A model generated the notes under the pieces. It ran no database searches. It was not told where the DNA came from and saw nothing but the letters and a program-made list of their open reading frames with translations. The translations under genes and the position numbers were made by a program. Shown piece after piece: positions 1-64,000 of a DNA stretch of 64,000 bases; position 1 is the first letter of the stretch, and each line of letters starts with the position of its first letter. The stretch spans positions 64,001 to 128,000 of the IMG/VR virus record IMGVR_UViG_3300030330_005091. One strand, 5' to 3'. This stretch comes from a virus. Its lineage: Duplodnaviria > Caudoviricetes.

Positions 1-70
1 AGGTAAAGATTGACCTCTCATCCAGTTCTTCGTTTAATAAAAAATCTCTCCATTGTGAATCTAGTGACAT
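1..70 (-). CDS. 5' end of gene running off the window (MSLDSQWRDFLLNEELDE...), putative virion-internal protein
   Basis: ATG at 70 preceded by GGAAGGA; W-x-x-F-L-L-x-E N-terminus resembles other ORFs here. Confidence 0.6.
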   Translation of the reverse strand, partial: MSLDSQWRDFLLNEELDERSIFT

Positions 71-168
71 ACTTGTTCCTTCCGTTATTGTTGTTAATAA
101 CAGGCTCTTTATAAATCTGTTCCTAAGCTTTTTAAGCTCAACTTTTATATTCCCCTGTCATATTATTA

Positions 169-1302
169 TTATCCTTTGCGTTTTTGCAGTGCCTCTTGTA
201 AAGCTTTCTTTACGAGTGCTTCAATTTGTTCCTTGGTTGGCTTTTTATCTTTTTTCATAGATTTTTCGATAGCCTTACCGCGCTTTTTCTCATAAGAAGA
301 AAGTTTTCCATCATCATCTAAATCAGCTTTGTCAGGATTTTCTAATTCTTCCTCAAGTTCTTCTTCTTCACGAAGTCTGTCAGGGTCTTGACGTCGAACC
401 CTGGGATCACCTTTGCGTTGTGCTGCGCCGCCTTCCTCAAGTTCTTCCTCTTCTTCAAGAGTTTTTCCAGGGGTTCTCGCCTTCTTAGCCTTGCGTTCTT
501 TTTCTGCTTTCTCGGCGGCGGCTTGCTGTTGGGAAGGTGTGAGTGAATCCCTGTAATCTCCACCGGGACCATAATCAGAGGAAATTTCTTCAAGAGTCTC
601 ATCATCGTTTTCTGCGGCTTCATTTTTTTTCTTTTCGTCATCGCGCTTGCCAGCACAGTGTGCTTCATCAAGCTCTTCTTCCTCGTTAATTTCTTCTTCA
701 ACGGACTCTTCAACTGGCTCTTCGGTGTTTTCATCAACAGTTTCAGCAGTTGCTTCAACCTCTTCTTCTTGAACTTCACCGTTACCGTTGAACTCGTTAA
801 ACTCTTCGAGAGTGTTAAATTTAAAACCCCAAGCTTCCGAAAGAAGCTGAGTTAATTCTTTGTTTTTCCAATCTTTTGTAGACATCTTGTTATCTCCTTT
901 TTGTAGATGTTCGTAATAAATAGTACCTTTGCAACTGTCTTCCCAGTCTCTAAAAACTATTGACGCTTGATAAGCTTGAATTTCCATTGTTCTCAGATGA
1001 GAATCCTTCTGTGCATATCCTTGTTCTCCGAGATCCGACGTGTTGTCAAATTGACCTTTACAGTTTTGTGTATGATGCATCAATTCATGAGATAAAGACC
1101 TCATAATATCTTTAGGATGACGCTTCCCAATATAAATGGTAATTGATTCATTTTGTGGATCGTAAAATCCAGTTTTTCCCATAGGGTTGTTAGCTTCATT
1201 GTTGTCGTTCTTTAAAAACAACCGTGGAACCCTATCAAAACCCATTTGCTTTTGTGCAAACGGCATAAACTGTTTAATAAGTGATTTTAAAATATCAACC
1301 AT
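169..1302 (-). CDS. HEXXH zinc-metallopeptidase domain fused to acidic scaffold/head-core-like region (possible internal start at 885)
   Basis: RSLSHELMHHTQ...E motif; E-rich C-terminal half with many L/I-x-E sites. Confidence 0.65.
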   Translation of the reverse strand: MVDILKSLIKQFMPFAQKQMGFDRVPRLFLKNDNNEANNPMGKTGFYDPQNESITIYIGKRHPKDIMRSLSHELMHHTQNCKGQFDNTSDLGEQGYAQKDSHLRTMEIQAYQASIVFRDWEDSCKGTIYYEHLQKGDNKMSTKDWKNKELTQLLSEAWGFKFNTLEEFNEFNGNGEVQEEEVEATAETVDENTEEPVEESVEEEINEEEELDEAHCAGKRDDEKKKNEAAENDDETLEEISSDYGPGGDYRDSLTPSQQQAAAEKAEKERKAKKARTPGKTLEEEEELEEGGAAQRKGDPRVRRQDPDRLREEEELEEELENPDKADLDDDGKLSSYEKKRGKAIEKSMKKDKKPTKEQIEALVKKALQEALQKRKG

Positions 1303-1633
1303 CTAAGAAAACTTCCTTTTGTTTATCAGAATACCAAATATACTCTAAATAGTTACCAAATGGGTCTTTTACATAAACTCCTATTGTTCCATCCCTATGT
1401 TCGACAACAGTTCCTTTTTCAGTTGGTAGATCTTCTTTGTTTTCAACTAAAATTCCAATATGAGCCCATGGGTAATGTTCCTTATCGATAAGCGCTATAT
1501 TTGTGTTTTTTACAGTCAATCTAATATACTTCTCATCTCTAAATGTAACTTTTGCATTTAAATGTGAAATATACCATTCTTCTGCTTCTTCTAAATTATC
1601 TACTAATAATGCAATGTGATCAACTATTGACAT
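1295..1633 (-). CDS. VOC/glyoxalase family protein
   Basis: DHIALLVDNLEEAEEWY ... HIGI ... VYVKDPFGNYLE. Confidence 0.85.
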   Translation of the reverse strand: MSIVDHIALLVDNLEEAEEWYISHLNAKVTFRDEKYIRLTVKNTNIALIDKEHYPWAHIGILVENKEDLPTEKGTVVEHRDGTIGVYVKDPFGNYLEYIWYSDKQKEVFLDG

Positions 1634-1892
1634 TTTCTATTTTTACTCCTGTTTTAGATACTAATCTTAAGCTTAGTGAAAAGTGTTCTATTTCTTTTTT
1701 TGGCCCTTGTAGTGGAACGACTGTGGTTATTGAAACAAGCCTGTTTTGTCTTATTTCATTTCTTGTAGAAGTTATAATGCCATAATTGTGGTTCCAATCT
1801 TGTTGAACATCATCCCAAGTTGACCATTCTACAATATCGCCAATAGAAAATTTTTTTGATACAAGACTTCCAAAGCTTTTATCAGTGCTCAT
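1620..1892 (-). CDS. small SH3/KOW-like (IGDIV) protein
   Basis: FSIGDIVEW...YGII motif. Confidence 0.6.
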   Translation of the reverse strand: MSTDKSFGSLVSKKFSIGDIVEWSTWDDVQQDWNHNYGIITSTRNEIRQNRLVSITTVVPLQGPKKEIEHFSLSLRLVSKTGVKIENVNS

Positions 1893-2073
1893 TGTAGGTA
1901 ACCATCCAAGAACACACTCCTTCTAACAATAATTTTTTCATTGTATATTGTGCTTCATCAATGTTAAAAAAAGGACCTTCAGAAGCTACAGTGGCATTTT
2001 CTTTTTTAAAAACTAGAAACACTATTTTGTCACCATATTCTTCAGATATATACTTTCTATTTTTGCCGCCCAT
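1882..2073 (-). CDS. hypothetical protein
   Basis: ORF in operon, CTATTTA motif just upstream. Confidence 0.55.
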   Translation of the reverse strand: MGGKNRKYISEEYGDKIVFLVFKKENATVASEGPFFNIDEAQYTMKKLLLEGVCSWMVTYNEH

Positions 2074-2095
2074 GCCATAAATAGCACAATTGTTA

Positions 2096-2233
2096 CTATT
2101 TCAAACTATTATTAATACATATAAGTGCCAGCAGAGAAACTACGGTAATTTCAAAACCAAAAACAAGGTAAGCGCACCAACTGGCTGATATAAAAACAAC
2201 ACGCTTCCAAAAATTGTTATACTCAAATAACAT
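2096..2233 (-). CDS. small membrane protein (45 aa, not in ORF track)
   Basis: MLFEYNNFWKRVVFISASWCAYLVFGFEITVVSLLALICINNSLK; TAATG coupling to upstream gene. Confidence 0.5.
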   Translation of the reverse strand: MLFEYNNFWKRVVFISASWCAYLVFGFEITVVSLLALICINNSLK

Positions 2234-2553
2234 TAGTCAAATCCAATTAACTCAATTTGTTCGTCTTCTATCAAGAGTATATCACCATTTATTGAATATA
2301 TTAAAGTTTTACCATCAGAACTGTAATTTTCTTCTACAACATACACTGTTATCCCTCTTTCGACTTTTACAAAAGTTCTGTTATCAGTCAGTAAACAATA
2401 CATAGGCCCATTTCCTTTGATAACATATGCTGGAATAAGTTCTTGAACAAAATCTTCAGTTTTGCCTGAAGTTTGTTCAACAATGCGTTTTAACCTTTCT
2501 GTAATGTGTTTTGGAATACTGCCCATATTGTAACTAGGGGCCGTATTCTCCAA
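2233..2553 (-). CDS. hypothetical protein
   Basis: ORF track, operon context. Confidence 0.55.
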   Translation of the reverse strand: MENTAPSYNMGSIPKHITERLKRIVEQTSGKTEDFVQELIPAYVIKGNGPMYCLLTDNRTFVKVERGITVYVVEENYSSDGKTLIYSINGDILLIEDEQIELIGFD

Positions 2554-2619
2554 TAATTAAAGCGTTTTTTATCCGATGGATAAAACACGTATTTTATATA
2601 TTAATGGAAGTAAAACTTA

Positions 2620-2958
2620 TTAAATAATATCCATAGCCCAGGCTATAGCAAAGCCCATTAAAGACTGAACAACCATAAACATAGTCACAGCTTTTGTCCT
2701 AAAAGTTTTAAGTTCTTCGATATCACTTATAGCCTCTCTTAATTGTGGAGGTGATGCAACATCGTCCATTTTCTCTTTCCATACTTTTAAATCTTGAACT
2801 CTATCTTCTTTTGCTTTAAGTTCTGTAAGTTGATTTTTTACATCTTGTAATTCTGTGCGCAATCCTTCAATGCCGGATGCCATTGTTTCAAGTTGTTGTA
2901 ATACTAATTTTGAATAGGTTTCCCATCCGTTATTATTAGACATGTTGTAGTCCTCCAT
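2620..2958 (-). CDS. coiled-coil protein with C-terminal TM helix (start probably 2943)
   Basis: heptad-rich segment then AVTMFMVVQSLMGFAIAWAM; GGAGG before ATG 2943. Confidence 0.65.
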   Translation of the reverse strand: MEDYNMSNNNGWETYSKLVLQQLETMASGIEGLRTELQDVKNQLTELKAKEDRVQDLKVWKEKMDDVASPPQLREAISDIEELKTFRTKAVTMFMVVQSLMGFAIAWAMDII

Positions 2959-2992
2959 GTGTAATTAGTTAGTGAAAATTAAGAATTTTATA

Positions 2993-3580
2993 TTAATTTT
3001 CATCGACCACATTTTCGGCAATATCTTCGGCATACTTTACTTTTCTTGCTCTAATTTTTACTTTTGGATATTGACTAGACAAGGCTTCTACAGCATCAAC
3101 ATTCTTACCAGAGTCATCAAAAAATAAAACATCGGTTGCTCCGTTTTCAATTCTATTAGCGACCCAATCAGCTTTAGCTTGGGGGTCAGATGTAGCTAAC
3201 AATTCAAATGTAATCTTGGAGGTGTCTAAACCTATACTCTCAAGATAATCTCTAATTGCTCCTTCAGCAGCAGGGTCTCTTGCAGTCAATATCGCAATTT
3301 CTCGACCCTCAATGCCTGCATTTAAAGCATTGCGGATTATATTGGTAATTTGTTTGATTTCTCTCGGGTTTATAACTTCATCAAATTCAGAAAAATCATA
3401 TACGTAATTTGGATTAATTTTGTGAGTTGCGTATTCTCCAGGTGTCATTTCTATTTTCTCACCTGTATCTAACGTAATGTGAATATTTGAATCTGACTTT
3501 GCAATTGTATCATCAAAATCAAAAACGCGAAGTTTTGATTCGTTTAAATATTCTCGCCAATTTTCAAGTAGGAGTTTCAT
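2993..3580 (-). CDS. HAD-superfamily phosphatase with MKLLLENWREYLNE leader
   Basis: FDFDDT motif I, ILTAR motif II, K motif III, FFDDS motif IV. Confidence 0.8.
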   Translation of the reverse strand: MKLLLENWREYLNESKLRVFDFDDTIAKSDSNIHITLDTGEKIEMTPGEYATHKINPNYVYDFSEFDEVINPREIKQITNIIRNALNAGIEGREIAILTARDPAAEGAIRDYLESIGLDTSKITFELLATSDPQAKADWVANRIENGATDVLFFDDSGKNVDAVEALSSQYPKVKIRARKVKYAEDIAENVVDEN

Positions 3581-4043
3581 CGTCTTTTCCAATATTTGAG
3601 CGTTCTTGCCAGTCTGCAGAAACAGAATCCTCTTCTATTGGCCCGCCTTTTGCCCATGTTCGACAAGCTCTAGCAGAGTGACATTTAAAGTGATGCATCC
3701 AACAATACCCTAATATGCCATCTTCGTCAGATGTTTCACCAGGCATACATTCTAACATCCTTGGTGAAATGTCAAATGCCACACAATTACCGCAAACAGA
3801 TTTTTTTGCAGCTTCTTCGGTTGTGTTCCAATACTCCGCAATATTTTTCCAATAATCGGCCGGCTCTGTAACATTTAATGGTCCGTATTGAATATGTTCA
3901 GCATGGATCGCTGAGTCTCTGTTTTTGGTGTTTAGTTTCAAATCTTGAGTGGCTGGTGGGCATATTAGTCCCTTTGTTTTTTTAATAAGTATTTTTATAT
4001 CTTCATTTAAATACTTTCGCCAATTTTCAAGTAAAAGTTTCAT
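3543..4043 (-). repeat. 38-bp direct repeat (3543-3580 and 4006-4043) encoding MKLLLENWRxYLN
   Basis: 34/38 identical by manual comparison. Confidence 0.85.
3564..4043 (-). CDS. Cys-rich protein with MKLLLENWRKYLNE leader
   Basis: CGNC...C...YCWMHHFKCHSARAC..W. Confidence 0.7.
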   Translation of the reverse strand: MKLLLENWRKYLNEDIKILIKKTKGLICPPATQDLKLNTKNRDSAIHAEHIQYGPLNVTEPADYWKNIAEYWNTTEEAAKKSVCGNCVAFDISPRMLECMPGETSDEDGILGYCWMHHFKCHSARACRTWAKGGPIEEDSVSADWQERSNIGKDDETPT

Positions 4044-4279
4044 TTTATTTCTTCTACAGTTTTTTCCATGTGGTCATCAAAATCAGTTCTAATCCATACC
4101 ATTGAATTAAATTGTGCTCTTTTTCTTTCTAAAACCAAAGAGCCTTGAGGTTTTACAAGTGTTCCATCAACTTCGACACCTTCAAAATCGATTTCTGTTT
4201 TTTGTTTGTAAATAACTTTTGGTTCTTCTTCGGGTTCGTTTGCAAGAGCAATACCCAAGATTAAAAATAATAAATGCAT
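4040..4279 (-). CDS. cglF: CglF/GltF-like (adventurous gliding motility) secreted protein homologue
   Basis: signal peptide + KTEIDFEGVEVDGTLVKPQG...RK...F.SMVWIRTDF, resembling the recalled myxobacterial CglF pattern (KTxIDF..xIEGxLxKPxG...LIxxRxxF). Confidence 0.7.
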   Translation of the reverse strand: MHLLFLILGIALANEPEEEPKVIYKQKTEIDFEGVEVDGTLVKPQGSLVLERKRAQFNSMVWIRTDFDDHMEKTVEEIK

Positions 4280-4307
4280 ATCTTAAATAGTAACAATCTC
4301 TGTAAGA

Positions 4308-4898
4308 TTACAATAAACTATCAATTACAGAGCGAACATAAGCTTCATCAAAACCAACAGCACCGCTATAAATTTTTAATTCTTTGTCAATAAACACATA
4401 TGTTGGAAATCCACCAACAAGATACCCAGTTTCCCCCGTTTGATCCATAACACTTCTGTCGGCATACAAAACGGGCGCTGTAGTGATCCCATGACTACTA
4501 ACCCATTCTAAAATTTCTGTCTCTGTGGGTGGTTCTCCTGTGGCACCATCAACCAAAACAGTTACAAACTGTAATTTGTTACCATAGTCGTTTTGAATGC
4601 CCTGAGTATATTGACCTGCCCACTGACATGGACCACACCAGACAGTTGAAAAATCAAGAACTATAACTTTACCTTCTTGTTTATATAATTGCCATACGTT
4701 CATGTTTTGATCGTAAAAAATCATATTACAAACAGATGAACCAATTGTTTTTTGATCACAGTCGGGTGTATCAATAATTCCAAATTCCGTTGGGACCTCT
4801 TCTGCAGTCGCTGGACCCGAATCTAATGGTTGTGTTTCTAATTTTGCTGGATTGCAAGAATTAAGCATTATTAAAGATGCTAATAATATATTTTTCAT
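4308..4898 (-). CDS. TlpA/redoxin-family thioredoxin-like lipoprotein
   Basis: GKVIVLDFSTVWCGPC, GFPTYVFID; N-terminal lipobox-like LNSC. Confidence 0.85.
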   Translation of the reverse strand: MKNILLASLIMLNSCNPAKLETQPLDSGPATAEEVPTEFGIIDTPDCDQKTIGSSVCNMIFYDQNMNVWQLYKQEGKVIVLDFSTVWCGPCQWAGQYTQGIQNDYGNKLQFVTVLVDGATGEPPTETEILEWVSSHGITTAPVLYADRSVMDQTGETGYLVGGFPTYVFIDKELKIYSGAVGFDEAYVRSVIDSLL

Positions 4899-4913
4899 AT
4901 TTGTTTTCCTATT

Positions 4914-6029
4914 TTATTGGTGAGGTAATATTTTGGCGGGTGCAATGCATTCCCAATCATCACCACTGTCTCCACTGCTTGAGTCAATGTTTGCTTGGGA
5001 CCAAGTTTCCCCATCATCAGTGCTATAAAATATACGACCTCTTAAATTGCAAACCACCCAGTTCCCAATTCCATCAGTCGCAACATCACCCACTGCACCC
5101 CCTATTGAATTTGAACCCCAGGTATCTGTGGTAAGTGTCCAAGATGTACCATTAGTGGAGCGTAGCATTTTGCCTCCCGCAACAACAATGTAAACACCAT
5201 TTCCTGCTGCTGCACCTATTTCTACATTTCCAACTTCGTCAGAAGAAACACTCCAGGTGTTTAAATCTGTAGACGTTGCAGCAAACCCGCCACCACCTGC
5301 TGGAGGGCTGACTTCTGAATATGCTATCAACCACCTGCTTCGATGATAAACTACTGCTTTTATAGTTCTACCGTCATTAAAATCTTTTGCTAAAGTCCAA
5401 GTATTTCCATCATCGACAGATTTATAAAGGCGATCTCTTTGTCCAAATACCCAAGTCGATACACCATCACACGCTATAGAAATAATATCGCTTGTCGATA
5501 TATCAGTAAGACTACTAATATCAACAGCACTGAAATTAATACCGTCCGTCGAAACCTGGAGATATTTCCAGCTTTGACCGCCTTCTCCTTGCATTTTTCC
5601 GCACAAAATCCACTTTCCAGTTCTAGAATTAAAAGCACCGCCGCGCAAACCATCAGAACTCGCAGCATTAATAACAGTCCAGTCTCCACTATTGGTTGGA
5701 GGATCAGCAGTAGAAGAAGCTATGATTTCTTCTGAATTATCATCTGTACACATCAACCAGGTTCGATTGCCATCAGAATTTCTGCCATATACTACCCACC
5801 TTATTCTTTCGCCTCCATCAGTCGGACCTGAATAACTTGTCCAATTAGAATTCCAATCATTTCCTTGGGCGTATGCAATTGTTGTAGAGCGAGAACCAGC
5901 TAGCCATGCACTGGATGAAATGGGTGGTCTATTATTAGCATTAATGCTTTCTACCAAATCAATTGGAGTTCCGTTAACGAACGCTATACTACTAGCGCTA
6001 ATTTCTGAAACAGTATCAAAATCTGGCAT
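4914..6029 (-). CDS. BNR/Asp-box beta-propeller virion (receptor-binding-like) protein
   Basis: repeated S-x-D-x-G-x-x-W (SVDDGNTW, STNGTSW, STDDGETW). Confidence 0.7.
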   Translation of the reverse strand: MPDFDTVSEISASSIAFVNGTPIDLVESINANNRPPISSSAWLAGSRSTTIAYAQGNDWNSNWTSYSGPTDGGERIRWVVYGRNSDGNRTWLMCTDDNSEEIIASSTADPPTNSGDWTVINAASSDGLRGGAFNSRTGKWILCGKMQGEGGQSWKYLQVSTDGINFSAVDISSLTDISTSDIISIACDGVSTWVFGQRDRLYKSVDDGNTWTLAKDFNDGRTIKAVVYHRSRWLIAYSEVSPPAGGGGFAATSTDLNTWSVSSDEVGNVEIGAAAGNGVYIVVAGGKMLRSTNGTSWTLTTDTWGSNSIGGAVGDVATDGIGNWVVCNLRGRIFYSTDDGETWSQANIDSSSGDSGDDWECIAPAKILPHQ

Positions 6030-8092
6030 TAGACCACCACCAAATAATCAGGACTTGGGTTAAAATATATAACATTCCCAGTCGTTGTACATGTTCCGAC
6101 AACACGAACTGATTGTCCACTACCAGAAGGTCTAATAGTAGTCAATTGTCCACTGCCTGAAAGATATACAGTGGCGCCTGTTGTGAAACCACCTACAAGT
6201 TGTGTATTGTAATCAAAAAATCCACGAATCAACATACCATCAACAGATGGTGAGGTTCCGAGCGCTGTTGCTAACATTCCTAAGCCACCAGACGCAGGAA
6301 CAGAAATATCAACTTCATCCCAATTTCCATTGCTGTGTAGGTAATAAGTTTTTCCCTGAATCGTTGTGCCGGCGCCAAATTTAACAACTTCACCGCCACC
6401 AGTATCGTTTGCTAATATTGTAGGGTTATGGTGAACATCAAGAGCAGTTTTAGGATCTAAATTAAGAATTCCAACTGCACCTGAGCCTTTTACTTCCAAA
6501 AGAGAGCCGTGGAGATCAGACTTAGCTGATATAAGCGTTTCAGTACCAGAGCCAGTGACATTTATTAATCCTCCAAAATGAGCACCGCCTACAGTAATGG
6601 CACCAGAACCAGAAACACCTAACGCAATACGACCACCACTAGCATCAGTTCCTTGCATGAGTGCTAAAATTTTATTGTTGGTGTCGGATGGTCTAATTGC
6701 TAGCATACCATCCTGTGGACCGCTACCTGCCCGATCGCCAATTGCTATAGATGGATTAGCCCCGGTAACATGAATACCAACAGAACTGGTGATTCTTTGT
6801 GCACTGACATCACCAGTTACTGATAGCACTGAGCTATCAAATGTTAGATTCGACTCACCTTGAACAGTTGAAGTATCAACAGATGTTATAATTCTAGTAG
6901 CACCTGCACTGTTGTAATTTGTAATGGGACCTGCGCTAATTCCATTCAAATTAGAACCATCGCCATAAAATGCAGATGCAGAAATATTAACACTAGCACT
7001 AATATCTCCTGTGACTGATAATGCATGATCAGGTGCAATTGTATCACTTCCTATTCTAGTGTCGGGGGTGAAAAACAACTTATTATCGTCATTATCAAAT
7101 CGAATTGCATTGGTACCACCCGATTTTCGTACTCTAAATGCGTTTACATCTTCAGGTACATTAAAGTAAACTCTGCTACCTACGCCGGCACCGCCATCAA
7201 CTGTTAATACTCCTGATACTATAAGTTCTGTTCCATCAAATGTAAGGTTAGATTCACCTTGTACGCTTGTGGTATCAACAGATGTAATAATGCGGGTGGC
7301 GCCAGTCTCGCCGTATGCTGTAATAGCAGCCGAAGGTAGCCCAGTTAATGAAGAACCGTCTCCAAAAAATTTACCATAAACTTGCGAGGCTGAAACAAAC
7401 ACAGATGCTGATAAGCTAGCTCCAAAAAACGCAGATGCAGAAACGTGTGACGAAGCAGTTAGCTCATTAGTTCTAATTAATGAAGCTGTTAATTGGTTGT
7501 CAGCATAAACTTTTCCAGTTGATTCCACTCTAAAAACTTGTGAGTCGGAATTATTTCTTACCTCAAATTTTGTGTCTCCAGCATCATCACCTAGACGAAT
7601 TCTAACAGCTTTATCCACTTCATCGTTTCTAATATACAAGTTTCCACCAGTAGCTTTAATTTGTGGATTTCCAGACGTTGTATTATTTAAGGATAATTTA
7701 CCATCCCCACCTTGTATAACTGATCCTGAAATTCCTAGAGAAGCAGAAATTTGTCCGGTGGCAGATAATTTAGAACCATCAAATGTAAGGTTAGATTCAC
7801 CCTGAACAGTGGTAGAATTAACTGAAGTGATAATTCTATTGTTGCTTGAGCTATTGTACGTGGTGATTGCCGCCGATGGAAGCCCAGTTAGCCCAGAACC
7901 ATCACCATGAAAAGAGGAAGCTGAAACCGGACCAGAGGCTGATACATGGTTGTTGTTTATCTCTAAACGATATGTTCCTCCGGTTTTTAACTTTATGCTA
8001 TCATCGTCAAAATCAATTTGAGTTTCATTCGGATCTCCCTCATATTGAATATCACCAGTATGTTGTGGACCTTTTTGATTGTTATATGCCAT
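6029..8092 (-). CDS. tail/head fibre-like protein with internal repeats
   Basis: 3x FxGDGSxLxG...RIITSVxxxxVQGESNLTFD; Gly/Ser/Thr-rich. Confidence 0.75.
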   Translation of the reverse strand: MAYNNQKGPQHTGDIQYEGDPNETQIDFDDDSIKLKTGGTYRLEINNNHVSASGPVSASSFHGDGSGLTGLPSAAITTYNSSSNNRIITSVNSTTVQGESNLTFDGSKLSATGQISASLGISGSVIQGGDGKLSLNNTTSGNPQIKATGGNLYIRNDEVDKAVRIRLGDDAGDTKFEVRNNSDSQVFRVESTGKVYADNQLTASLIRTNELTASSHVSASAFFGASLSASVFVSASQVYGKFFGDGSSLTGLPSAAITAYGETGATRIITSVDTTSVQGESNLTFDGTELIVSGVLTVDGGAGVGSRVYFNVPEDVNAFRVRKSGGTNAIRFDNDDNKLFFTPDTRIGSDTIAPDHALSVTGDISASVNISASAFYGDGSNLNGISAGPITNYNSAGATRIITSVDTSTVQGESNLTFDSSVLSVTGDVSAQRITSSVGIHVTGANPSIAIGDRAGSGPQDGMLAIRPSDTNNKILALMQGTDASGGRIALGVSGSGAITVGGAHFGGLINVTGSGTETLISAKSDLHGSLLEVKGSGAVGILNLDPKTALDVHHNPTILANDTGGGEVVKFGAGTTIQGKTYYLHSNGNWDEVDISVPASGGLGMLATALGTSPSVDGMLIRGFFDYNTQLVGGFTTGATVYLSGSGQLTTIRPSGSGQSVRVVGTCTTTGNVIYFNPSPDYLVVV

Positions 8093-8107
8093 TTATAAAA
8101 CCTCTTA

Positions 8108-8452
8108 TTATTTATATTTTTTGACTAACCCCTCAGACAACAAAGTGTTATTTACGTGGATCTCGCCATATTCTCCAATAAGTAGTACCCCAAGACATCT
8201 TCCATACTTACCGATCCCTTCAGACATTAAAATAAAATTACCATTTACTGTGTATAGAAGCTCTTGCAAGCGAGCTTTGGCGGCAAGTCCTTGGTTTTTC
8301 TCGTGCAAGTTTTTTGTACGTGTTTCAGGGGCATTAATGCCGTATAAACGAATTCTTTTTTTAACCCATATATCAAAACCTAAATCAATCATGGCATCAA
8401 CTGTGTCGCCATCAATAACTTCTATTAGTTTTGCATTGTATTCATTTTTCAT
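8108..8452 (-). CDS. thermonuclease (SNase-like)
   Basis: VIDGDT, IRLYGINAPE, GKYGRCL; ATGA-coupled start at 8452. Confidence 0.9.
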   Translation of the reverse strand: MKNEYNAKLIEVIDGDTVDAMIDLGFDIWVKKRIRLYGINAPETRTKNLHEKNQGLAAKARLQELLYTVNGNFILMSEGIGKYGRCLGVLLIGEYGEIHVNNTLLSEGLVKKYK

Positions 8453-8934
8453 TTTGACAAGCCTCTGCGTCCGTAGCCGCCGCGCTGCCAAATATGGTTC
8501 ATAATATGTCCGGTAACAGAATTGTCTTTAAAACCTAAAGCATGTCCTATTTCATGTTCTAAAACTCTTGGCTTGTTTTCCCACCCAACCTTAATTTCTA
8601 TTTTCGCTTTAAAAACTTCTCCAGTATCGGTTCTCCACCAAGTTTTTGTAGTGCCAAGATGATCACCAAAATCAAAACCTTGACTTGGAATATCAATCAT
8701 AATAGTTCCATATGGAGGTTCGCCCGTTACGCAAGGTAAATAATCTCGCGAGGCTCTCATAACAATTCCAAAATCATGATTTAAAGATTTCCAAAATTCT
8801 GTAGCACGATCAATTCTTAAGTTTGTAACTCGTGAATCACTACAAACAATAATATCAGGTTTCATTTCCCATGTTGGTTTTGTAGCAAACAAGTTTGTTA
8901 CAAGCAACAATGCCATACCGACACAATATCCCAC
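8449..8934 (-). CDS. matrixin-like (M10) metalloprotease with signal peptide
   Basis: HEIGHALG...HIM Met-turn; third zinc His replaced by D. Confidence 0.75.
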   Translation of the reverse strand: MGYCVGMALLLVTNLFATKPTWEMKPDIIVCSDSRVTNLRIDRATEFWKSLNHDFGIVMRASRDYLPCVTGEPPYGTIMIDIPSQGFDFGDHLGTTKTWWRTDTGEVFKAKIEIKVGWENKPRVLEHEIGHALGFKDNSVTGHIMNHIWQRGGYGRRGLSK

Positions 8935-8971
8935 AAGGCGCCCTCCTTGATCGTTATATTAGTATCTAGTG

Positions 8972-11521
8972 TTAGTTAGAAAGAAAACGCTTCCAAGTCT
9001 TAACTAAGTATTCATTTAATCCCGCGGTGGCTGGACTTTCTTGTTCTGGCCATTGTCCTGAGTTGATTGTGGCTGCTATTTGTGCTAAAGTCTTATTGAA
9101 TACCACAGTAAGGTTATCTTCATCGTCCATATCGCCCTCTACAAGCTCTTTAAAAAGAGTAACCATCTCATCGGGTTCGTCACGGTTTACTGAGAAGGTA
9201 ACGGTAACTCTGAGTTCTCCTTCAACATATTTATTTGCAAAAGCTTTCATTGATAAAAAGTAATCTGTATTTACTGTTTGTTGCGGTTCTTGTAACAAAT
9301 TACGACGTAACTGAATTTTATAATCGCGAGAATTCAAAATGTCTTTTAAAACATCTTCATTCATTTTAAATTCTTCAACATCATAGTCAAACGAGTATGA
9401 CGCGTATGTTTCATAACTATCTTCATAATCTCCGTCAGTTTCTACATCCCACTCATATGAAGAAACTTCACCGTTTTCAACATCTACAGCAAAGTTTATG
9501 TATTCGCCACCTTGTATAAATCCTTCGCGTGCAAAATAATTTGTAAGTATTTCTTTGAAGGCATCGCGCTTGTCATCTATAATAGTATCGACTGCTGCAC
9601 AAAACTCTTCATACTCTTCGTCTAATGCAAGAAAACGGCCTCCTAACTCTGGGTGTTCTGGCTCTACATCACAATGCCATACAATCAAATCTTCGCCGCG
9701 GCGATTACGTGTTCTTTGCAGATAAGCACCATCAGTCTTTAACAAGTCGCCATATATCTCGTTAATTACATCTGGAGAATACATTACAGCACGATTAACA
9801 GCATTTGGTAAACTATTCCAATCACTTGCCTCCCATTCAATTTGAATTTTTGCTCCTACGGCGATATAAACACCACCATCACCGTCGTCTTCTACATTAT
9901 ACTCAACCTCACATGCCGCCATATGGTTGTTCCAATAATCTGTTCTTCCGCTGCAATAATTTTCGTATTGCTGAACAATATCACCAATTAAATCAGCATC
10001 TAAATTATCTTCAGTGTCTGTGTTTTGTTTCATATTGCCGCTAACGAGAGCTTCTGGACCTAATAATTGTCTCATCAACTTTTCACGACCAGCAGCATTT
10101 GCAGTATCTTCGTAAGAACCACCAAAAATCATAAACCTATTGAGATCAATAATATTATTATCATTTTTAGGCATGTTTTCAATTACTTCTTTTTGATTTT
10201 GTCTAGCCCAATCAGTAACTCTATTTAAAATTCCTGGAATACCTGCGCCATAAATACGAGTTTCTGGCATACCAACGTCTATACCGTCATCATAACGTTT
10301 GGGAGCGTCTGTATCATAGTATCTTACGTGCCTAATGCGTGAACGAGAAATAGGCTCTATAGTTCCTGCATATTGACGCTTATCATCATAGAATATTTCA
10401 CCATCTTGCATTTCCTCTTCAATTTCATCCATGGACATATCACTTCGCCCACTCCACTTAACAATATCTTCGGTTTCCACCACATATGCTACCGCTCCGT
10501 GGCCCTGAGCCTCAGCTACAGCGCATTTATAGTAAGATTGATAGGCACTTGTGCGACTTGCGGGTGAATGACATGATGTAATGTTGTCAAAATCACTCAT
10601 TCTTAGCACATCAATAGGATGACGAGTAATAATAATAGAATATTTGTCATTTGTAATATTTTTTATCTCATTTTTAATATATCCGGCATTTTGTTGCCAA
10701 TATTTGGCTGATTTGGGCATTTTAGTAACTTTTCCGGCTTGAGCATCCTCATATCCACCATAATACTTGCTTAAAAAACCCATCGATGCAGTTCCGGCGT
10801 ATAATTCGAGACCATTCATGATTTGGTAGAGTCGTTTAAGCTGCTCGGTTGTAAGAGCCTTTTGTATCTGTCCTACAGAAAAATTTACACTCCAAGAAGC
10901 CGAATTAGGTTTTTCATAAACGTGTTTAGCAACTATTTGCCGCATTTCTTTGAAATCTCGCAACAATTTGTCTAATTTCATGAAATATTTGCCAATTTTC
11001 ATCTGAAATTTCTTATTTACCTTCTTTTGTGGTGTACCATAGTCTGATAGTGAGCTTACAAAGTTCTCATCGTTCTCGATGGAGTTCTCTGTCCATTCTC
11101 TTTGGGCTGAAACAATGCCTTTTTCCCAATCGACTTGTAATTCAAATTCCTGATCTAACATTTTGGCAAACTGGCCAAGTTCAGACTCAGTATCCATTGT
11201 TGGAAACGGTATAATGGTGCGCATATTGCCATTAAAAAGGTTATTTAGCGGTAAATTTGCTGGTTCAAGTTCATCTAAGACATCTTCAAGCACACGCATT
11301 TCGTCTTCGGTGATTTCACGAAGCACTTTTTCTTCATAAAGTTCAATTTCTTCGTTTTTACGCTTCTTGCGCTTCTTTTTCTTGGACTTTTTGACACAAT
11401 TCGGATACATTTTTCCGAACATCTTCTTCATGCCCTTTTTTTCATAGCCTTTCCAGCATTTTTCTTGCAAATTTGCCAATAATTCAGTAGTATTGGCTAA
11501 AATTTGTTCATCAGTAGCCAT
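8972..11521 (-). CDS. large multi-domain virion-type protein (849 aa)
   Basis: N-terminal CWKGY..MKK..PNCVK basic motif; RHPIDVLRMS..SCH; acidic C-terminal region similar to 43863-47402. Confidence 0.7.
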   Translation of the reverse strand: MATDEQILANTTELLANLQEKCWKGYEKKGMKKMFGKMYPNCVKKSKKKKRKKRKNEEIELYEEKVLREITEDEMRVLEDVLDELEPANLPLNNLFNGNMRTIIPFPTMDTESELGQFAKMLDQEFELQVDWEKGIVSAQREWTENSIENDENFVSSLSDYGTPQKKVNKKFQMKIGKYFMKLDKLLRDFKEMRQIVAKHVYEKPNSASWSVNFSVGQIQKALTTEQLKRLYQIMNGLELYAGTASMGFLSKYYGGYEDAQAGKVTKMPKSAKYWQQNAGYIKNEIKNITNDKYSIIITRHPIDVLRMSDFDNITSCHSPASRTSAYQSYYKCAVAEAQGHGAVAYVVETEDIVKWSGRSDMSMDEIEEEMQDGEIFYDDKRQYAGTIEPISRSRIRHVRYYDTDAPKRYDDGIDVGMPETRIYGAGIPGILNRVTDWARQNQKEVIENMPKNDNNIIDLNRFMIFGGSYEDTANAAGREKLMRQLLGPEALVSGNMKQNTDTEDNLDADLIGDIVQQYENYCSGRTDYWNNHMAACEVEYNVEDDGDGGVYIAVGAKIQIEWEASDWNSLPNAVNRAVMYSPDVINEIYGDLLKTDGAYLQRTRNRRGEDLIVWHCDVEPEHPELGGRFLALDEEYEEFCAAVDTIIDDKRDAFKEILTNYFAREGFIQGGEYINFAVDVENGEVSSYEWDVETDGDYEDSYETYASYSFDYDVEEFKMNEDVLKDILNSRDYKIQLRRNLLQEPQQTVNTDYFLSMKAFANKYVEGELRVTVTFSVNRDEPDEMVTLFKELVEGDMDDEDNLTVVFNKTLAQIAATINSGQWPEQESPATAGLNEYLVKTWKRFLSN

Positions 11522-11524
11522 TTT

Positions 11525-12370
11525 TCACTTACCTTTGCGAGAATATTTACCTGAACATTTCCATTTTTGTCTAGAAAGACACAATGGCGTCCCTCTATCT
11601 TTGCCAGAGCAATCTTTTCCGTGAGATTTCATATCTCCATACGATCTAGCACAATATGCATTGCCTTTTCCAGTCCCAGGCTTAATTCTTGCACCCCCGC
11701 CTTTAGCTTTTCCAGCTTGACCATACGAAACACACTTACCCTTTACTCTTCTAGCAAATTTTTTACCCTTAGATGGCTTGCAAGCTTTTTTCTTTTTCTT
11801 TTTTTCTAAAAGTTCATCATCTTCTTCAATCAACCCGTAATAAAGTGATTCTTCAAGGTAATTTTCGAGTTCTTCTTCCATATATGATTTATTCTTTACA
11901 ACTGCAAAAGGATCAAGTTCTTCTGTTTCATCTTTTTCACTTTCATCCATGCCTCCACCTTCAATTTTTTTCAATAATGCAGCCATTAGCGGTGTTCCGA
12001 TAGCCAAACCAGCAAGCATAGGTGACATTTTTACCAATACATTATAAACAGTTATGAGGTTTTCCAGTGTAAGGTTCTCAACACCTTCTTTCATTCCATC
12101 TTTGTTTTTTAAGAGAGGAAGTAAGCCTGCAACTGTTGAAGCAACATCATCAACCTCTTCTTTATTCGCCTTTGGGCCTAAAAGATCCATAAAGAGCTGG
12201 ACTAATTCGCCCCTCATTTCAGTTTCAAAACCAGGGATACCGCCGGCACCTGCCTGAGCCATTTTTTGAGCTAGCTGTGCTCGTGGATCCATGCTTGGAT
12301 TTTCTTTTAATTGAGAAATTTCTTCTAAAATAAGCTGTTTAAGTAAATTGCTGTCAAGTTTTGTTGTCAT
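11525..12370 (-). CDS. head-type protein with basic Cys-rich C-terminal domain
   Basis: LLKQLILEEI leader; VSYGQAG...YCARS...WKC. Confidence 0.65.
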   Translation of the reverse strand: MTTKLDSNLLKQLILEEISQLKENPSMDPRAQLAQKMAQAGAGGIPGFETEMRGELVQLFMDLLGPKANKEEVDDVASTVAGLLPLLKNKDGMKEGVENLTLENLITVYNVLVKMSPMLAGLAIGTPLMAALLKKIEGGGMDESEKDETEELDPFAVVKNKSYMEEELENYLEESLYYGLIEEDDELLEKKKKKKACKPSKGKKFARRVKGKCVSYGQAGKAKGGGARIKPGTGKGNAYCARSYGDMKSHGKDCSGKDRGTPLCLSRQKWKCSGKYSRKGK

Positions 12371-13209
12371 CCTTTTTTTCCTTTCTTAGATTTTTTGCCC
12401 CACTTGCCTCTTTTACCGCATGCTCCTGGGGTGGGGCGACACGAAGGATATTTTGAACGCTTTTCTCCGCCTGATCTTCCGCATGCAGAGCACTTTTTAC
12501 GTCCTGTTTTCTTGTCTTTGCGGCATGTGTTACAATCAACCCAGCCGCTTTTCTTGCCTTTGGCTCCTTTTCGCCCAAACCAATCACGCAATGAGGTTTC
12601 GGACGATGGCTTAGCCGTCAGTTTTCTTTTTTTTTTACGTTTTTTCTTTTCATCCAAGCTGTTCATTAAAATAACATCACCATCTTCGTGGATTTTAATA
12701 TTGCTAGCGGAATCAATTACCTTTTTAATGTCTTTTTTAGATGCTTTAGTGTGTTTTTTAAGTGCGTCCATGCCTGCTGCGCCGCCTTCTTTACGCAAAG
12801 CGTCGATAACTTTTGATTTTAAATTCGATATCTCTTTTTTTTCTTCTAAAACTTCAAAAAGAGTGTAATAAATAAGATCATCAATAGAATTAATCGGTTC
12901 TGCTTGTCTTTCTTGCAAAACTTGTGTTAATTCATCTTCAATAATAGCTTGAAGATGTTCTTTCTTAGAGTTACCCCAGTTTTTAGCGCCAACATTACGA
13001 CACTTAACAAGAGCACCAGAAGCATATGCACTTGGCCAGACCTTGTAACGTGATTTTACCTTATGATAACATGCGTCTTTTTTACCTTTCTTAGCTTTCT
13101 TTTTAGCGCGCTTCTTTTTTCGTTTACGCTTAGCAGACTTAGATGATTTTTCATCTAAGTCTTCCATTTCTTCTGCTAATTCGCCATATAAATCATTCAT
13201 TACTATCAA
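12367..13209 (-). CDS. basic Cys-rich protein of T4-like phage type
   Basis: KKDACYHKVKSRYKVWPSAYASGALVKCR and LRDWF..GWVDC..YPSCRP motifs. Confidence 0.7.
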   Translation of the reverse strand: MIVMNDLYGELAEEMEDLDEKSSKSAKRKRKKKRAKKKAKKGKKDACYHKVKSRYKVWPSAYASGALVKCRNVGAKNWGNSKKEHLQAIIEDELTQVLQERQAEPINSIDDLIYYTLFEVLEEKKEISNLKSKVIDALRKEGGAAGMDALKKHTKASKKDIKKVIDSASNIKIHEDGDVILMNSLDEKKKRKKKRKLTAKPSSETSLRDWFGRKGAKGKKSGWVDCNTCRKDKKTGRKKCSACGRSGGEKRSKYPSCRPTPGACGKRGKWGKKSKKGKKG

Positions 13210-13651
13210 ATCCTGCTATTTTTAGAGCTTTCTCCAATAAATAGATCGGTATTTCACTATTGGCAATGTCTTTTATTTGTTCAACAGTTGCCCACCTCCA
13301 ATCATCATGCTCTACTTGCCCAGTATGTGGATTTGGTTTTTTCACATCAACGTTTCCGGACCACTTTTGAGTCAAAAAATAATACTTTTTTGGCTTTGGC
13401 ATACCAAGATACACCAAATTATCTGTCTGGCAAAGTAAATTAGTCTCTTCATCGAGTTCGCGAACTGCCCCTGATTCTATAGATCGGTCTTCAGTATCAA
13501 TATGACCACCAGGCAGAGTCCACTGTCCTTCTCTCTCATCAATATTTGAGCGTCTAATAATTAAAAATTGTTGTTTATTATTGAGACAAGCAACAACACC
13601 TACAATCTTTAGCTCATTCTCTGTTAAATAATTTTCCCACAATAGACTCAT
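13193..13651 (-). CDS. NUDIX hydrolase
   Basis: PGGHID...AVRELDEETNL Nudix box. Confidence 0.9.
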   Translation of the reverse strand: MSLLWENYLTENELKIVGVVACLNNKQQFLIIRRSNIDEREGQWTLPGGHIDTEDRSIESGAVRELDEETNLLCQTDNLVYLGMPKPKKYYFLTQKWSGNVDVKKPNPHTGQVEHDDWRWATVEQIKDIANSEIPIYLLEKALKIAGFDSNE

Positions 13652-14371
13652 TTATTTACATGCTCTAGGTTTCTCTGGCATGCTGTCACAAACTGTCTTA
13701 AGAGCAAGTTCCATATTTAAATTCTGTATTGGTGCCACCCAAATCATATTTTCTTGTGGTAATCCGTTTTGTATATCAATACCCCACAATATTCCAATTG
13801 CTTTACCATCTTGATCGTATACTAGAGAACCACTACACCCAAACCAACCGTATGTGTTTAGCAGCATTTGAACACCAGCAGCCGGGTCTGTTTCATAACC
13901 TGCCACATAACCCCTATAAGTCATTAAATTGTGCCATGATGGATAACCTGAATAGGTAATTTCTGTTCCAACCTGTGTTAGCTTTTCGGACGGCTCCCAT
14001 TTAATTCCTTTTTGGTGATCAAAACTTTTTGGCAAGTAAATTACAGCAATATCGTGCAAAGGATCAGAATAAACAAGAACTCCAAGTCTTTGTTCACTCA
14101 AAGTCCTAATCAAATACGTAGTTCCTAAATTTGAATCAGCAACATGTTGCGCTGTTAAAACTAACTGTATGTCCTTATATTTAACTAAGCCGCCTGAGCC
14201 ATGTCCAGTGTGCGACATTACCTTAACAGCGGATTCCCTTGCTCTTTTTTCGATTGAAGTCATCGTGGAGCTAACTTCAATTGGCTCTGTTTTATAATCT
14301 TGTGTAGTAACCGTTGTAGCTGGTGTTGCTGCAATTAAAAGCAAGCAAATAGCAGATAATAATATTCTCAT
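13652..14371 (-). CDS. trypsin-like serine protease with signal peptide
   Basis: LTAQHV, DIAVI, GCSGS triad. Confidence 0.85.
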   Translation of the reverse strand: MRILLSAICLLLIAATPATTVTTQDYKTEPIEVSSTMTSIEKRARESAVKVMSHTGHGSGGLVKYKDIQLVLTAQHVADSNLGTTYLIRTLSEQRLGVLVYSDPLHDIAVIYLPKSFDHQKGIKWEPSEKLTQVGTEITYSGYPSWHNLMTYRGYVAGYETDPAAGVQMLLNTYGWFGCSGSLVYDQDGKAIGILWGIDIQNGLPQENMIWVAPIQNLNMELALKTVCDSMPEKPRACK

Positions 14372-14405
14372 TTTCTATGATCCTCCTGACTTAAGTAGTT
14401 AAGCA

Positions 14406-14579
14406 TCAGTTGTCATGTGGATCAGGCACCAAAAAAATAGTAGATAACAATAGACAGTTTAAAATATGCAATGGTATTATATCATACCTTGAAAACAATA
14501 GACCATAAACTATTACTCCAATATTAATCCCTATTGCCGCTACGCATATTTTTGTCCATAGTTGTTTTATTTTTTTCAT
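14406..14579 (-). CDS. small 2-TM membrane protein (57 aa, not in ORF track)
   Basis: MKKIKQLWTKICVAAIGINIGVIVYGLLF... Confidence 0.45.
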   Translation of the reverse strand: MKKIKQLWTKICVAAIGINIGVIVYGLLFSRYDIIPLHILNCLLLSTIFLVPDPHDN

Positions 14580-14817
14580 CAGCCGGCCTAGAAATAACTT
14601 CTATAACACTTGGAGTTTGTTTAGAAATTGTTTGTGTCTCAAAAGTATATACATCTATACATGGAAACATTTCTAATTGATTGATTTCTTTTTTACCAAC
14701 CACTATGCCGTGATGATAATATGTGCTACCATCAAAATTATGTTTTTTTACTTTTACTAAATATCCTGGTTCAATATCCCAGACTATGTTTCCAAGGAGA
14801 TCATCGATTCGATCCAT
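14524..14817 (-). CDS. small SH3/KOW-like protein
   Basis: IEPGYLVKV...HGIVV. Confidence 0.55.
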   Translation of the reverse strand: MDRIDDLLGNIVWDIEPGYLVKVKKHNFDGSTYYHHGIVVGKKEINQLEMFPCIDVYTFETQTISKQTPSVIEVISRPADEKNKTTMDKNMRSGNRD

Positions 14818-15233
14818 AATTCAGCTTCCTTAGTTGTGTTAAATTTTGGAGATAATCCCTCGATGTATTTGCTGGTGCCGGCTTGGATAGCGGCCCATTG
14901 CCATTTCCAATCAGTTTCTCTATAATAAATTAATGCAGTGCATACTGATTTATTATCAATACCTTTTTTGGATGCAATACGCCCTAGAACACGGTTTCTG
15001 TCCCTTAAGAATTTTTCATTTGTTTCATTAATTTGCTCAGATTGTCTTTCTTGTGACATATCTGCCCTTACGAGACTAAATTTAAGATTTTTTAGTTTTT
15101 CACTTAGATTATTTTTTATATTATTTTCAAAAAATGAAATATGTTCATCTTCTGTTGCTTCAAATTGTGCTATTGGTGCTTTAGCACGCTTGCCGTTTTT
15201 AAAAATTTTGTAAACATTCCAATTATAATTCAA
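14784..15233 (-). CDS. hypothetical protein
   Basis: ORF track, SD present. Confidence 0.6.
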   Translation of the reverse strand: MNYNWNVYKIFKNGKRAKAPIAQFEATEDEHISFFENNIKNNLSEKLKNLKFSLVRADMSQERQSEQINETNEKFLRDRNRVLGRIASKKGIDNKSVCTALIYYRETDWKWQWAAIQAGTSKYIEGLSPKFNTTKEAELWIESMISLET

Positions 15234-15519
15234 AAGTTCCTCCTGTTACTGAATGCCATTCGTATGTTCCAACCACTATAGAAAGTTTCAATCCTTCTTC
15301 TTCTAATATTGTATGCATAGGTGACTCTTCGTAGAATTCTTTTACAACATTATTGATCCATTTGACTTCCCAAACGTATATGTCATCTTCTACTATATCA
15401 ATATGTCGGTTTCTTTTGATAAGAATACCAATATGACCGCCAACATTGTCTACTACTATATCACCTACACTTAGTATAACATGTTTAATTTTATTATGCA
15501 AGTCTTTGTATGTGCTCAT
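15223..15519 (-). CDS. small SH3/KOW-like (VGDIV) protein
   Basis: LSVGDIV...GILI...WEVKW. Confidence 0.65.
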   Translation of the reverse strand: MSTYKDLHNKIKHVILSVGDIVVDNVGGHIGILIKRNRHIDIVEDDIYVWEVKWINNVVKEFYEESPMHTILEEEGLKLSIVVGTYEWHSVTGGTFEL

Positions 15520-15522
15520 ACT

Positions 15523-15798
15523 CTAATTATTTTGATAAAGTTCGAATAAGCCTTCGCGTATCATATTTATTAGCCCAGATTCGGTATACACATACATACG
15601 GACTGTAGAATTGCTAACTTCTGAGCCCGACCACAAAATTTCCCAAGCATTTATACCTGGTAGTTTTTCTTCTATTTGATTATTAAAATTTTCAAGAAGA
15701 TCAATTTTGCGCACCAATATTCCTGATTCTTTAGATTCTGGGTCAAAAATTATATCACCAATATTTAGATTTATAGAAAAGCTGTAAGGATCCACCAC
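15523..15798 (-). CDS. small SH3/KOW-like (IGDII) protein, paralog of 15223-15519
   Basis: LNIGDII...GILV...WEILW..ESGL. Confidence 0.65.
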   Translation of the reverse strand: MVDPYSFSINLNIGDIIFDPESKESGILVRKIDLLENFNNQIEEKLPGINAWEILWSGSEVSNSTVRMYVYTESGLINMIREGLFELYQNN

Positions 15799-15820
15799 AT
15801 ATGTATATAGGTGGTGAAAA

Positions 15821-16075
15821 TCATATAGCTTTAAGCCAAGTTTTGTTAATTTTTACACATTCTCTTATGGATTTTTCTAAATTATTGTTTTTGTCAATAT
15901 TACATTCAGCATGCGGAACAAGTATAAAGTTATTTTGAATTGCGCTATGCTCTATTTCTATTGGTTGCTCATTCTTAAAAATCATAGGAATTGTTAATTT
16001 TCCTTCGGTTTGTTGAGTGTTTACCATCACCGAACTAGCACCTAAAACAGCGATTGAAGTGATAATAATTTTCAT
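15821..16075 (-). CDS. hypothetical exported protein
   Basis: hydrophobic N-terminus, SD. Confidence 0.55.
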   Translation of the reverse strand: MKIIITSIAVLGASSVMVNTQQTEGKLTIPMIFKNEQPIEIEHSAIQNNFILVPHAECNIDKNNNLEKSIRECVKINKTWLKAI

Positions 16076-16125
16076 TGCAAATCTCCCATGTCCCCATAAA
16101 TAGTATATAATTTTTGTATTGTCAT

Positions 16126-16323
16126 TTAGTTGTTTATTGTAATGTATTGACCACGATTTTCACGCACAAGCCAAATATCTTTTGCTATTTTAGGATAGCG
16201 CACAAGCATCATATCTGTCTCTTGATCGACACTCAGCACGTAACCTAGAGAGCGATCATTGCGAAATTCATCTCTAATCCAAGAGCCGATGCTAGCGTTT
16301 TTATAAAACGATTTTTTAATCAT
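16126..16323 (-). CDS. small SH3-like protein
   Basis: IGSWI...LGYVL...LVRY. Confidence 0.5.
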   Translation of the reverse strand: MIKKSFYKNASIGSWIRDEFRNDRSLGYVLSVDQETDMMLVRYPKIAKDIWLVRENRGQYITINN

Positions 16324-16604
16324 TAAATTTTAATCCGATCAATAATATACGGGTGATGGAAAGATAAGTCTTTGTAAAGTTTCTTAATAATCTGCTTTGA
16401 AATATCTGCCATCTCTTTTTGAGTAGCTTTGTCATTCATAGCAGCTTTTACCTCTTCCTTTACTGTTTTTTCGACTGTTTTTTGAACTGCATCTTCCAAA
16501 TCTTTTTTGAGAACATTTTTAATTAATCTCTCAATATCAGATTTATCAGTTTTACTTAATTCTTCAGAAATAATTTGTTTAATTTGATACAAGTCAATGG
16601 TCAT
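16323..16604 (-). CDS. helical protein with IKQIISEEL leader
   Basis: ORF, SD GAGG, CTATTTA motif upstream. Confidence 0.6.
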   Translation of the reverse strand: MTIDLYQIKQIISEELSKTDKSDIERLIKNVLKKDLEDAVQKTVEKTVKEEVKAAMNDKATQKEMADISKQIIKKLYKDLSFHHPYIIDRIKI

Positions 16605-16633
16605 GTCTTTTACCTCGTTAATAAATAGTGTTG

Positions 16634-16858
16634 TTATTCTTTTATCTCATAAGCTAGTTGCAGATGTTTTGCCGATACACTAACTTTTGTTTTATTGTGC
16701 AGCCATAATACACGATACATTCTGCTGCGTGTGCTTTCTATACCAACTTCAATAACTATTCCTATTTTATGTGCCTCTGGTGGATTTTCTATCTCATAGC
16801 CTGTAAAGACCACCAAATCACCTACCATAAATTCACCCACTTGACTATTGTAACTCAT
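16634..16858 (-). CDS. small SH3/KOW-like (VGDLV) protein
   Basis: FMVGDLV...IGIVI...YRVLW...HLQL. Confidence 0.7.
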   Translation of the reverse strand: MSYNSQVGEFMVGDLVVFTGYEIENPPEAHKIGIVIEVGIESTRSRMYRVLWLHNKTKVSVSAKHLQLAYEIKE

Positions 16859-17130
16859 AACTCTAATATGTGCAAACGTTTTTCTTTAATTTTATCATAT
16901 TCGCTTTGGTAATTTTCAACTTTTACCAAATGATCACCATTCCACATTCCTGCATAAAATGAATTAATAGGGGAATTTGTCCAACGCACGATATATTCAT
17001 TTTCTTCGTATACTTTAATGATGATGCCGATGTATTTTTCAAAATCAAAATCTAAAATATTGTTTCTAAAATCTGGAGCAATTGTAACCAAATCGCCTAC
17101 AACAAATGTGCGCCTATAAACCCTGCCCAT
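16855..17130 (-). CDS. small SH3/KOW-like (VGDLV) protein
   Basis: FVVGDLV...IGII...YIVRW...HLV. Confidence 0.7.
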   Translation of the reverse strand: MGRVYRRTFVVGDLVTIAPDFRNNILDFDFEKYIGIIIKVYEENEYIVRWTNSPINSFYAGMWNGDHLVKVENYQSEYDKIKEKRLHILEL

Positions 17131-17137
17131 ATAATAA

Positions 17138-17377
17138 CTATGGATAATAAAAGATTTCTACTTTCCCATCTGGTCTTCTTCTGGCATTTCCTTTCCATGT
17201 GCAAAAATCAATGTGCATTTCTTCGCCCTTTTTCCACATGCGAGTAGCCTGGTCAGATTTAGAACAATGTGCCCACCCCGTGGCACCAGGACAAGACCAA
17301 TAAATTGCCGACCCGCACAAAGGGCAATTGTAAGAACCATTGACAACGTTAAATAAAGATTTCTTTTCGCCTTCCAC
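17138..17377 (-). CDS. zinc-ribbon protein
   Basis: CPLC...HCS...CTWKG. Confidence 0.55.
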   Translation of the reverse strand: MEGEKKSLFNVVNGSYNCPLCGSAIYWSCPGATGWAHCSKSDQATRMWKKGEEMHIDFCTWKGNARRRPDGKVEIFYYP

Positions 17378-17381
17378 AGTA

Positions 17382-17657
17382 TTAGGTAGTGTTTGGATTC
17401 AAAACCTTATACTTCTTTAAGCGAGATATTGAATGCATCCAAACCCTGTTTCCATATCCAGCCGGTAAAGTAATCCACCATATTTTTGCCATATTCATTC
17501 TAGGGTATCCAGTGATTCCATTGTCATATAATTCCAATATTATAGCCACACCGCCGTGGCAAGAGCAGGTAACAAGCATACCCTTTTTTAAATTGTGTTT
17601 TGGAGGAATTTCAAAAAACTCTTTCACTCGTCGCTTCGCCCGCCTAAAAATACCCAC
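17382..17657 (-). CDS. small SH3/KOW-like protein
   Basis: LKKGMLV...AIIL...AKIWW. Confidence 0.55.
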   Translation of the reverse strand: MGIFRRAKRRVKEFFEIPPKHNLKKGMLVTCSCHGGVAIILELYDNGITGYPRMNMAKIWWITLPAGYGNRVWMHSISRLKKYKVLNPNTT

Positions 17658-17718
17658 ATTAATAGGTAGTCAGCGAAGTTGTGCTTTTTTCGAACTTTTT
17701 AAACCGTAAATTTTTTTC

Positions 17719-19212
17719 CTAAATTTTTTTCTTTGTAAAAGGGTTAATGCCTCTTGACACAGGATTGTCTTTTGTCATATTTTCATATTGGCTTAAAGGT
17801 TGCATGTTGTCTAAACTCCAACACGAGATAAACGCAGGATCATCCAAGTCAGTGTATACAAAGCTTGATCGCGGCACAATGTGGTCGATTTGCCAATAAT
17901 ATTGATCAGAGCCCCGACCGTGATTGAGCCAATTCATTTTCTCGTTAAATTGATTTTGAATATGCTCAATAAAATCGTCTAAATTATATCCGCAGTTTTC
18001 TTGAAGTTTTGACCAAATAAGTGTATTGCTAATATCTTCCGCCCAATAACCGCGGTGCCTTGCAAGATCTTGTTTGATTGTTGTAGCAATCAAGGTCCTA
18101 AACTTAAGACGATAGTTTTTCTTAGTTTTTTCTTTGATTGATTCTTTATTTAGTGCCCATCGCTTTTTAGATTTATTGCTTAGGCACTGCCGGCAAGAAG
18201 TTGTGGCACGTCCTTTTTTGATAGGCGCAAAGTAAAAGTTATAATAAGGCTGCGTAACCGAACATGTTGAACAGGTAAACTCTGTAACAAACCCAGAATT
18301 GTTACGGCGTGCATAACGCTTGTTAGCTTCAATGGATTTCTCTAAAGTCGCTAGCGAATATTTACAGCCTTCATGCCAATTGGAGAGCCTTGATTCAAAA
18401 GAATTAAACAGCTTACGTTCGCGATACTCCACAGATTGCCAATCATAATCCGCATTTGGCACACGATCACGCTGCCTTTGTAAGCGGCGCTCATAATTCG
18501 CAGCCTTGTCAGCTGCGCGCTGCAGTTGTCTATCGATGCGCTCCTTTTCCCTACGCGTCCGGGCCTCACGGCGCGCTGCTTCCGCTGCAGCCACACGCTT
18601 AATTCTTTCCTCCTCTCGCGCTTTTATCTCTAACCTACGGGCTTCTACGGCGTCATTTCTATCTTTAATAAACTTTTCTACGTTCTTTTTAAGATATAGA
18701 TGTTGTGTAGTGCACGTGCTATGAGTCTGCTGCCACAACATATCTGGTTTAATTATCTTACTGTAGTTTGTATCAAACGTGTTGCTAGTTATACCAATTA
18801 TCTCGGCTGCTTCTTTCCTCGTTATATAACCTTCTGGAATCGGAGTCTCTGCATAGACTAGCTTTTCAATTGACTCTGGCGGCCAAAACCTTGCATTTCC
18901 TCCACCTGGCGCTGATATCAATTTTCCTTCAACTGTTGATAACTTTTTGGCGCGGTGGTGCACTGCTGTTTTAGTAATACCTAATTTATCCGCCAACTGA
19001 TCAGCTGTCAACCAGTTTTCTTTATACCAATTGTAACGTTCTATACGCTTTTTCTTAGCTGCTTTCTCTAAATCACCTTTTCGAATCCATCCTTCTGGCT
19101 TTCTTCGATTACGATTGTGCCATTTTTTGCTGCATATCTGTGAGCAATATTTTCTGGGTCTATTGCTGTTACTCGGTGGGTTTATAGCTCCGCAATATAA
19201 ACAGTTTGCCAT
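17719..19212 (-). CDS. HNH endonuclease with N-terminal Zn finger and HTH domains
   Basis: WQIDHIVP..SF...CWSLDNMQPL...ENMTK; CLYC..YCSQIC; LTADQLADKLGITK HTH. Confidence 0.8.
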   Translation of the reverse strand: MANCLYCGAINPPSNSNRPRKYCSQICSKKWHNRNRRKPEGWIRKGDLEKAAKKKRIERYNWYKENWLTADQLADKLGITKTAVHHRAKKLSTVEGKLISAPGGGNARFWPPESIEKLVYAETPIPEGYITRKEAAEIIGITSNTFDTNYSKIIKPDMLWQQTHSTCTTQHLYLKKNVEKFIKDRNDAVEARRLEIKAREEERIKRVAAAEAARREARTRREKERIDRQLQRAADKAANYERRLQRQRDRVPNADYDWQSVEYRERKLFNSFESRLSNWHEGCKYSLATLEKSIEANKRYARRNNSGFVTEFTCSTCSVTQPYYNFYFAPIKKGRATTSCRQCLSNKSKKRWALNKESIKEKTKKNYRLKFRTLIATTIKQDLARHRGYWAEDISNTLIWSKLQENCGYNLDDFIEHIQNQFNEKMNWLNHGRGSDQYYWQIDHIVPRSSFVYTDLDDPAFISCWSLDNMQPLSQYENMTKDNPVSRGINPFTKKKI

Positions 19213-19233
19213 GGTCTCTCCTGGTATATTATA

Positions 19234-19262
19234 TTATATCATGGTCGTGCGATATGTGCAAG
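19234..19262 (-). promoter_or_regulatory. sigma70-type promoter of HNH gene
   Basis: TTGCAC-N17-TATAAT then AGGAGAG SD. Confidence 0.6.
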
Positions 19263-19327
19263 CTAAAATCTGGAATTTTACTTTGGTGAAATTTTTGGCC
19301 GCAGATCGAAAACAGGCTTAGCACCGC

Positions 19328-19461
19328 TGTCAAGGTCCTGTCAAGTCATCGAGAGGTATATTCGGGTAGGTGGGGGGTAGGGGGGAGGTCCCACCACATA
19401 CTGACAGCATTTTGACAGCATGTTAAATGTATGTCAAAAACAATATGTCAATCATTTGTCA
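19328..19461. repeat. cluster of TGTCA/TGACA pairs at 11-bp period plus G-run
   Basis: pairs at 19328/19339, 19402/19413, 19421/19432, 19446/19457; G-rich tract ~19364-19388. Confidence 0.75.
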
Positions 19462-19631
19462 GTATTGCATGCACTCTTATAATACCCATAGCTTAATATT
19501 AGTATCTGACTGTATACCATCATGATAATAGGCGTCCAACCTACCATATCAATGCTTTTATCTATTATTTTATGTGTTCTCGGACACTTTTCGCGCAGTC
19601 GTCGCTTTATATGTGACAATCTTTGTCGCAT
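19452..19631 (-). CDS. small basic/TM protein (59 aa, not in ORF track)
   Basis: GGGAGAGG SD; CTACTTA motif upstream. Confidence 0.4.
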   Translation of the reverse strand: MRQRLSHIKRRLREKCPRTHKIIDKSIDMVGWTPIIMMVYSQILILSYGYYKSACNTDK

Positions 19632-19737
19632 AATCCTCTCCCATTAAGGCGAACATAAACTAAGTAGCTGATATTGTTGGCCTTTTATTTAATGTATTCT
19701 CGCATAAATGTGACAGCATGCGACAGCATATGGCCCG

Positions 19738-19854
19738 TTAAAAGCCGGATACCATCAAGTCCGCGTGTGATGCGACGGCATACAGCCACAAGAACGCAGC
19801 GCCGAGCGCAAGGCCAGCACATGCGTCTGCTACTTGGTCTTTGAAAGTATACAT
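19738..19854 (-). CDS. small membrane peptide (38 aa, not in ORF track)
   Basis: MYTFKDQVADACAGLALGAAFLWLYAVASHADLMVSGF; GGAGG SD behind cassette promoter. Confidence 0.55.
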   Translation of the reverse strand: MYTFKDQVADACAGLALGAAFLWLYAVASHADLMVSGF

Positions 19855-19866
19855 TAAACCTCCATT

Positions 19867-19925
19867 ATCATAACACATTACGTGCTACATGTCAACAATA
19901 AAAACGAAATGTCAAAAGAATGTCA
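19867..19925 (-). promoter_or_regulatory. TGACA-box promoter cassette (variant, N14)
   Basis: TGACA-N6-TGACA-N14-TTGACA-N17-TATGAT. Confidence 0.7.
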
Positions 19926-20263
19926 AGAAATATGTGCTTGACAGCGAGAGAGTGTATAGGTATAAAGTCTGTATAAAAATATCACACACAACCATCACAC
20001 TCAAACAAACATAAAGTCTAACTAACGCATATCCACCCCACAATATCCCACCTTAAACCACCATAACCCACAATACACAACTTTAATCATTGAGATATGA
20101 GATACAAACAAACACAGTAAACATCAGATAAACAAATACACTTAACATAAACTAACTCCTATTACGAATAAGATAATCAATAACCACTACTGATACGGTT
20201 GTACCTGTAATATAACCAATAATAAACATTTGCATAAGTATATTCTTTTGTTGTAGTCTCGGC

Positions 20264-21091
20264 CTATTTCTTCTTGGGGCGAGCCTTCATGATGAAACGC
20301 TCCTCAACCATCAGAGTGGTCGCCTTGCCTACAGGCAGCAGCTTGTAAACCTTGGCACCGCGAGCGGCAGATGTGACAGGCTTGGCATCAGTCTCGATAA
20401 CCATAAGTGTTACATTGCGCTTAAGGTAAGCCCCGTCAAGATACCGAACACCGGAAGGAGCGTTTGCGCGAAAAGTGACGAGCGAGCCCGCTGGATACTT
20501 GGCAGGCGCGTGGTGTGAAGCGAGCACCTTTTGTGCATACTTGTTTTTAACCATCTTATTATATTGTGAATAAGTTGGAATAAAAGTATCGTTGCCAATA
20601 ATCTCACGGGCTGTATCTTTGAAGTAACCCGTGGTCATATAATAGTTGGCAACCACGATAGCATCAGCACGGAGATCAGGATTATTTGTATAACTCTCGA
20701 CCCACTTCTGACGCTCGGCCAGTGCAGCATCATCATGCTCTGCTTCGATCTTGCGTAGAATCTCAAGCTGACGATCTGACAGGCGGCGATCACCTTTGAC
20801 TTGACTGGTCAGGCTCTCAACAAAGCCAGCAGCCCAGCTTGAAGGCTCGCAGCGCATGCTGAGAAGATCCAAGCGCATCAAGAACGTCTTGTGCTTCTCG
20901 GTAGCAGCCAACAACTTCTCAGGGGAATAGCGATCCTCCAGTGTAGCAACCCACTTGACACGACCAGCGGACAAGCGACCTTTGCGCTCATAGTAGGACA
21001 GAAGCGATTGAGCAAAGTCCTTATCACGCGCTGAGATAGCGGGATTGTTGATCAGAACTTCAAGGCGGGTGCGGTAGGTTGGACGAGCCAC
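20264..21091 (-). CDS. hypothetical early protein with C-terminal SH3-like domain
   Basis: two F..SL..Q....LS..Q repeats; KYPAGSLV. Confidence 0.7.
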   Translation of the reverse strand: MARPTYRTRLEVLINNPAISARDKDFAQSLLSYYERKGRLSAGRVKWVATLEDRYSPEKLLAATEKHKTFLMRLDLLSMRCEPSSWAAGFVESLTSQVKGDRRLSDRQLEILRKIEAEHDDAALAERQKWVESYTNNPDLRADAIVVANYYMTTGYFKDTAREIIGNDTFIPTYSQYNKMVKNKYAQKVLASHHAPAKYPAGSLVTFRANAPSGVRYLDGAYLKRNVTLMVIETDAKPVTSAARGAKVYKLLPVGKATTLMVEERFIMKARPKKK

Positions 21092-21120
21092 GTGTAATAC
21101 TCCTTGCTGATTACTCTATA

Positions 21121-21174
21121 AATATAGCATAGGGGAGTGAAAAGGTCAAGGTTTAAGTTGTCAAGGGAATGTTA
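21121..21174 (-). promoter_or_regulatory. TGACA-box promoter cassette
   Basis: TAACA-N6-TGACA-N9-TTGACC-N17-TATATT. Confidence 0.85.
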
Positions 21175-21474
21175 AGAGTTGTTTTCTTTCTCTCTACTCT
21201 CCGCATCCAACTCTGCAAGGTCTTTAGCAACGTCAGCAAGGGTCATTTTACGGGTTTTACGCAATTTGTTCTGGGCTCGTTGCAGCTTGCCCCAGCGCCG
21301 TGAGTTAGCAGGGTGCTTACAGATGTGCAGGTTCTCAATGCCGATGGCTGTAAGGCGTCTGAGGCTGTTCTGAGTGGCTTTAAGGGTGTCGGGCTTAGTC
21401 AACACGCGCTCGCTGCCTGAGAGCCTTCCAGCCTCGTTAATCTCAACGTCTGTTTTACTGATATAATACTTCAT
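21172..21474 (-). CDS. hypothetical protein
   Basis: SD AGGAG; stop inside cassette box. Confidence 0.65.
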   Translation of the reverse strand: MKYYISKTDVEINEAGRLSGSERVLTKPDTLKATQNSLRRLTAIGIENLHICKHPANSRRWGKLQRAQNKLRKTRKMTLADVAKDLAELDAESREKENNS

Positions 21475-21486
21475 GATCTCGGCTCC

Positions 21487-22740
21487 TTAGCAGTCGATTG
21501 CGATAACACGTTCATTGGTTTGGAAGTAGGGGCGAGCAGCGTGGACCTTGGTAGTCATCCACATACGTTGGCACTTGGATGCGATAGGCTTCGGAGCGCA
21601 AAGGTCAGTCAAGACAATGTGACCGTCAAAGTCGCCATCATTGACGAACTTGGTCGGCGCGTTGAAGCAAGTGCCGCCAGTCAACACGCGCTCGGTTTTC
21701 TTGGTTTGACCTTTCTTCCAAGTATATACCTTGTCAACGGCTACCTCGGTGTCGAATGGTACAACCGTGAACTCGGCAATCTCGGCCAGCTTGTTCAACT
21801 CGGAGAAGAACGCGGCGAGCATGCCATCATCAACCGATCCAGACTGGTCGATGGAGATAGCGATCTTGGCTTGACGACGCACGCGCTTGCCAGGGTGGAT
21901 CTTTGGGAACCGCTTGTTCAGGCGTCGAGGGGTCGAACGCTTGTCAGCACGTTGTGAGGTCTTGACGAAGTAACGAAGAACTTTGCGCCAATCAACCTTG
22001 GTCGCAACGCGGTCCATAATATCTTGACGCATACCAGACGAGACTGAGCCCCAGTTACGTGCCTTCTCAGCTTCCTCGGCAGCTTGCTTTACAGCTTCCT
22101 TCAATCGCTCTTTAGCAATCTCTTGAGTGGTGCTATCGCCATCACCGAACTGATCGTGACTGTCAAGTGAATCCATGCCACCGAAGGGATCACCATCGCC
22201 TTCACCGGGCTCGCCTTGACCATCGCCGTTGCTGTCTTGGTTCTCGGCCATATCTTTCAAGGCTTCGAGATACCATTCGTAGGTCTTGTTAGCAGGCAAG
22301 TGAGCAAACGGGCCTTCGCCGGGAAATACACCCTTCATGCCTTGACCATCGGCCATGATTGGGCCGGGGTCAGCTTCACACGGCAGCTTACCAGCCATTT
22401 CAGGCAGGCCGTTGATGGCAAGGTCCATCGCAATGTTGTCGATACGCTTGAGGCCATCGGCAGGCTTGCGGCCAGTCACGTGCTCGAAGATGATGTGATA
22501 GAACTCATGCATGAGGACACCAAGCTGATGCTCAGGCTTGAGAGCACCCATGAACTCAGGGTTATAAAGCAACTCGAACTGAGCGGTGTCGGGGTTGACA
22601 CGGACGCCAGCGGTCGGAAGGCTGGTAGTCGCGGTCTTGTCAATGCGACGAGACAGAGCGGCAAAGAACGGCTCGCGCATAAGCAGGCGAGCAGTGTGCA
22701 TGTTGAGATTGAAGGGCTTGATGGTCTTGTCGTCGGACAT
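21487..22740 (-). CDS. DUF2201-type metallopeptidase + VWA domain protein
   Basis: HEFYH, NIAMDLAIN, IDQSGS MIDAS, GGTCF, LTD; SD before ATG 22740. Confidence 0.85.
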   Translation of the reverse strand: MSDDKTIKPFNLNMHTARLLMREPFFAALSRRIDKTATTSLPTAGVRVNPDTAQFELLYNPEFMGALKPEHQLGVLMHEFYHIIFEHVTGRKPADGLKRIDNIAMDLAINGLPEMAGKLPCEADPGPIMADGQGMKGVFPGEGPFAHLPANKTYEWYLEALKDMAENQDSNGDGQGEPGEGDGDPFGGMDSLDSHDQFGDGDSTTQEIAKERLKEAVKQAAEEAEKARNWGSVSSGMRQDIMDRVATKVDWRKVLRYFVKTSQRADKRSTPRRLNKRFPKIHPGKRVRRQAKIAISIDQSGSVDDGMLAAFFSELNKLAEIAEFTVVPFDTEVAVDKVYTWKKGQTKKTERVLTGGTCFNAPTKFVNDGDFDGHIVLTDLCAPKPIASKCQRMWMTTKVHAARPYFQTNERVIAIDC

Positions 22741-22763
22741 GAATCTCTCCTGATTACCTATAT

Positions 22764-22817
22764 AATATAGCACGGGATGAGTGAAAAAGCAAGGGTTAAG
22801 TTGTCAAGGAAATGTCA
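22764..22817 (-). promoter_or_regulatory. TGACA-box promoter cassette
   Basis: TGACA-N6-TGACA-N9-TTGCTT-N17-TATATT. Confidence 0.85.
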
Positions 22818-23021
22818 GGAGATGGGAACACTAAAGGCAGCGTTGATCACTGTGTCGGCATACCATTGGGCACCGTCAGAACTGCCGTCAAATAGCCTGT
22901 AATGGCGTCTGTTGGCGTCAAGCTGTCCCCACTCCTTCTTGTAACTCTCACGCACTTCAACGACCAGACAGGGGCACTTATCGTGCTCCCTGATTAATAG
23001 GTCGCCTACCTTGAACTTCAA
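22815..23021 (-). CDS. small SH3/KOW-like (VGDL) protein
   Basis: FKVGDLLIR. Confidence 0.6.
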   Translation of the reverse strand: MKFKVGDLLIREHDKCPCLVVEVRESYKKEWGQLDANRRHYRLFDGSSDGAQWYADTVINAAFSVPIS

Positions 23022-24100
23022 GAGTTACCGCCAAGGATCTCAACAAGGTGGTCAGAGACACGGCGACCATCGGACGCCTCGGCCTTGTGGAGTGCCACAA
23101 CATTGTCAATGTTGTCGGTGTCACCGAGAACGGTCCACAACTTCATGGCGACCTCGGAAGGCAGGGTTACGAAGTAGTTGGCGAGGTTAGTGACCTGAGC
23201 CTCGGTCAGAGTCTCAGAGAACACATCAGATGCCTCGAACTTCTCAATCATGGCAGCGTGGTCATTGATACCCCACTGCTCGGTCTTCTCGATTTCACCG
23301 TTGTCAAGAATGTCAGCGATGGTCACTTGCCATTCGTACTTCTCAACGAAATCGCGGAGAGCGACAGCAGCCTCGAACCCGACGAAGGCAGTCGCGAGGT
23401 TGAACAGAAGGTCACGGTCGCCTTCCTCACCGAATACGCCGGTTGAAACTGCGGTATCGTTGAACCGCTTCCAGCTACGACGTGACGGGTAAACCTTGTT
23501 AGGCTCGAAGTCACCGCGATGCTCAAGGTGCATGCGGTTTTGGTTGATGAAGTCCCAGAGGATGCCATCAGTGCGGTCGGTCGCCCACTTCAACCAATCC
23601 TCATCGGAAGGCTCGACATCGAACACGGTCCAGCGGTCCAACTCGGCAGGGTCCATTTCGCCAACTTGGTATTGAGCACCGTGCTCGCCACCGTTGACAG
23701 CGGCAACGATCAGGGTGTCAGGGTGCAGACGCCAGCCGTTCAGCTTGCGGCTGTCGGTCAACTCGAAAAGACCCTGACGGACTTCCACAGTCGCACGATC
23801 AACCTCATCGAGGAACAGCATCACGGGCTGCTCACACGCGGTCACAAGCCAGTCAGGGGCGTTCCACGTGGTAGCCTTGCGGCCATTGATCTCGGTGTCT
23901 GCCGTGTCAGGCAGACCGAGAAGATCACCTTCGGTCATCTGGCTGGCACGACGCTCGACCACTGGAAGGTCGCGAGCAGCGGCGATCTGGTAGACCACCT
24001 CGGACTTGCCGACACCGTGACGACCGCGCAGAAGCACGGGCAGCTTGTTGTCGAGGATGTGAGGAGCGACGGTAGTGAATGTTGCGAAGTCGATAGCCAT
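23018..24100 (-). CDS. MoxR-like AAA+ ATPase
   Basis: GRHGVGKS Walker A, LFLDE Walker B, AAVN sensor, DPAELDRW Arg finger. Confidence 0.9.
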   Translation of the reverse strand: MAIDFATFTTVAPHILDNKLPVLLRGRHGVGKSEVVYQIAAARDLPVVERRASQMTEGDLLGLPDTADTEINGRKATTWNAPDWLVTACEQPVMLFLDEVDRATVEVRQGLFELTDSRKLNGWRLHPDTLIVAAVNGGEHGAQYQVGEMDPAELDRWTVFDVEPSDEDWLKWATDRTDGILWDFINQNRMHLEHRGDFEPNKVYPSRRSWKRFNDTAVSTGVFGEEGDRDLLFNLATAFVGFEAAVALRDFVEKYEWQVTIADILDNGEIEKTEQWGINDHAAMIEKFEASDVFSETLTEAQVTNLANYFVTLPSEVAMKLWTVLGDTDNIDNVVALHKAEASDGRRVSDHLVEILGGNS

Positions 24101-24147
24101 GATATGTTCTCCGTGGGAGGGGTTGTGTTCTTTGTTCTTACTCTATA

Positions 24148-24213
24148 AATATAGCATCATCAGAGTAAAAGGTCAAGGTTTATTTTGTCAAGTAAATGTC
24201 AAGGGATTTGTCA
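24148..24213 (-). promoter_or_regulatory. TGACA-box promoter cassette (three boxes)
   Basis: TGACA x3-N9-TTGACC-N17-TATATT. Confidence 0.85.
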
Positions 24214-24690
24214 AGTCGCTGGCTCAAGGTCGCGGGTCGGATAGGTCGGCCAGCCCCACCGTGGTTGAGCCTCACCCGTCCATGCGATGCGAGCATAGTC
24301 GCCAGCGTTGGCTTCCATCACAAGACCGACGCGACCAGCATAGCCCTGACGCATGGCCCGCTTGTTCTGTTTGCCTCGCACCAGTGAGCCAACGGGATAC
24401 TTAGGCGGCGATGGTAACAGGCTCTCACAGACCTGCGTGATGTTATCACGGAACGAGCCAGCGTGATAGTCGGTCATCAGATCAGAGTGGTCATTGACAC
24501 CGCGAACATGGAAGTTGTGCGCGTCGGCATCCATTTGTTCGTCATCAGGGCCACAGCCGTTGGCCAAGAACGAACCAACATAGCCGTTGTGCTGAAATGA
24601 CCAGCGGTGACCTACGAGTTTTACCTCAATGTCGATGCCTTGTTTCTTGAAGTGTGATTTGACTTTCTTGATTGCGTTGCGAACTTTCAT
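24211..24690 (-). CDS. hypothetical protein with C-terminal SH3/KOW-like domain
   Basis: KYPVGSLV...VGLV...ARIAW...DLE. Confidence 0.7.
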   Translation of the reverse strand: MKVRNAIKKVKSHFKKQGIDIEVKLVGHRWSFQHNGYVGSFLANGCGPDDEQMDADAHNFHVRGVNDHSDLMTDYHAGSFRDNITQVCESLLPSPPKYPVGSLVRGKQNKRAMRQGYAGRVGLVMEANAGDYARIAWTGEAQPRWGWPTYPTRDLEPAT

Positions 24691-24716
24691 GTAGTGCTCT
24701 CCTTGATTACTTATAT

Positions 24717-24770
24717 AATATACCACGTGCGGACGAAGATTGCAAGGGCAATCTTGTCAGGGAAATGTCA
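24717..24770 (-). promoter_or_regulatory. TGACA-box promoter cassette
   Basis: TGACA-N6-TGACA-N9-TTGCAA-N17-TATATT. Confidence 0.85.
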
Positions 24771-25646
24771 AAGGTCCAAACTTCTTCGGGCTTCGATGAA
24801 ATGGTTAGTACCATAGCGGCTCGATTCTTGATTGAACTTCGTAACATTCTCGGCATCGCGGAAGTCCCAATCACGGGCTTTGCCTGATGGATAGTATTGA
24901 TTGAAGTTTAGATCGTCAGCTTGAAGCCATCCAGCGGGCGGTTCAATCTTACCAGCAAGGGTGATCTCATTTTTATGAACCATGCCATTGACACTATGTG
25001 TGCTCTCAGTCGTCACCGCGTAGTGATCGCGAGGCGTAAGCCCTTCATTCAACGTGGCAGCATCTTGAAAACCGTATATACTTTCACTGTTTCGATGGTT
25101 AGGTGCAACCACTTGCCAGTTGAAGCTGGTCAGCATCATAGGACGCTCACGCGATCCCCACTGTTGGTTCTCGCCCCAGTATCCATAGCGCGTCATGATG
25201 GCCATAGAACCAATGCCAGCGCCCACATTGCGCATTTCCTCAAGGCGTTGGGCCCTGACCATCTGAGCGGCCTTGATGAATACGCGCCGATCTTCTTTGA
25301 GGATAGAACACGTGCGCCGAGTGTGACCCCGATCTCCACAATATGAGCATGTAACGGTTCTCATGCGGTCGGCTTTCGCGGCCGCCTTCTGCTCTTTCGT
25401 CATGACAATAGAAGCGCCCGTGTCAGGGTCACAGCGCGTGCGCTTGGTATATTGGCGTGCGTAAGATTCCATTTGCGTGCGGTAACCAGCAGCACCATTG
25501 TCATCGCCGTTAGCTTCGCATATTGCAAGGTTTTGTTTAGCAGTCTTATAGCGCTTGCGAAGGCGCAGATTCAACTCAGGGCAAGAGCGTTTGTTGTGGC
25601 CAGTTTGGTAGCAGTAAGAGCAGCGGACGGTTCCATTATATGACAT
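24768..25646 (-). CDS. protein with two CCHC zinc knuckles
   Basis: CSYCYQTGHNKRSC and CSYCGDRGHTRRTC. Confidence 0.8.
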   Translation of the reverse strand: MSYNGTVRCSYCYQTGHNKRSCPELNLRLRKRYKTAKQNLAICEANGDDNGAAGYRTQMESYARQYTKRTRCDPDTGASIVMTKEQKAAAKADRMRTVTCSYCGDRGHTRRTCSILKEDRRVFIKAAQMVRAQRLEEMRNVGAGIGSMAIMTRYGYWGENQQWGSRERPMMLTSFNWQVVAPNHRNSESIYGFQDAATLNEGLTPRDHYAVTTESTHSVNGMVHKNEITLAGKIEPPAGWLQADDLNFNQYYPSGKARDWDFRDAENVTKFNQESSRYGTNHFIEARRSLDL

Positions 25647-25670
25647 GTAGTTCTCCTTGATTACTTATAT

Positions 25671-25724
25671 AATATAGCACAGGCGAGAGGGGTTCGCAAG
25701 GGGTTCTTTGTCAAGAAGATGTCA
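25671..25724 (-). promoter_or_regulatory. TGACA-box promoter cassette
   Basis: TGACA-N6-TGACA-N9-TTGCGA-N17-TATATT. Confidence 0.85.
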
Positions 25725-25914
25725 AGGCACCATCAACAAGTGAAAGGTGTTGGCTCGCTTCGGTTTCTGGCTGTGTCTTGTCATTCCACAAAACTTTAAC
25801 ATCGCGGTTGCCAGTGTATTTACCAGTCTCGACAATCAGACCAACGTGGACAGATAGACCCTTTTGCCATCGTGTTCGTTGAAAGTAGTATGTCACCAGA
25901 TCACCGACTTGCAT
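25711..25914 (-). CDS. MxVGDLV array member
   Basis: MQVGDLVTY; GGAGGT SD; 14-nt overlap with upstream gene. Confidence 0.75.
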   Translation of the reverse strand: MQVGDLVTYYFQRTRWQKGLSVHVGLIVETGKYTGNRDVKVLWNDKTQPETEASQHLSLVDGALTSS

Positions 25915-26089
25915 TAACGACCTCCACGCGATGAGCCTCAATCCAACTTGTTCGCCCGTCATTCCATGTTACAACAGGATGGTTCGAGCGTTGAGTGTTA
26001 TCAGGCCATCTTGTATCTGTCCAATCAATAATAACCCCAAGCATACCGCTTTCTGACCAAAGGTTTCTCACCAGATCACCGACTTTCAT
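25901..26089 (-). CDS. MxVGDLV array member
   Basis: MKVGDLV...VEVVNASR. Confidence 0.8.
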   Translation of the reverse strand: MKVGDLVRNLWSESGMLGVIIDWTDTRWPDNTQRSNHPVVTWNDGRTSWIEAHRVEVVNASR

Positions 26090-26113
26090 GTGATTTCTCC
26101 TTTCTATACATAT

Positions 26114-26167
26114 AATATAGCATCGGCTGGGGCGGTTGTCAATGGCTCAAATGTCAGGGAAATGTTA
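26114..26167 (-). promoter_or_regulatory. TGACA-box promoter cassette
   Basis: TAACA-N6-TGACA-N9-TTGACA-N17-TATATT. Confidence 0.85.
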
Positions 26168-26521
26168 AGCCTTGCCTTTGTGGTTTGCATTTCCAGCGTT
26201 GTAAGCCACGTGGCGCATTGGTCGGTTTCCAATAGTTGTGTTAGAACCTGACAAATGACAAGACTTGCCCTTGTGGAAACCAGTCACAGCCTTCCAAGCC
26301 TTAGAATACGACTCGCGATCTTCGTTGGACTCGAACGCAACGATTGAGATACCAGCGGCCTTACCATCACCAGCGGACAGCCCCAGATACTTAACAGCAG
26401 TCTCGGTGCCAAGTTCCTCAACGCAGTCAGGACACTCGTTGATCTTACCGCCGGCTTGCTTCTTGGCGGTCGAGTCAAGATCAAAAGAGATTCCACAATG
26501 TTTACATTCTTTGGTGTTCAT
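26165..26521 (-). CDS. zinc-ribbon protein
   Basis: CKHC...CPDC. Confidence 0.7.
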   Translation of the reverse strand: MNTKECKHCGISFDLDSTAKKQAGGKINECPDCVEELGTETAVKYLGLSAGDGKAAGISIVAFESNEDRESYSKAWKAVTGFHKGKSCHLSGSNTTIGNRPMRHVAYNAGNANHKGKA

Positions 26522-26527
26522 TTCTAC

Positions 26528-26884
26528 CTACCAGTCAATGGGGTCGTTAGCAACAGGGTTTGCAGTGCCGCGCATTAGTCTCTGTTCCACAGTCTCGGCG
26601 TCCTCGACTTGAAACTCACCGAAGCGCACGCCGCGGCGCTCTGCCGCACGGCTGGATGCCTTCTGCATCTCGCGAGCACGGATGCCAGCGTCAACGAAAG
26701 CAGCCTCGGCAATCTCGGTAGGCTCCCACTCATCAACCACGTCACCTGATTGTTCCATCAAATCATGGCAAAGTTCAATAGCAGGCTGACCATCGGCATC
26801 CGTGCGTGTGCCAGCCTCGTGAAGAAGATCGAGAATCAAATCAAGTTCGCGCTGGGTAACTCGAATGTTTAGAATGTCAGACAT
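26528..26884 (-). CDS. hypothetical protein
   Basis: SD AGGAG behind cassette. Confidence 0.7.
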   Translation of the reverse strand: MSDILNIRVTQRELDLILDLLHEAGTRTDADGQPAIELCHDLMEQSGDVVDEWEPTEIAEAAFVDAGIRAREMQKASSRAAERRGVRFGEFQVEDAETVEQRLMRGTANPVANDPIDW

Positions 26885-26906
26885 GTTTGCTCCTTGTTAT
26901 GTATAT

Positions 26907-26960
26907 AATATAGCCCATAACTTGGCTGTTGTCAATGGTTAAAATGTAAAGAGAATGTCA
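26907..26960 (-). promoter_or_regulatory. TGACA-box promoter cassette
   Basis: TGACA-N6-TTACA-N9-TTGACA-N17-TATATT. Confidence 0.8.
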
Positions 26961-27101
26961 AGCCCGCTATACATGAATCGCTGTTCTCGCCGCGTCTTTC
27001 ACTCGCCAGCCACCTTTCAACTCCCCAAAGGGTATGGGTTCATGGGTGACATTGAACCCGTTACTCTGTATAGTTTATAGATAGCCGACTTGACATTCTC
27101 T
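26950..27101 (-). repeat. 152-bp non-coding element bounded by 21-bp inverted repeats (candidate ncRNA)
   Basis: agagaatgtcaagcccgctat (26950-26970) vs revcomp of 27081-27101, 19/21; internal GGGTTCA/TGAACCC hairpin. Confidence 0.6.
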
Positions 27102-27108
27102 AGTAAAA

Positions 27109-27483
27109 TCAATAGGTTGCGGACCTTTCGATGTGAATATCAAAGCCCCAGCCTTCAACTTCGTTGTCGTCCATTTCCTCACCGATGCGAACGAAGCGGT
27201 AATATTCATCTGCGTTGACTTCCTTGCCGTCAACTTGAATCTGTTCAGACTGACACCACTCGATGAAGTCTTGAATAGCAGCAACTTCTTCAAAGCTGTC
27301 GTACCACTTGATGTGACTCCAGCGAAACAAGAACGCGCCCTCGATGTCGCAGTAGTCCTTGATCATTGTGTCAGCTTCCCCGAAACACATCTTGCGAGCC
27401 TCGGGAGACTTTGCCATAGTGACCATAAACTGTGGCATAACTTCAGGACCAACAGCCAAAATAACTTCTGAACGATAACCCAT
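27109..27483 (-). CDS. conserved phage hypothetical protein
   Basis: MGYRSEV...KWY...RFVRIGEE..D motif. Confidence 0.75.
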   Translation of the reverse strand: MGYRSEVILAVGPEVMPQFMVTMAKSPEARKMCFGEADTMIKDYCDIEGAFLFRWSHIKWYDSFEEVAAIQDFIEWCQSEQIQVDGKEVNADEYYRFVRIGEEMDDNEVEGWGFDIHIERSATY

Positions 27484-27485
27484 CT

Positions 27486-27677
27486 CTACGCCTCCGCTGC
27501 GTTGTGGAGTGCTGCGGCTGCGATGATGAGCGCATCAGTCAACTCGGGGTTCTTCTCTTGTGCAATCTGTCCAGTGATCATCATCATTGTGATTGATACC
27601 TCAAGGTTTGAGCGGTTCTCTTCCATCGGCGTCAGCTTCGGGAAAGTGTTGATAAGGTTGATGGGCTTCAAGTTCAT
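27486..27677 (-). CDS. hypothetical protein
   Basis: SD AGGAGA behind cassette. Confidence 0.65.
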   Translation of the reverse strand: MNLKPINLINTFPKLTPMEENRSNLEVSITMMMITGQIAQEKNPELTDALIIAAAALHNAAEA

Positions 27678-27698
27678 TTCGTTTCTCCTTATGCTTAT

Positions 27699-27752
27699 AA
27701 TATAGCATCGTGGGAGGGGTTCGTCAAGGATTAAGTTGTCAAGAGAATGTCA
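27699..27752 (-). promoter_or_regulatory. TGACA-box promoter cassette
   Basis: TGACA-N6-TGACA-N9-TTGACG-N17-TATATT. Confidence 0.85.
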
Positions 27753-27935
27753 GGTGATTTGTTTGAGGTAGCGGCTGCTCATAACTTCGCGCTTGCCACT
27801 ACCAACCCACTCGACAATCCACCACTCTCCAAGGCGGGATGACTTCGGGACTGCGATGACGATGCCGACAGGACGCCGACCCTCGCCATAAGTTCTTTCT
27901 ACCAACATTCCGGGTGTAAGTTGAGTCATGGTCAC
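27750..27935 (-). CDS. small SH3/KOW-like protein
   Basis: LTPGMLV...GIVI...WIVEW...YL. Confidence 0.7.
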   Translation of the reverse strand: MTMTQLTPGMLVERTYGEGRRPVGIVIAVPKSSRLGEWWIVEWVGSGKREVMSSRYLKQIT

Positions 27936-28264
27936 GCTGCGATCTCCATATGCATCATATCAAGTTGATAGCCATAGTTATTACTCCATGTAAGTTCTGA
28001 CCAGCTTTGAAAGATCGACCACAACTCGTCGCGCTTCATATCTCTCATTTTGGCTTGATCCCATTCATATGGTTCAGCCTGTTCGCCGTCAGTCTCGCGA
28101 TATGCGTTGTGGTTGTTCATAGCACTCAAGGCGGTTTCCTCATCCTCGACACCAAGAAACTCAAGCACATCAGCGATACACGCCAGCGCACAACCCTTTT
28201 CAGTCAGATGAACTGAAGAAAACAAATCGCCTTCGTGGATACCTTGCATCACCCAAACTTTCAT
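27932..28264 (-). CDS. hypothetical protein
   Basis: ATGA-coupled, GAGGT SD. Confidence 0.65.
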   Translation of the reverse strand: MKVWVMQGIHEGDLFSSVHLTEKGCALACIADVLEFLGVEDEETALSAMNNHNAYRETDGEQAEPYEWDQAKMRDMKRDELWSIFQSWSELTWSNNYGYQLDMMHMEIAA

Positions 28265-28410
28265 GCTATCACCTCAAAGTGAGTTTTATCAGCCCACATC
28301 TTATAGTTTGTTTTTTGGTTAATGATTAACACGCTCTCTGCAATCTCATCAAGAGCGAGCCACACTGAATCGTTAAACCTGTTTCTAAGCAAACACCCTA
28401 CCTCAATCAT
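28261..28410 (-). CDS. small SH3-like protein (49 aa, not in ORF track)
   Basis: MIEVGCLL...HFEVIA; coupled on both sides. Confidence 0.6.
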   Translation of the reverse strand: MIEVGCLLRNRFNDSVWLALDEIAESVLIINQKTNYKMWADKTHFEVIA

Positions 28411-28757
28411 TATGCACTCTCCCGCTTTGCACGCGAATCTTCAATCATCTTCTCAATCCAGTGCCCACCAAACTCTGCTGCATACTCGTTGCGGAGCACC
28501 AGCAGCTTCTCACCGTCTTTAGTTTCGTTCTTCAGCTTGTAGCCGGGGATCACAAACTCCGTGCCGATAGGGGCACCCAGGAAGCACTCACACACAGCGT
28601 AGGGCACCGACTTCCATCGGCTTTTAGTCTCGCCAGTTGCCTTGTCCTTCCAGCTACGACGGAAGCGCCGAAACTGCATATCGACAACGCGGGCTTGAAT
28701 GTTCGCGCCCGATGCGGATGGGATGATTACGAGGTCGTCTTTTGTGAGATAGGCCAT
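28410..28757 (-). CDS. hypothetical protein (SH3-like N-terminus)
   Basis: LTKDDLVII; AGGAGG SD. Confidence 0.7.
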   Translation of the reverse strand: MAYLTKDDLVIIPSASGANIQARVVDMQFRRFRRSWKDKATGETKSRWKSVPYAVCECFLGAPIGTEFVIPGYKLKNETKDGEKLLVLRNEYAAEFGGHWIEKMIEDSRAKRESA

Positions 28758-28782
28758 TGTGGTCCTCCTTGATTACCTATAT

Positions 28783-28836
28783 AATATATCACAGGCAGAT
28801 GTAAAGATCAATAGAAAAGTTGTCAAGAGGTTGTCA
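28783..28836 (-). promoter_or_regulatory. TGACA-box promoter cassette
   Basis: TGACA-N6-TGACA-N9-TTGATC-N17-TATATT. Confidence 0.85.
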
Positions 28837-29002
28837 AGACAGTTAAACTGTTCTCAAAACACCACTCTTTGTGACCGGGACCGAAAAGCGACTCGCCCTG
28901 TGTAGTCCAAAGAACGTGTGCGCCAATGTCGCCCCGTACCTCAAGCACGATACCGATCTGTTCGGTAAGAAAATGTTTAACAATATCACCTACTTGCGGC
29001 AC
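28823..29002 (-). CDS. MxVGDLV array member (59 aa, not in ORF track)
   Basis: GTG start MPQVGDIVKHF...HVLW...LTTS; GGAGGT SD. Confidence 0.7.
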   Translation of the reverse strand: MPQVGDIVKHFLTEQIGIVLEVRGDIGAHVLWTTQGESLFGPGHKEWCFENSLTVLTTS

Positions 29003-29171
29003 TTATCACCTCCATATAATGTGTTGCCACCTCATGTACCTTTGTCTGGCCATGAGCGGTCCACGCTATACGTGCCCAGCCTCTCGACGGACCCAAATCT
29101 CTCAGATCCAGTATAATACCAGAACCCATCAGTGTTCCATACTTGTGTTTTACAATGTCACCGACTTGCAT
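28986..29171 (-). CDS. MxVGDLV array member
   Basis: MQVGDIV...MEVISAASR. Confidence 0.8.
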   Translation of the reverse strand: MQVGDIVKHKYGTLMGSGIILDLRDLGPSRGWARIAWTAHGQTKVHEVATHYMEVISAASR

Positions 29172-29328
29172 TAAGTACCTCCAAGAATCGACTACTCTCG
29201 ATCTTAGGCTTGGGCTCATTTGTCCACATCACCCATACGTCATCGTCTTTGGCCCAGCGCCTTTTGCAAGGCCCCATCACAAGGCCAACCGATCCTCTCC
29301 AGCTTACTAATGTTCCTGTTTTAAGCAT
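29158..29328 (-). CDS. MxVGDLV array member (head of array)
   Basis: MLKTGTLV...VWVMW...LEVLNASR. Confidence 0.75.
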   Translation of the reverse strand: MLKTGTLVSWRGSVGLVMGPCKRRWAKDDDVWVMWTNEPKPKIESSRFLEVLNASR

Positions 29329-29349
29329 ATCTCTCCCTTTCATATATAT

Positions 29350-29403
29350 AATATAACACCTGAGAGCATGAAAGTCAATGCTTCAAATGTCAAGGAAATG
29401 TCA
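29350..29403 (-). promoter_or_regulatory. TGACA-box promoter cassette
   Basis: TGACA-N6-TGACA-N9-TTGACT-N17-TATATT. Confidence 0.85.
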
Positions 29404-29781
29404 AGGCTTTTCTGACAGGATAGAATACTTGAGCGTCGGTGAAATGTTTGAGTATTCAAACTTCTCGAACTCATTTTCTTTGCGGTCCTTGAAGGTATGG
29501 CCAACGATGAACATCTTGCCCACAAGATCACTTTCAGGGTCGGTAACAACCCAGAAAGTGTGCTTCATACCTCGCTCACGATGAGCGCACACAACGCCCG
29601 TACCCTTCGGTATGACGCCAGCATGCCAGAACTGCGATACGTTGCCGTCTGCATCGCGCCAGTAGTGCGGGATACCTGTGGCGTCTTTGATGGTATCAAA
29701 CATGCTGAGATTGATGAACGGCACCTCTGCATCCCGTTTGAAGAACCCGACTGTGTGTCGCCTGACCTTGGCTTGCTTCAT
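29401..29781 (-). CDS. hypothetical protein
   Basis: ATGA-coupled; stop in cassette box. Confidence 0.65.
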   Translation of the reverse strand: MKQAKVRRHTVGFFKRDAEVPFINLSMFDTIKDATGIPHYWRDADGNVSQFWHAGVIPKGTGVVCAHRERGMKHTFWVVTDPESDLVGKMFIVGHTFKDRKENEFEKFEYSNISPTLKYSILSEKP

Positions 29782-29984
29782 TGTTGCACTCTTGGCGAGA
29801 ACATTTCAATCTCCTGCTTTGAATACCAGCGTTCAGCATCGCCAGCAAGCTGACACATCAGACGCATCCGCATCTCATCCGTCCGCGACCAATCGCCCGA
29901 GATTGGAACAATCTCTGTACGAAGACCGACAACGATTTTCTTTTCATCTGTCCGTAAAACCTTAACAATATCACCCACTTGCAC
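29778..29984 (-). CDS. MxVGDLV array member
   Basis: MQVGDIVKV. Confidence 0.75.
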   Translation of the reverse strand: MQVGDIVKVLRTDEKKIVVGLRTEIVPISGDWSRTDEMRMRLMCQLAGDAERWYSKQEIEMFSPRVQQ

Positions 29985-30126
29985 TAATCACCTCCAGCGA
30001 TGTCCCATAGTTGTCGGCATCCTCAACGATGCCATCATCGAACCACTTAATCAATGTCTCATAGGCATTGACGCATATCACGATTGCCAAATGCCCGTTG
30101 CTGCTTACCAGATCACCGACTTGCAT
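29971..30126 (-). CDS. MxVGDLV array member (51 aa, not in ORF track)
   Basis: MQVGDLVSS...IKW...LEVISASG. Confidence 0.75.
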   Translation of the reverse strand: MQVGDLVSSNGHLAIVICVNAYETLIKWFDDGIVEDADNYGTSLEVISASG

Positions 30127-30277
30127 TGATCACCTCCATGTGTTGTTCGTGCATAAGAGAGATTCCGCCATGCCAGAAGATGTGCCAAAAGCCATCACCA
30201 TGCACAGGGGTTGGCTCGACCAAGATACATGGTCCGGGCGTTGCAAACGTGCAGTACATTAGGTCACCCGCTTGCAT
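30113..30277 (-). CDS. MxVGDLV array member (54 aa, not in ORF track)
   Basis: MQAGDLMY...WHIFW...MEVINASR. Confidence 0.75.
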   Translation of the reverse strand: MQAGDLMYCTFATPGPCILVEPTPVHGDGFWHIFWHGGISLMHEQHMEVINASR

Positions 30278-30446
30278 TTAAGACCTCCATATCACATTCA
30301 GATGCGATTGTTCGAGCGCAAGTGTGATCGCGCAGCGCGACAACCCACGCAGCGTTGCCAAGCGCGTGACCCCACGGCTTGACAATCACGCCAATCTTGC
30401 CGCCAGCATGCTTTGTGTCCACTCTAACCAAATCACCGACTTTCAC
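30264..30446 (-). CDS. MxVGDLV array member
   Basis: MKVGDLV...MEVLNASG. Confidence 0.8.
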   Translation of the reverse strand: MKVGDLVRVDTKHAGGKIGVIVKPWGHALGNAAWVVALRDHTCARTIASECDMEVLNASG

Positions 30447-30615
30447 TGATTACCTCCAGCCATTTCTTCGGTTCCCATGATGCTTCTGCATCTTCAATCC
30501 AATATACTTCAACACGACCAAGCCCATGCTTTTCCCCGTCTGGTTTCTCTCTCAAAACAATACCTGTGGCTGGCTCAATCGACCCAGGCATTATTACCAA
30601 ATCACCGACTTGCAC
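30433..30615 (-). CDS. MxVGDLV array member
   Basis: MQVGDLV...VEVYW...LEVISESR. Confidence 0.8.
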   Translation of the reverse strand: MQVGDLVIMPGSIEPATGIVLREKPDGEKHGLGRVEVYWIEDAEASWEPKKWLEVISESR

Positions 30616-30787
30616 TGATCACCTCCAAATGTTGTGGTTGAAAGCAACACACGGCCCCAGTGTGGGACAACATGACGCCCCACAAATCAGATACCTTAAA
30701 GTATTCGACAACGATACCTGTCGCAAATGACCCGTTAGCGCGTCGGCTATGGACTGTCAGACATTTAACTAAGTCACCGACTTTCAT
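30602..30787 (-). CDS. MxVGDLV array member
   Basis: MKVGDLV...LEVISASR. Confidence 0.8.
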   Translation of the reverse strand: MKVGDLVKCLTVHSRRANGSFATGIVVEYFKVSDLWGVMLSHTGAVCCFQPQHLEVISASR

Positions 30788-30947
30788 TGACTACCTTCAA
30801 ATAGCATACTGAATAGTTACCCACATCGCCATCGTTCCATGTGACTTCAACTTCTTCCATATCGCCAATCTGTTCAGGATCTACGCATGTGATAATACCC
30901 AACGCTGGCAATCCTCCCCGCATCTTAACTAAATCACCGACTTTCAT
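30774..30947 (-). CDS. MxVGDLV array member, head of array (57 aa, not in ORF track)
   Basis: MKVGDLVKM...VEVTW...LKVVNESR. Confidence 0.8.
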   Translation of the reverse strand: MKVGDLVKMRGGLPALGIITCVDPEQIGDMEEVEVTWNDGDVGNYSVCYLKVVNESR

Positions 30948-30969
30948 ATTTCTCCCTGATTACTTATAT

Positions 30970-31023
30970 AATATAGCATCATCGAACACTGCCGTCAATG
31001 GTTTGTTTGTCAAGGAAATGTCA
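30970..31023 (-). promoter_or_regulatory. TGACA-box promoter cassette
   Basis: TGACA-N6-TGACA-N9-TTGACG-N17-TATATT. Confidence 0.85.
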
Positions 31024-31212
31024 AGCCTCGCTGACAACTTCGATTTTATCCACCGAAGGGCTAATAATATGCACTCTTGCTCTCTCAAAGCACCACATTT
31101 GCCAAACACAGTCCTGACCACAATCAGGCGTTTGAAACACAATACCATGGAATGGACTTGTCCAGTCCTCTTCTTCACGGTATCTAACTTTAATCAAATC
31201 ACCGAGCTTCAT
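31021..31212 (-). CDS. MxVGDLV array member
   Basis: MKLGDLI...IEVVSEA. Confidence 0.75.
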   Translation of the reverse strand: MKLGDLIKVRYREEEDWTSPFHGIVFQTPDCGQDCVWQMWCFERARVHIISPSVDKIEVVSEA

Positions 31213-31405
31213 CAATCGGCTTCAGGTCAGTCAACGGCACACCGCGTAATGTGCCCTTGAACAATATACGGGCGAAGGGTTCAGGCTCAATATCTTTGAA
31301 GCTGACAGCCTTCCCGCGCTCTGCGGTGCGCCACATCTTACTTTCATAAAGTTCTGTAATGAGGGTCGGATGGCCATTCCACATTACCAAATCATTTACT
31401 TTCAT
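31199..31405 (-). CDS. MxVGDLV array member
   Basis: MKVNDLV...LKPIDEAR. Confidence 0.7.
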   Translation of the reverse strand: MKVNDLVMWNGHPTLITELYESKMWRTAERGKAVSFKDIEPEPFARILFKGTLRGVPLTDLKPIDEAR

Positions 31406-31530
31406 TAAAAACTCCAGATCGCATAGGCAATCATACCCAATGCTGATAAGATTCCAATCCAACTGACGATGAGAACATTTTTTTCGGCTGCCTCAATATC
31501 ATCTTTGAATGTTTTTTTATTGTGTTTCAT
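31405..31530 (-). CDS. small membrane peptide (41 aa, not in ORF track)
   Basis: MKHNKK...VSWIGILSALGMIAYAIWSF; coupled both sides. Confidence 0.5.
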   Translation of the reverse strand: MKHNKKTFKDDIEAAEKNVLIVSWIGILSALGMIAYAIWSF

Positions 31531-31753
31531 ATTCCACCTTTGCTGTTTTCACATAAAATACAACTTTGTCTCCATTTTTAACATGTTTAAGTTGTTTTTT
31601 ATTTAGCTTGACCCAAGTAAACGCGCCCGGTGCGTTCGTAATCTCAACCAAGACCATTCTATCAAAATACATTTGATCGTCTACAACTGTTCCGTTTAGT
31701 TTTGCTCTGTTAGCAGAACACCCGACTAAAAATAGTAAAGTTAAAAACTTCAT
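31517..31753 (-). CDS. small lipoprotein
   Basis: MKFLTLLFLVGC lipobox. Confidence 0.65.
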   Translation of the reverse strand: MKFLTLLFLVGCSANRAKLNGTVVDDQMYFDRMVLVEITNAPGAFTWVKLNKKQLKHVKNGDKVVFYVKTAKVEYETQ

Positions 31754-32049
31754 TTTACTCCCTCAATGTGGCGACATTTGCGCCGATAACTAAACCCAGG
31801 ACAGGTGCAAGAATATGCACCGTCAGATAGCTTGACTGTATAAATATTTCCTTTGCTACCCTCAACCTTCCATACCTTTTCTCCGGCAGGACGCTTGATT
31901 TCACGGGGCTTATAGGTCATGTATTTGTGCAGTTCATCAAAAGTTGTTTCTGGTGGGACTTCAACCCACGCAGAACCAGCGATTGCATAACAGATTCCAT
32001 CAGCATTTCTGAAAAGTGCCGGTGGTATTGATACTTCGATAGGTTTCAC
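31750..32049 (-). CDS. SWIM zinc-finger protein
   Basis: GSKGNIYTV...CTCPGF...CRHI. Confidence 0.85.
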   Translation of the reverse strand: MKPIEVSIPPALFRNADGICYAIAGSAWVEVPPETTFDELHKYMTYKPREIKRPAGEKVWKVEGSKGNIYTVKLSDGAYSCTCPGFSYRRKCRHIEGVK

Positions 32050-32121
32050 ATCAACCCCATTGTTACAATCATGCCGATCAGGAACCCAAGACCGACCATT
32101 ACTACATACTCAGTGACCATT

Positions 32122-32244
32122 TTATGCTCCACATGTAAAAAAATGAATACCAAAGAAAAGCAGTGCGCCCCAACACACGGCATCCACCGCGACCAAAGCC
32201 ATCGCAAATCTATTGCGTCCAATCATCATAGCTGTTTTACCCAT
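32122..32244 (-). CDS. small membrane peptide (40 aa), followed by a 24-aa TM peptide at 32046-32120
   Basis: AGGAGA SD directly behind cassette; hydrophobic. Confidence 0.5.
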   Translation of the reverse strand: MGKTAMMIGRNRFAMALVAVDAVCWGALLFFGIHFFTCGA

Positions 32245-32267
32245 TAGTGTTCTCCTGTCATACATAT

Positions 32268-32321
32268 AATATAGCATCGTCAATATCATTAGTCAACCTT
32301 TCAAATGTGAAGAAGATGTCA
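32268..32321 (-). promoter_or_regulatory. TGACA-box promoter cassette
   Basis: TGACA-N6-TCACA-N9-TTGACT-N17-TATATT. Confidence 0.8.
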
Positions 32322-32514
32322 AGTAGATTATATCATCAAGTCTTGGGTTTACCAAAAACTTCCCGCCGTCACACCAAACAATCCAAATAGTATCTTTCCA
32401 GCCGCCTGCACGCCTATCGTCATTGACATAAGCATCCAACACAATGCAAGGGTTTGACCAGTCATCTTCTCCAAAAGATTTTGGCTTGAATGAGATTAGA
32501 TCACCGACTCGCAC
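32293..32514 (-). CDS. MxVGDLV array member
   Basis: GTG start MRVGDLISF...WIVW. Confidence 0.75.
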   Translation of the reverse strand: MRVGDLISFKPKSFGEDDWSNPCIVLDAYVNDDRRAGGWKDTIWIVWCDGGKFLVNPRLDDIIYLTSSSHLKG

Positions 32515-32695
32515 TAACGACCTCAAGAACTTGCGTATCAAACCACACCGTTTCTCCGCCGGCGAATAAAACTTGTGCAGACTTTGTTTTGTGACCGGTC
32601 TTTGAAATCTGTAATACAAGCCCGTAGGATTTGGTGTGATAATCCATGCTATCGTTCAAAACACTTTCCCAACTTACCAAATCACCTACTTTCAC
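32501..32695 (-). CDS. MxVGDLV array member
   Basis: MKVGDLV...LEVVSASR. Confidence 0.8.
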   Translation of the reverse strand: MKVGDLVSWESVLNDSMDYHTKSYGLVLQISKTGHKTKSAQVLFAGGETVWFDTQVLEVVSASR

Positions 32696-32885
32696 TAATC
32701 ACTCTTATTTCATCCTGATACATAATAGAACCACCATCTTCACTCAGCCATATAGGGTGTCTCCACAGAACTTTGACGCCTGCGGGCTCTTGGGGCTGGC
32801 CCCACATATTAAGATCAGTTTCCAGCACAATCCCAATACCGTGTTCAGGCTCATTAATGTTTAGCACCAAATCACCCACCTTCAT
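32682..32885 (-). CDS. MxVGDLV array member
   Basis: MKVGDLV...VKVLW...IRVISESR. Confidence 0.8.
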   Translation of the reverse strand: MKVGDLVLNINEPEHGIGIVLETDLNMWGQPQEPAGVKVLWRHPIWLSEDGGSIMYQDEIRVISESR

Positions 32886-33048
32886 TGATTCTCTCCAGCT
32901 TTTTTGCTTGCTCATGTGTATAATGCCACTGGCCATTTATATTATCCCACTTTACAATCACATAGTCAAGTGTTATTTTGACAACAGATCCTACGGGGTT
33001 TTCCACTCTAAGCACAGACGCTCTTGTAACTCTGTCACCTACGTTCAC
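32872..33048 (-). CDS. MxVGDLV array member (58 aa, not in ORF track)
   Basis: MNVGDRV...VIVKW...LERINEGG. Confidence 0.75.
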   Translation of the reverse strand: MNVGDRVTRASVLRVENPVGSVVKITLDYVIVKWDNINGQWHYTHEQAKKLERINEGG

Positions 33049-33211
33049 TAATGACCTCCAATAAATCTACAGCCTCCCAAGAGTTATGTTGCTCGCCGTT
33101 CCATTTTACCATGACTTCTACACCTTTTTTTAGTTTCGGTCCCTGTGTCGCAGTTACAATACCATACCATTTGTGATACCTCACAAGGTCGCCTTTGTTT
33201 ATTTTTTTCAT
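33035..33211 (-). CDS. MxVGDLV array member (58 aa, not in ORF track)
   Basis: MKKINKGDLV...VMVKW...LEVISERR. Confidence 0.75.
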   Translation of the reverse strand: MKKINKGDLVRYHKWYGIVTATQGPKLKKGVEVMVKWNGEQHNSWEAVDLLEVISERR

Positions 33212-33432
33212 TCAACATGCTCCATAAACATTTCATGAAATCTTAACACAACACCGTTTGTCATGAGAACCTTCCACTGTTTTGGTTGTCTCTTGTCTTT
33301 GTCTTTGCCCCAATATTGAATCGTGATATTTCTTTCTATAAGGTGTCCCATTCTTGACGTAGGCATACGCTCATCATGTGTCCCTTCTTTGATGCGAACA
33401 AAGTCACCGCTATTAAATATCTTCTTCATCAT
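33208..33432 (-). CDS. small SH3/KOW-like protein
   Basis: FNSGDFVRI...WKVL. Confidence 0.7.
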   Translation of the reverse strand: MMKKIFNSGDFVRIKEGTHDERMPTSRMGHLIERNITIQYWGKDKDKRQPKQWKVLMTNGVVLRFHEMFMEHVE

Positions 33433-33778
33433 CTTCTAAGTTTTCTTTGTTATATATGTCATAATAAAACTCATCTGTTGAGGGCCCATCCCATTCCCAA
33501 GTGCTTTCATAGTATCCCTCATCGTTATAGCCTGATTCAAAAGTATAATGATTATAATATTCTTCGTCACTCATTGGAACATAAAAAAGCGTTCCAGTTT
33601 TTGTTGGGTCACCCAACTGATCCATTATATTCCCAAGAAGATAGCGCATGTATTGTATTTCTTCTTCGTTATCAACTTCTTGCTGGATGCGAGCCTTTTC
33701 AGCTTCTTCTTCTTCTTCTTCCTTCTGCTTGCGAAAAGCAGCGAGATCAACAACGTTGTCATCATATTCTTTCGACAT
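33413..33778 (-). CDS. acidic hypothetical protein
   Basis: NVVDLAAFRK motif; D/E-rich. Confidence 0.65.
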   Translation of the reverse strand: MSKEYDDNVVDLAAFRKQKEEEEEEAEKARIQQEVDNEEEIQYMRYLLGNIMDQLGDPTKTGTLFYVPMSDEEYYNHYTFESGYNDEGYYESTWEWDGPSTDEFYYDIYNKENLEDDEEDI

Positions 33779-34107
33779 TAGAATGGCACCTCATCTCTAA
33801 ATAGTGGAGAACATTCGGAAACCAACTGGTGGAATATTGTGTCTGCAAACCTTTTTGCAAGTTCGATGTGTGCAAGCGTAGCTTTGATATTGTGTTCATA
33901 GCTTAACGGAACATCGTTGAGGTCAAGGTCCGCCACAACACATACACCAGCATCGGTGCGGTGACCAATCTTGCGATGATATGATAGCAACTCACCATCA
34001 AGTGCCATCAAGGTATGATGGTGATTACGCGCATTTTTTCCTTCTTTCCACAACTTGAGTACATTAAAGTTGTCGGTCACATGTACGTTATCGTATGGAT
34101 TAATCAC
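33778..34107 (-). CDS. hypothetical protein (GTG start)
   Basis: GGAGAG SD before GTG 34107; L.SY...IG motif. Confidence 0.6.
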   Translation of the reverse strand: MINPYDNVHVTDNFNVLKLWKEGKNARNHHHTLMALDGELLSYHRKIGHRTDAGVCVVADLDLNDVPLSYEHNIKATLAHIELAKRFADTIFHQLVSECSPLFRDEVPF

Positions 34108-34375
34108 CTTTATCTCTCCAGATTTCGTCCGCAAATGTCTTAGTGAAGCGTAGCGATGCAATATCCTCAATGTCAAAGAGTTCGTCAGTTTTATACCTTT
34201 CCACAGCTTGCCTGCCAAACTTGCGAAGTGCTTTGATATATTCAATCTTGCCAAACGACTTGTTGCCAGCGCCATAAGGGACGCCAACATACTTCGTATA
34301 CATGATACGAACCATTTTGTATGCGTCCTCAATGCCATTAATGTCATCCGAGTCTATAACGATTGTCATTTTCAT
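34100..34375 (-). CDS. hypothetical protein (probably leaderless)
   Basis: ATG 6 nt after -10 of cassette. Confidence 0.65.
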   Translation of the reverse strand: MKMTIVIDSDDINGIEDAYKMVRIMYTKYVGVPYGAGNKSFGKIEYIKALRKFGRQAVERYKTDELFDIEDIASLRFTKTFADEIWRDKGD

Positions 34376-34381
34376 AACTAT

Positions 34382-34435
34382 AATATACCTTATTGCATTG
34401 GAGTTGTCAAGTCGTGCGATGTCATGTGGTTGTCA
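34382..34435 (-). promoter_or_regulatory. TGACA-box promoter cassette
   Basis: TGACA-N6-TGACA-N9-TTGACA-N17-TATATT. Confidence 0.85.
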
Positions 34436-34477
34436 AGAAAGGAAAATTTTGGGCGAAGGAAAAAATCGCGGATCGGG

Positions 34478-34795
34478 CTATCGGCTGGATGCCCTCAACA
34501 TCGGAACACCTGCTGGAACCTCCCCTTCGACCATGCCGCCGTGCTTCGCGATAACATTTGTTACCACTTGTGTTGGAACGTAGCCATAAACTGTGCCTGT
34601 TGGATCTTCTTTGTCCTCGCACCAATCCATCAAAAGCGGCTCTTCCGATGACGGGAAACCGACTTCGACTTCATCATAACTTTCTGCATTGTCGATGCGT
34701 GGTGAACAGTATGCGCCATCGTGGGCTTGCACGCTCATTTTGAACCCATCGGCGCAAACAACTTGTTGGTTTAATTTACTTCTAAATTTATTCAT
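34478..34795 (-). CDS. conserved phage hypothetical protein
   Basis: CADGFKMSVQA...YCSPR...EVGFPS...TVYGYVP...HGG. Confidence 0.8.
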   Translation of the reverse strand: MNKFRSKLNQQVVCADGFKMSVQAHDGAYCSPRIDNAESYDEVEVGFPSSEEPLLMDWCEDKEDPTGTVYGYVPTQVVTNVIAKHGGMVEGEVPAGVPMLRASSR

Positions 34796-34994
34796 CGTCT
34801 AAGATACTCTGGATTGCGGTGTGGAGTTCATACATTGATGGTGGTGCTTCGCGAGCGTCGTTCAAAATCTTTTGAATATCAATCAGCTTTTTTTGGGGCG
34901 AGATAATCTTAATCTTTGGATTCTCGGTCTCTTCTTTCTCGTTTGATTTGTTGCTCCACCTTGTTTCATAAAGGTTACGGTCATGGTATCCCAT
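34788..34994 (-). CDS. hypothetical protein
   Basis: AGGAGA SD. Confidence 0.6.
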   Translation of the reverse strand: MGYHDRNLYETRWSNKSNEKEETENPKIKIISPQKKLIDIQKILNDAREAPPSMYELHTAIQSILDDE

Positions 34995-35021
34995 TTATGT
35001 TTTTCTCCTTTGGGTTGTAAA

Positions 35022-35097
35022 TGGTGCGCCTAGCGGGATTTGAACCCGCGACACCTGCTTTATAAGAACAACGCTCTAACCCCTGAGCTATAGGCGC
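35022..35097 (-). tRNA. tRNA-Ile(UAU)
   Basis: cloverleaf GCGCCTA.../TAGGCGC ACCA, loop CT-TAT-AA, TTCAAAT. Confidence 0.85.
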
Positions 35098-35169
35098 GTG
35101 GGCTGGGGTTAACTTGTGGCGTCCGGTCGATTGACTCTAGTTTATGTCCGAGTAAGCTGTCTCCTAAAG

Positions 35170-35245
35170 TGGCACATCTGGTAGGATTCGAACCTACGAC
35201 TCTCGGCTTAGAAGGCCGATACTCTATCCACTGAGTTACAGATGC
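35170..35245 (-). tRNA. tRNA-Arg(UCU)
   Basis: cloverleaf, TCGGC-CT-TCT-AA-GCCGA, GCCA end. Confidence 0.92.
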
Positions 35246-35255
35246 ATTGATTGGT

Positions 35256-35537
35256 CTATGTCATTTCAAAAACATTGTCATATACATCAATCGGCTCGTT
35301 GGTGCTTTTGCGTGTTGATTCTGACTTTGCATTATCATTGACAAAATTATCGTAAAAATAAACTGGGTGGTCACCAGGCACCAAGGCTATCAAGCACATG
35401 TTATTGCTACCGCCCATTTTTGCGGCAGCTAACCACGCCGCTTTTCTATCTATAACTCCAGTATATCTTGAGCAACTTAGCTGTCCTTGTGGGCCTTGAA
35501 AAATGGCAGTATAAATCATCTCATTGTTCTCCATCAT
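35256..35537 (-). CDS. hypothetical protein
   Basis: ORF between tRNAs. Confidence 0.6.
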   Translation of the reverse strand: MMENNEMIYTAIFQGPQGQLSCSRYTGVIDRKAAWLAAAKMGGSNNMCLIALVPGDHPVYFYDNFVNDNAKSESTRKSTNEPIDVYDNVFEMT

Positions 35538-35772
35538 TTGTTTTGCTATCTCCTTGAGGATCTTTACATATAATAACAGGTACAGATTCTTCTGTCAACT
35601 TTAAAATGTAGAAAGTGTCGCCTTCTTTTACTACACACGGAAAAGCATGCAAAGGCAGCACAGCATGCCCAGCTTGTTGGGTCGCTGGGTTCATGTTAAT
35701 TTCAACCGTGGCGAAGAAGTCATCTCTCGAATCCACTGTTCCAACCAGTAGAAATGTAGTTAGTAGTTTCAT
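35521..35772 (-). CDS. hypothetical protein
   Basis: ORF between tRNAs. Confidence 0.6.
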   Translation of the reverse strand: MKLLTTFLLVGTVDSRDDFFATVEINMNPATQQAGHAVLPLHAFPCVVKEGDTFYILKLTEESVPVIICKDPQGDSKTNDGEQ

Positions 35773-35789
35773 ATTATTCTCTTATTAGA

Positions 35790-35866
35790 TGGTGGGCCCT
35801 CTGGGGCTCGAACCCAGGACTATCCCGTTATGAGCGGGGTGCTCTGACCAACTGAACTAAAGGCCC
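35790..35866 (-). tRNA. tRNA with CAU anticodon, probably Ile2 (lysidine) rather than Met
   Basis: GGGCCTT acceptor stem with C4-G69/C5-G68, loop CT-CAT-AA, ACCA. Confidence 0.85.
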
Positions 35867-35872
35867 GTGTTT

Positions 35873-36184
35873 TTAAAATTTGTTAGTTACTTGGAACACC
35901 GTATGATCTGCTCCCTTCTGTTCTGACTTCTCAATCTTTTTGTTGTTTTCTGGCCCCAATGGATCTTCAACCGGAGTATGGATACATGCTGCCATAAGAT
36001 CCTCTTTGTTAGTCCACCTAACAAGAACAATTCTGTCGTCTGTTTTTTCAATTCGACGTGTTCCATATTGCATGTATGGATATTTTGTTTTATATACTTC
36101 ACATGCTTGCTCAATCTCTTCTGTTGAGCCGGATGCCGTATAACATGTCTTGAAACAATCCATTGGTACTTCATAGTCTTGCAT
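35873..36184 (-). CDS. hypothetical protein
   Basis: AGGAGA SD. Confidence 0.6.
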   Translation of the reverse strand: MQDYEVPMDCFKTCYTASGSTEEIEQACEVYKTKYPYMQYGTRRIEKTDDRIVLVRWTNKEDLMAACIHTPVEDPLGPENNKKIEKSEQKGADHTVFQVTNKF

Positions 36185-36203
36185 ATTATCTATCTCCTTA
36201 AAG

Positions 36204-36278
36204 TGGTGGGTCGTCTGGGATTCGAACCCAGAACCTATTGGTTAAAAGCCAAGTGCTCTGCCGTTGAGCTAACGACCC
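36204..36278 (-). tRNA. tRNA-Lys(UUU)
   Basis: GGGTCGT/ACGACCC stem, CT-TTT-AA, ACCA. Confidence 0.92.
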
Positions 36279-36287
36279 GATTCTTAA

Positions 36288-36494
36288 TTAAAACTTGTGG
36301 AACTTCTCTTTTGGGTATCGGGATGGCTTGCAAAGACCTTCTTCAATCAGATGCATCGCGTGCCTACCAAACCAACCCTGCAATCTCCAAGCCAAGCCAG
36401 TGTCAATAAGATGCTGCCACGCTTCATAGTATTGTTCTGGTTTCTCAGGCTCTGTATAGCCTTCTGCAATATTAATAGCTTCCACATCAGACAT
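36288..36494 (-). CDS. conserved phage hypothetical protein
   Basis: AWQHLIDTGLAWRLQGWFGR.A..LIE.G. Confidence 0.75.
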   Translation of the reverse strand: MSDVEAINIAEGYTEPEKPEQYYEAWQHLIDTGLAWRLQGWFGRHAMHLIEEGLCKPSRYPKEKFHKF

Positions 36495-36696
36495 GCTCCT
36501 CTCCATTGTGAAGTGTTTCTTCGTGAACCGTAAGCAACTCACCGGTTTGAAGCAAGTGAATCACCCAGCCCTTTTCCGTGGTCGGAACCACATCATCAAC
36601 CTCTTCAATCGCGATTGATTCGCCTTCAACATCACATTGTTCTAGCAATACTGCGGGGCCTTGGTCGAGCCACGCCTTTACTTGTCCTGCTCTCAT
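36487..36696 (-). CDS. hypothetical small beta protein
   Basis: AGGAGAG SD. Confidence 0.6.
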   Translation of the reverse strand: MRAGQVKAWLDQGPAVLLEQCDVEGESIAIEEVDDVVPTTEKGWVIHLLQTGELLTVHEETLHNGEEHV

Positions 36697-36717
36697 TGTT
36701 TTTTACTCTCCTTAAAA

Positions 36718-36804
36718 TGGTGCTTGAGGCGGGAATCGAACCCGCACGCCCAGATGGGCGACAGATTTTAAGTCTGTTGTGTCTACCTATTCCACCACTC
36801 AAGC
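36718..36804 (-). tRNA. tRNA-Leu(UAA)
   Basis: long variable arm, ACAGA-CT-TAA-AA-TCTGT, ACCA. Confidence 0.92.
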
Positions 36805-36812
36805 ATATACAT

Positions 36813-36876
36813 ATTCTATCCGATGTGATGTTGCTTGTCAACAACTTTCTTTATGTTTTTTGTGAGCGAAATGTCA
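36813..36876 (-). promoter_or_regulatory. TGACA-box promoter cassette of tRNA operon (N19 variant)
   Basis: TGACA-N6-TCACA-N19-TTGACA-N17-TAGAAT. Confidence 0.75.
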
Positions 36877-37134
36877 AGACACTTTGCAAACCTCATCCTC
36901 TGAAAAAAAGCGCCTGACTCCATCTGTGCAATGCACAACGTAGAGAATGTCAAAGTCATCTTCATAGCCGTCCCAACAAGCATAATCAATATCAACAACG
37001 ATACCAAAGTGCTCATCCTCTAAATCCTTGTCGTCATTGTGCCAAGCATAGTAATAGTGATAGTTGTAATAAACATGAATACACCGCACAAAGTCGCCCA
37101 CGCGGTAGCGGGGATGTATCTGAAAATCGTCCAC
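36874..37134 (-). CDS. small SH3/KOW-like (VGDFV) protein
   Basis: YRVGDFV...FGIVV...LYVV. Confidence 0.7.
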   Translation of the reverse strand: MDDFQIHPRYRVGDFVRCIHVYYNYHYYYAWHNDDKDLEDEHFGIVVDIDYACWDGYEDDFDILYVVHCTDGVRRFFSEDEVCKVS

Positions 37135-37146
37135 ATAATAACTATA

Positions 37147-37524
37147 TCACTTTACCTTTCGCAACCAATCAATCGGACACCATTCTTCGATTTCTTTAGT
37201 TTGATTAGTCTCATACATTGAAGGCTGTTCAAACCATCGCACTCTTACAAACTCTTTTTTGGGTTTCTTCGCCCAACTTGCATTGTAAATCATGCATGTG
37301 GTAATCAAATCAGGGTGCTTTGCGTGCTCTCTGAGTTTTCTGCGATATGCGGCACGCGCATCATACTTACTACCAAACGCATCAAGAGCTTCCATAAACT
37401 CGTCAAACGTCACACCTGCTTCTGCTCTCTCAATGAGATCTCCCGCGTGCTCCAGCACGATACCCATTCCTTTATTCTTGCGGCGATACATGCAAACAAG
37501 ATCGCCAACTTTAACTTTAGCCAT
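37147..37524 (-). CDS. SH3/KOW-like (VGDLV) protein with helical insertion
   Basis: MAKVKVGDLV..GMGIVL...VRVRW...WLRKV. Confidence 0.75.
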   Translation of the reverse strand: MAKVKVGDLVCMYRRKNKGMGIVLEHAGDLIERAEAGVTFDEFMEALDAFGSKYDARAAYRRKLREHAKHPDLITTCMIYNASWAKKPKKEFVRVRWFEQPSMYETNQTKEIEEWCPIDWLRKVK

Positions 37525-37542
37525 ACTTTCTCCTACACCACT

Positions 37543-37595
37543 AATATAGCACACTCACAGTGTTATGCAAGCAATTAGTTGTCAAGGAAATGTCA
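37543..37595 (-). promoter_or_regulatory. TGACA-box promoter cassette
   Basis: TGACA-N6-TGACA-N9-TTGCAT-N16-TATATT. Confidence 0.8.
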
Positions 37596-37889
37596 GTAGT
37601 CGGAGCGCTCTGGTGCTTCGAGAATAGCATCAATATATCCAGGCGGCACTTTTGTAACCACATAGCGCCAGCCGTGCCACTTAGAGTGCTTGAATGCATC
37701 TTGTTGCAATCCTGTAAGTGGTTGGGACGGTTGTTCGACTTCAAGATAAACATTCAGGACCGTGCCACCGTCATCACTATCAAACTTGACACAAAATCGA
37801 CCGTCAAAAATACCAACAACATATTGACTGACTTTTTTGATGGTGGTCTGTTTATCTAATTTTTCACCACTAAAATGTCTACTTGCCAT
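37593..37889 (-). CDS. hypothetical protein
   Basis: ORF; stop in cassette box. Confidence 0.65.
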   Translation of the reverse strand: MASRHFSGEKLDKQTTIKKVSQYVVGIFDGRFCVKFDSDDGGTVLNVYLEVEQPSQPLTGLQQDAFKHSKWHGWRYVVTKVPPGYIDAILEAPERSDY

Positions 37890-38136
37890 TCTTCACCCCT
37901 CCGGTGCTTAACACTTCAATATTTTCTTCGGCGCCATCAAGAATTATAAGAGTTACAGGGCAACTCTTAACACATGAATTAACAATAATTGCTTCAGGAT
38001 TAATTTCAGACACCTCCATTATAATTCCATAACTATAAATCGGTGTGGATCCCACAAGAAACTCATTGTGTGCTTCATAAACACTATGACCAGTAACCCA
38101 TCTAATTAAATCGCCCTTTTTAAATCTGTTGCCCAT
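37879..38136 (-). CDS. small SH3/KOW-like protein
   Basis: FKKGDLIRW...YGII...IEVLS. Confidence 0.65.
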   Translation of the reverse strand: MGNRFKKGDLIRWVTGHSVYEAHNEFLVGSTPIYSYGIIMEVSEINPEAIIVNSCVKSCPVTLIILDGAEENIEVLSTGGVKNGK

Positions 38137-38169
38137 ATAGTAAATATGAGGCTGTGGATGGTAATTTCT

Positions 38170-38400
38170 CTACAAATGTTCTTGCAGTTGTTCATAGCCA
38201 CCAATAATGACATTTTCATGTTCACTACACTGAATAATAATAGGAAATGTCGACCATTTATATTTCTTTTTTATATGATCTCGATAGGTTTTTGAGAAAT
38301 CAGTTTCAATAAAAACATATTCATGATCACGCTCCATTAGATCGGCGCACGCCCTCAAACAAGAGGGGCAGTCAGTGATTCCATATACTTTATAATACAT
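38170..38400 (-). CDS. glutaredoxin
   Basis: CPSC, TFPII, IGGYEQL. Confidence 0.85.
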   Translation of the reverse strand: MYYKVYGITDCPSCLRACADLMERDHEYVFIETDFSKTYRDHIKKKYKWSTFPIIIQCSEHENVIIGGYEQLQEHL

Positions 38401-38402
38401 TT

Positions 38403-38666
38403 TTACTCTTTTAGTTTGGTTTTATATATTTTTACAAACTCTGTGTCGCTTTGATATTTTACTTCATAGTCGCATTTGCCTTTTAGCGTGTTTCTCAACA
38501 ACTTGAGAGAGCACGGCTCGGGTGGACTAATTGAGGTCATATAAACTTTTGAGGCTCCTTTGTTACAGACTCTAAGTGCGTCCCTATGGACTGCTCTCAG
38601 GGATGAGTAAACACCTAAAAAGTTTTCAAACTTATCAAATAAACAATAAATATAAATCTTAGTCAT
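38403..38666 (-). CDS. hypothetical protein
   Basis: ORF in operon. Confidence 0.6.
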   Translation of the reverse strand: MTKIYIYCLFDKFENFLGVYSSLRAVHRDALRVCNKGASKVYMTSISPPEPCSLKLLRNTLKGKCDYEVKYQSDTEFVKIYKTKLKE

Positions 38667-38946
38667 AGTTTTGTTGAGGTTTGTCCAAATCTTCTTCTTG
38701 TTGGAAACTTTCGTAATTTTGTGTTGCGAGGCTTACAACTGATTCTAAAAACTTTACTTTGTCTTCAAGATTTTTTATGTCTGATTCAGTTGCTTCTATT
38801 TTCTTGGCTATATCTAATTCCCTCTCTGCTTCAATAAGTTCTTCAATTGTTTCGGCATATAAATAATTCATATAAACATTTGATGCAAATTTTTCAATTG
38901 CTATTTTATTCTCAGCAAACAAGCCAACGAGCAAACCCTTATACAT
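38659..38946 (-). CDS. coiled-coil hypothetical protein
   Basis: ORF in operon. Confidence 0.6.
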   Translation of the reverse strand: MYKGLLVGLFAENKIAIEKFASNVYMNYLYAETIEELIEAERELDIAKKIEATESDIKNLEDKVKFLESVVSLATQNYESFQQEEDLDKPQQNYD

Positions 38947-38948
38947 AG

Positions 38949-39134
38949 TTAATTGTCCTCGTTGGTAGGTGGAGTATTGTGCGTGGTTTCGTAAATGCTA
39001 GAAAGGATGCTAGTCAAAAACTCTCTCTGTATTTTGCAATCCAAGATTTCTTTTCTTAGTTTGGTTTCTCTCTCATCGACTATCGACATTTGAATATTAC
39101 AAAAATTAATAATTTGTTGTTTTAAATCTTCCAC
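38949..39134 (-). CDS. hypothetical protein
   Basis: ORF in operon. Confidence 0.5.
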   Translation of the reverse strand: MEDLKQQIINFCNIQMSIVDERETKLRKEILDCKIQREFLTSILSSIYETTHNTPPTNEDN

Positions 39135-39144
39135 GTTACTTCCA

Positions 39145-39387
39145 TTATTTGAATGATGAGCACCCTTTACAGTTTGTGTGCTTTCTAGAATTATGTTCTT
39201 TAGCAGTTAGCCTTATCTTTTTAAAATGAGAAACCTTATCTTCCAGTAGTTGTCCCTTAGATAAACACCTTATCATGTCTTTCTCCCAATTAAACGCACC
39301 ACAAAGCACTATTTCCATAGTGGGCTCATATAATAGATACTCGCCTGGGTAAATTTTAGATTTTTCATTTATTTCGTCAAACTTCAT
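39145..39387 (-). CDS. hypothetical protein
   Basis: ATGA-coupled; IYPGEYL, C-terminal CKGC. Confidence 0.6.
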   Translation of the reverse strand: MKFDEINEKSKIYPGEYLLYEPTMEIVLCGAFNWEKDMIRCLSKGQLLEDKVSHFKKIRLTAKEHNSRKHTNCKGCSSFK

Positions 39388-40310
39388 TTAACACTCATTA
39401 GCCTATCATATGCATCATACTTCATATCGTTTAATTTTTGTAGTGCTTCTTCTCTTCTTAAAATTTTAAACGCTATATTTTCAGGAGAAAATTCTTGTGC
39501 TGGACTATCCAGGCCTGCTCTCCGCATGCGTCTAATTTTATCTTTCAGTCTTTCAACACTCTTTAATACTGATTCGTATTTTCCACTGTCAAGAACATGC
39601 TGAAGCAGATTGATTTGTGTTTCTATGTCGTCGCTCTTTTTTCTAGCACAACTCATACTAAAATTAACAGCCGTTGAATCTGGTTCAACTACCCAAGATG
39701 CGTTGGTGATAGAATAAATGCCCGAAGACTTGTGGACATCTCCGACATTTTCCACATATATCTCAACCTCATAGCCGTATATCTTGATATTGTGGGTATC
39801 GTTCCATTTCATTCTAACTGCATCAAAAAATGATTTTACTAGTTCAGTATCCTCATCAATTTTATCAAAGTCTACAACAATGTGAAGGTCTACGTCAGAG
39901 TATTTTGACCAGTTGTAATTGGCAAGCGAGCCAGTGAATCTAATGTCTTCTATTTCAACTTCAATCTCAAGATTATCGATAAAATCATTTGCAATCTTAG
40001 TTAATCGACGTGATATGTTAGGATATAATCTATCGTGCAGCCAAAACTGTGGTTCTAGTTCGTCATTTTTTTCAAAGCTGTCTGCTCCAACCTCTTCCTC
40101 AAAACGAAGTCGGCTAGTTCCAGCTCTCTTTGTTTTTTTATTGTATGGTGCACCACTGGACAAGTTTTTGTGCCCAGCAATTGTTGAATATATATCATTC
40201 TTGCGACGTTGTTTTTTATATCGTTTCTGAGCCTTACTTTTGAAGGGGGTAGGCTCTCTTCTTTTTCGTTTTTTACGACCTTCGTTGATCAATGTTTGCC
40301 ATTTGTCCAT
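39384..40310 (-). CDS. Pol-beta-superfamily nucleotidyltransferase
   Basis: TGSLANYNWSKYSDVDLHI, VEIYV; MDKWQTLINE leader. Confidence 0.85.
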   Translation of the reverse strand: MDKWQTLINEGRKKRKRREPTPFKSKAQKRYKKQRRKNDIYSTIAGHKNLSSGAPYNKKTKRAGTSRLRFEEEVGADSFEKNDELEPQFWLHDRLYPNISRRLTKIANDFIDNLEIEVEIEDIRFTGSLANYNWSKYSDVDLHIVVDFDKIDEDTELVKSFFDAVRMKWNDTHNIKIYGYEVEIYVENVGDVHKSSGIYSITNASWVVEPDSTAVNFSMSCARKKSDDIETQINLLQHVLDSGKYESVLKSVERLKDKIRRMRRAGLDSPAQEFSPENIAFKILRREEALQKLNDMKYDAYDRLMSVK

Positions 40311-40327
40311 GTTATAAATAGTCCCCA

Positions 40328-41806
40328 TTATGTAATATCATATTCCCACACACATGTAACATTTACATTCCCGTGTGGGCCCGTGGGATCAACACTGACA
40401 CCGATAACATCACCAGCCGCAAAGTGATTTGCATTTGCAAAGTTAAAAGTATATGAAATGTTTGCATTACTTACATTAACTGTTACAGTTTCCTCGGCTG
40501 TTGAATTGACCACGGTGCTACCATCTGTCCCAATGTGCACACCAACAATAGTATTGCCCATAGTTGGATTGGCCTTGCTAGAACGGATTAAGACCTTTAA
40601 TAATCTACCATTGTAAGGAGCAACACCTTGAGTGATCCAACTAGGGCTATTTTGCTCAGATGTTCCAGCCCACGGGATATACTCCTTGCCAGTTCCCGAG
40701 CCATCATTATATCGATGGTGTGTCATGTGCATCATTTTACCTGTGATAGTTCCATCGACGGAGAGATTGGTGCCATTTAATAATTGCAGCGAGTCTGATC
40801 TGAGTCGAGCGGTAACTGTTTGTGAACCATTCTTTATATTGGAAAACTCTATGATGCCATCTTCGCTGTTATTAGAGGCGTCAGATATTTTTCCAGTTAT
40901 CTTCGCATAAGTTACTACGCCATTTCCATCATCCTTACCAACAAACTTTAGTTGACCTAAGTAATCTGAGTCTGCGGGTGATGCACTCAGCCTTGTCAAC
41001 TCAAATACTGGGCCGGCGGTTGAGCTATCGTCTGTCGTTTGTATTTTTAAAATTGAGTCTGTGCTGTTACTTCCTACAGTAAGAGTAGTGTCGTCCCAAG
41101 TTAAATTTGAGCTTGCGCCAAAGTTTGCTCCGCCGTCATTAAATTGTATTTGTGTGTCTGCTCCTGCGGGCGAGCCACCGCCACCGCCACTGATACCAGT
41201 CAGGTTTGAGCCATCACCATAGAAAGCAGATGCTGAAATATTTACCGAGGCCGATATATCTCCGGCGACTGATAGTGTGTGATCGGGGGAGTCCGTGTTA
41301 ATACCGATCCTATCAGCCCCGCCGCTGACAAACAACATGTGAGTGTTATTTTCAGATTCCACTCTGAAATCTATCAAAGAGTCGTCGCCGCTAACGCCGT
41401 GCTGTTCGTTGATTACCACTTCTGGGACAGCGCCGTTTAATCTTAAACCTTCTCGGGTTACTCCCTGATCATTTACCTTGAATACAATATGCTTATTTAC
41501 ATACTGCTGATGAAATACTAAGTTATTCGAAGTGTTGATACCAATCTTTGCTCGGTCTGAGCCGGCTTCCTGAAATTGAATGAAGCACTCATCGCCATCT
41601 GCTTGAGCATTAATAGAGAGTAATTCAGAAGGAGAGGTCGTGCCAATGCCGACTGCATCAGCCTGCGCATGCAATATTTGCGAACCACTTGGCCGGAGTG
41701 TTATAGTGTCCTGGCCGAAATCAATATATGTTGGTTCACCTTCGCGATCATCTTCGTAATATACATCGCCGCGGCGAACGCTACCTGTTGAAAACTTATA
41801 ACTCAT
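40328..41806 (-). CDS. fibre-like virion protein, paralog of 6029-8092
   Basis: VGIGTTSP, GDISASVNISASAFYGDGSNL, DTQIQFNDGG. Confidence 0.75.
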   Translation of the reverse strand: MSYKFSTGSVRRGDVYYEDDREGEPTYIDFGQDTITLRPSGSQILHAQADAVGIGTTSPSELLSINAQADGDECFIQFQEAGSDRAKIGINTSNNLVFHQQYVNKHIVFKVNDQGVTREGLRLNGAVPEVVINEQHGVSGDDSLIDFRVESENNTHMLFVSGGADRIGINTDSPDHTLSVAGDISASVNISASAFYGDGSNLTGISGGGGGSPAGADTQIQFNDGGANFGASSNLTWDDTTLTVGSNSTDSILKIQTTDDSSTAGPVFELTRLSASPADSDYLGQLKFVGKDDGNGVVTYAKITGKISDASNNSEDGIIEFSNIKNGSQTVTARLRSDSLQLLNGTNLSVDGTITGKMMHMTHHRYNDGSGTGKEYIPWAGTSEQNSPSWITQGVAPYNGRLLKVLIRSSKANPTMGNTIVGVHIGTDGSTVVNSTAEETVTVNVSNANISYTFNFANANHFAAGDVIGVSVDPTGPHGNVNVTCVWEYDIT

Positions 41807-41829
41807 TATCAATCTCCATATTACATAGT

Positions 41830-42426
41830 TTATGAGTTGCCATCGAACCCATCAGAAAATCTCGTGTCGTGAAAATAATATCCCGTGCCATCTGTTTGCC
41901 AGGAACCGCCATCGCGCCTGAATTGTAGTCTTAACGAGCCACCGCCGGGGTCATTGCCTCCCACCAAAGCAATTGCATAATAAAGATCGGTGCCATCACC
42001 AGCAGACTTTGATAATGTAAGATTGGCACTCGTAACTTCTACATTTGTGTGAAAACCACCATTTTTAACTATTGCGTTGTTTACATTCAAACTAATTGTT
42101 GAACCTGTTGCATCGTTATCGATCCACAACCATGAACCATCATTAGATCGAACCCTAAACTGCCACGAATTTGATGTTTGATCAGGCTTAAAATAGCCTC
42201 GATAAACAAAAGTGGTTTTTGAGCCAGTAATGGAGCGACTTATGCTAGTGTCTGCACCTGAAATGCCGGTGGTCCAGGCAGACGATGAAAGGCCATAAGG
42301 GTTTGGTGAAGCATCACCATATGGGGCACCGGGGACACTCTCAAGATAAATATCATATTGTCTATACTTTAAGCCTGCCCCGTCTGCTTGACGAGGCATA
42401 AACGGATTTCTAAATTTGTAAGTCAT
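41830..42426 (-). CDS. PA14-domain (carbohydrate-binding) virion protein
   Basis: YRGYF.P....WQF...SNDGS.LWI...NGG.H. Confidence 0.7.
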   Translation of the reverse strand: MTYKFRNPFMPRQADGAGLKYRQYDIYLESVPGAPYGDASPNPYGLSSSAWTTGISGADTSISRSITGSKTTFVYRGYFKPDQTSNSWQFRVRSNDGSWLWIDNDATGSTISLNVNNAIVKNGGFHTNVEVTSANLTLSKSAGDGTDLYYAIALVGGNDPGGGSLRLQFRRDGGSWQTDGTGYYFHDTRFSDGFDGNS

Positions 42427-42429
42427 GAA

Positions 42430-42765
42430 TTACCCTCCGTCATAAATAGTTTGCTCGCCATCTTCAAACGTAATAATTGTCTTATTTGTTGGGTGTGGTT
42501 TTATATGGATTTTTAGGAAATCATCAAATGCATCAAAAAATGCAATAGAACCACGTGGGGCCGGCGTTAACCAGTGGATAACAGTATGGCCGGTGGCAAA
42601 AGTAACACCTTCAATTACTACTCCTTCACCCGACACACCTGATTCATCGTGCTGCCGACACACAGTAAAAGTTCTGATTCCTTGGGGCGCTCGATTACTG
42701 GGTTTTTTTGGTTTTAGATCCTCAAGATCGGTGGTTGTGTCCACCATCTCAGCAATTTCGCTCAT
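42430..42765 (-). CDS. conserved phage hypothetical protein
   Basis: R..DESGVSG.GVV.EG..F..G....W motif. Confidence 0.75.
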   Translation of the reverse strand: MSEIAEMVDTTTDLEDLKPKKPSNRAPQGIRTFTVCRQHDESGVSGEGVVIEGVTFATGHTVIHWLTPAPRGSIAFFDAFDDFLKIHIKPHPTNKTIITFEDGEQTIYDGG

Positions 42766-43007
42766 TATGCGTCCCCTTCAGGCTCTCTATCGAGTAGGGT
42801 ATCTAAGCATATTTGTTCAATTGATTCTAAAAGTGCAGTCTCTGATTCTAATAAGTCAGGACAAAATTCCTCATCGGGATCTAGTTGTGCAGAAAATTTT
42901 TGTTTTAATTCGGAAACACCTTGTGACATTTTGTTTATCTGATCTTCTATTCTGCTTAATTTAAACAAAATGCCTCTGTAACATTCTTGCTTTTTATCTG
43001 TGGGCAT
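42765..43007 (-). CDS. hypothetical protein
   Basis: ORF in operon. Confidence 0.6.
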   Translation of the reverse strand: MPTDKKQECYRGILFKLSRIEDQINKMSQGVSELKQKFSAQLDPDEEFCPDLLESETALLESIEQICLDTLLDREPEGDA

Positions 43008-43010
43008 GTT

Positions 43011-43847
43011 TTAATCCTCGCTATTTGTTTCGTTATAATTAGCTGTGTCTTCTGCTTCCGGCACAATCTGGGGGGCTGCGAAAACTGATGTCCAATTTAT
43101 TCTATAGGCCGGCACAACTAAAACTACGTTTTCTAATATCGTAGGGCCCTCGAAACCAGGACCCACATCAATGGCTAATACATACCCAATGTAATCGCCC
43201 TTTTGAGAAAAAACACCAGAACCTGAAGAGCCAGACCACGCATATGAGTTTATATAGATATAGTCATCTGGGCTATATCCCATCACTTTACCATCTATTG
43301 TTAGTGGACCTAGACTATTAGGGAACCCTGTGTAGTATGTTTTTGACATTATTGCCAAGGCATCGATCCAATCACGTTTTGTATTGGCAACACCGCTCGG
43401 GATCCTGATCGGTCGCCTATGATCAATTCTATTGATTTGTATCAATGCGTAGTCAACTTCATCGTTTCTCTCAATGAAACTTATGCAGTCATACATCTGA
43501 CTGTCAGCCATTACTTTCGTTGATGCACAGTCACCAACAATGCCATGATTTGTGGTTATAATAAAATAATTGTTTTTCAACCTTACGTAAGTGCCACTGG
43601 ATGAAGCTAAGCCACCTGAGTCAGCTGAGTATGACATGACCCTTACCGCACTTTGGCGAGATCTTTCTATAATTCTCTTCTGGTTGCTGATTAGAAAATG
43701 TTTTGAATTATTGTCCTTGCTAGTTAGTTCTTCATGTGTGGGAGCGGAATACATCTTTGTTATTTGGTGGGTTGTCGTTGTACCCAAAAACAAACCTACG
43801 GCTGCCATGAATAATATTCTTAGTAATAGTTTTATTTTATTAGCCAT
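43011..43847 (-). CDS. trypsin-like serine protease, membrane-anchored/secreted
   Basis: ITTNHG, DYALI, GSSGSG. Confidence 0.85.
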   Translation of the reverse strand: MANKIKLLLRILFMAAVGLFLGTTTTHQITKMYSAPTHEELTSKDNNSKHFLISNQKRIIERSRQSAVRVMSYSADSGGLASSSGTYVRLKNNYFIITTNHGIVGDCASTKVMADSQMYDCISFIERNDEVDYALIQINRIDHRRPIRIPSGVANTKRDWIDALAIMSKTYYTGFPNSLGPLTIDGKVMGYSPDDYIYINSYAWSGSSGSGVFSQKGDYIGYVLAIDVGPGFEGPTILENVVLVVPAYRINWTSVFAAPQIVPEAEDTANYNETNSED

Positions 43848-43862
43848 ATAGTATGTATTTCG

Positions 43863-46800
43863 TTAAACTTGTTTTTGATAACTTAAAAATACTGGTAACT
43901 CAGATAGTCCTGATTTTTTAGCAAACCAAACGAGATCTTCGTTGCCTGTAATTTTAATTCTCCCATTTCTTCCAATCGCCAGAAACACTGGGGCCCTGGC
44001 GCCATTTCTAATAAATTCTTGGTATCTGCCTCTAAAGTCATTCATATCGCCCCTGTATTCTCTAGATATATACGGTTCCAATTCTTCCACTGGTATCATA
44101 ACATGGTAGCGCATGTCCGTGGTATCAGTGGGAGCGTCATACATCATAACGGAGCCCTCTGCCCAGTCATCTAATATTGTTTGTAATTGAGGTCGTGGAG
44201 TTTTTGTTTCTTTGCCATGTGTATATCTCTGTGCACCCAGGTTGCTGGCAACACCGCCACCAAAACCGTACTCTTGCAAGGATTGAATTTCGGAAAGCTT
44301 TTTCCCAGGTGTCACTTCAACGGGAGCGGACCAGCCTATACCGGGCCTATTTACAACAGTCACACCATCTATAGAATTCATGGTGGGAATTAGCTGTTCT
44401 TGAGCAAAAGTAAGACTTGACGCTTGCCCCTTAAGAGTGAATTTAACACCAAATCTAACGAATTCTCCACCAATAGTTTCTTTTGAGGCTTCAGATGTAA
44501 CAGTTGTGACGTTTGTGATCCCTCTTAATTGATCTTGAAGTTGTTTGGTTTTCCTTAATCTATCAGATGAAATTTTAGCATCTACTTCCATCTTGTATAA
44601 TCTTATATCCACATCTTCAACCAAGCTAGCTTGGCTGTTAATCAATCTTTCAATGCGATCAATCTGTGCTTCCATGCTTTCTTGCGCAGGTCTTGGTTCT
44701 CCAAGAGTTCCAGCCATTGTCTGTCCTTGTGCGAGGCGCATATTAACTGGTTGACCACCCATCATTTCTCTTTGGGCCGCGGCTAACTCACCAAACATAA
44801 CTGGGGCACCTGTATTGTTGTCAATTTGGCCCATATCGGAGTAAGAGCGAAAGTTGTTTTGTGATATTGGAATAAGAAACTTAGTGGCCATCACATATCT
44901 TTCAGCTTCCCCCATGTCAGAGTAATTGCTTTCAAACCATTGCAAGATGGTGACTATTCTATTCGCAACTTCACCAGTAGCACCATCAGCCTCAATTTTT
45001 CCGTAAACATCCATACCTCTGTTGATGAGATCTTGTATCTCTTGGTTGTCCATCACTTTGTCTTTACGTCTTTGTATGTTCTCCATCAGCCCATCAACAT
45101 ACGTGCCAATAACTTTGTCGGCTGCTTGGGTTACAAGCTCTTCGTGCTCGTTTAAATACGCAGCAATATCTTGGATAATTTCAGCTTCATCTGGCTCAGA
45201 CTCAGGACTAATGCGCATGCGATACAACCACTTGATACCTATGCTGGGATATCTTCTACTTCTTTGAGAGGAAAACGGACCACCATGATAGGTAACATCA
45301 GAAAACACAACAAAGTCTGTATCGTCTGCCAAGATCATAGTTGGATCAACGTCCTTGTATTGATCTCCAAAGTCAAAGCTTTGCTGGCCTTCTGGTGCGC
45401 GCTTAGACTTAATCTGTGCTGTGATACCTCTTGATAGTTCGCGGGCAAATGCGTTAGCGATAATAGGATCGTTAATACCTTGCTTGTTAGCAAAGCTGTA
45501 TCTCTGACCAAACCCAAACATTTCTCTCATCACAGCATCAGGGTTGATGCCCATGCGGTTGCCTGTTCCTGTTCCATACATTTGTGCTCTCACGTCATCA
45601 AGCGGTGGCTGTCCTGAGTATGTGTGAAGCGGCTGGCCGTCATCAGCGGTCCAGTCAAACTCAAGCATGCTGCCCTGTTGCTTTACATGCCATTTATCGA
45701 GGTTTGTCAGCTTCATCAACTCTTCTTTTGAGCGGTCGTAGGCAGTCTTTGCCATGTAACCACCTTCAGCAAGGTTCTGTCTAATTTGCTCCCTATAATT
45801 GTCGGCAGTATCTTCTTCAAATGCCAGCATGTTATCGACAAACTCATCAAACTCTGGCACATCACCATCGTCATCAACAGATAAATTTTGATTGGTGTAT
45901 AATGTTATTCTTAAATGTGCGGTGGGCTTTTCTGACCCAGCTGGCACGCCTGCGGGCTGCGCGCCGATGAGCATTACTAAGTCATATTCATAGTCGCCGT
46001 CATCTCCAGGCATCTCATACATCATGTCATCGACGCCAATTTCGTCAATAAAGTCACGCATTTTGCTGTATGTTCTTGGGATCTCTTCAAAGTCTTGCGG
46101 ATTTTCAGGGGGGCTGCCGGCTACGTAGCCGCTTTCGGTTTCTTCAATGCCAGTCCAGCCAAGGTTAATTTCAAAGCTATACTGAGCACTGGCATAGCAA
46201 TAAATGTCATGTGCATCCATTTCTTCTATAGTGTAACCAACGCTTCCATATTCAAGTTCGTCTTGGTTGTCAATATAGCGTTGTTCAACATTTGCACAAT
46301 AATCTTCAGCTTTCTCCATACGATCTTCAATTGAACCGTGGAAGCTGGCGTTGGTTTGACTGGCGAGGTATTCAATCATTTCTTGGATTGTTTCAACATC
46401 ACTTGAATGTTCACCTGTCTCTTCTACATTTTGGACATTATAATTGTTAATGAACCATGCGATATGATCCCAAGTCTCTTCGGGCGGTGCATCGTTTGAA
46501 CGACCCTTGATTTGATAAATAGTGCTCTCGTATTCGCTATAAGTCATTGTAATATAAGATGACGATTCACGGCGCTTACCTTGCTTCTTGCGGAGAGACA
46601 CAAGCACCCCACGGCTGTCAGAGCCACAGTGTCCCATTCGTGATGCCTCGACATCGCAAGAAGACACATTCAAATTGTACCAGTAGGAACCATCATCAAA
46701 TGTGTGCATGACAAACTCTGGATCTTCTTTATCTCGAAGGTATCTCTCAGCATATTCCTGTGCATCCTGAATGCTGTATTCATCTTTGATTAATTCATAG

Positions 46801-47402
46801 TTGGTAGCGTCATCATTAAGGAATGCGACAAGTTCCGAGTATTGGCTCAACCACTGGTGAAAAGCCTTAGTGTAAATTGAGCGTAGATACTCTTTAATGC
46901 TCTCGACCTTTTCGCTTGGAAGCCCTGCTTTGCTTAAGCCCTTAACAGCTTTCATGAATGCCTTACGCCACTGTCCCATAGGTTTGCCAACTGCATTGCG
47001 AATATTTTGAATAACAAATTTGACTTTTTCGTTTTGTTTTATTCTCTCGTCGTCATACATCTCCCGCTCTTTCTCTGGCTCGTCCATATTGTAGCTTGGT
47101 AATGTGCGGGCCTCTATATCATCGCCTACAGATTGGTGTTGTTTTATAACATATTGATCAAGTTGTTTGATAAGAAAAGACAGAACCTCATATCTGAATG
47201 ATTCGGTTGTATAATACCCAGCTATGGTGCCTCTAGATTGCTTCCATCCATTCGCAATATACATGCGGGCTTTCTCGGATGCATCAGGCATTGCGTCTTC
47301 TAAATAATCAATAACAAACTCTGGAAGACCTATATCTCTCAGCCCTTCTGTTAAAACTTCTTCACGAAGATACTCAAACCAATTGCCTGTAGAAATGTCC
47401 AT
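43863..47402 (-). CDS. large multi-domain virion-type protein (PcfJ-like domain; ParB-like C-terminus)
   Basis: EASRMGHCG...LVSLR...YQIKGRSND; C-terminal PVFL..GNEDL..AKKSGLSELPV; WFEYLREE leader. Confidence 0.7.
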   Translation of the reverse strand: MDISTGNWFEYLREEVLTEGLRDIGLPEFVIDYLEDAMPDASEKARMYIANGWKQSRGTIAGYYTTESFRYEVLSFLIKQLDQYVIKQHQSVGDDIEARTLPSYNMDEPEKEREMYDDERIKQNEKVKFVIQNIRNAVGKPMGQWRKAFMKAVKGLSKAGLPSEKVESIKEYLRSIYTKAFHQWLSQYSELVAFLNDDATNYELIKDEYSIQDAQEYAERYLRDKEDPEFVMHTFDDGSYWYNLNVSSCDVEASRMGHCGSDSRGVLVSLRKKQGKRRESSSYITMTYSEYESTIYQIKGRSNDAPPEETWDHIAWFINNYNVQNVEETGEHSSDVETIQEMIEYLASQTNASFHGSIEDRMEKAEDYCANVEQRYIDNQDELEYGSVGYTIEEMDAHDIYCYASAQYSFEINLGWTGIEETESGYVAGSPPENPQDFEEIPRTYSKMRDFIDEIGVDDMMYEMPGDDGDYEYDLVMLIGAQPAGVPAGSEKPTAHLRITLYTNQNLSVDDDGDVPEFDEFVDNMLAFEEDTADNYREQIRQNLAEGGYMAKTAYDRSKEELMKLTNLDKWHVKQQGSMLEFDWTADDGQPLHTYSGQPPLDDVRAQMYGTGTGNRMGINPDAVMREMFGFGQRYSFANKQGINDPIIANAFARELSRGITAQIKSKRAPEGQQSFDFGDQYKDVDPTMILADDTDFVVFSDVTYHGGPFSSQRSRRYPSIGIKWLYRMRISPESEPDEAEIIQDIAAYLNEHEELVTQAADKVIGTYVDGLMENIQRRKDKVMDNQEIQDLINRGMDVYGKIEADGATGEVANRIVTILQWFESNYSDMGEAERYVMATKFLIPISQNNFRSYSDMGQIDNNTGAPVMFGELAAAQREMMGGQPVNMRLAQGQTMAGTLGEPRPAQESMEAQIDRIERLINSQASLVEDVDIRLYKMEVDAKISSDRLRKTKQLQDQLRGITNVTTVTSEASKETIGGEFVRFGVKFTLKGQASSLTFAQEQLIPTMNSIDGVTVVNRPGIGWSAPVEVTPGKKLSEIQSLQEYGFGGGVASNLGAQRYTHGKETKTPRPQLQTILDDWAEGSVMMYDAPTDTTDMRYHVMIPVEELEPYISREYRGDMNDFRGRYQEFIRNGARAPVFLAIGRNGRIKITGNEDLVWFAKKSGLSELPVFLSYQKQV

Positions 47403-47440
47403 TTATTTACCTCTTTCACAATAAATAGTATTGTTTATAA

Positions 47441-48202
47441 CTAACCGCTGGCAAAAAGGTCAGTCTTAAAAAGCGCTGCTGTGTCTTGCCAACATTCTAC
47501 TTCAACAGCTTCTCCATTAGGACAACGCTTGACTGCTTCTGCAAGCGAATGATCATTGCCAGGAAACGGGATTCGGTCTCCAACAAATACGATACGATGG
47601 TCTTCTAGTTTATCTGCGAAGTGTGTGATGACTTGACCTTTATCGTGACCTTTGTTAAAAATATCAATACTCACAGCGCCACCAATCACAAAGTCAAGAG
47701 TTGGATGCTTCTTAGATAGCTTTGCTACAATCTTTTCTCTCTCTTTGTTTTCTTTATCATACTCTTCGTATTCTTTGCGTTGTTTCATCGTAGCGTTACG
47801 ACCAACAATAGAAAAGTTTACCATGCCGACACGTTCTTCATAATGGCGACCGGTCTTGGTGTGGTAGCCCGAATTCATAACATAGCGTTCAAGTTCGCTA
47901 AAGAACAACTTAGGCTTATCAACAGTAAATTTGTTTTCATATATAAGTGACCAAGAGCTATATCCATCTATGTCTGTTATTTTTTTATAGTGCGCATTTC
48001 CCATACAAGAAAACACCCCAAGCATTTGATCAGTGATTTTGCGACCAAGTTGATCTACAATTCTTGGAAACGAACCACCAGACACAATATAGGCTTCTTT
48101 CTGCTTCTGCCAATTATAAAAATCTTTGGCAAAGCTCTGCTCTATTTTACTTTTTGCTGGTGTCAGTGTGCCATCTACATCGAACAAATAGATAGTTTTC
48201 AT
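47441..48202 (-). CDS. phosphomannomutase, eukaryotic PMM-type HAD
   Basis: LFDVDGTLT, EERVGMVNFSIVGRNA, GGAVSIDIF, FVGD...GND. Confidence 0.85.
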   Translation of the reverse strand: MKTIYLFDVDGTLTPAKSKIEQSFAKDFYNWQKQKEAYIVSGGSFPRIVDQLGRKITDQMLGVFSCMGNAHYKKITDIDGYSSWSLIYENKFTVDKPKLFFSELERYVMNSGYHTKTGRHYEERVGMVNFSIVGRNATMKQRKEYEEYDKENKEREKIVAKLSKKHPTLDFVIGGAVSIDIFNKGHDKGQVITHFADKLEDHRIVFVGDRIPFPGNDHSLAEAVKRCPNGEAVEVECWQDTAALFKTDLFASG

Positions 48203-48528
48203 CGGTCGTAGTCATCCGCAAGTCTCACAACATCGTTCAAATGCGGTGTGCTAACTTCAACAATCTCGACGGAGCTTTCGTTGGCGCCAAACCTGTGTAT
48301 TTGTCCTACGTTGACATGAAATGATTGGCCTGGTGTGAATTTCTGGATGTTGTCGTCTTGGTCATAGTTATACAATGTGCCCTTAAGGACATACACTGTC
48401 TCTTCTTTGACCTCGTGAAATTGTTTTGATAGGCGATGGCCAGCATTGATATGCAAAATTTTACCTACATAGTCGCCAGTTTCAGCCCAGATAATTTCGT
48501 GTCCCCAAGGTTTTTCAACTCTTCTCAT
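48199..48528 (-). CDS. cupin, mannose-6-phosphate isomerase type-II-like domain
   Basis: EKPWG, LSKQFH..KEE, HRF, EVSTP..DVVRL.DDY.R. Confidence 0.85.
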   Translation of the reverse strand: MRRVEKPWGHEIIWAETGDYVGKILHINAGHRLSKQFHEVKEETVYVLKGTLYNYDQDDNIQKFTPGQSFHVNVGQIHRFGANESSVEIVEVSTPHLNDVVRLADDYDR

Positions 48529-48529
48529 A

Positions 48530-48880
48530 TCATCTCCAAAATAATTGTATACCAACGATAGCAAACGATAGTGCTACGCAAAGCATTGTTTTCACTGTAA
48601 ACATACTTTCATTTAAAAAATACCAAGTTAAAATAGGAAAGGTAAAATATGACATACAAAAGATTAAAAATCTTGGACCCCACACTTCTCCCCACTCTTC
48701 ATAACAAAGCTTGATTCCATACCAAAAACAGATGCCTGTTGGAATAGAGAACAACGTTGCTGATAGTATCGGCTTGTCCTTCCACCAATCCCACACGAAC
48801 TGAGAATTAAGCTGGAACCATCCTAATGTTTGCCCCATCACAAACAAAAAGCATGCAAATAAAATATTAAAAGTTGGCAA
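48530..48880 (-). CDS. 4-TM DMT/SMR-like membrane protein
   Basis: four hydrophobic segments, YFLNE motif. Confidence 0.6.
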   Translation of the reverse strand: MPTFNILFACFLFVMGQTLGWFQLNSQFVWDWWKDKPILSATLFSIPTGICFWYGIKLCYEEWGEVWGPRFLIFCMSYFTFPILTWYFLNESMFTVKTMLCVALSFAIVGIQLFWR

Positions 48881-49634
48881 TTATAACCTCGACTGCGTTT
48901 TCTTTATTATCTGTTTTTTTACCATATTTGTCAATAAAAATTTTATTACTTGATTTAAAAAACTTGTCAACCCTCTTGTCGAAGTTGTAAATCAGCATTA
49001 GTTTTTTATCTGTTTCACCCAATAGCTTCTTTAGTTTTCGGTGATCGATTGTGTAAGTATCATAACTTTGGCTTTTACCATGTTCAAATAAATTATAACT
49101 AAAGTTTCCAGCAAACACAAGAACGTAATCACCATGTAATTCACCTTTAATTGGCTCTATGAAATCTTCTGTTTTATCTAAAACAAAATGTATATTGCTC
49201 GATGATTTGAAAGTCCTCAAGTTTCCCAAGGCCACCGGGTTAAATGATTGATTCACCAATTTGCCAAAAGACACCGCACCAGTTTCAGACATCTGGTTCA
49301 GTGTAAAAAATATAGCGCTACGAACAATAGGATCTTTAAACTCCACCCATCTTCTTTGCATGATCTCATACATTGTGGGGTGAAACTTAAACTGATCTGC
49401 TGTTACAATCTTATACATTCTAGCTGGATCTGATTGAAGCGACCACCAGAATTCGTATATTGCATACTTGTTTGTGTGCGCTATGACAAAGCGTTCGTAT
49501 TCTGCTAAGTTTATCTCTACATCGCCGGCAAACAACAAAAAGGTATCTACAGCCGATCCAGCAGGTATAATTTCAAGCAGTTGTCTTAGGCATTTCTTTG
49601 GAGAATTTGGATTTTTGAGAGGCGACTGTATCAT
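48867..49634 (-). CDS. degenerate Dam (D12-class) methyltransferase-like protein
   Basis: SPL..P..K N-terminus, FLLFAGDV motif-I remnant, EVIIANF end; no DPPY. Confidence 0.55.
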   Translation of the reverse strand: MIQSPLKNPNSPKKCLRQLLEIIPAGSAVDTFLLFAGDVEINLAEYERFVIAHTNKYAIYEFWWSLQSDPARMYKIVTADQFKFHPTMYEIMQRRWVEFKDPIVRSAIFFTLNQMSETGAVSFGKLVNQSFNPVALGNLRTFKSSSNIHFVLDKTEDFIEPIKGELHGDYVLVFAGNFSYNLFEHGKSQSYDTYTIDHRKLKKLLGETDKKLMLIYNFDKRVDKFFKSSNKIFIDKYGKKTDNKENAVEVIIANF

Positions 49635-50037
49635 ATGTATCTTGCATACTATTGGATTTAAATTGTTGTAATTTTGATTCTAATTCATCTAGCTTATCTT
49701 CTGCGTGCACTTCGGGTGCCGGATAGAGTTCTGGCTCCAACTCTTGATCTTGGGCCTGCTCATCTTCTTGCTTCTCAGGTGTGGTAACATAATTAATATA
49801 TCCGTTCATTATATTGGCAACATCGAGCAAGGAGTGATCGATAGAAGCAATTTTAGATCTTATTTCATTGATATTATATATGGATTGCAACGAAATATCA
49901 ACTTGCTCATCACCTTCGCTTACTGTCATCATCGACAATTGCTTTAATTGCGAATCGATTAGCTTAGACAATCTATCCAATTCAGACGGAAGTTCCTCAA
50001 TATCAACGGAATATTGAATGTTTACTCTTTGTGACAT
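49573..50037 (-). CDS. hypothetical protein
   Basis: GAGG SD; coiled-coil. Confidence 0.6.
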   Translation of the reverse strand: MSQRVNIQYSVDIEELPSELDRLSKLIDSQLKQLSMMTVSEGDEQVDISLQSIYNINEIRSKIASIDHSLLDVANIMNGYINYVTTPEKQEDEQAQDQELEPELYPAPEVHAEDKLDELESKLQQFKSNSMQDTYDTVASQKSKFSKEMPKTTA

Positions 50038-50038
50038 T

Positions 50039-50329
50039 TTAACCTCTTAGTAATTGTTTGTTTGAATTTAATGAGTTTTCTACAACCTCTGGTGAGCCCA
50101 CAACAATTATTTCAGTTCCTGTGTGACCCCTGTTGATCGTTAATTTAGTGAATCTATGTTCTGAACGTAGACCAGTTGGCAATAAACCTTGTTCATTTAG
50201 TGAACGCATTCTAGCCTCTTCTCTTATCATAATCACGTGCTCAGGGTTCACGAAAACATCTCTTAAAGTGTAATCTTGTTTTGTAGTAAGTGCACCATTT
50301 TGACATACTTCTGTTAGTTTTACCAGCAT
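50039..50329 (-). CDS. FlbD-like small protein
   Basis: VKLT...FVNPEHV..IRE...T.L......V..SPE.V. Confidence 0.55.
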   Translation of the reverse strand: MLVKLTEVCQNGALTTKQDYTLRDVFVNPEHVIMIREEARMRSLNEQGLLPTGLRSEHRFTKLTINRGHTGTEIIVVGSPEVVENSLNSNKQLLRG

Positions 50330-50544
50330 TCTTGCTCCATCGGATATATACACTTTAACGACACTGATGTTTCTTGGCCCAAGGCAAAAACCCTACAAGT
50401 ATTAAATGCATCCATTTTTAAAAAGACTCCTGTAATTGGCTTCTTAGTTTTGAAATAGTTTAGATTAGGTGTATTCTCTTCAACGTCCCACAAATCAACA
50501 TCTTGTGGAATATAAATTAGGTCCCCTTTCTTCATGGTTATCAT
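50320..50544 (-). CDS. small SH3/KOW-like protein
   Basis: MKKGDLIYI. Confidence 0.6.
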   Translation of the reverse strand: MITMKKGDLIYIPQDVDLWDVEENTPNLNYFKTKKPITGVFLKMDAFNTCRVFALGQETSVSLKCIYPMEQECW

Positions 50545-50547
50545 ATT

Positions 50548-52125
50548 TTACTCCGTTTGAATGATGCCGTAGTTGGTAGTAATTAGTGTGCCAGCGCAAC
50601 TTGCAGCATTTTGAAGTGCTGTTCTTGTTACTTTTACAGGATCAACTATACCACTGTCGAATAATTTTGTCAACTCTTGAGTTTTAAAATTCCAACCACA
50701 GTCATCATCACTAGTTTCTAAAATTTTTGATATAATAATATCAGCAGATATCTGCCCTGAGTTTGTAGCCATTTGTCTTATTGGTTCACGGCATGCCGCT
50801 TGTATAACTGAGGCGCCTATAGCTTGATCCGTGCTGTTCGTGGTAACCACAAGAGAACTGCTTGCTCTCAGTAACGAGGCACCACCGCCGGCAACTATAC
50901 CCTCATCAAGCGCTGATCTAACAGCCTCCAAGGCATCTTCGATACGATGTTTTCTTTCGGTCATTTCAACTTCTGTTGAGCCTCCGACTCGAATAACCGC
51001 TACTCCCGAAGAGAGTCTGACGATCCTACCTTGTATTCTTTCACACTCATCCATTGATTCTGTTTCTTGTATTTGTGATTTTAGACTTTCAATTTTTGTT
51101 TCGACGCCTTCAAAGTCACATTCTCCGCCAACAATTGTTGTAAAATACTTACTGCATTCGATTGACTTAGCACTACCCAAGTCAGCTAATGTTACTTCGT
51201 TTAATTTTGTGCCACTCTCGCGGCTGATAAACGAGGCGCCAGTAGATATTGCAAGATCTTGCAGCAGATCTCTGCGTTCCTCTCCATAAAATGGAGCCTT
51301 GATCGCTGCTATCTTCAGCGTGCCACGCATAGCATTCATGATCATCGCTGCCAATGCTTGACCTTCAATATCTTCTGCAACAAAGATAAGTGGACGACTT
51401 TCTCTTGCGGCCATCTCCAAGATAGGCATGATGGGCTCAACAGCAGAAATCTTATGGTCTGTTACCAAAATAAGTGGTTCCTCATGTGACATGATTGATC
51501 TGCGCTCATCTGTTACAAATGCGCCAGCGGCATACCCTGCCTGAAATCTAAATCCTTCAGTTATATCAACAGATGTTTCAAGCGACCGAGATTCTTCGAT
51601 TGTGATTGATCCATCTTGGCCAACCTTATCAACAGCCATAGCGATCAGTTTGCCAATCGTGACGTCATTATTAGCGGAAATGGTCGCAATGTGTTCGATA
51701 TCCTCAATGCTCCGAATTGGGTGAGATAAGTCTTTTAGGTTCTTAACCACCTCATCGACGGCTAACAGAATGCCGCGCTGTAGCTCAGTAGGGGAGACAC
51801 CTGATGCAATAAACCGCTGTGACTCTCGCAAAATAGCACGCGCTAGCACTGTCGCAGTCGTTGTGCCATCACCAGCATCAGAATTAGTTTGCACTGCTGC
51901 TTGTTTGATAACTTGCACGGCTGCGTTTTCAATAGGATCTTCAAGAGCAACAAACTGTGCCACTGTCACGCCATCTTTTGTGACAAATGGGGTCTTACCC
52001 TTTTCTTGTAGCAGAACATTTCGACCTCTTGGGCCAAGTGTTGATGCAACATTGTCTGCTAAAATGTTGGCCCCTCTCATAATTTTTTGTTGTAGTGTTT
52101 GGTTGTCGTCGTATTCTCGACTCAT
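50548..52125 (-). CDS. groEL: GroEL-like chaperonin
   Basis: TLGPRGRNV, TKDGVTVA, GDGTTTATVLA, GIVAGGG, DPVKVTRTAL. Confidence 0.95.
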   Translation of the reverse strand: MSREYDDNQTLQQKIMRGANILADNVASTLGPRGRNVLLQEKGKTPFVTKDGVTVAQFVALEDPIENAAVQVIKQAAVQTNSDAGDGTTTATVLARAILRESQRFIASGVSPTELQRGILLAVDEVVKNLKDLSHPIRSIEDIEHIATISANNDVTIGKLIAMAVDKVGQDGSITIEESRSLETSVDITEGFRFQAGYAAGAFVTDERRSIMSHEEPLILVTDHKISAVEPIMPILEMAARESRPLIFVAEDIEGQALAAMIMNAMRGTLKIAAIKAPFYGEERRDLLQDLAISTGASFISRESGTKLNEVTLADLGSAKSIECSKYFTTIVGGECDFEGVETKIESLKSQIQETESMDECERIQGRIVRLSSGVAVIRVGGSTEVEMTERKHRIEDALEAVRSALDEGIVAGGGASLLRASSSLVVTTNSTDQAIGASVIQAACREPIRQMATNSGQISADIIISKILETSDDDCGWNFKTQELTKLFDSGIVDPVKVTRTALQNAASCAGTLITTNYGIIQTE

Positions 52126-52147
52126 TGTTACCTCGAAGTTATGTTAT

Positions 52148-52176
52148 ATTATAATATCATATGAAAACTTTGTCAA
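52148..52176 (-). promoter_or_regulatory. consensus sigma70 promoter of groEL
   Basis: TTGACA-N17-TATAAT. Confidence 0.8.
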
Positions 52177-52178
52177 GT

Positions 52179-53963
52179 TTATTTATCAGTTTTAAGGATT
52201 TCTTTTGAACTAATATTATTGGCATTTTGAATTGAAGCATTAGCTAAAGAATCATCAGCTAAGCCTCCAGCAAAGAAAGTGTTGAGACTGTCAGATAATA
52301 TTTTAAGCGACCTGAATATTTCTGTTACCTCGTCATTCAATATGTCCCTGATGTTGTTCACAACTTTTGCAACTTCTTCGCGGCCAACTCTAATTGAACC
52401 TACTGCTATTGTGTTCGTGGGCGCTCCTTGGTTTACTGCTTGTCTTTGATTTAAAGAAAAGTGACCGGTTGTAAGATAGCCCCAGCTATTCAATAGTGCC
52501 ACGCGCTTTTGACGTGGACCCATTTCTTTATATGCTCTTGCAGACTCTTCAGGGCTCAAGAATTCTCCTTCAGCAACCATGCGCTTAATTTCGCTAGCAC
52601 GCTCATCAGCTTGGCGTTTCTTTGATTGACCTTTAATGACAGCATTATTGGCAGCAACAACCATGCTTGCTAATTGATACTCTCCTACCTTGGCGCCGGC
52701 CTCTGTTCTCATTGGAAGCCAATCAAGGTCATCCAATATTTTTCTCACAAGTTGCTTATTCAGTGCAGAGCGGCCTCTTACTACACCTTTGTTGACTGTT
52801 TCGTCGCCTAATTTTGGAGTCCAGTCTAAGAATAGTTCGTCTTTTTTTCCATAGTCTAAGCCTTGCAGAACATCATCGGTTTGCATTTGAGATAACGCTA
52901 CACCTTTTTGGGTAAGTATTTCATTAAGGTAAGCAATAAATTGTTTTTCAAGCTCTTCATCACTTGGTAAGTTTTGCTCACTTGGTAATCGATCAGCCAT
53001 GCTTACACCATCGACTCGGCCGGCCCTTAAGGCACTAACAATTTCTTTGGGTAGCATAATGCATTGTTGTGACTTTGGTTTAGAAACAGCAATAATATCT
53101 AAAACATTATCCAAACTAAAATCGAACTGGTAGAAATCGATTTGGCCTTCTTGTTCTAAGTCATCGCCGGCTAACGTCTTTGTGCATACCACGTAGCGCA
53201 TAGCGCCCCCAATAGAGTTGGGATACTTTGGATCAACCAAATCCCTAACAAGGTCTGTATAGCTGCCGCCAACCTCCAGATTACCTTCTTTGTAGAGCTT
53301 AAGGCTCACTGGGATTTCTTCGCCACTTGCTCTATCAACATAGTCGGCAATAGTTCCAGTGTTTGCTGGGATTTGGAACCCATTTACCAGTGCGGCAAGA
53401 AACGATTCAAAGCTAAAGCCGGCTGATGATGCATTGAAGTTCGTGATAACTTTCGTAAGTGTTTTATAAAACACAAGATATGAGATAGCCTGTGCGATTC
53501 TTTTCGTTCTGTCGTTCCCGGCTTGCTGCTCAACCATGCCAACGCCGTTGGAGTAGAACTGGGAGACACTTCTAATCTTGTCTGCAAAATCTGAACCTTG
53601 AATATTACTAAGGTAACCCTCTAGAAGCTTCCTTTGCGGGCCTTTTATTTCACCAGCTTCTCCGTCGCCAGGGGTTCGAACATCAGACCAGCCAATCTCA
53701 GAAACTTCAATGTTAGGGATCATCTTGAGAATCATTTCGATAGCCTCTTCATCAGATGCTCCATCGATATTTGGTGCCTCTTCCTTTATTTGGTCCACTG
53801 CTTCGGTAGAAGAAACAGCTTCTTCAATCATCGACATCAAAGTCCTCAAGTCTATTTTTTGAGCCTCTTTGATAAAATCTTCTTTCAAAACTTGCTCTAT
53901 TTGTGGAACATCTTGTTCGTGTCTCTCAACTTCTATGAACATATCTTTAATGTAATCAGCCAT
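52179..53963 (-). CDS. 594-aa protein, possible PD-(D/E)xK nuclease-like core, virion-type leader
   Basis: AGFSFESFLAAL..G...IADY...VSLKLY; L/I-K-E sites in N-terminus. Confidence 0.55.
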   Translation of the reverse strand: MADYIKDMFIEVERHEQDVPQIEQVLKEDFIKEAQKIDLRTLMSMIEEAVSSTEAVDQIKEEAPNIDGASDEEAIEMILKMIPNIEVSEIGWSDVRTPGDGEAGEIKGPQRKLLEGYLSNIQGSDFADKIRSVSQFYSNGVGMVEQQAGNDRTKRIAQAISYLVFYKTLTKVITNFNASSAGFSFESFLAALVNGFQIPANTGTIADYVDRASGEEIPVSLKLYKEGNLEVGGSYTDLVRDLVDPKYPNSIGGAMRYVVCTKTLAGDDLEQEGQIDFYQFDFSLDNVLDIIAVSKPKSQQCIMLPKEIVSALRAGRVDGVSMADRLPSEQNLPSDEELEKQFIAYLNEILTQKGVALSQMQTDDVLQGLDYGKKDELFLDWTPKLGDETVNKGVVRGRSALNKQLVRKILDDLDWLPMRTEAGAKVGEYQLASMVVAANNAVIKGQSKKRQADERASEIKRMVAEGEFLSPEESARAYKEMGPRQKRVALLNSWGYLTTGHFSLNQRQAVNQGAPTNTIAVGSIRVGREEVAKVVNNIRDILNDEVTEIFRSLKILSDSLNTFFAGGLADDSLANASIQNANNISSKEILKTDK

Positions 53964-53973
53964 TTAATTTCCT

Positions 53974-54645
53974 CTAGATAATAATATCAGCGATCCCTAA
54001 TTCTACCGCTTCTTCTGCAGATAAATAGACATTTACTTTACGTTCTATCATTTTTTTAAGTTTTGCTCTTGTCAGTTTGGTTTCAGCAATTAGTGCATCG
54101 CAATACATGTCCTGTAACTGTTCTATAGCTTCTAATTCGTTCATCATGTTGTGAAGCGAGCCATGGTTGCCACCCATAACAGAGTGAATCATAACGCGAC
54201 AATTTTTGCCAATCTTGCGCTTGCCCTTGGTGCCAGACGCCAAAAGTAGAACGCCGGCGGACATTACTTTACCGAGCCCGATAGTGTGTATTTCGCTGGT
54301 CTCTTTTACTTGTCTAATAACATCATAGAGACCGAACATATCATCAGCATTGCCACCATATGTTGAAATATAAAACTCTATTGGTTTTCTCTTGTCTTCT
54401 TTTGTTAATTTGTTCATTTCATCCAGCACTAATAAGCCGTGAATTAGTTCTGCAATTTTTTCTTCATGAACATCAGCAAACAAACCTATAATTCTTAAAT
54501 CTGGTTCTGGTGGCGGGCCAGCTTCGTCATCCAGGCCCAGGGCTGCGGGATCTATCATAATAATTTTTTTCTCTTTATTTGATTTATCAGTAGATGTTGA
54601 ACCGCTCGAATCTGTTGTCAGTATCTCTTTTATTTTTTTAATCAT
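53974..54645 (-). CDS. clpP: ClpP-like protease subunit
   Basis: YISTYGG, GKVMSAG, MIHSV, YLSAEEAVELGIAD. Confidence 0.9.
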   Translation of the reverse strand: MIKKIKEILTTDSSGSTSTDKSNKEKKIIMIDPAALGLDDEAGPPPEPDLRIIGLFADVHEEKIAELIHGLLVLDEMNKLTKEDKRKPIEFYISTYGGNADDMFGLYDVIRQVKETSEIHTIGLGKVMSAGVLLLASGTKGKRKIGKNCRVMIHSVMGGNHGSLHNMMNELEAIEQLQDMYCDALIAETKLTRAKLKKMIERKVNVYLSAEEAVELGIADIII

Positions 54646-54657
54646 TAAAGTGTCCTT

Positions 54658-55047
54658 TTAATCTTTGAGTTGGCTGTTAGGTGTGGTGGCGTCTAGAAAT
54701 GCGATAGCGGAATCCCAGTCATCAAACAAGATGGCGGTCTTGAAATGTTCTGGGAATACTTTATTTATATCTCTAATTGCGTTTACTTTCAGATGCTTCA
54801 TATCATTTTCTAGATATAATTTAAAATTATCTATATCTCTTTCTGATGCATTTGATTTAATCATTCTTTCAATGCAAAACGTTTTAGCATAGCTGTAGTT
54901 TTCGATTGTCCTTACCATCATCATCAGCGAAGTTCTTTGAGCAGATCTTAACATGAATAGACTATTGCGTGCAACGCGATATATAAAAAATGTTCTATAT
55001 GTAAAAAATCCAAATAAAAAAACTAGGGCATATAGTAAAAATTGCAT
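54658..55047 (-). CDS. membrane-anchored hypothetical protein
   Basis: N-terminal TM. Confidence 0.6.
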   Translation of the reverse strand: MQFLLYALVFLFGFFTYRTFFIYRVARNSLFMLRSAQRTSLMMMVRTIENYSYAKTFCIERMIKSNASERDIDNFKLYLENDMKHLKVNAIRDINKVFPEHFKTAILFDDWDSAIAFLDATTPNSQLKD

Positions 55048-55055
55048 ATTAGTTC

Positions 55056-55095
55056 CAAAAAATAACCACTAGAGTATATAGCTCCAGTGGTTATT
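55056..55095 (-). terminator. rho-independent terminator
   Basis: minus strand AATAACCACTGGAG-loop-CTCTAGTGGTTATT then U-tract. Confidence 0.65.
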
Positions 55096-55122
55096 ATAAC
55101 TGCTCGTATTTATTTAGTCAAG

Positions 55123-55797
55123 TTATTTTGTTAATCTTTTGAGGATTCTTTCTGCCAATTGATCAACTAGCTTTTCTTTAGAGTCCTCTTGTTTAAGTCG
55201 CATTGCAACTCGACGTGCAACTTCAGATACAATTTCGTCCTCGGAAAGAGTAAAGTCTTCTTCATCTTCCATCATAGGATCTTCATCCTCATCCTCGTCA
55301 TCTGCTCCGTCGAGGTCAGCTGGGCCCGTATCAAGTGAAACATCACCTCCTTCTGGGGCCTCTGGCTCGGCTTCCGGTGCGGGCATATCTAAGGGATCTG
55401 CTCCCATGTCCATGTCGCCCATTGCATCTTCCTCGCCGGCTTCAACATCTACCCGATCTTCAATACCAAGCGCTTGTGCTACAGCCGCCACGACGTCGGC
55501 CATAATCTCTTCTCTCTCGGAAACGTCCAAGTCGCTACCTGCGTCGTCGTCTAAATCAACATCTGCATCGTCAGCGGCAAGGTCGACCTCTAACTCGTCG
55601 TTGTCTCCTGGCTCATCGTCCATCGAAACGTCCAACTCAGCCTCTGGGGCGGGATCACCCATGTCGTCCACGTCACGGTCGCCTGGCGCCATAGTGCCTC
55701 CGTATTCCTGGATTTTATCCTCACCAACGCTACCGATGTTAGCGAGTTTTAAAAATTTACGAACCTCGTGTTCGTTTAAAAGTGTTTTACGAGCCAT
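55123..55797 (-). CDS. highly acidic scaffold/head-core-like protein
   Basis: D/E-rich, LLNE leader, EVARRVA.RL helix. Confidence 0.65.
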   Translation of the reverse strand: MARKTLLNEHEVRKFLKLANIGSVGEDKIQEYGGTMAPGDRDVDDMGDPAPEAELDVSMDDEPGDNDELEVDLAADDADVDLDDDAGSDLDVSEREEIMADVVAAVAQALGIEDRVDVEAGEEDAMGDMDMGADPLDMPAPEAEPEAPEGGDVSLDTGPADLDGADDEDEDEDPMMEDEEDFTLSEDEIVSEVARRVAMRLKQEDSKEKLVDQLAERILKRLTK

Positions 55798-55865
55798 TTT
55801 AAAAAAATCTCCTTTTCTATTTAAAGAAACTCAAAAATAAGTAGTTGTGTGTTACAATAACGGCA

Positions 55866-56129
55866 TTAAAAATAAGAATCAATGTTTCCAATCCGTTTTT
55901 TAATTTTCTGCAGGGCTTTAGATTCAATTTGTTTTATTCTTGCAAAAGAAAGGTGTATCCTCTCCGCAACTTGCCTGAGAGTCATTGGCCCATTTTCATA
56001 AACAGATACCAAACAACAGTTAAACTCTTTCGGATAATTTATCCAGTGCCTACATTCATCCACCTTACAAGAGGTGCCTGTTTTCATGCATTTTCTTGAG
56101 CATGGCAATAGTCCATCAGTATTTTTCAT
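55866..56129 (-). CDS. stand-alone sigma-70 region 4 HTH protein with Cys-rich N-terminus
   Basis: MTLRQVAERIHLSFARIKQIESKALQKIK. Confidence 0.85.
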   Translation of the reverse strand: MKNTDGLLPCSRKCMKTGTSCKVDECRHWINYPKEFNCCLVSVYENGPMTLRQVAERIHLSFARIKQIESKALQKIKKRIGNIDSYF

Positions 56130-56452
56130 AACTCTGGAAACACCTCTGCAATCATATCGAATATATTTTCGACTTCCGTGTTATTTAAACCCATCTCTTG
56201 CATTTTTTTATTTCCATTTTCTCGAAGTTTTTTGCTTTTCTTCTTCTTTTTTATGGATACATCACTTATGTCTTCGATAAATTCATATAATCTTGCGTCA
56301 TCGTTAATCAAGCCGGTTATAACATATCTAAAAAACTTTGATTGTGTCAGGCCTATCGATTTTAGTTTCATCAGAAAATTGACATGCCGGTGGTCATTTT
56401 CAGTGAACACTATTCGTTTGTTTAGTTTTCCGTAATCTATATTATGTTCCAT
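56126..56452 (-). CDS. hypothetical (RHH-like) protein
   Basis: KRIVF...LK..GLTQS.FFR. Confidence 0.55.
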   Translation of the reverse strand: MEHNIDYGKLNKRIVFTENDHRHVNFLMKLKSIGLTQSKFFRYVITGLINDDARLYEFIEDISDVSIKKKKKSKKLRENGNKKMQEMGLNNTEVENIFDMIAEVFPEL

Positions 56453-56453
56453 T

Positions 56454-57494
56454 TCACCACGACCTATGGTTAATATGGGTTTTGCTTTCCGAAAGCCCAG
56501 AAGAGGTTTGCAACATCATATCAGCCTTAGCTTGAAGTTCTGTGGCGTTTCTGGCTCCCGAATATGAGTAGCCAGAACGAATACCTCTTTCAAGGTTATC
56601 TAAAATATCTGCCATGGCACCGCGATAAGGCACACGTGTAGACACACCCTCAAAAGATGAATACTTGCCTTTCCAGTCAACTTGAGCTTCCTTGCTAGCC
56701 ATTCCACGGTAAGTTTTCCACTTATTACCGCGTTCGTCAGTTATTACATTTCCAGGCGCTTCGTGTGTTCCTGCAAACAAAGAACCACACATGACAGCAT
56801 CTGCTCCAGCGGCAATTGCCTTGACTATATCTCCGGAGTTTTTTATGCCTCCGTCAGCAATGATTTTCACATCTCTATCAGTTTGAGCACAATCAATAAT
56901 TGTCTGTAGTCCTGGGACGCCATGGCCAGTTTGTATACGAGTTGAACAAATCGAGCCGCCACCAATGTTGCAGCGCACGGAATCAGCACCCCAGTCTGCC
57001 AAATCATTAACCCCCTGCAAGGTGGCAACGTTCCCAGCCATGATATGATAATCGTCGCCAAGCATAACTCTCAATCTATGTAAGGCAATCTTCATCATAT
57101 TATGATGACCATGAGCGACATCAACACAAATAAATGTTGCACCAGCATTAAACACAGCGGTTGCTCTTTCTAAATAATCTCCCGTGATTCCAATGGCAGC
57201 ACCCACATTATCTCTGACTCTATCGACAGAATTGGAAACAATACTTGCTTGTTCATCAATAGTGTTGTATCTGTGGATTATAGCAGCACCACCCGCTTTG
57301 TCTAGAGCAACTGCCATTTCTGTGTCTGATATTGTATCCATCGGTGAAGCAAAAATGGGAAACCTTAGCTGTAGCGAATTGCCTAGGTCCGCAGAAATAT
57401 CTATTTCACTTCTAGAGTTTATATCAGAATACTGTGGAACAAGAAGAACATCATCGTATGATAAGCCCTGTTTATACTTTCTGTTATCGAACAT
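56454..57494 (-). CDS. guaB: IMP dehydrogenase/GMP reductase family (no CBS domains)
   Basis: [41 protein letters not shown]. Confidence 0.9.
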
Positions 57495-57495
57495 T

Positions 57496-57864
57496 TTATC
57501 TCTCCTTATCGATAAAGTTTTTAATCTGCTTGGTGGTAAACCAAGTCTTCTCATTTGGGTTCTCAGGATCTTTCAAGTTTGATATTTTTGCTCTTTTACC
57601 GCGTGAAATCTTAAAAGTAGTAACTGACGGCACCCCATTCAGTTTTAATTTCTCTGAGATTTCTTCGTCGTCGTCCACGTTGAAAGCAAAGAATAATACA
57701 TCTTCGTATGAATTTGATATATCTACATAATAACTGCTCAGAGCGTGACACAGGTGGCAGCTATTTGAATAAAACTTTACCACACAAAGGGTGTCGTCTT
57801 CTACTGTTACTTCTCCCTTGATCATTTTTAAAATTGATTCTTTAGATATTCTACTTACGGACAT
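57496..57864 (-). CDS. thioredoxin
   Basis: VKFY..SCHLC...GVP. Confidence 0.8.
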   Translation of the reverse strand: MSVSRISKESILKMIKGEVTVEDDTLCVVKFYSNSCHLCHALSSYYVDISNSYEDVLFFAFNVDDDEEISEKLKLNGVPSVTTFKISRGKRAKISNLKDPENPNEKTWFTTKQIKNFIDKER

Positions 57865-58123
57865 TTTCTATCTCCTTTCTCCATTCATTGATTACATGAT
57901 TTGCCATTTTCCAACATTCAGGGCAATAAAGCCTCACAGTCTCTTCATCTCTAACCACCACACTCCATGTTTTAACCATCTTTTTATTTTTTTTGTCAAA
58001 AGGCTTTTCACATGTAAGACACTTATCTGGTAAGTTACCAAATTGTGTTACTTTATCCGACAGCTGCTTAGAGCTATCCTTGTTGGTCATTTTTGACAGT
58101 GCGCGGCGTTGCTTACGATTCAT
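57851..58123 (-). CDS. zinc-ribbon protein
   Basis: MNRKQRR; CLTC...CPEC. Confidence 0.7.
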   Translation of the reverse strand: MNRKQRRALSKMTNKDSSKQLSDKVTQFGNLPDKCLTCEKPFDKKNKKMVKTWSVVVRDEETVRLYCPECWKMANHVINEWRKEIENVRK

Positions 58124-58490
58124 CTTTTTCGTTTGCTCTTGACTTTAGCGCCTCATTATTCATGGCCTTGCGATACGTGCCTGATCTGGTTGCTAATTGC
58201 TCTTCAGTGATAGCTTGTTGTTCTGGCTCTTCTTCGACTAAAACTTCTGTAGCTTCTTCGGGCAAATTTGACTCTGCTTCTGCATCGGTCTGTTTAGCCA
58301 AAATTGGTGCATATTGTTGCAAAGTGACCATGGCTCCCTCAAGTTGGGCTAGCGCAATTGCATGTTGGGTAATTTGGTCAACAGTTTCAATTGTTGCTGG
58401 TCTATGATATAGATCTTTGATTATTGCAAATCGCTCGGTTGCTTTTGCTTTTAAGCCCGTGATGGCTGATTGTAAAATTTCTTCGGTCAT
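58113..58490 (-). CDS. hypothetical protein
   Basis: AGGAGA SD. Confidence 0.65.
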   Translation of the reverse strand: MTEEILQSAITGLKAKATERFAIIKDLYHRPATIETVDQITQHAIALAQLEGAMVTLQQYAPILAKQTDAEAESNLPEEATEVLVEEEPEQQAITEEQLATRSGTYRKAMNNEALKSRANEKDES

Positions 58491-58501
58491 TATATTTTCT
58501 C

Positions 58502-58975
58502 CTATCTATTAATGCCTTCAACTCTCCAAAGTTCTCCGCCTCCGTCAAACACAACTACAGCGGAGGGAAACGGTGCAGAGTTTTCACTGTCTCCAAATTT
58601 AAGACGACCCTTCACAAAATGAATTTCGGATGCCTTCATAACGTAATTGTGCCAATACTTGGTATCTGTTCTTGCAGGTATAAGCATAACAACCTTTGTG
58701 CCTGAATTCTTAGCTTCATTATATGCTTTTTCAATCCACTTGTCAATACCTCTCCCATATGGAGGGTTTACAAAACACGTAAAGCCTTCCCAACTCTTTT
58801 CCAAGCCATTCTCTGCTTCAGTGAAAAAATTTGCACACTTAGTATTGTGCGGACTAGCACAAGGATCCAAATTGAACGGACCAAAGCGCCAGTTTAGTTT
58901 ATTAAAAAAGTCTTGTGGTGTTGCCCAATTTCCAGTTTTAGAACTGAACATGGTTTTTTGAGTTTCTGTGTTCAT
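58502..58975 (-). CDS. phage DNA N6-adenine methyltransferase (Dam-type)
   Basis: WATPQ, LDPCA, NPPYG, LIPARTDT. Confidence 0.9.
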   Translation of the reverse strand: MNTETQKTMFSSKTGNWATPQDFFNKLNWRFGPFNLDPCASPHNTKCANFFTEAENGLEKSWEGFTCFVNPPYGRGIDKWIEKAYNEAKNSGTKVVMLIPARTDTKYWHNYVMKASEIHFVKGRLKFGDSENSAPFPSAVVVFDGGGELWRVEGINR

Positions 58976-59804
58976 ATTTTTCTTTTGTTTCCTTATAAGA
59001 TGTTATTAGTTCGTGTTTTGATATGCTGGGATTTCCAGCAGTATCGTATTTTGGGCTTTCGTTGTCGTCCCATTTTATGTTAGACATTATATATTCTACG
59101 TCACGGCAGTTCTGTTTAATATAATAATGGCTTTTCCAGTCTCTGTATATTATGTTGTAATCTTTATAAATCTTCCCTGCGGCACCTCCAACTCGGCGCA
59201 CACAAAAGTCTGAATTGTCACATTGAAGCTTTTTTTGTTCTTCGTTAACTGGCTTACCAATCGGAACAAAGTCAAAATCCTCGTGTTTAGATAATGTTTT
59301 TATTGTGCCTCTTTCAATTTGCTTTTTTTTCCAAACTTGAAACACAGTTGGAACTTCATATGACTGTCCCGATGGTGTGTAAAATGCTTGTAGTGGTAGA
59401 AGCTTTTGTTCTACTAAGTGAAAGTGTCTATTCAAGCGATTTATGATAGAAGGCTTCCTAAATGTTCGCGGCAATATAAATGCTATACAGTCAGAAAATT
59501 GTGCAGCGTGGTTGAAAAATTTAACCGCAGTGCTAGAGTTTTTACCAAATGGCGGATTGCCAATAGTTAATACATTTTTTGTTTCTGTAGGCTTGAAGTC
59601 AAAAAAGTTCTTCTTTGTTATTCCTGATGTTGCTGGCTCTAAGTCAATCCCAACGCTCTTATCGGGCGGTAGTCTTTTCAAAAAATCACCGGCACCCGCA
59701 GAAGGCTCAATAATTAAATCATATTGATTATAGTCCACTAATCTCAAAACTTGCTCAACGATGGCTGGTTTTGTGTAAAACTGATCTAGTCTATGCGGCG
59801 GCAT
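58938..59804 (-). CDS. N6-adenine DNA methyltransferase
   Basis: DQFYT, IEPSAGAG, GNPPFG. Confidence 0.85.
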   Translation of the reverse strand: MPPHRLDQFYTKPAIVEQVLRLVDYNQYDLIIEPSAGAGDFLKRLPPDKSVGIDLEPATSGITKKNFFDFKPTETKNVLTIGNPPFGKNSSTAVKFFNHAAQFSDCIAFILPRTFRKPSIINRLNRHFHLVEQKLLPLQAFYTPSGQSYEVPTVFQVWKKKQIERGTIKTLSKHEDFDFVPIGKPVNEEQKKLQCDNSDFCVRRVGGAAGKIYKDYNIIYRDWKSHYYIKQNCRDVEYIMSNIKWDDNESPKYDTAGNPSISKHELITSYKETKEKYEHRNSKNHVQF

Positions 59805-60258
59805 CAAAGAATTCCTTTCTTTTACTTTTGCTGATACACCCATTAGGATATTTCTCAGATAGCTCGCTACCTTTCTTGAAAACAACATTAATCTTGGGAA
59901 AGTCAACAATATCACAAATGATGTAATTCATTTTTTGGGTCTTATAAATAAACCTTTCTTCATCAAATGTTCGACCAGTGCCAATCATGCTAGATGGCAG
60001 AAACTTACAACCACCTGCAGTAAAGTTCTTTGCATCATATTGTATGTTTTCATCCAATCTGTTAACATGATCGTGGTCTTCGCAACCCTTGATGTGCCTC
60101 AGTTCTGGGAACCAAAACACGAGTTGTCGCTCCAAAAGGTGAGATGCTACACGACCATCTTTATAGATATCAATTAGCATATCTGTTGATAAGTTTCCAA
60201 ACGAAAAAGTCCCAGACAAGTCAAATGTATAGGTTTGATCAAATGCAATCTTATGCAT
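59791..60258 (-). CDS. putative PD-(D/E)xK restriction-endonuclease-like protein
   Basis: E...DHD...YDAK pattern; coupled to methylase. Confidence 0.5.
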   Translation of the reverse strand: MHKIAFDQTYTFDLSGTFSFGNLSTDMLIDIYKDGRVASHLLERQLVFWFPELRHIKGCEDHDHVNRLDENIQYDAKNFTAGGCKFLPSSMIGTGRTFDEERFIYKTQKMNYIICDIVDFPKINVVFKKGSELSEKYPNGCISKSKRKEFFDAAA

Positions 60259-60709
60259 CGGTGCTCCCCAAGGCTCCATCACCTCTATCGCTAATCGTGA
60301 TCGGACTTTGATACAGGTTACCTGATTCGCTTTGCATTGTTCTAAAATGAACAACAGGGATCATCACTAACTGCGCAATCTTGTCTCCCTTTCTAATATA
60401 TTGTGTAGAGGATCCGACGTTGTGTAAATTTACAAACACTTCTCCATCGTATCCAGAATCAACTACACATGCTCCCACAATAAGAGAACGCTTGGCGGCA
60501 ACGGAACTACGATTCTTAACCTCAAGCATATAACCATGCGGAACACCAAAACGAAGGCCAGTGGGAATCACCTTGCTGTCGCCAGGGCCAATTGCAATGG
60601 CTTGGTTGTCTTGATCAGGAGAATAAAACACATCCAGTCCTGCATCAGAGGGATTTGCTCGCTGTGGACTATGTGCGTTAGGTCTAGTTAAGGCATACTC
60701 AAGAATCAC
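60251..60709 (-). CDS. dut: dUTPase
   Basis: AGLD, RSSVA, VVDSGYDGE, KIAQL, RGDGALGST. Confidence 0.95.
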   Translation of the reverse strand: MILEYALTRPNAHSPQRANPSDAGLDVFYSPDQDNQAIAIGPGDSKVIPTGLRFGVPHGYMLEVKNRSSVAAKRSLIVGACVVDSGYDGEVFVNLHNVGSSTQYIRKGDKIAQLVMIPVVHFRTMQSESGNLYQSPITISDRGDGALGSTDA

Positions 60710-60953
60710 TGCCACCTCCACTAAACATCTCAAAGTTCTCAACAACCTCATCAATGTTTACATTGTCCTTGAAAAGTCGATATGCCTTCACAGCAGCACG
60801 AATCTCATCAGTGTTTAACCAGCCGTTTTCTTTATATTCAGCACGCAAATCGCGCTTCTGTTCCTTGTAAGGCTCCATTGCCTCTTCAATAGCTACCATG
60901 GATCGGATATATTCCTTAACATAGCGCTTTCGTTCATCGTTTGTTGTAGCCAT
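60699..60953 (-). CDS. GapR/T4 DsbA-like dsDNA-binding protein
   Basis: YI..M..IEE......KRDL..EYK..G helical pattern. Confidence 0.55.
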   Translation of the reverse strand: MATTNDERKRYVKEYIRSMVAIEEAMEPYKEQKRDLRAEYKENGWLNTDEIRAAVKAYRLFKDNVNIDEVVENFEMFSGGGSDS

Positions 60954-60979
60954 TCGGCCCTCCTTTTTAATTCTTTATT

Positions 60980-61008
60980 AATATATCAGTTGCGAACACG
61001 ATTGTCAA
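60980..61008 (-). promoter_or_regulatory. sigma70-type promoter
   Basis: TTGACA-N17-TATATT, GGAGG SD downstream. Confidence 0.7.
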
Positions 61009-61014
61009 CTAAAT

Positions 61015-61749
61015 TTATTGGTTATTAGATGAAATATTCCCAAAAACTTGCCTCATAAATTTTTCAATTAGTTGATCTCTTTGTTCATCCGTTTCAGTCT
61101 CTGAAAAAGAATAGTTGTAAGTTCTTGTGACAGCCGCTATCTCGGCACGGACTTTATCAAGCTCTTTCTTCATCCATCTTATTTGTTGCCTGTAGTTTTT
61201 TGGTATGGGAACATCTAGTTGCTCAGCATAGTCGATTAATATAAAATACCTCTTCTGTTCTAAAGCATTTTTTGCTTCTGTAAACATACTGCTCATTTCT
61301 TGTTTTTTCTCATCACTATAGTCAGAATTGTTTAGTTTGTCTGGGTGAAGCACCGTGGCTAATTTACGAAAAAGTTTGGAGAATACATCATATAATTCCT
61401 TGTCATCTCCAGCATCAAGTGGTGGTTCTTGGATATTGTTTACATCAGCTTGTTCTTTTTTGTTCTCAGGCTTGTTTGCGGAAACCAATGCTGTTGAATC
61501 TGAGTGTTCTATTTGTCGCGGCTCTTCTTTATCTTCTTTCTTTTTGGAATATAATTTACTTATCCTATCTTCATGTTGTTTATTTAAAGATTTTCTGTCT
61601 ATATTCTTTTTCAAACAATAATTTTCATAGTATTCTTGAAACTCAACAGCAGCTTCGTTGGATATAGTTTTTACAATATCCAATTCACTATAAAGATACC
61701 TTAGCTGTGTGGTTATCTTTTTCCATTTTAATTTAGTTGTAGCAGACAC
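61015..61749 (-). CDS. J-domain-like protein
   Basis: LFRKLATVLHPDK...F..AK.A. Confidence 0.7.
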   Translation of the reverse strand: MSATTKLKWKKITTQLRYLYSELDIVKTISNEAAVEFQEYYENYCLKKNIDRKSLNKQHEDRISKLYSKKKEDKEEPRQIEHSDSTALVSANKPENKKEQADVNNIQEPPLDAGDDKELYDVFSKLFRKLATVLHPDKLNNSDYSDEKKQEMSSMFTEAKNALEQKRYFILIDYAEQLDVPIPKNYRQQIRWMKKELDKVRAEIAAVTRTYNYSFSETETDEQRDQLIEKFMRQVFGNISSNNQ

Positions 61750-61762
61750 ATATTAAATAGAC

Positions 61763-62368
61763 CTACTTGAAGTTGAAACTGACCTTAGTTTCTATTTTTA
61801 GTTCTGGAACATGTGTGTGGTTTGCTAGGTTATGTTTCACGCAATCATCAATTTCTAAAAACCAATCAGCATGACCCTTTTCGTGCACAATGTCTAAAAA
61901 ATAATCTTTATGGTGGCCACAGTTTTCGGCCATCATGTGATAAATCTTTTTGTTAAGCCTCTCCGTTTCCTCGGCCGAAGCCTTGATTTCCTCTACTTTT
62001 CCATACTCCATAGAGCTAACATCATGTATCATCACAGTGGCATCTGGGTCCATATAGCGCTTACCTTCAGCGCCGAAACTAAAAAGTATTGCGCCACAGG
62101 ACATTGCCTTCCCTTGCACGATTGTGGCTACAGGGATACGACTATGTTTAATGTCTGATATCATAGACATCAAGCTATACACTTGGCCACCATAACTATC
62201 AATTATAACTGGTAAAACTGGCTGGCCTGTGTTCTGTGCTTTTGAGACAAGCGATGAAAATTCTTTTGCGGACAGCTCATCAAATTTTCTTACTCGAATT
62301 ACTACCGGCAAATCATCTATCAGCTTTGCCTCTTTTAAAAGTGGACTAAAGTTTTTTAAAATATTCAT
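61763..62368 (-). CDS. clpP: ClpP-like protease subunit
   Basis: IDSYGGQV, AMSCG, MIHDV, DWFL. Confidence 0.9.
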   Translation of the reverse strand: MNILKNFSPLLKEAKLIDDLPVVIRVRKFDELSAKEFSSLVSKAQNTGQPVLPVIIDSYGGQVYSLMSMISDIKHSRIPVATIVQGKAMSCGAILFSFGAEGKRYMDPDATVMIHDVSSMEYGKVEEIKASAEETERLNKKIYHMMAENCGHHKDYFLDIVHEKGHADWFLEIDDCVKHNLANHTHVPELKIETKVSFNFK

Positions 62369-62781
62369 TACCATTCCTCCTTTTGGCCAATCCAATCTTT
62401 ATATTTTTCCTCGCCTCCGCGAGCTTCCCAGTCTGAATCAATAGTTAGCTTTGAACTTATACCTCCACGAGCATTGCACACCATAACAAGTCGTAATCGC
62501 TCAGGCTCATAAACTTCCATCATGTCGTCGAATATCACATTAATTAGGCGCTCATACGAGTAAATTTTACTTCTGAATTGGTAAAAATATTCTTTCATAG
62601 ATTTCAGTTCAATCACTTTTTTATTAGGATAGAACGTAATATACAACAAGGCAAAGTCTGGTTGACCTCGCACGCCTTCAAATGTGATCTCTGGTGCTTT
62701 TAGTTTGATCTCATATGCACCCGAAGATGGGTTTGGGATAGATTTTAAAATAGTCTTGTCTGACCATTGCTTCTTTTTCAT
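62368..62781 (-). CDS. queF: QueF-like T-fold protein lacking the catalytic Cys
   Basis: PEITF...GQPDF, IELKSMKEY, SYE, ARGGI; no CP motif. Confidence 0.8.
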   Translation of the reverse strand: MKKKQWSDKTILKSIPNPSSGAYEIKLKAPEITFEGVRGQPDFALLYITFYPNKKVIELKSMKEYFYQFRSKIYSYERLINVIFDDMMEVYEPERLRLVMVCNARGGISSKLTIDSDWEARGGEEKYKDWIGQKEEW

Positions 62782-64000
62782 GCTAATAACCTAAATGTTT
62801 TACCGACTGCATAGGTGGAGAACCCCCAATTTTCGTCGTAGTTAAGTCTCGCCATGTAAGGACGGTTAAGATGAACACGATCCTTTTCTGGTTTGATACC
62901 CCAGCATCGAATTCTAGTCAGTTCATTATTGGAATCGATAACTTCTACGATCCAATAATCTTTACCTTTCTTCGTTTTTCTTGGGATGATTTTGCGCGGA
63001 ATAAACCAACACACCTGAAGTTCTTGGTCGAATTCAGAAATCGGTGGGATAAATTTATCCTGCAGCCTTTGGACCGTTTCGGCACTAATGACCAAATTCA
63101 TGGGGAACACACCGGTTAGTTCAGACTTAAATTGTATAATCTCTTCTTCACTAAAATCGCCTTCTGGGCGATATGTCTCCATGTTGTCCGATAGCTTTTT
63201 CAGATTCTTTGGCCTATCCACAATACATGCAGACCAAAAGTGTTTGCGGCCTGTGAATCGGTCGTCCACAATGTTGTCCAGCGCACCGCCGCGACAGAGC
63301 GCGTCTAAAGACTTCTTGTTAAGTTTTGAATAGGTAATATTTTCATTGAACAACAAATCCTCAGCATTTGTAATTGGGCGGTTAGCCAAAATCTGTTCAA
63401 TCGCTGCCATACCCAGACCCTTGATAGAGGTCAGGGGTTGAATCAAAGTCTTGCCATCTTCGCTGATCTCCCAGACTGTGCCAGACTTGTTGACATCCAA
63501 GGGTGCGATGTTGAAACCATATTGCTTGGCGATGTTAATGGCCTTCTCCTTGCGTGTCTCAGGCTCCTTGTCCAAGAATGCAGCCATCCACTCTGCCGGG
63601 TAGTAGTTCCACAACCAAGCACACTGGTATGAAATGATAGAATATGACACGGCATGTGACTTGTTGAAACCATATCCTGAGAAGTATTCAAACTTATCCC
63701 AGAGAGCTTGTGCCTCGTCACGGTCGATGTTCTTCTCAACACAGCCGCTGATAAACTTGTCATGCAACTTGCCCTTAACAGAGCCCTTGCCGGTTCCCTT
63801 CTTGGTCAACACCTTACGGAGCATGTTGCCTTCATCAAGAGTTAGACCACCGAGCTTGTGGGCCAGCAATGCAATCTGCTCTTGGAAAATCAGGAAGCCA
63901 AATGTCTCTTCAGTAATCTCTCTTGCTTCTTCAGATAGGTAGCTGATTCGCTGTGGGTGCCCCTTGGCTTCAACGTAGTCACCGTCAACACCTGCAGAAA
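62778..64000 (-). CDS. dnaE: DNA polymerase III alpha subunit, 3' part (starts beyond window)
   Basis: FGFLIFQEQI, FSGYGFNKSHAVSYS, PLTSIKGLG, OB-fold C-terminus. Confidence 0.92.
   Translation of the reverse strand, partial: SAGVDGDYVEAKGHPQRISYLSEEAREITEETFGFLIFQEQIALLAHKLGGLTLDEGNMLRKVLTKKGTGKGSVKGKLHDKFISGCVEKNIDRDEAQALWDKFEYFSGYGFNKSHAVSYSIISYQCAWLWNYYPAEWMAAFLDKEPETRKEKAINIAKQYGFNIAPLDVNKSGTVWEISEDGKTLIQPLTSIKGLGMAAIEQILANRPITNAEDLLFNENITYSKLNKKSLDALCRGGALDNIVDDRFTGRKHFWSACIVDRPKNLKKLSDNMETYRPEGDFSEEEIIQFKSELTGVFPMNLVISAETVQRLQDKFIPPISEFDQELQVCWFIPRKIIPRKTKKGKDYWIVEVIDSNNELTRIRCWGIKPEKDRVHLNRPYMARLNYDENWGFSTYAVGKTFRLLA

Follow-up and report, generated by a model that had tools for sequence, protein, structure and literature searches.

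In T4-type phages, promoter-early stem-loop (PeSL) cassettes mediate cassette shuffling, the homology patches needed for T4 recombination are shorter than 50 bp, and the authors who described PeSL cassettes themselves drew the comparison with integrons (Arbiol et al., 2010, PMC2839356; Comeau et al., 2014, PMC4122927). We analysed a stretch of 64,000 nucleotides (the window; positions 64,001 to 128,000 of IMG/VR record IMGVR_UViG_3300030330_005091) that is part of a complete 196-kb T4-superfamily phage genome encoding a Gp23 capsid protein and a UvsX/RecA-like recombinase; the source phage is an uncultured marine T4-superfamily myovirus (large, T4-like). As with PeSL cassettes, short conserved repeats lie around small variable ORFs in hyperplastic regions of T4-superfamily genomes, the repeat ends with a Shine-Dalgarno (SD) sequence and an initiation codon, close relatives differ by indels and replacements whose crossovers fall inside the repeat, and general phage recombination machinery is invoked without an integrase; the window, too, has PeSL-like promoter boxes between operons. 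Unlike PeSL, the junction described here has neither a promoter nor a terminator stem-loop and lies entirely within coding sequence that serves two reading frames; the units are promoterless, polycistronic and about 170 bp long (PeSL mini-circles: 400-1400 bp), and their cargo is one protein family, whereas PeSL cassettes carry unrelated ORFans. An initial annotation had put the arrays forward as its best candidate for an undescribed system, which holds only in part: integrase-free, cassette-like modular shuffling has a close precedent in the published PeSL cassettes (PMC2839356; PMC4122927), and the phenomenon is not wholly undescribed.

Like integrons, the locus consists of arrays of promoterless single-gene cassettes that are read from an upstream promoter, and a recurring boundary site is where cassettes are gained, lost or change places; it differs in having neither IntI (or another site-specific recombinase) nor an attC hairpin, in that its boundary is coding sequence, and in that exchange appears to be homology-driven. 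In lambdoid phages, gene borders carry conserved 'linker' sequences, and relaxed homologous recombination is a source of phage mosaicism. There, as here, short conserved gene-boundary sequences are crossover points that give mosaics of intact genes; the lambdoid linkers, however, join unrelated genes and do so sporadically, whereas the present junction occurs in about 20 copies per genome, in strict register, in one family and with a fixed 14-nt dual-coding overlap. The early proteins of T-even hyperplastic regions, such as Gp30.5 of phage TuIa (a structural match in BFVD, TM 0.72), are likewise small, early, SH3-like in fold and of unknown function, but have no detectable sequence relationship to the mini-gene products, and neither tandem arrays nor a shared junction are known for them.

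Results

The region would be the early, hyperplastic part of a T4-superfamily genome. Eight sigma-70-like promoter boxes (TTGACx-17-TATATT) on the minus strand of 25671..32296 divide it into short operons (25699-25671, 26142-26114, 26935-26907, 27727-27699, 28811-28783, 29378-29350, 30998-30970 and 32296-32268), each of which, with its own box upstream, appears to hold mini-genes in a head-to-tail array. Internal junctions are without a TTGACx-17-TATATT box, and terminator-like sites are not in excess there. Many early genes adjoining the arrays are of unknown function.

The mini-genes, all on the minus strand, encode products of 51-74 aa. The first gene behind one promoter box (25901..26089; 62 aa; OG12) is joined at junction repeat J1 (25895..25926; 14-nt overlap, 0 consensus mismatches) to the last gene of its operon (25711..25914; 67 aa; N-terminus MQVGDLV; OG9), which has 83% nucleotide identity to a unit of the relative G005. 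A divergent family member (27750..27935; 61 aa) is without a canonical junction. Another operon starts with 29158..29343 (61 aa; divergent N-terminus; OG2) and continues through J3 (29152..29183; 14-nt overlap), 28986..29171 (61 aa; OG16) and J2 (28983..29014; 17-nt overlap, one extra Pro codon) to 28823..29002 (59 aa; GTG start; MPQVGDIV; OG4). The runs of seven and five genes reported in the initial annotation are both real. The seven-gene run (29778-30947) comprises, from first to last, 30774..30947 (57 aa; OG11), 30602..30787 (61 aa; OG31), 30433..30615 (60 aa), 30264..30446 (60 aa), 30113..30277 (54 aa), 29971..30126 (51 aa; OG1) and 29778..29984 (68 aa), joined at J9 (30768..30799), J8 (30596..30627), J7 (30427..30458), J6 (30258..30289), J5 (30107..30138) and J4 (29965..29996), with 0 consensus mismatches in J5, J7 and J8. 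A pair of genes, 31199..31405 (68 aa; MKVNDLV) and 31021..31212 (63 aa), shares the degenerate J10 (31193..31224; 6 mismatches). The five-gene run (32293-33211), which is AT-richer, comprises 33035..33211 (58 aa; MKKINKGDLV), 32872..33048 (58 aa), 32682..32885 (67 aa), 32501..32695 (64 aa; OG3) and, as its last gene, 32293..32514 (73 aa; OG23), joined at J14 (33029..33060), J13 (32866..32897), J12 (32676..32707) and J11 (32495..32526); it has six genes if a divergent family member (33208..33432; 74 aa), joined via a 4-nt ATGA overlap, is counted.

All 14 junctions claimed at the outset were located on the minus strand of the window, with upstream-gene stops at 25901, 28986, 29158, 29971, 30113, 30264, 30433, 30602, 30774, 31199, 32501, 32682, 32872 and 33035. 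Neighbouring genes overlap by 14 nt at 13 of the 14, as had been reported, and by 17 nt at one (28986/29002), where the downstream gene has one additional Pro codon. Deviation from the 32-nt consensus is 0-6 mismatches per junction (12 for the shifted 17-nt junction), and a 31-nt form of the pattern that tolerates as many as 3 mismatches gave 10 matches, and 0 in 100 shuffles. Upstream genes end in hLEVIS[A/E]SR and a stop, and downstream genes begin with M[K/Q]VGDLV. The junction consensus of about 33 nt that neighbouring genes have in common, TTGGAGGTGATCAGTGAAAGTCGGTGATTTGGT, does three jobs: gene n draws its last strand and its tail from it (L-E-V-I-S-E/A-S-R); it supplies a long SD, GGAGGTGAT, coded by that last strand (L-E-V-I); and gene n+1 begins in it, with its start codon and its first strand (M-K/Q-V-G-D-L-V). 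The SD is complementary over 9 nt to the 3' end of 16S rRNA. The overlap is fixed at 14 nt because RTG-MAA-GTC-GGT-GAY contains TGA in the frame of the upstream gene; all unit lengths are thus 1 mod 3 (in nt), and any in-register crossover between two junctions therefore keeps all reading frames. Throughout the 196-kb genome, the motif AAGTCGGTGA is restricted to family starts. The last strand, L-x-V-h, occurs also where no partner follows, in terminal genes.

Unit bodies in the window share 14-40% pairwise protein identity, in agreement with the earlier statement that the sequences between repeats all differ. Their dN/dS is 0.20 (87 orthologous pairs in 58 groups), and AlphaFold (AF2) models the member at 30433..30615 as a five-strand SH3/Tudor-like barrel (pLDDT 87), in which G-D-L-V is a structural strand; on these two grounds we read the mini-genes as real protein genes. 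The top PDB matches of the model are PWWP, Tudor, KOW and chromo domains (TM 0.6-0.77), which bears out the SH3-like fold proposed earlier. No Pfam or PHROG family was matched by the proteins. The family is hyperdiverse (2,415 clusters at 50% identity), and its junction pattern was found in at least 119 IMG/VR stretches and its junction in at least 110 fetched loci. Among 906 family members in 127 loci, overlaps were 14 nt (n = 366), 4 nt (n = 34) or 11 nt (n = 6), counts that carry a sampling bias because it was by the junction pattern that most of the loci had been retrieved; the codon test was corrected for this bias.

At synonymous sites, conservation of the repeat exceeds what coding and the SD need, which answers a check suggested in the initial annotation. 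Of 383 members, those matching the retrieval pattern being left out, 268 (70%) have GTC as codon 3; in bodies GTC makes up 21% of the Val codons (P = 4e-95), and at Val7 it makes up 5%. GTT is the commonest body Val codon, yet rare at codon 3. First-in-operon members, which have no upstream gene, retain GTC in 62% and GGT in 83% (vs 30% in bodies). Scattered K-V-G-D genes outside the arrays of the same genome never use GTC.

The arrays were compared with those of relatives, using metagenome contigs or assemblies throughout. Array content and order are not conserved: relative to G001, G002 and G005, the window has gene-sized homology blocks in scrambled order. Among near-identical contigs, the differing units are flanked by junction repeats of 20-40 bp. 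Contigs L014 and L016 (99.5-100% identical) differ by a single 176-bp unit between perfect 20-bp repeats, ATGAAAGTCGGTGATTTGGT; the unit, which L014 has and L016 lacks, is a homologue of the window gene 25901..26089. L114 and L119 differ by one unit of about 175 bp, and the N-terminus of the surviving gene is chimeric. Between L051 and L063 one unit body is swapped with identical junctions on both sides, and the entering unit is 92.8% identical to an L051 unit 680 bp away; L051 and L114 have common units in different order. Within arrays, 107 of 247 alignment ends (at least 90% identity) lie no more than 25 nt from a family start (31.5 ± 4.8 with random placement). Both neighbour orders, A-then-B and B-then-A, occur; the group of 29158..29343 (OG2) has seven different downstream partners elsewhere and that of 29971..30126 (OG1) has five. 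Even with units grouped at a minimum of 85% protein identity, two or more different downstream partners are seen in 11 of the 15 groups, and the overlap with them is 14 nt in every case. The unit at 28986-29171 has 92% nucleotide identity to its G002 homologue (backbone genes: about 75%), which has a different upstream neighbour than in the window, and the G001 homologue of 30433..30615 is an operon-terminal gene adjoining the promoter of the 25646 homologue. Junction similarity is no higher within a genome (0.655) than between genomes (0.653), and so gives no sign of intragenomic gene conversion. No integrase, resolvase, tyrosine or serine recombinase was found in the 196-kb genome, and a RecA/UvsX-type recombinase gene was, consistent with the earlier description 'integrase-free'.

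Discussion

Comparison between related phages shows single units deleted, inserted, replaced and reordered at the junction, with breakpoints in the repeat as the initial annotation had envisaged; the central idea of that annotation withstood the refutation test it had itself proposed. From these sequence data we infer, with a probability of roughly 0.7, that the mini-gene arrays are shuffled one unit at a time at the shared coding junction by homologous recombination. The exchange would be ordinary homologous recombination, or slippage/template switching, on homology patches of 20-40 bp, probably driven by general phage machinery of the UvsX type, either inside concatemers or among phages that infect the same cell, and needing no site-specific enzyme.

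Could the junction instead be conserved for translation, either for obligatory coupling, in which a hairpin would hide the start codon until the upstream ribosome, finishing at the TGA, opens it, or as a common operator of a translational repressor, with recombination as a side effect of about 20 copies of 33 nt? We regard this as possible but rather doubtful. Several window junctions can form an 8-bp interrupted hairpin (spacer (A/G)ATCA with TGAT(C/T), start TGA with TCG), GTC plus GGT fold at lower energy than most synonymous codons, GTC stabilises the hairpin by about 1 kcal/mol vs GTA and GTG, and the 9-nt rRNA complementarity of the SD also fits a translational role. However, the folding z-scores (-1.3 to +1.3) are not significant; in 326 junctions the paired fractions match the expectation from independent columns; pair (-4,+15) is without covariation (odds ratio 0.92, P = 0.88) and only (-5,+16) is weakly associated (P = 0.01); and GTT, rare as it is at codon 3, is as stabilising as GTC (-5.9 vs -5.7 kcal/mol). 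RegA/RegB homologues were not found, in a search without a positive control, and a translational role leaves the evidence for shuffling standing. Quite improbable, and already contradicted by the present comparisons, is a static set of paralogues from an old tandem duplication, whose junction persists only through the demands of the protein (strands 1 and 5) and of the SD and has no role in rearrangement. Such constraints agree with an L-x-V-h last strand in partnerless terminal genes, with the structural role of G-D-L-V and with GGT-GAY yielding TGA automatically, but array content and order differ in every relative examined, junction-bounded single-unit indels and swaps separate contigs of 98-100% identity, units occur in both orders, synonymous GTC and GGT are retained without an upstream gene, and 14-nt and 4-nt overlaps stand at 366:34 where frame chance predicts about 1:1.

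The rearrangements might also be assembly artefacts, with strains wrongly joined at repeats of 20-40 bp, since the comparison sequences are all metagenome contigs and Logan unitigs (four runs) break or branch at junctions. Repeats of this length are shorter than the final k-mers usual in such assemblies, which counts against a misassembly; the same pattern recurs in many independent samples and in genomes 20-30% apart in backbone, and unit groups of at least 85% identity have different neighbours in complete contigs of about 190 kb, making this explanation very unlikely. We give equally little credence to a dedicated site-specific system, an integron-like cassette machine in which an unrecognised phage nuclease or recombinase binds or cuts AAAGTCGGTGAT. 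Nucleotide-level conservation beyond coding needs, the confinement of the motif to family starts and the many early neighbour genes of unknown function would suit it, yet neither a tyrosine/serine recombinase nor an attC-like hairpin at the junction was found, and crossover points vary within 20-40 bp of common identity, as expected for homology-driven exchange. Nothing demonstrates the dedicated 'system' of the initial annotation as opposed to general short-homology recombination, and as a whole that interpretation is partly supported.

If the units are shuffled by homology at the junction, those with a canonical junction may be the ones that spread, which would account for its conservation at the nucleotide level. 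Judging from junction anatomy, the genes of one run would share one early transcript and be translationally coupled, and their products are putative variable binders active early in infection. Such shuffling would be a gene-level, coding-sequence analogue of the promoter-cassette recombination of T4 PeSL elements.

Mini-genes overlap in a fixed register at a dual-coding junction

Some 20 ORFs of 51–74 aa start with M-[K/Q]-V-G-D-L-V, and most of them end with h-L-E-V-I-S-[A/E]-S-R. They form head-to-tail arrays of units connected by a repeat of about 33 nt, hereafter the junction, which holds the end of the upstream gene, the Shine-Dalgarno (SD) sequence, and the start of the downstream gene. 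All 14 junctions listed in the initial annotation were present; the overlap between genes was 14 nt at 13 of them and 17 nt at the remaining one, because the downstream gene there has an extra Pro codon. The seven-gene run that it described (29778–30947) is real as well, and is the longest among all loci examined. A search with a 31-nt version of the consensus gave 10 matches at ≤3 mismatches compared to 0 in 100 shuffles, and the core AAGTCGGTGA was restricted to family start sites across the whole 195,690-bp genome.

The downstream reading RTG-MAA-GTC-GGT-GAY is A[R]T-G[M]A-AGT-CGG-TGA in the upstream frame, and the upstream stop is therefore the TGA inside the downstream Gly-Asp. Read in the other frame, M-K/Q-V-G becomes the upstream tail S/N-E/A-S-R, and the codons for E-V-(I), in the final strand of the upstream protein, form the SD, GGAGGT(GAT); GGAGGT-N5-RTG, the SD and start of the downstream gene, was found at the junctions. 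This coupling-type anatomy, in which the upstream gene contains the SD and start of the downstream gene and terminates no earlier than that start, was observed at 14/14 junctions and in 366 further cases, and the genes of one run may be translationally coupled. The length of the units varied from 133 to 259 nt (median 169) and was always 1 mod 3. For an incoming gene in the third frame, the TGA of RTGA would serve as the stop, and the overlap would be 4 nt. Quantification over 127 loci revealed 366 overlaps of 14 nt and 34 of 4 nt, indicating that the register is a heritable property of the unit rather than an accident of frame.

The arrays occupy a hyperplastic region within a T4-type phage genome

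The genome, a complete IMG/VR virus record of 195,690 bp (the window is its bases 64001–128000), has a Gp23-type capsid gene whose product is only ~50% identical to that of the nearest isolates, Flavobacterium phage immuto and Microcystis phage Mel-JY01. Neither megablast with the region nor tblastn with one family member gave a match among GenBank phages. The system had been called integrase-free, and this held true: a tyrosine recombinase (PF00589; controls positive) was without a match in the complete genome, as was a serine recombinase (PF00239), and a RecA/UvsX-type (UvsX/RecA-like) recombinase is present.

Every gene of the array region is carried on the minus strand. A GC-rich island at 20000–31400 (46–57% GC vs. 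39% for the genome) spans the promoter-box operons and most of the mini-gene arrays; the second array (32293–33432) is AT-richer (~41% GC), suggesting that its units are of different origin. A five-tRNA cluster (35022–36804; Ile-TAT, Arg-TCT, Met, Lys-TTT, and Leu-TAA), 81–96% identical in relatives, adjoins the arrays. This layout, early-type and GC-rich (48–57% GC) with an adjoining tRNA cluster, is that of a T4-type hyperplastic region. Other genes of the window include a MoxR-type AAA ATPase (23018–24100) beside a DUF2201 metallopeptidase/VWA protein (21487–22773), a CobS/CobT-like and very GC-rich pair with 72–75% nucleotide identity in relatives, and a GroEL-type chaperonin (50548–52125; PHROG 5725, E = 6e-139). 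A 292-aa protein with two CCHC-type zinc knuckles (24768–25646) had a short zinc-finger motif as its sole Pfam match, and its homologue comes after different mini-gene operons in two related phages, G001 and G005. Two arrays are separated by a non-family insert (31405–32289), in which small hydrophobic ORFs accompany a SWIM zinc-finger protein of 99 aa, a lipoprotein-like gene of 78 aa, and a membrane peptide of 41 aa; the lipoprotein-like gene is joined straight to a family gene in G001, again with a 14-nt overlap.

Sigma-70-like boxes (TTGACx-17-TATATT) divide the array region into short operons. They were found only in intergenic cassettes and at 0/14 junctions, and runs of 2–7 genes have a single box, predicted from sequence, upstream and none inside. 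Terminator-like sites numbered 5 vs. 6.4 expected, with none at any junction. About 11 copies of the promoter cassette stand between operons (22760–32296, minus strand), with GCTATATTATAT as the -10 box, TTGACx as the -35 box, and upstream TGACA boxes. The mini-genes are probably expressed early; a search of RNA sequencing runs listed none that contains the sequence.

Units are gained, lost, swapped, and reordered at the junction among related phages

At least 119 IMG/VR stretches contained the junction pattern, and many of them come from contigs of ~185–203 kb. Three close relatives (G001, G002, and G005), located via a neighbouring 126-aa gene and thus independently of the junction, have many units and flanking genes in common with the window at 70–92% nucleotide identity, in a thoroughly scrambled order. 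The homologue of 30433–30615 is the final gene of its operon in G001, and in G002 it lies immediately upstream of the homologue of 28986–29171. The G002 homologue of 28986–29171 is 92% identical to the window copy, compared to ~75% for backbone genes, which suggests a recent transfer as judged by identity.

Recent events could be followed between near-identical metagenome contigs. Loci L014 and L016, otherwise 99.5–100% identical, differ in a single 176-bp unit, a homologue of window gene 25901–26089, which has the perfect 20-bp repeat ATGAAAGTCGGTGATTTGGT on its flanks. One ~175-bp unit distinguishes L114 from L119, in which the junction gene has a chimeric N-terminus. Between L051 and L063 one unit body is wholly replaced while both sides are identical; the unit that came in shares 92.8% identity with another one located 680 bp away in L051. 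L051 and L114 have four units in common at 92–97% identity, in a different order and with extra units between them.

Array-internal alignment ends lay ≤25 nt from a family start in 107/247 cases (random: 31.5 ± 4.8; maximum 47 in 200 trials), in loci whose sampling is biased by the junction pattern used for fetching. Two or more different downstream partners were found for 49/55, 25/30, and 11/15 unit groups defined at 50%, 70%, and 85% identity, respectively; the overlap in the multi-partner groups was always 14 nt, and reciprocal orders were found. Each half of the junction, upstream or downstream, moves with the unit on its own side, implying crossovers in the vicinity of the start codon and N-terminal motif. 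In metagenome assemblies, which provide all of the comparison evidence, natural populations display the junction anatomy, units in register, and unit-level gain, loss, swap, and reordering with breakpoints at the junction. Array content and order differ across relatives, the comparison that the initial annotation had set as its own test.

In Logan contigs from four runs, the junctions and promoter boxes carried joints and loose ends; because their sides of only ~30 nt may reflect repeat similarity, they were not counted as evidence. We also observed cassette-to-cassette joints in these contigs, e.g., from 28798 to 29388, which skips a three-gene operon; these joints, with sides of only ~30 nt, would be PeSL-like shuffling (PeSL: promoter-early stem-loop cassettes of T4-type phages) at the operon level. 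Since PeSL-like promoter boxes are also present in the window, there are two tiers, one at the operon level and one at the gene level.

The junction is conserved beyond its coding and ribosome-binding needs

Members matching the pattern used for locus fetching were removed before codon usage was compared. Codon 3 was GTC in 268/383 members, compared to GTC shares of 21% among body Val codons and 5% at Val7; GTA at codon 3 would give identical residues in both frames. First-in-operon members, which have no upstream gene to terminate, had GTC in 62% and GGT in 83% of cases (GGT in bodies: 30%), and GGT reached 97% where an upstream gene overlaps. None of seven scattered K-V-G-D genes of the same genome had GTC. 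The initial annotation had raised synonymous-site conservation of the repeat beyond coding and SD needs, and such conservation is present; the GTC/GGT excess persists without an upstream gene.

Several explanations of this conservation were weighed. Concerted evolution within a genome was rejected: junctions were no more similar within one genome than between genomes, which makes the conservation a family-wide feature rather than a product of local gene conversion. A start-codon hairpin can be drawn by pairing TGAT(Y) with the spacer and TCG with the start codon, yet there was no overall covariation in 326 junctions, and GTT, which would stabilise the hairpin as well as GTC, is rare at codon 3; we therefore discarded the hairpin as the cause. 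Folding of the junction gave z-scores of -1.3 to +1.3, with no significant fold and no attC-like hairpin. It is possible that the junction is a translational operator; a search, run without a positive control, found no RegA or RegB homologues. The junction is probably kept by selection that acts on cassette spread, translation, or both. Small potential hairpins that include the start codon were seen, e.g., at 30427–30458 and 30768–30799, where the spacer (A/G)(A/G)TCA pairs with TGA(T/C)T; the arms at 30768–30799 are AGTCA and TGACT.

The units encode a large family of predicted SH3-like proteins

Ten members gave no Pfam match above cut-off and no meaningful PHROG match, and none of 677 metagenomic homologues had a Pfam domain or a name. 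The family comprises 2,415 clusters at 50% identity, and the dN/dS of unit bodies was 0.20, i.e., purifying selection. AlphaFold2 with a 48-sequence alignment predicted a five-strand barrel (pLDDT 87; strands 6–8, 17–23, 34–39, 44–49, and 54–57), and Foldseek against PDB matched PWWP, Tudor, KOW, and chromo domains (TM 0.6–0.77; E ≥ 0.018). The predicted structure thus agrees with the earlier description of the proteins as SH3-like and places them in the SH3-like superfold without a specific relative; their 'effector' role is a guess. The best BFVD matches were unnamed proteins of uncultured viruses, along with T-even Gp30.5, and the ESM Atlas returned unnamed viral clusters only, the nearest named proteins, DsrB and DfrB, being weak leads. 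The strands are conserved and the loops differ in length and sequence.

Scattered single SH3-like genes with an internal K/R-V-G-D occur at window positions 16634–17130, 22815–23015, and 36874–37524 and at genome positions 54902–55135 and 59654–59875, all lacking the canonical junction and GTC-GGT. In P0121, a 358-aa protein from elsewhere, a similar domain (FKVGDRV...W) is present in five fused copies, so the domain also exists as in-frame tandem repeats; another multi-repeat match, P0124, was discarded as low-complexity. A comparison of the C-terminal motif between followed and terminal genes was dropped, as the 'terminal' class was contaminated by genes preceding undetected members.

Relation to PeSL cassettes and integrons

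Among known systems, PeSL-mediated modular shuffling in T4-type phages comes closest (PMC2839356, PMC4122927). In both systems, variable small ORFs are flanked by a repeat in the hyperplastic region of a T4-type genome and their content varies between relatives, the SD and start codon lie at the 3' end of the repeat (here GGAGGT-N5-RTG), indel or replacement breakpoints fall in the repeat (here L014/L016, L114/L119, and L051/L063), and an integrase is absent. Unlike the PeSL repeat, which contains a strong sigma-70-like early promoter and a stem-loop terminator, the junction has neither; it is part of a coding sequence that is read in two frames, the units it joins are promoterless, and their cargo is a single protein family. 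Excised mini-circles, detectable by inverse PCR, are a further PeSL trait; single-unit circles of 170 bp are improbable here on account of DNA stiffness. The arrays resemble integrons in having promoterless cassettes behind a shared upstream promoter box (predicted), but the phage genome has no IntI-type tyrosine recombinase, and neither folding nor covariation in 326 junctions revealed an attC imperfect inverted repeat or hairpin. The junction arrays therefore fall outside the PeSL and integron (IntI, attC) definitions yet work like both. Our literature searches found no description of the junction or of the mini-gene family.

Units would be exchanged via general short-homology recombination or slippage. 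The T4-type recombination machinery needs homology patches of <50 bp (PMC2839356). For the evolutionary mechanism, the interpretation of the initial annotation appears largely borne out by these sequence comparisons. We assign a probability of only about one in five to a broader reading, namely that the junction is a mobility module, a recombination site in coding sequence kept because the cassettes retaining it spread between co-infecting phages, and that the arrays are a population-wide library of SH3 binders against variable host targets in early infection. If this mobility-module reading is true, the targets would be, e.g., defence or takeover proteins, the library would be combinatorially reshuffled, and lytic phages would have in the arrays a functional counterpart of the integron that needs no integrase. 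Selection on recombination or mobility, and not on protein or translation, may underlie the synonymous-site conservation at the junction, a directly testable case.

Modular shuffling in T4-like phages can act at a finer grain, on single genes of ~170 bp, and the repeat in use serves simultaneously to end one protein, to bind the ribosome, and to start another protein. The family of ~2,400 clusters, with its conserved SH3-like scaffold and variable loops, is a candidate set for host-takeover or counter-defence binders, and lytic marine phages could keep and exchange thousands of tiny orphan genes without a mobile-element enzyme.
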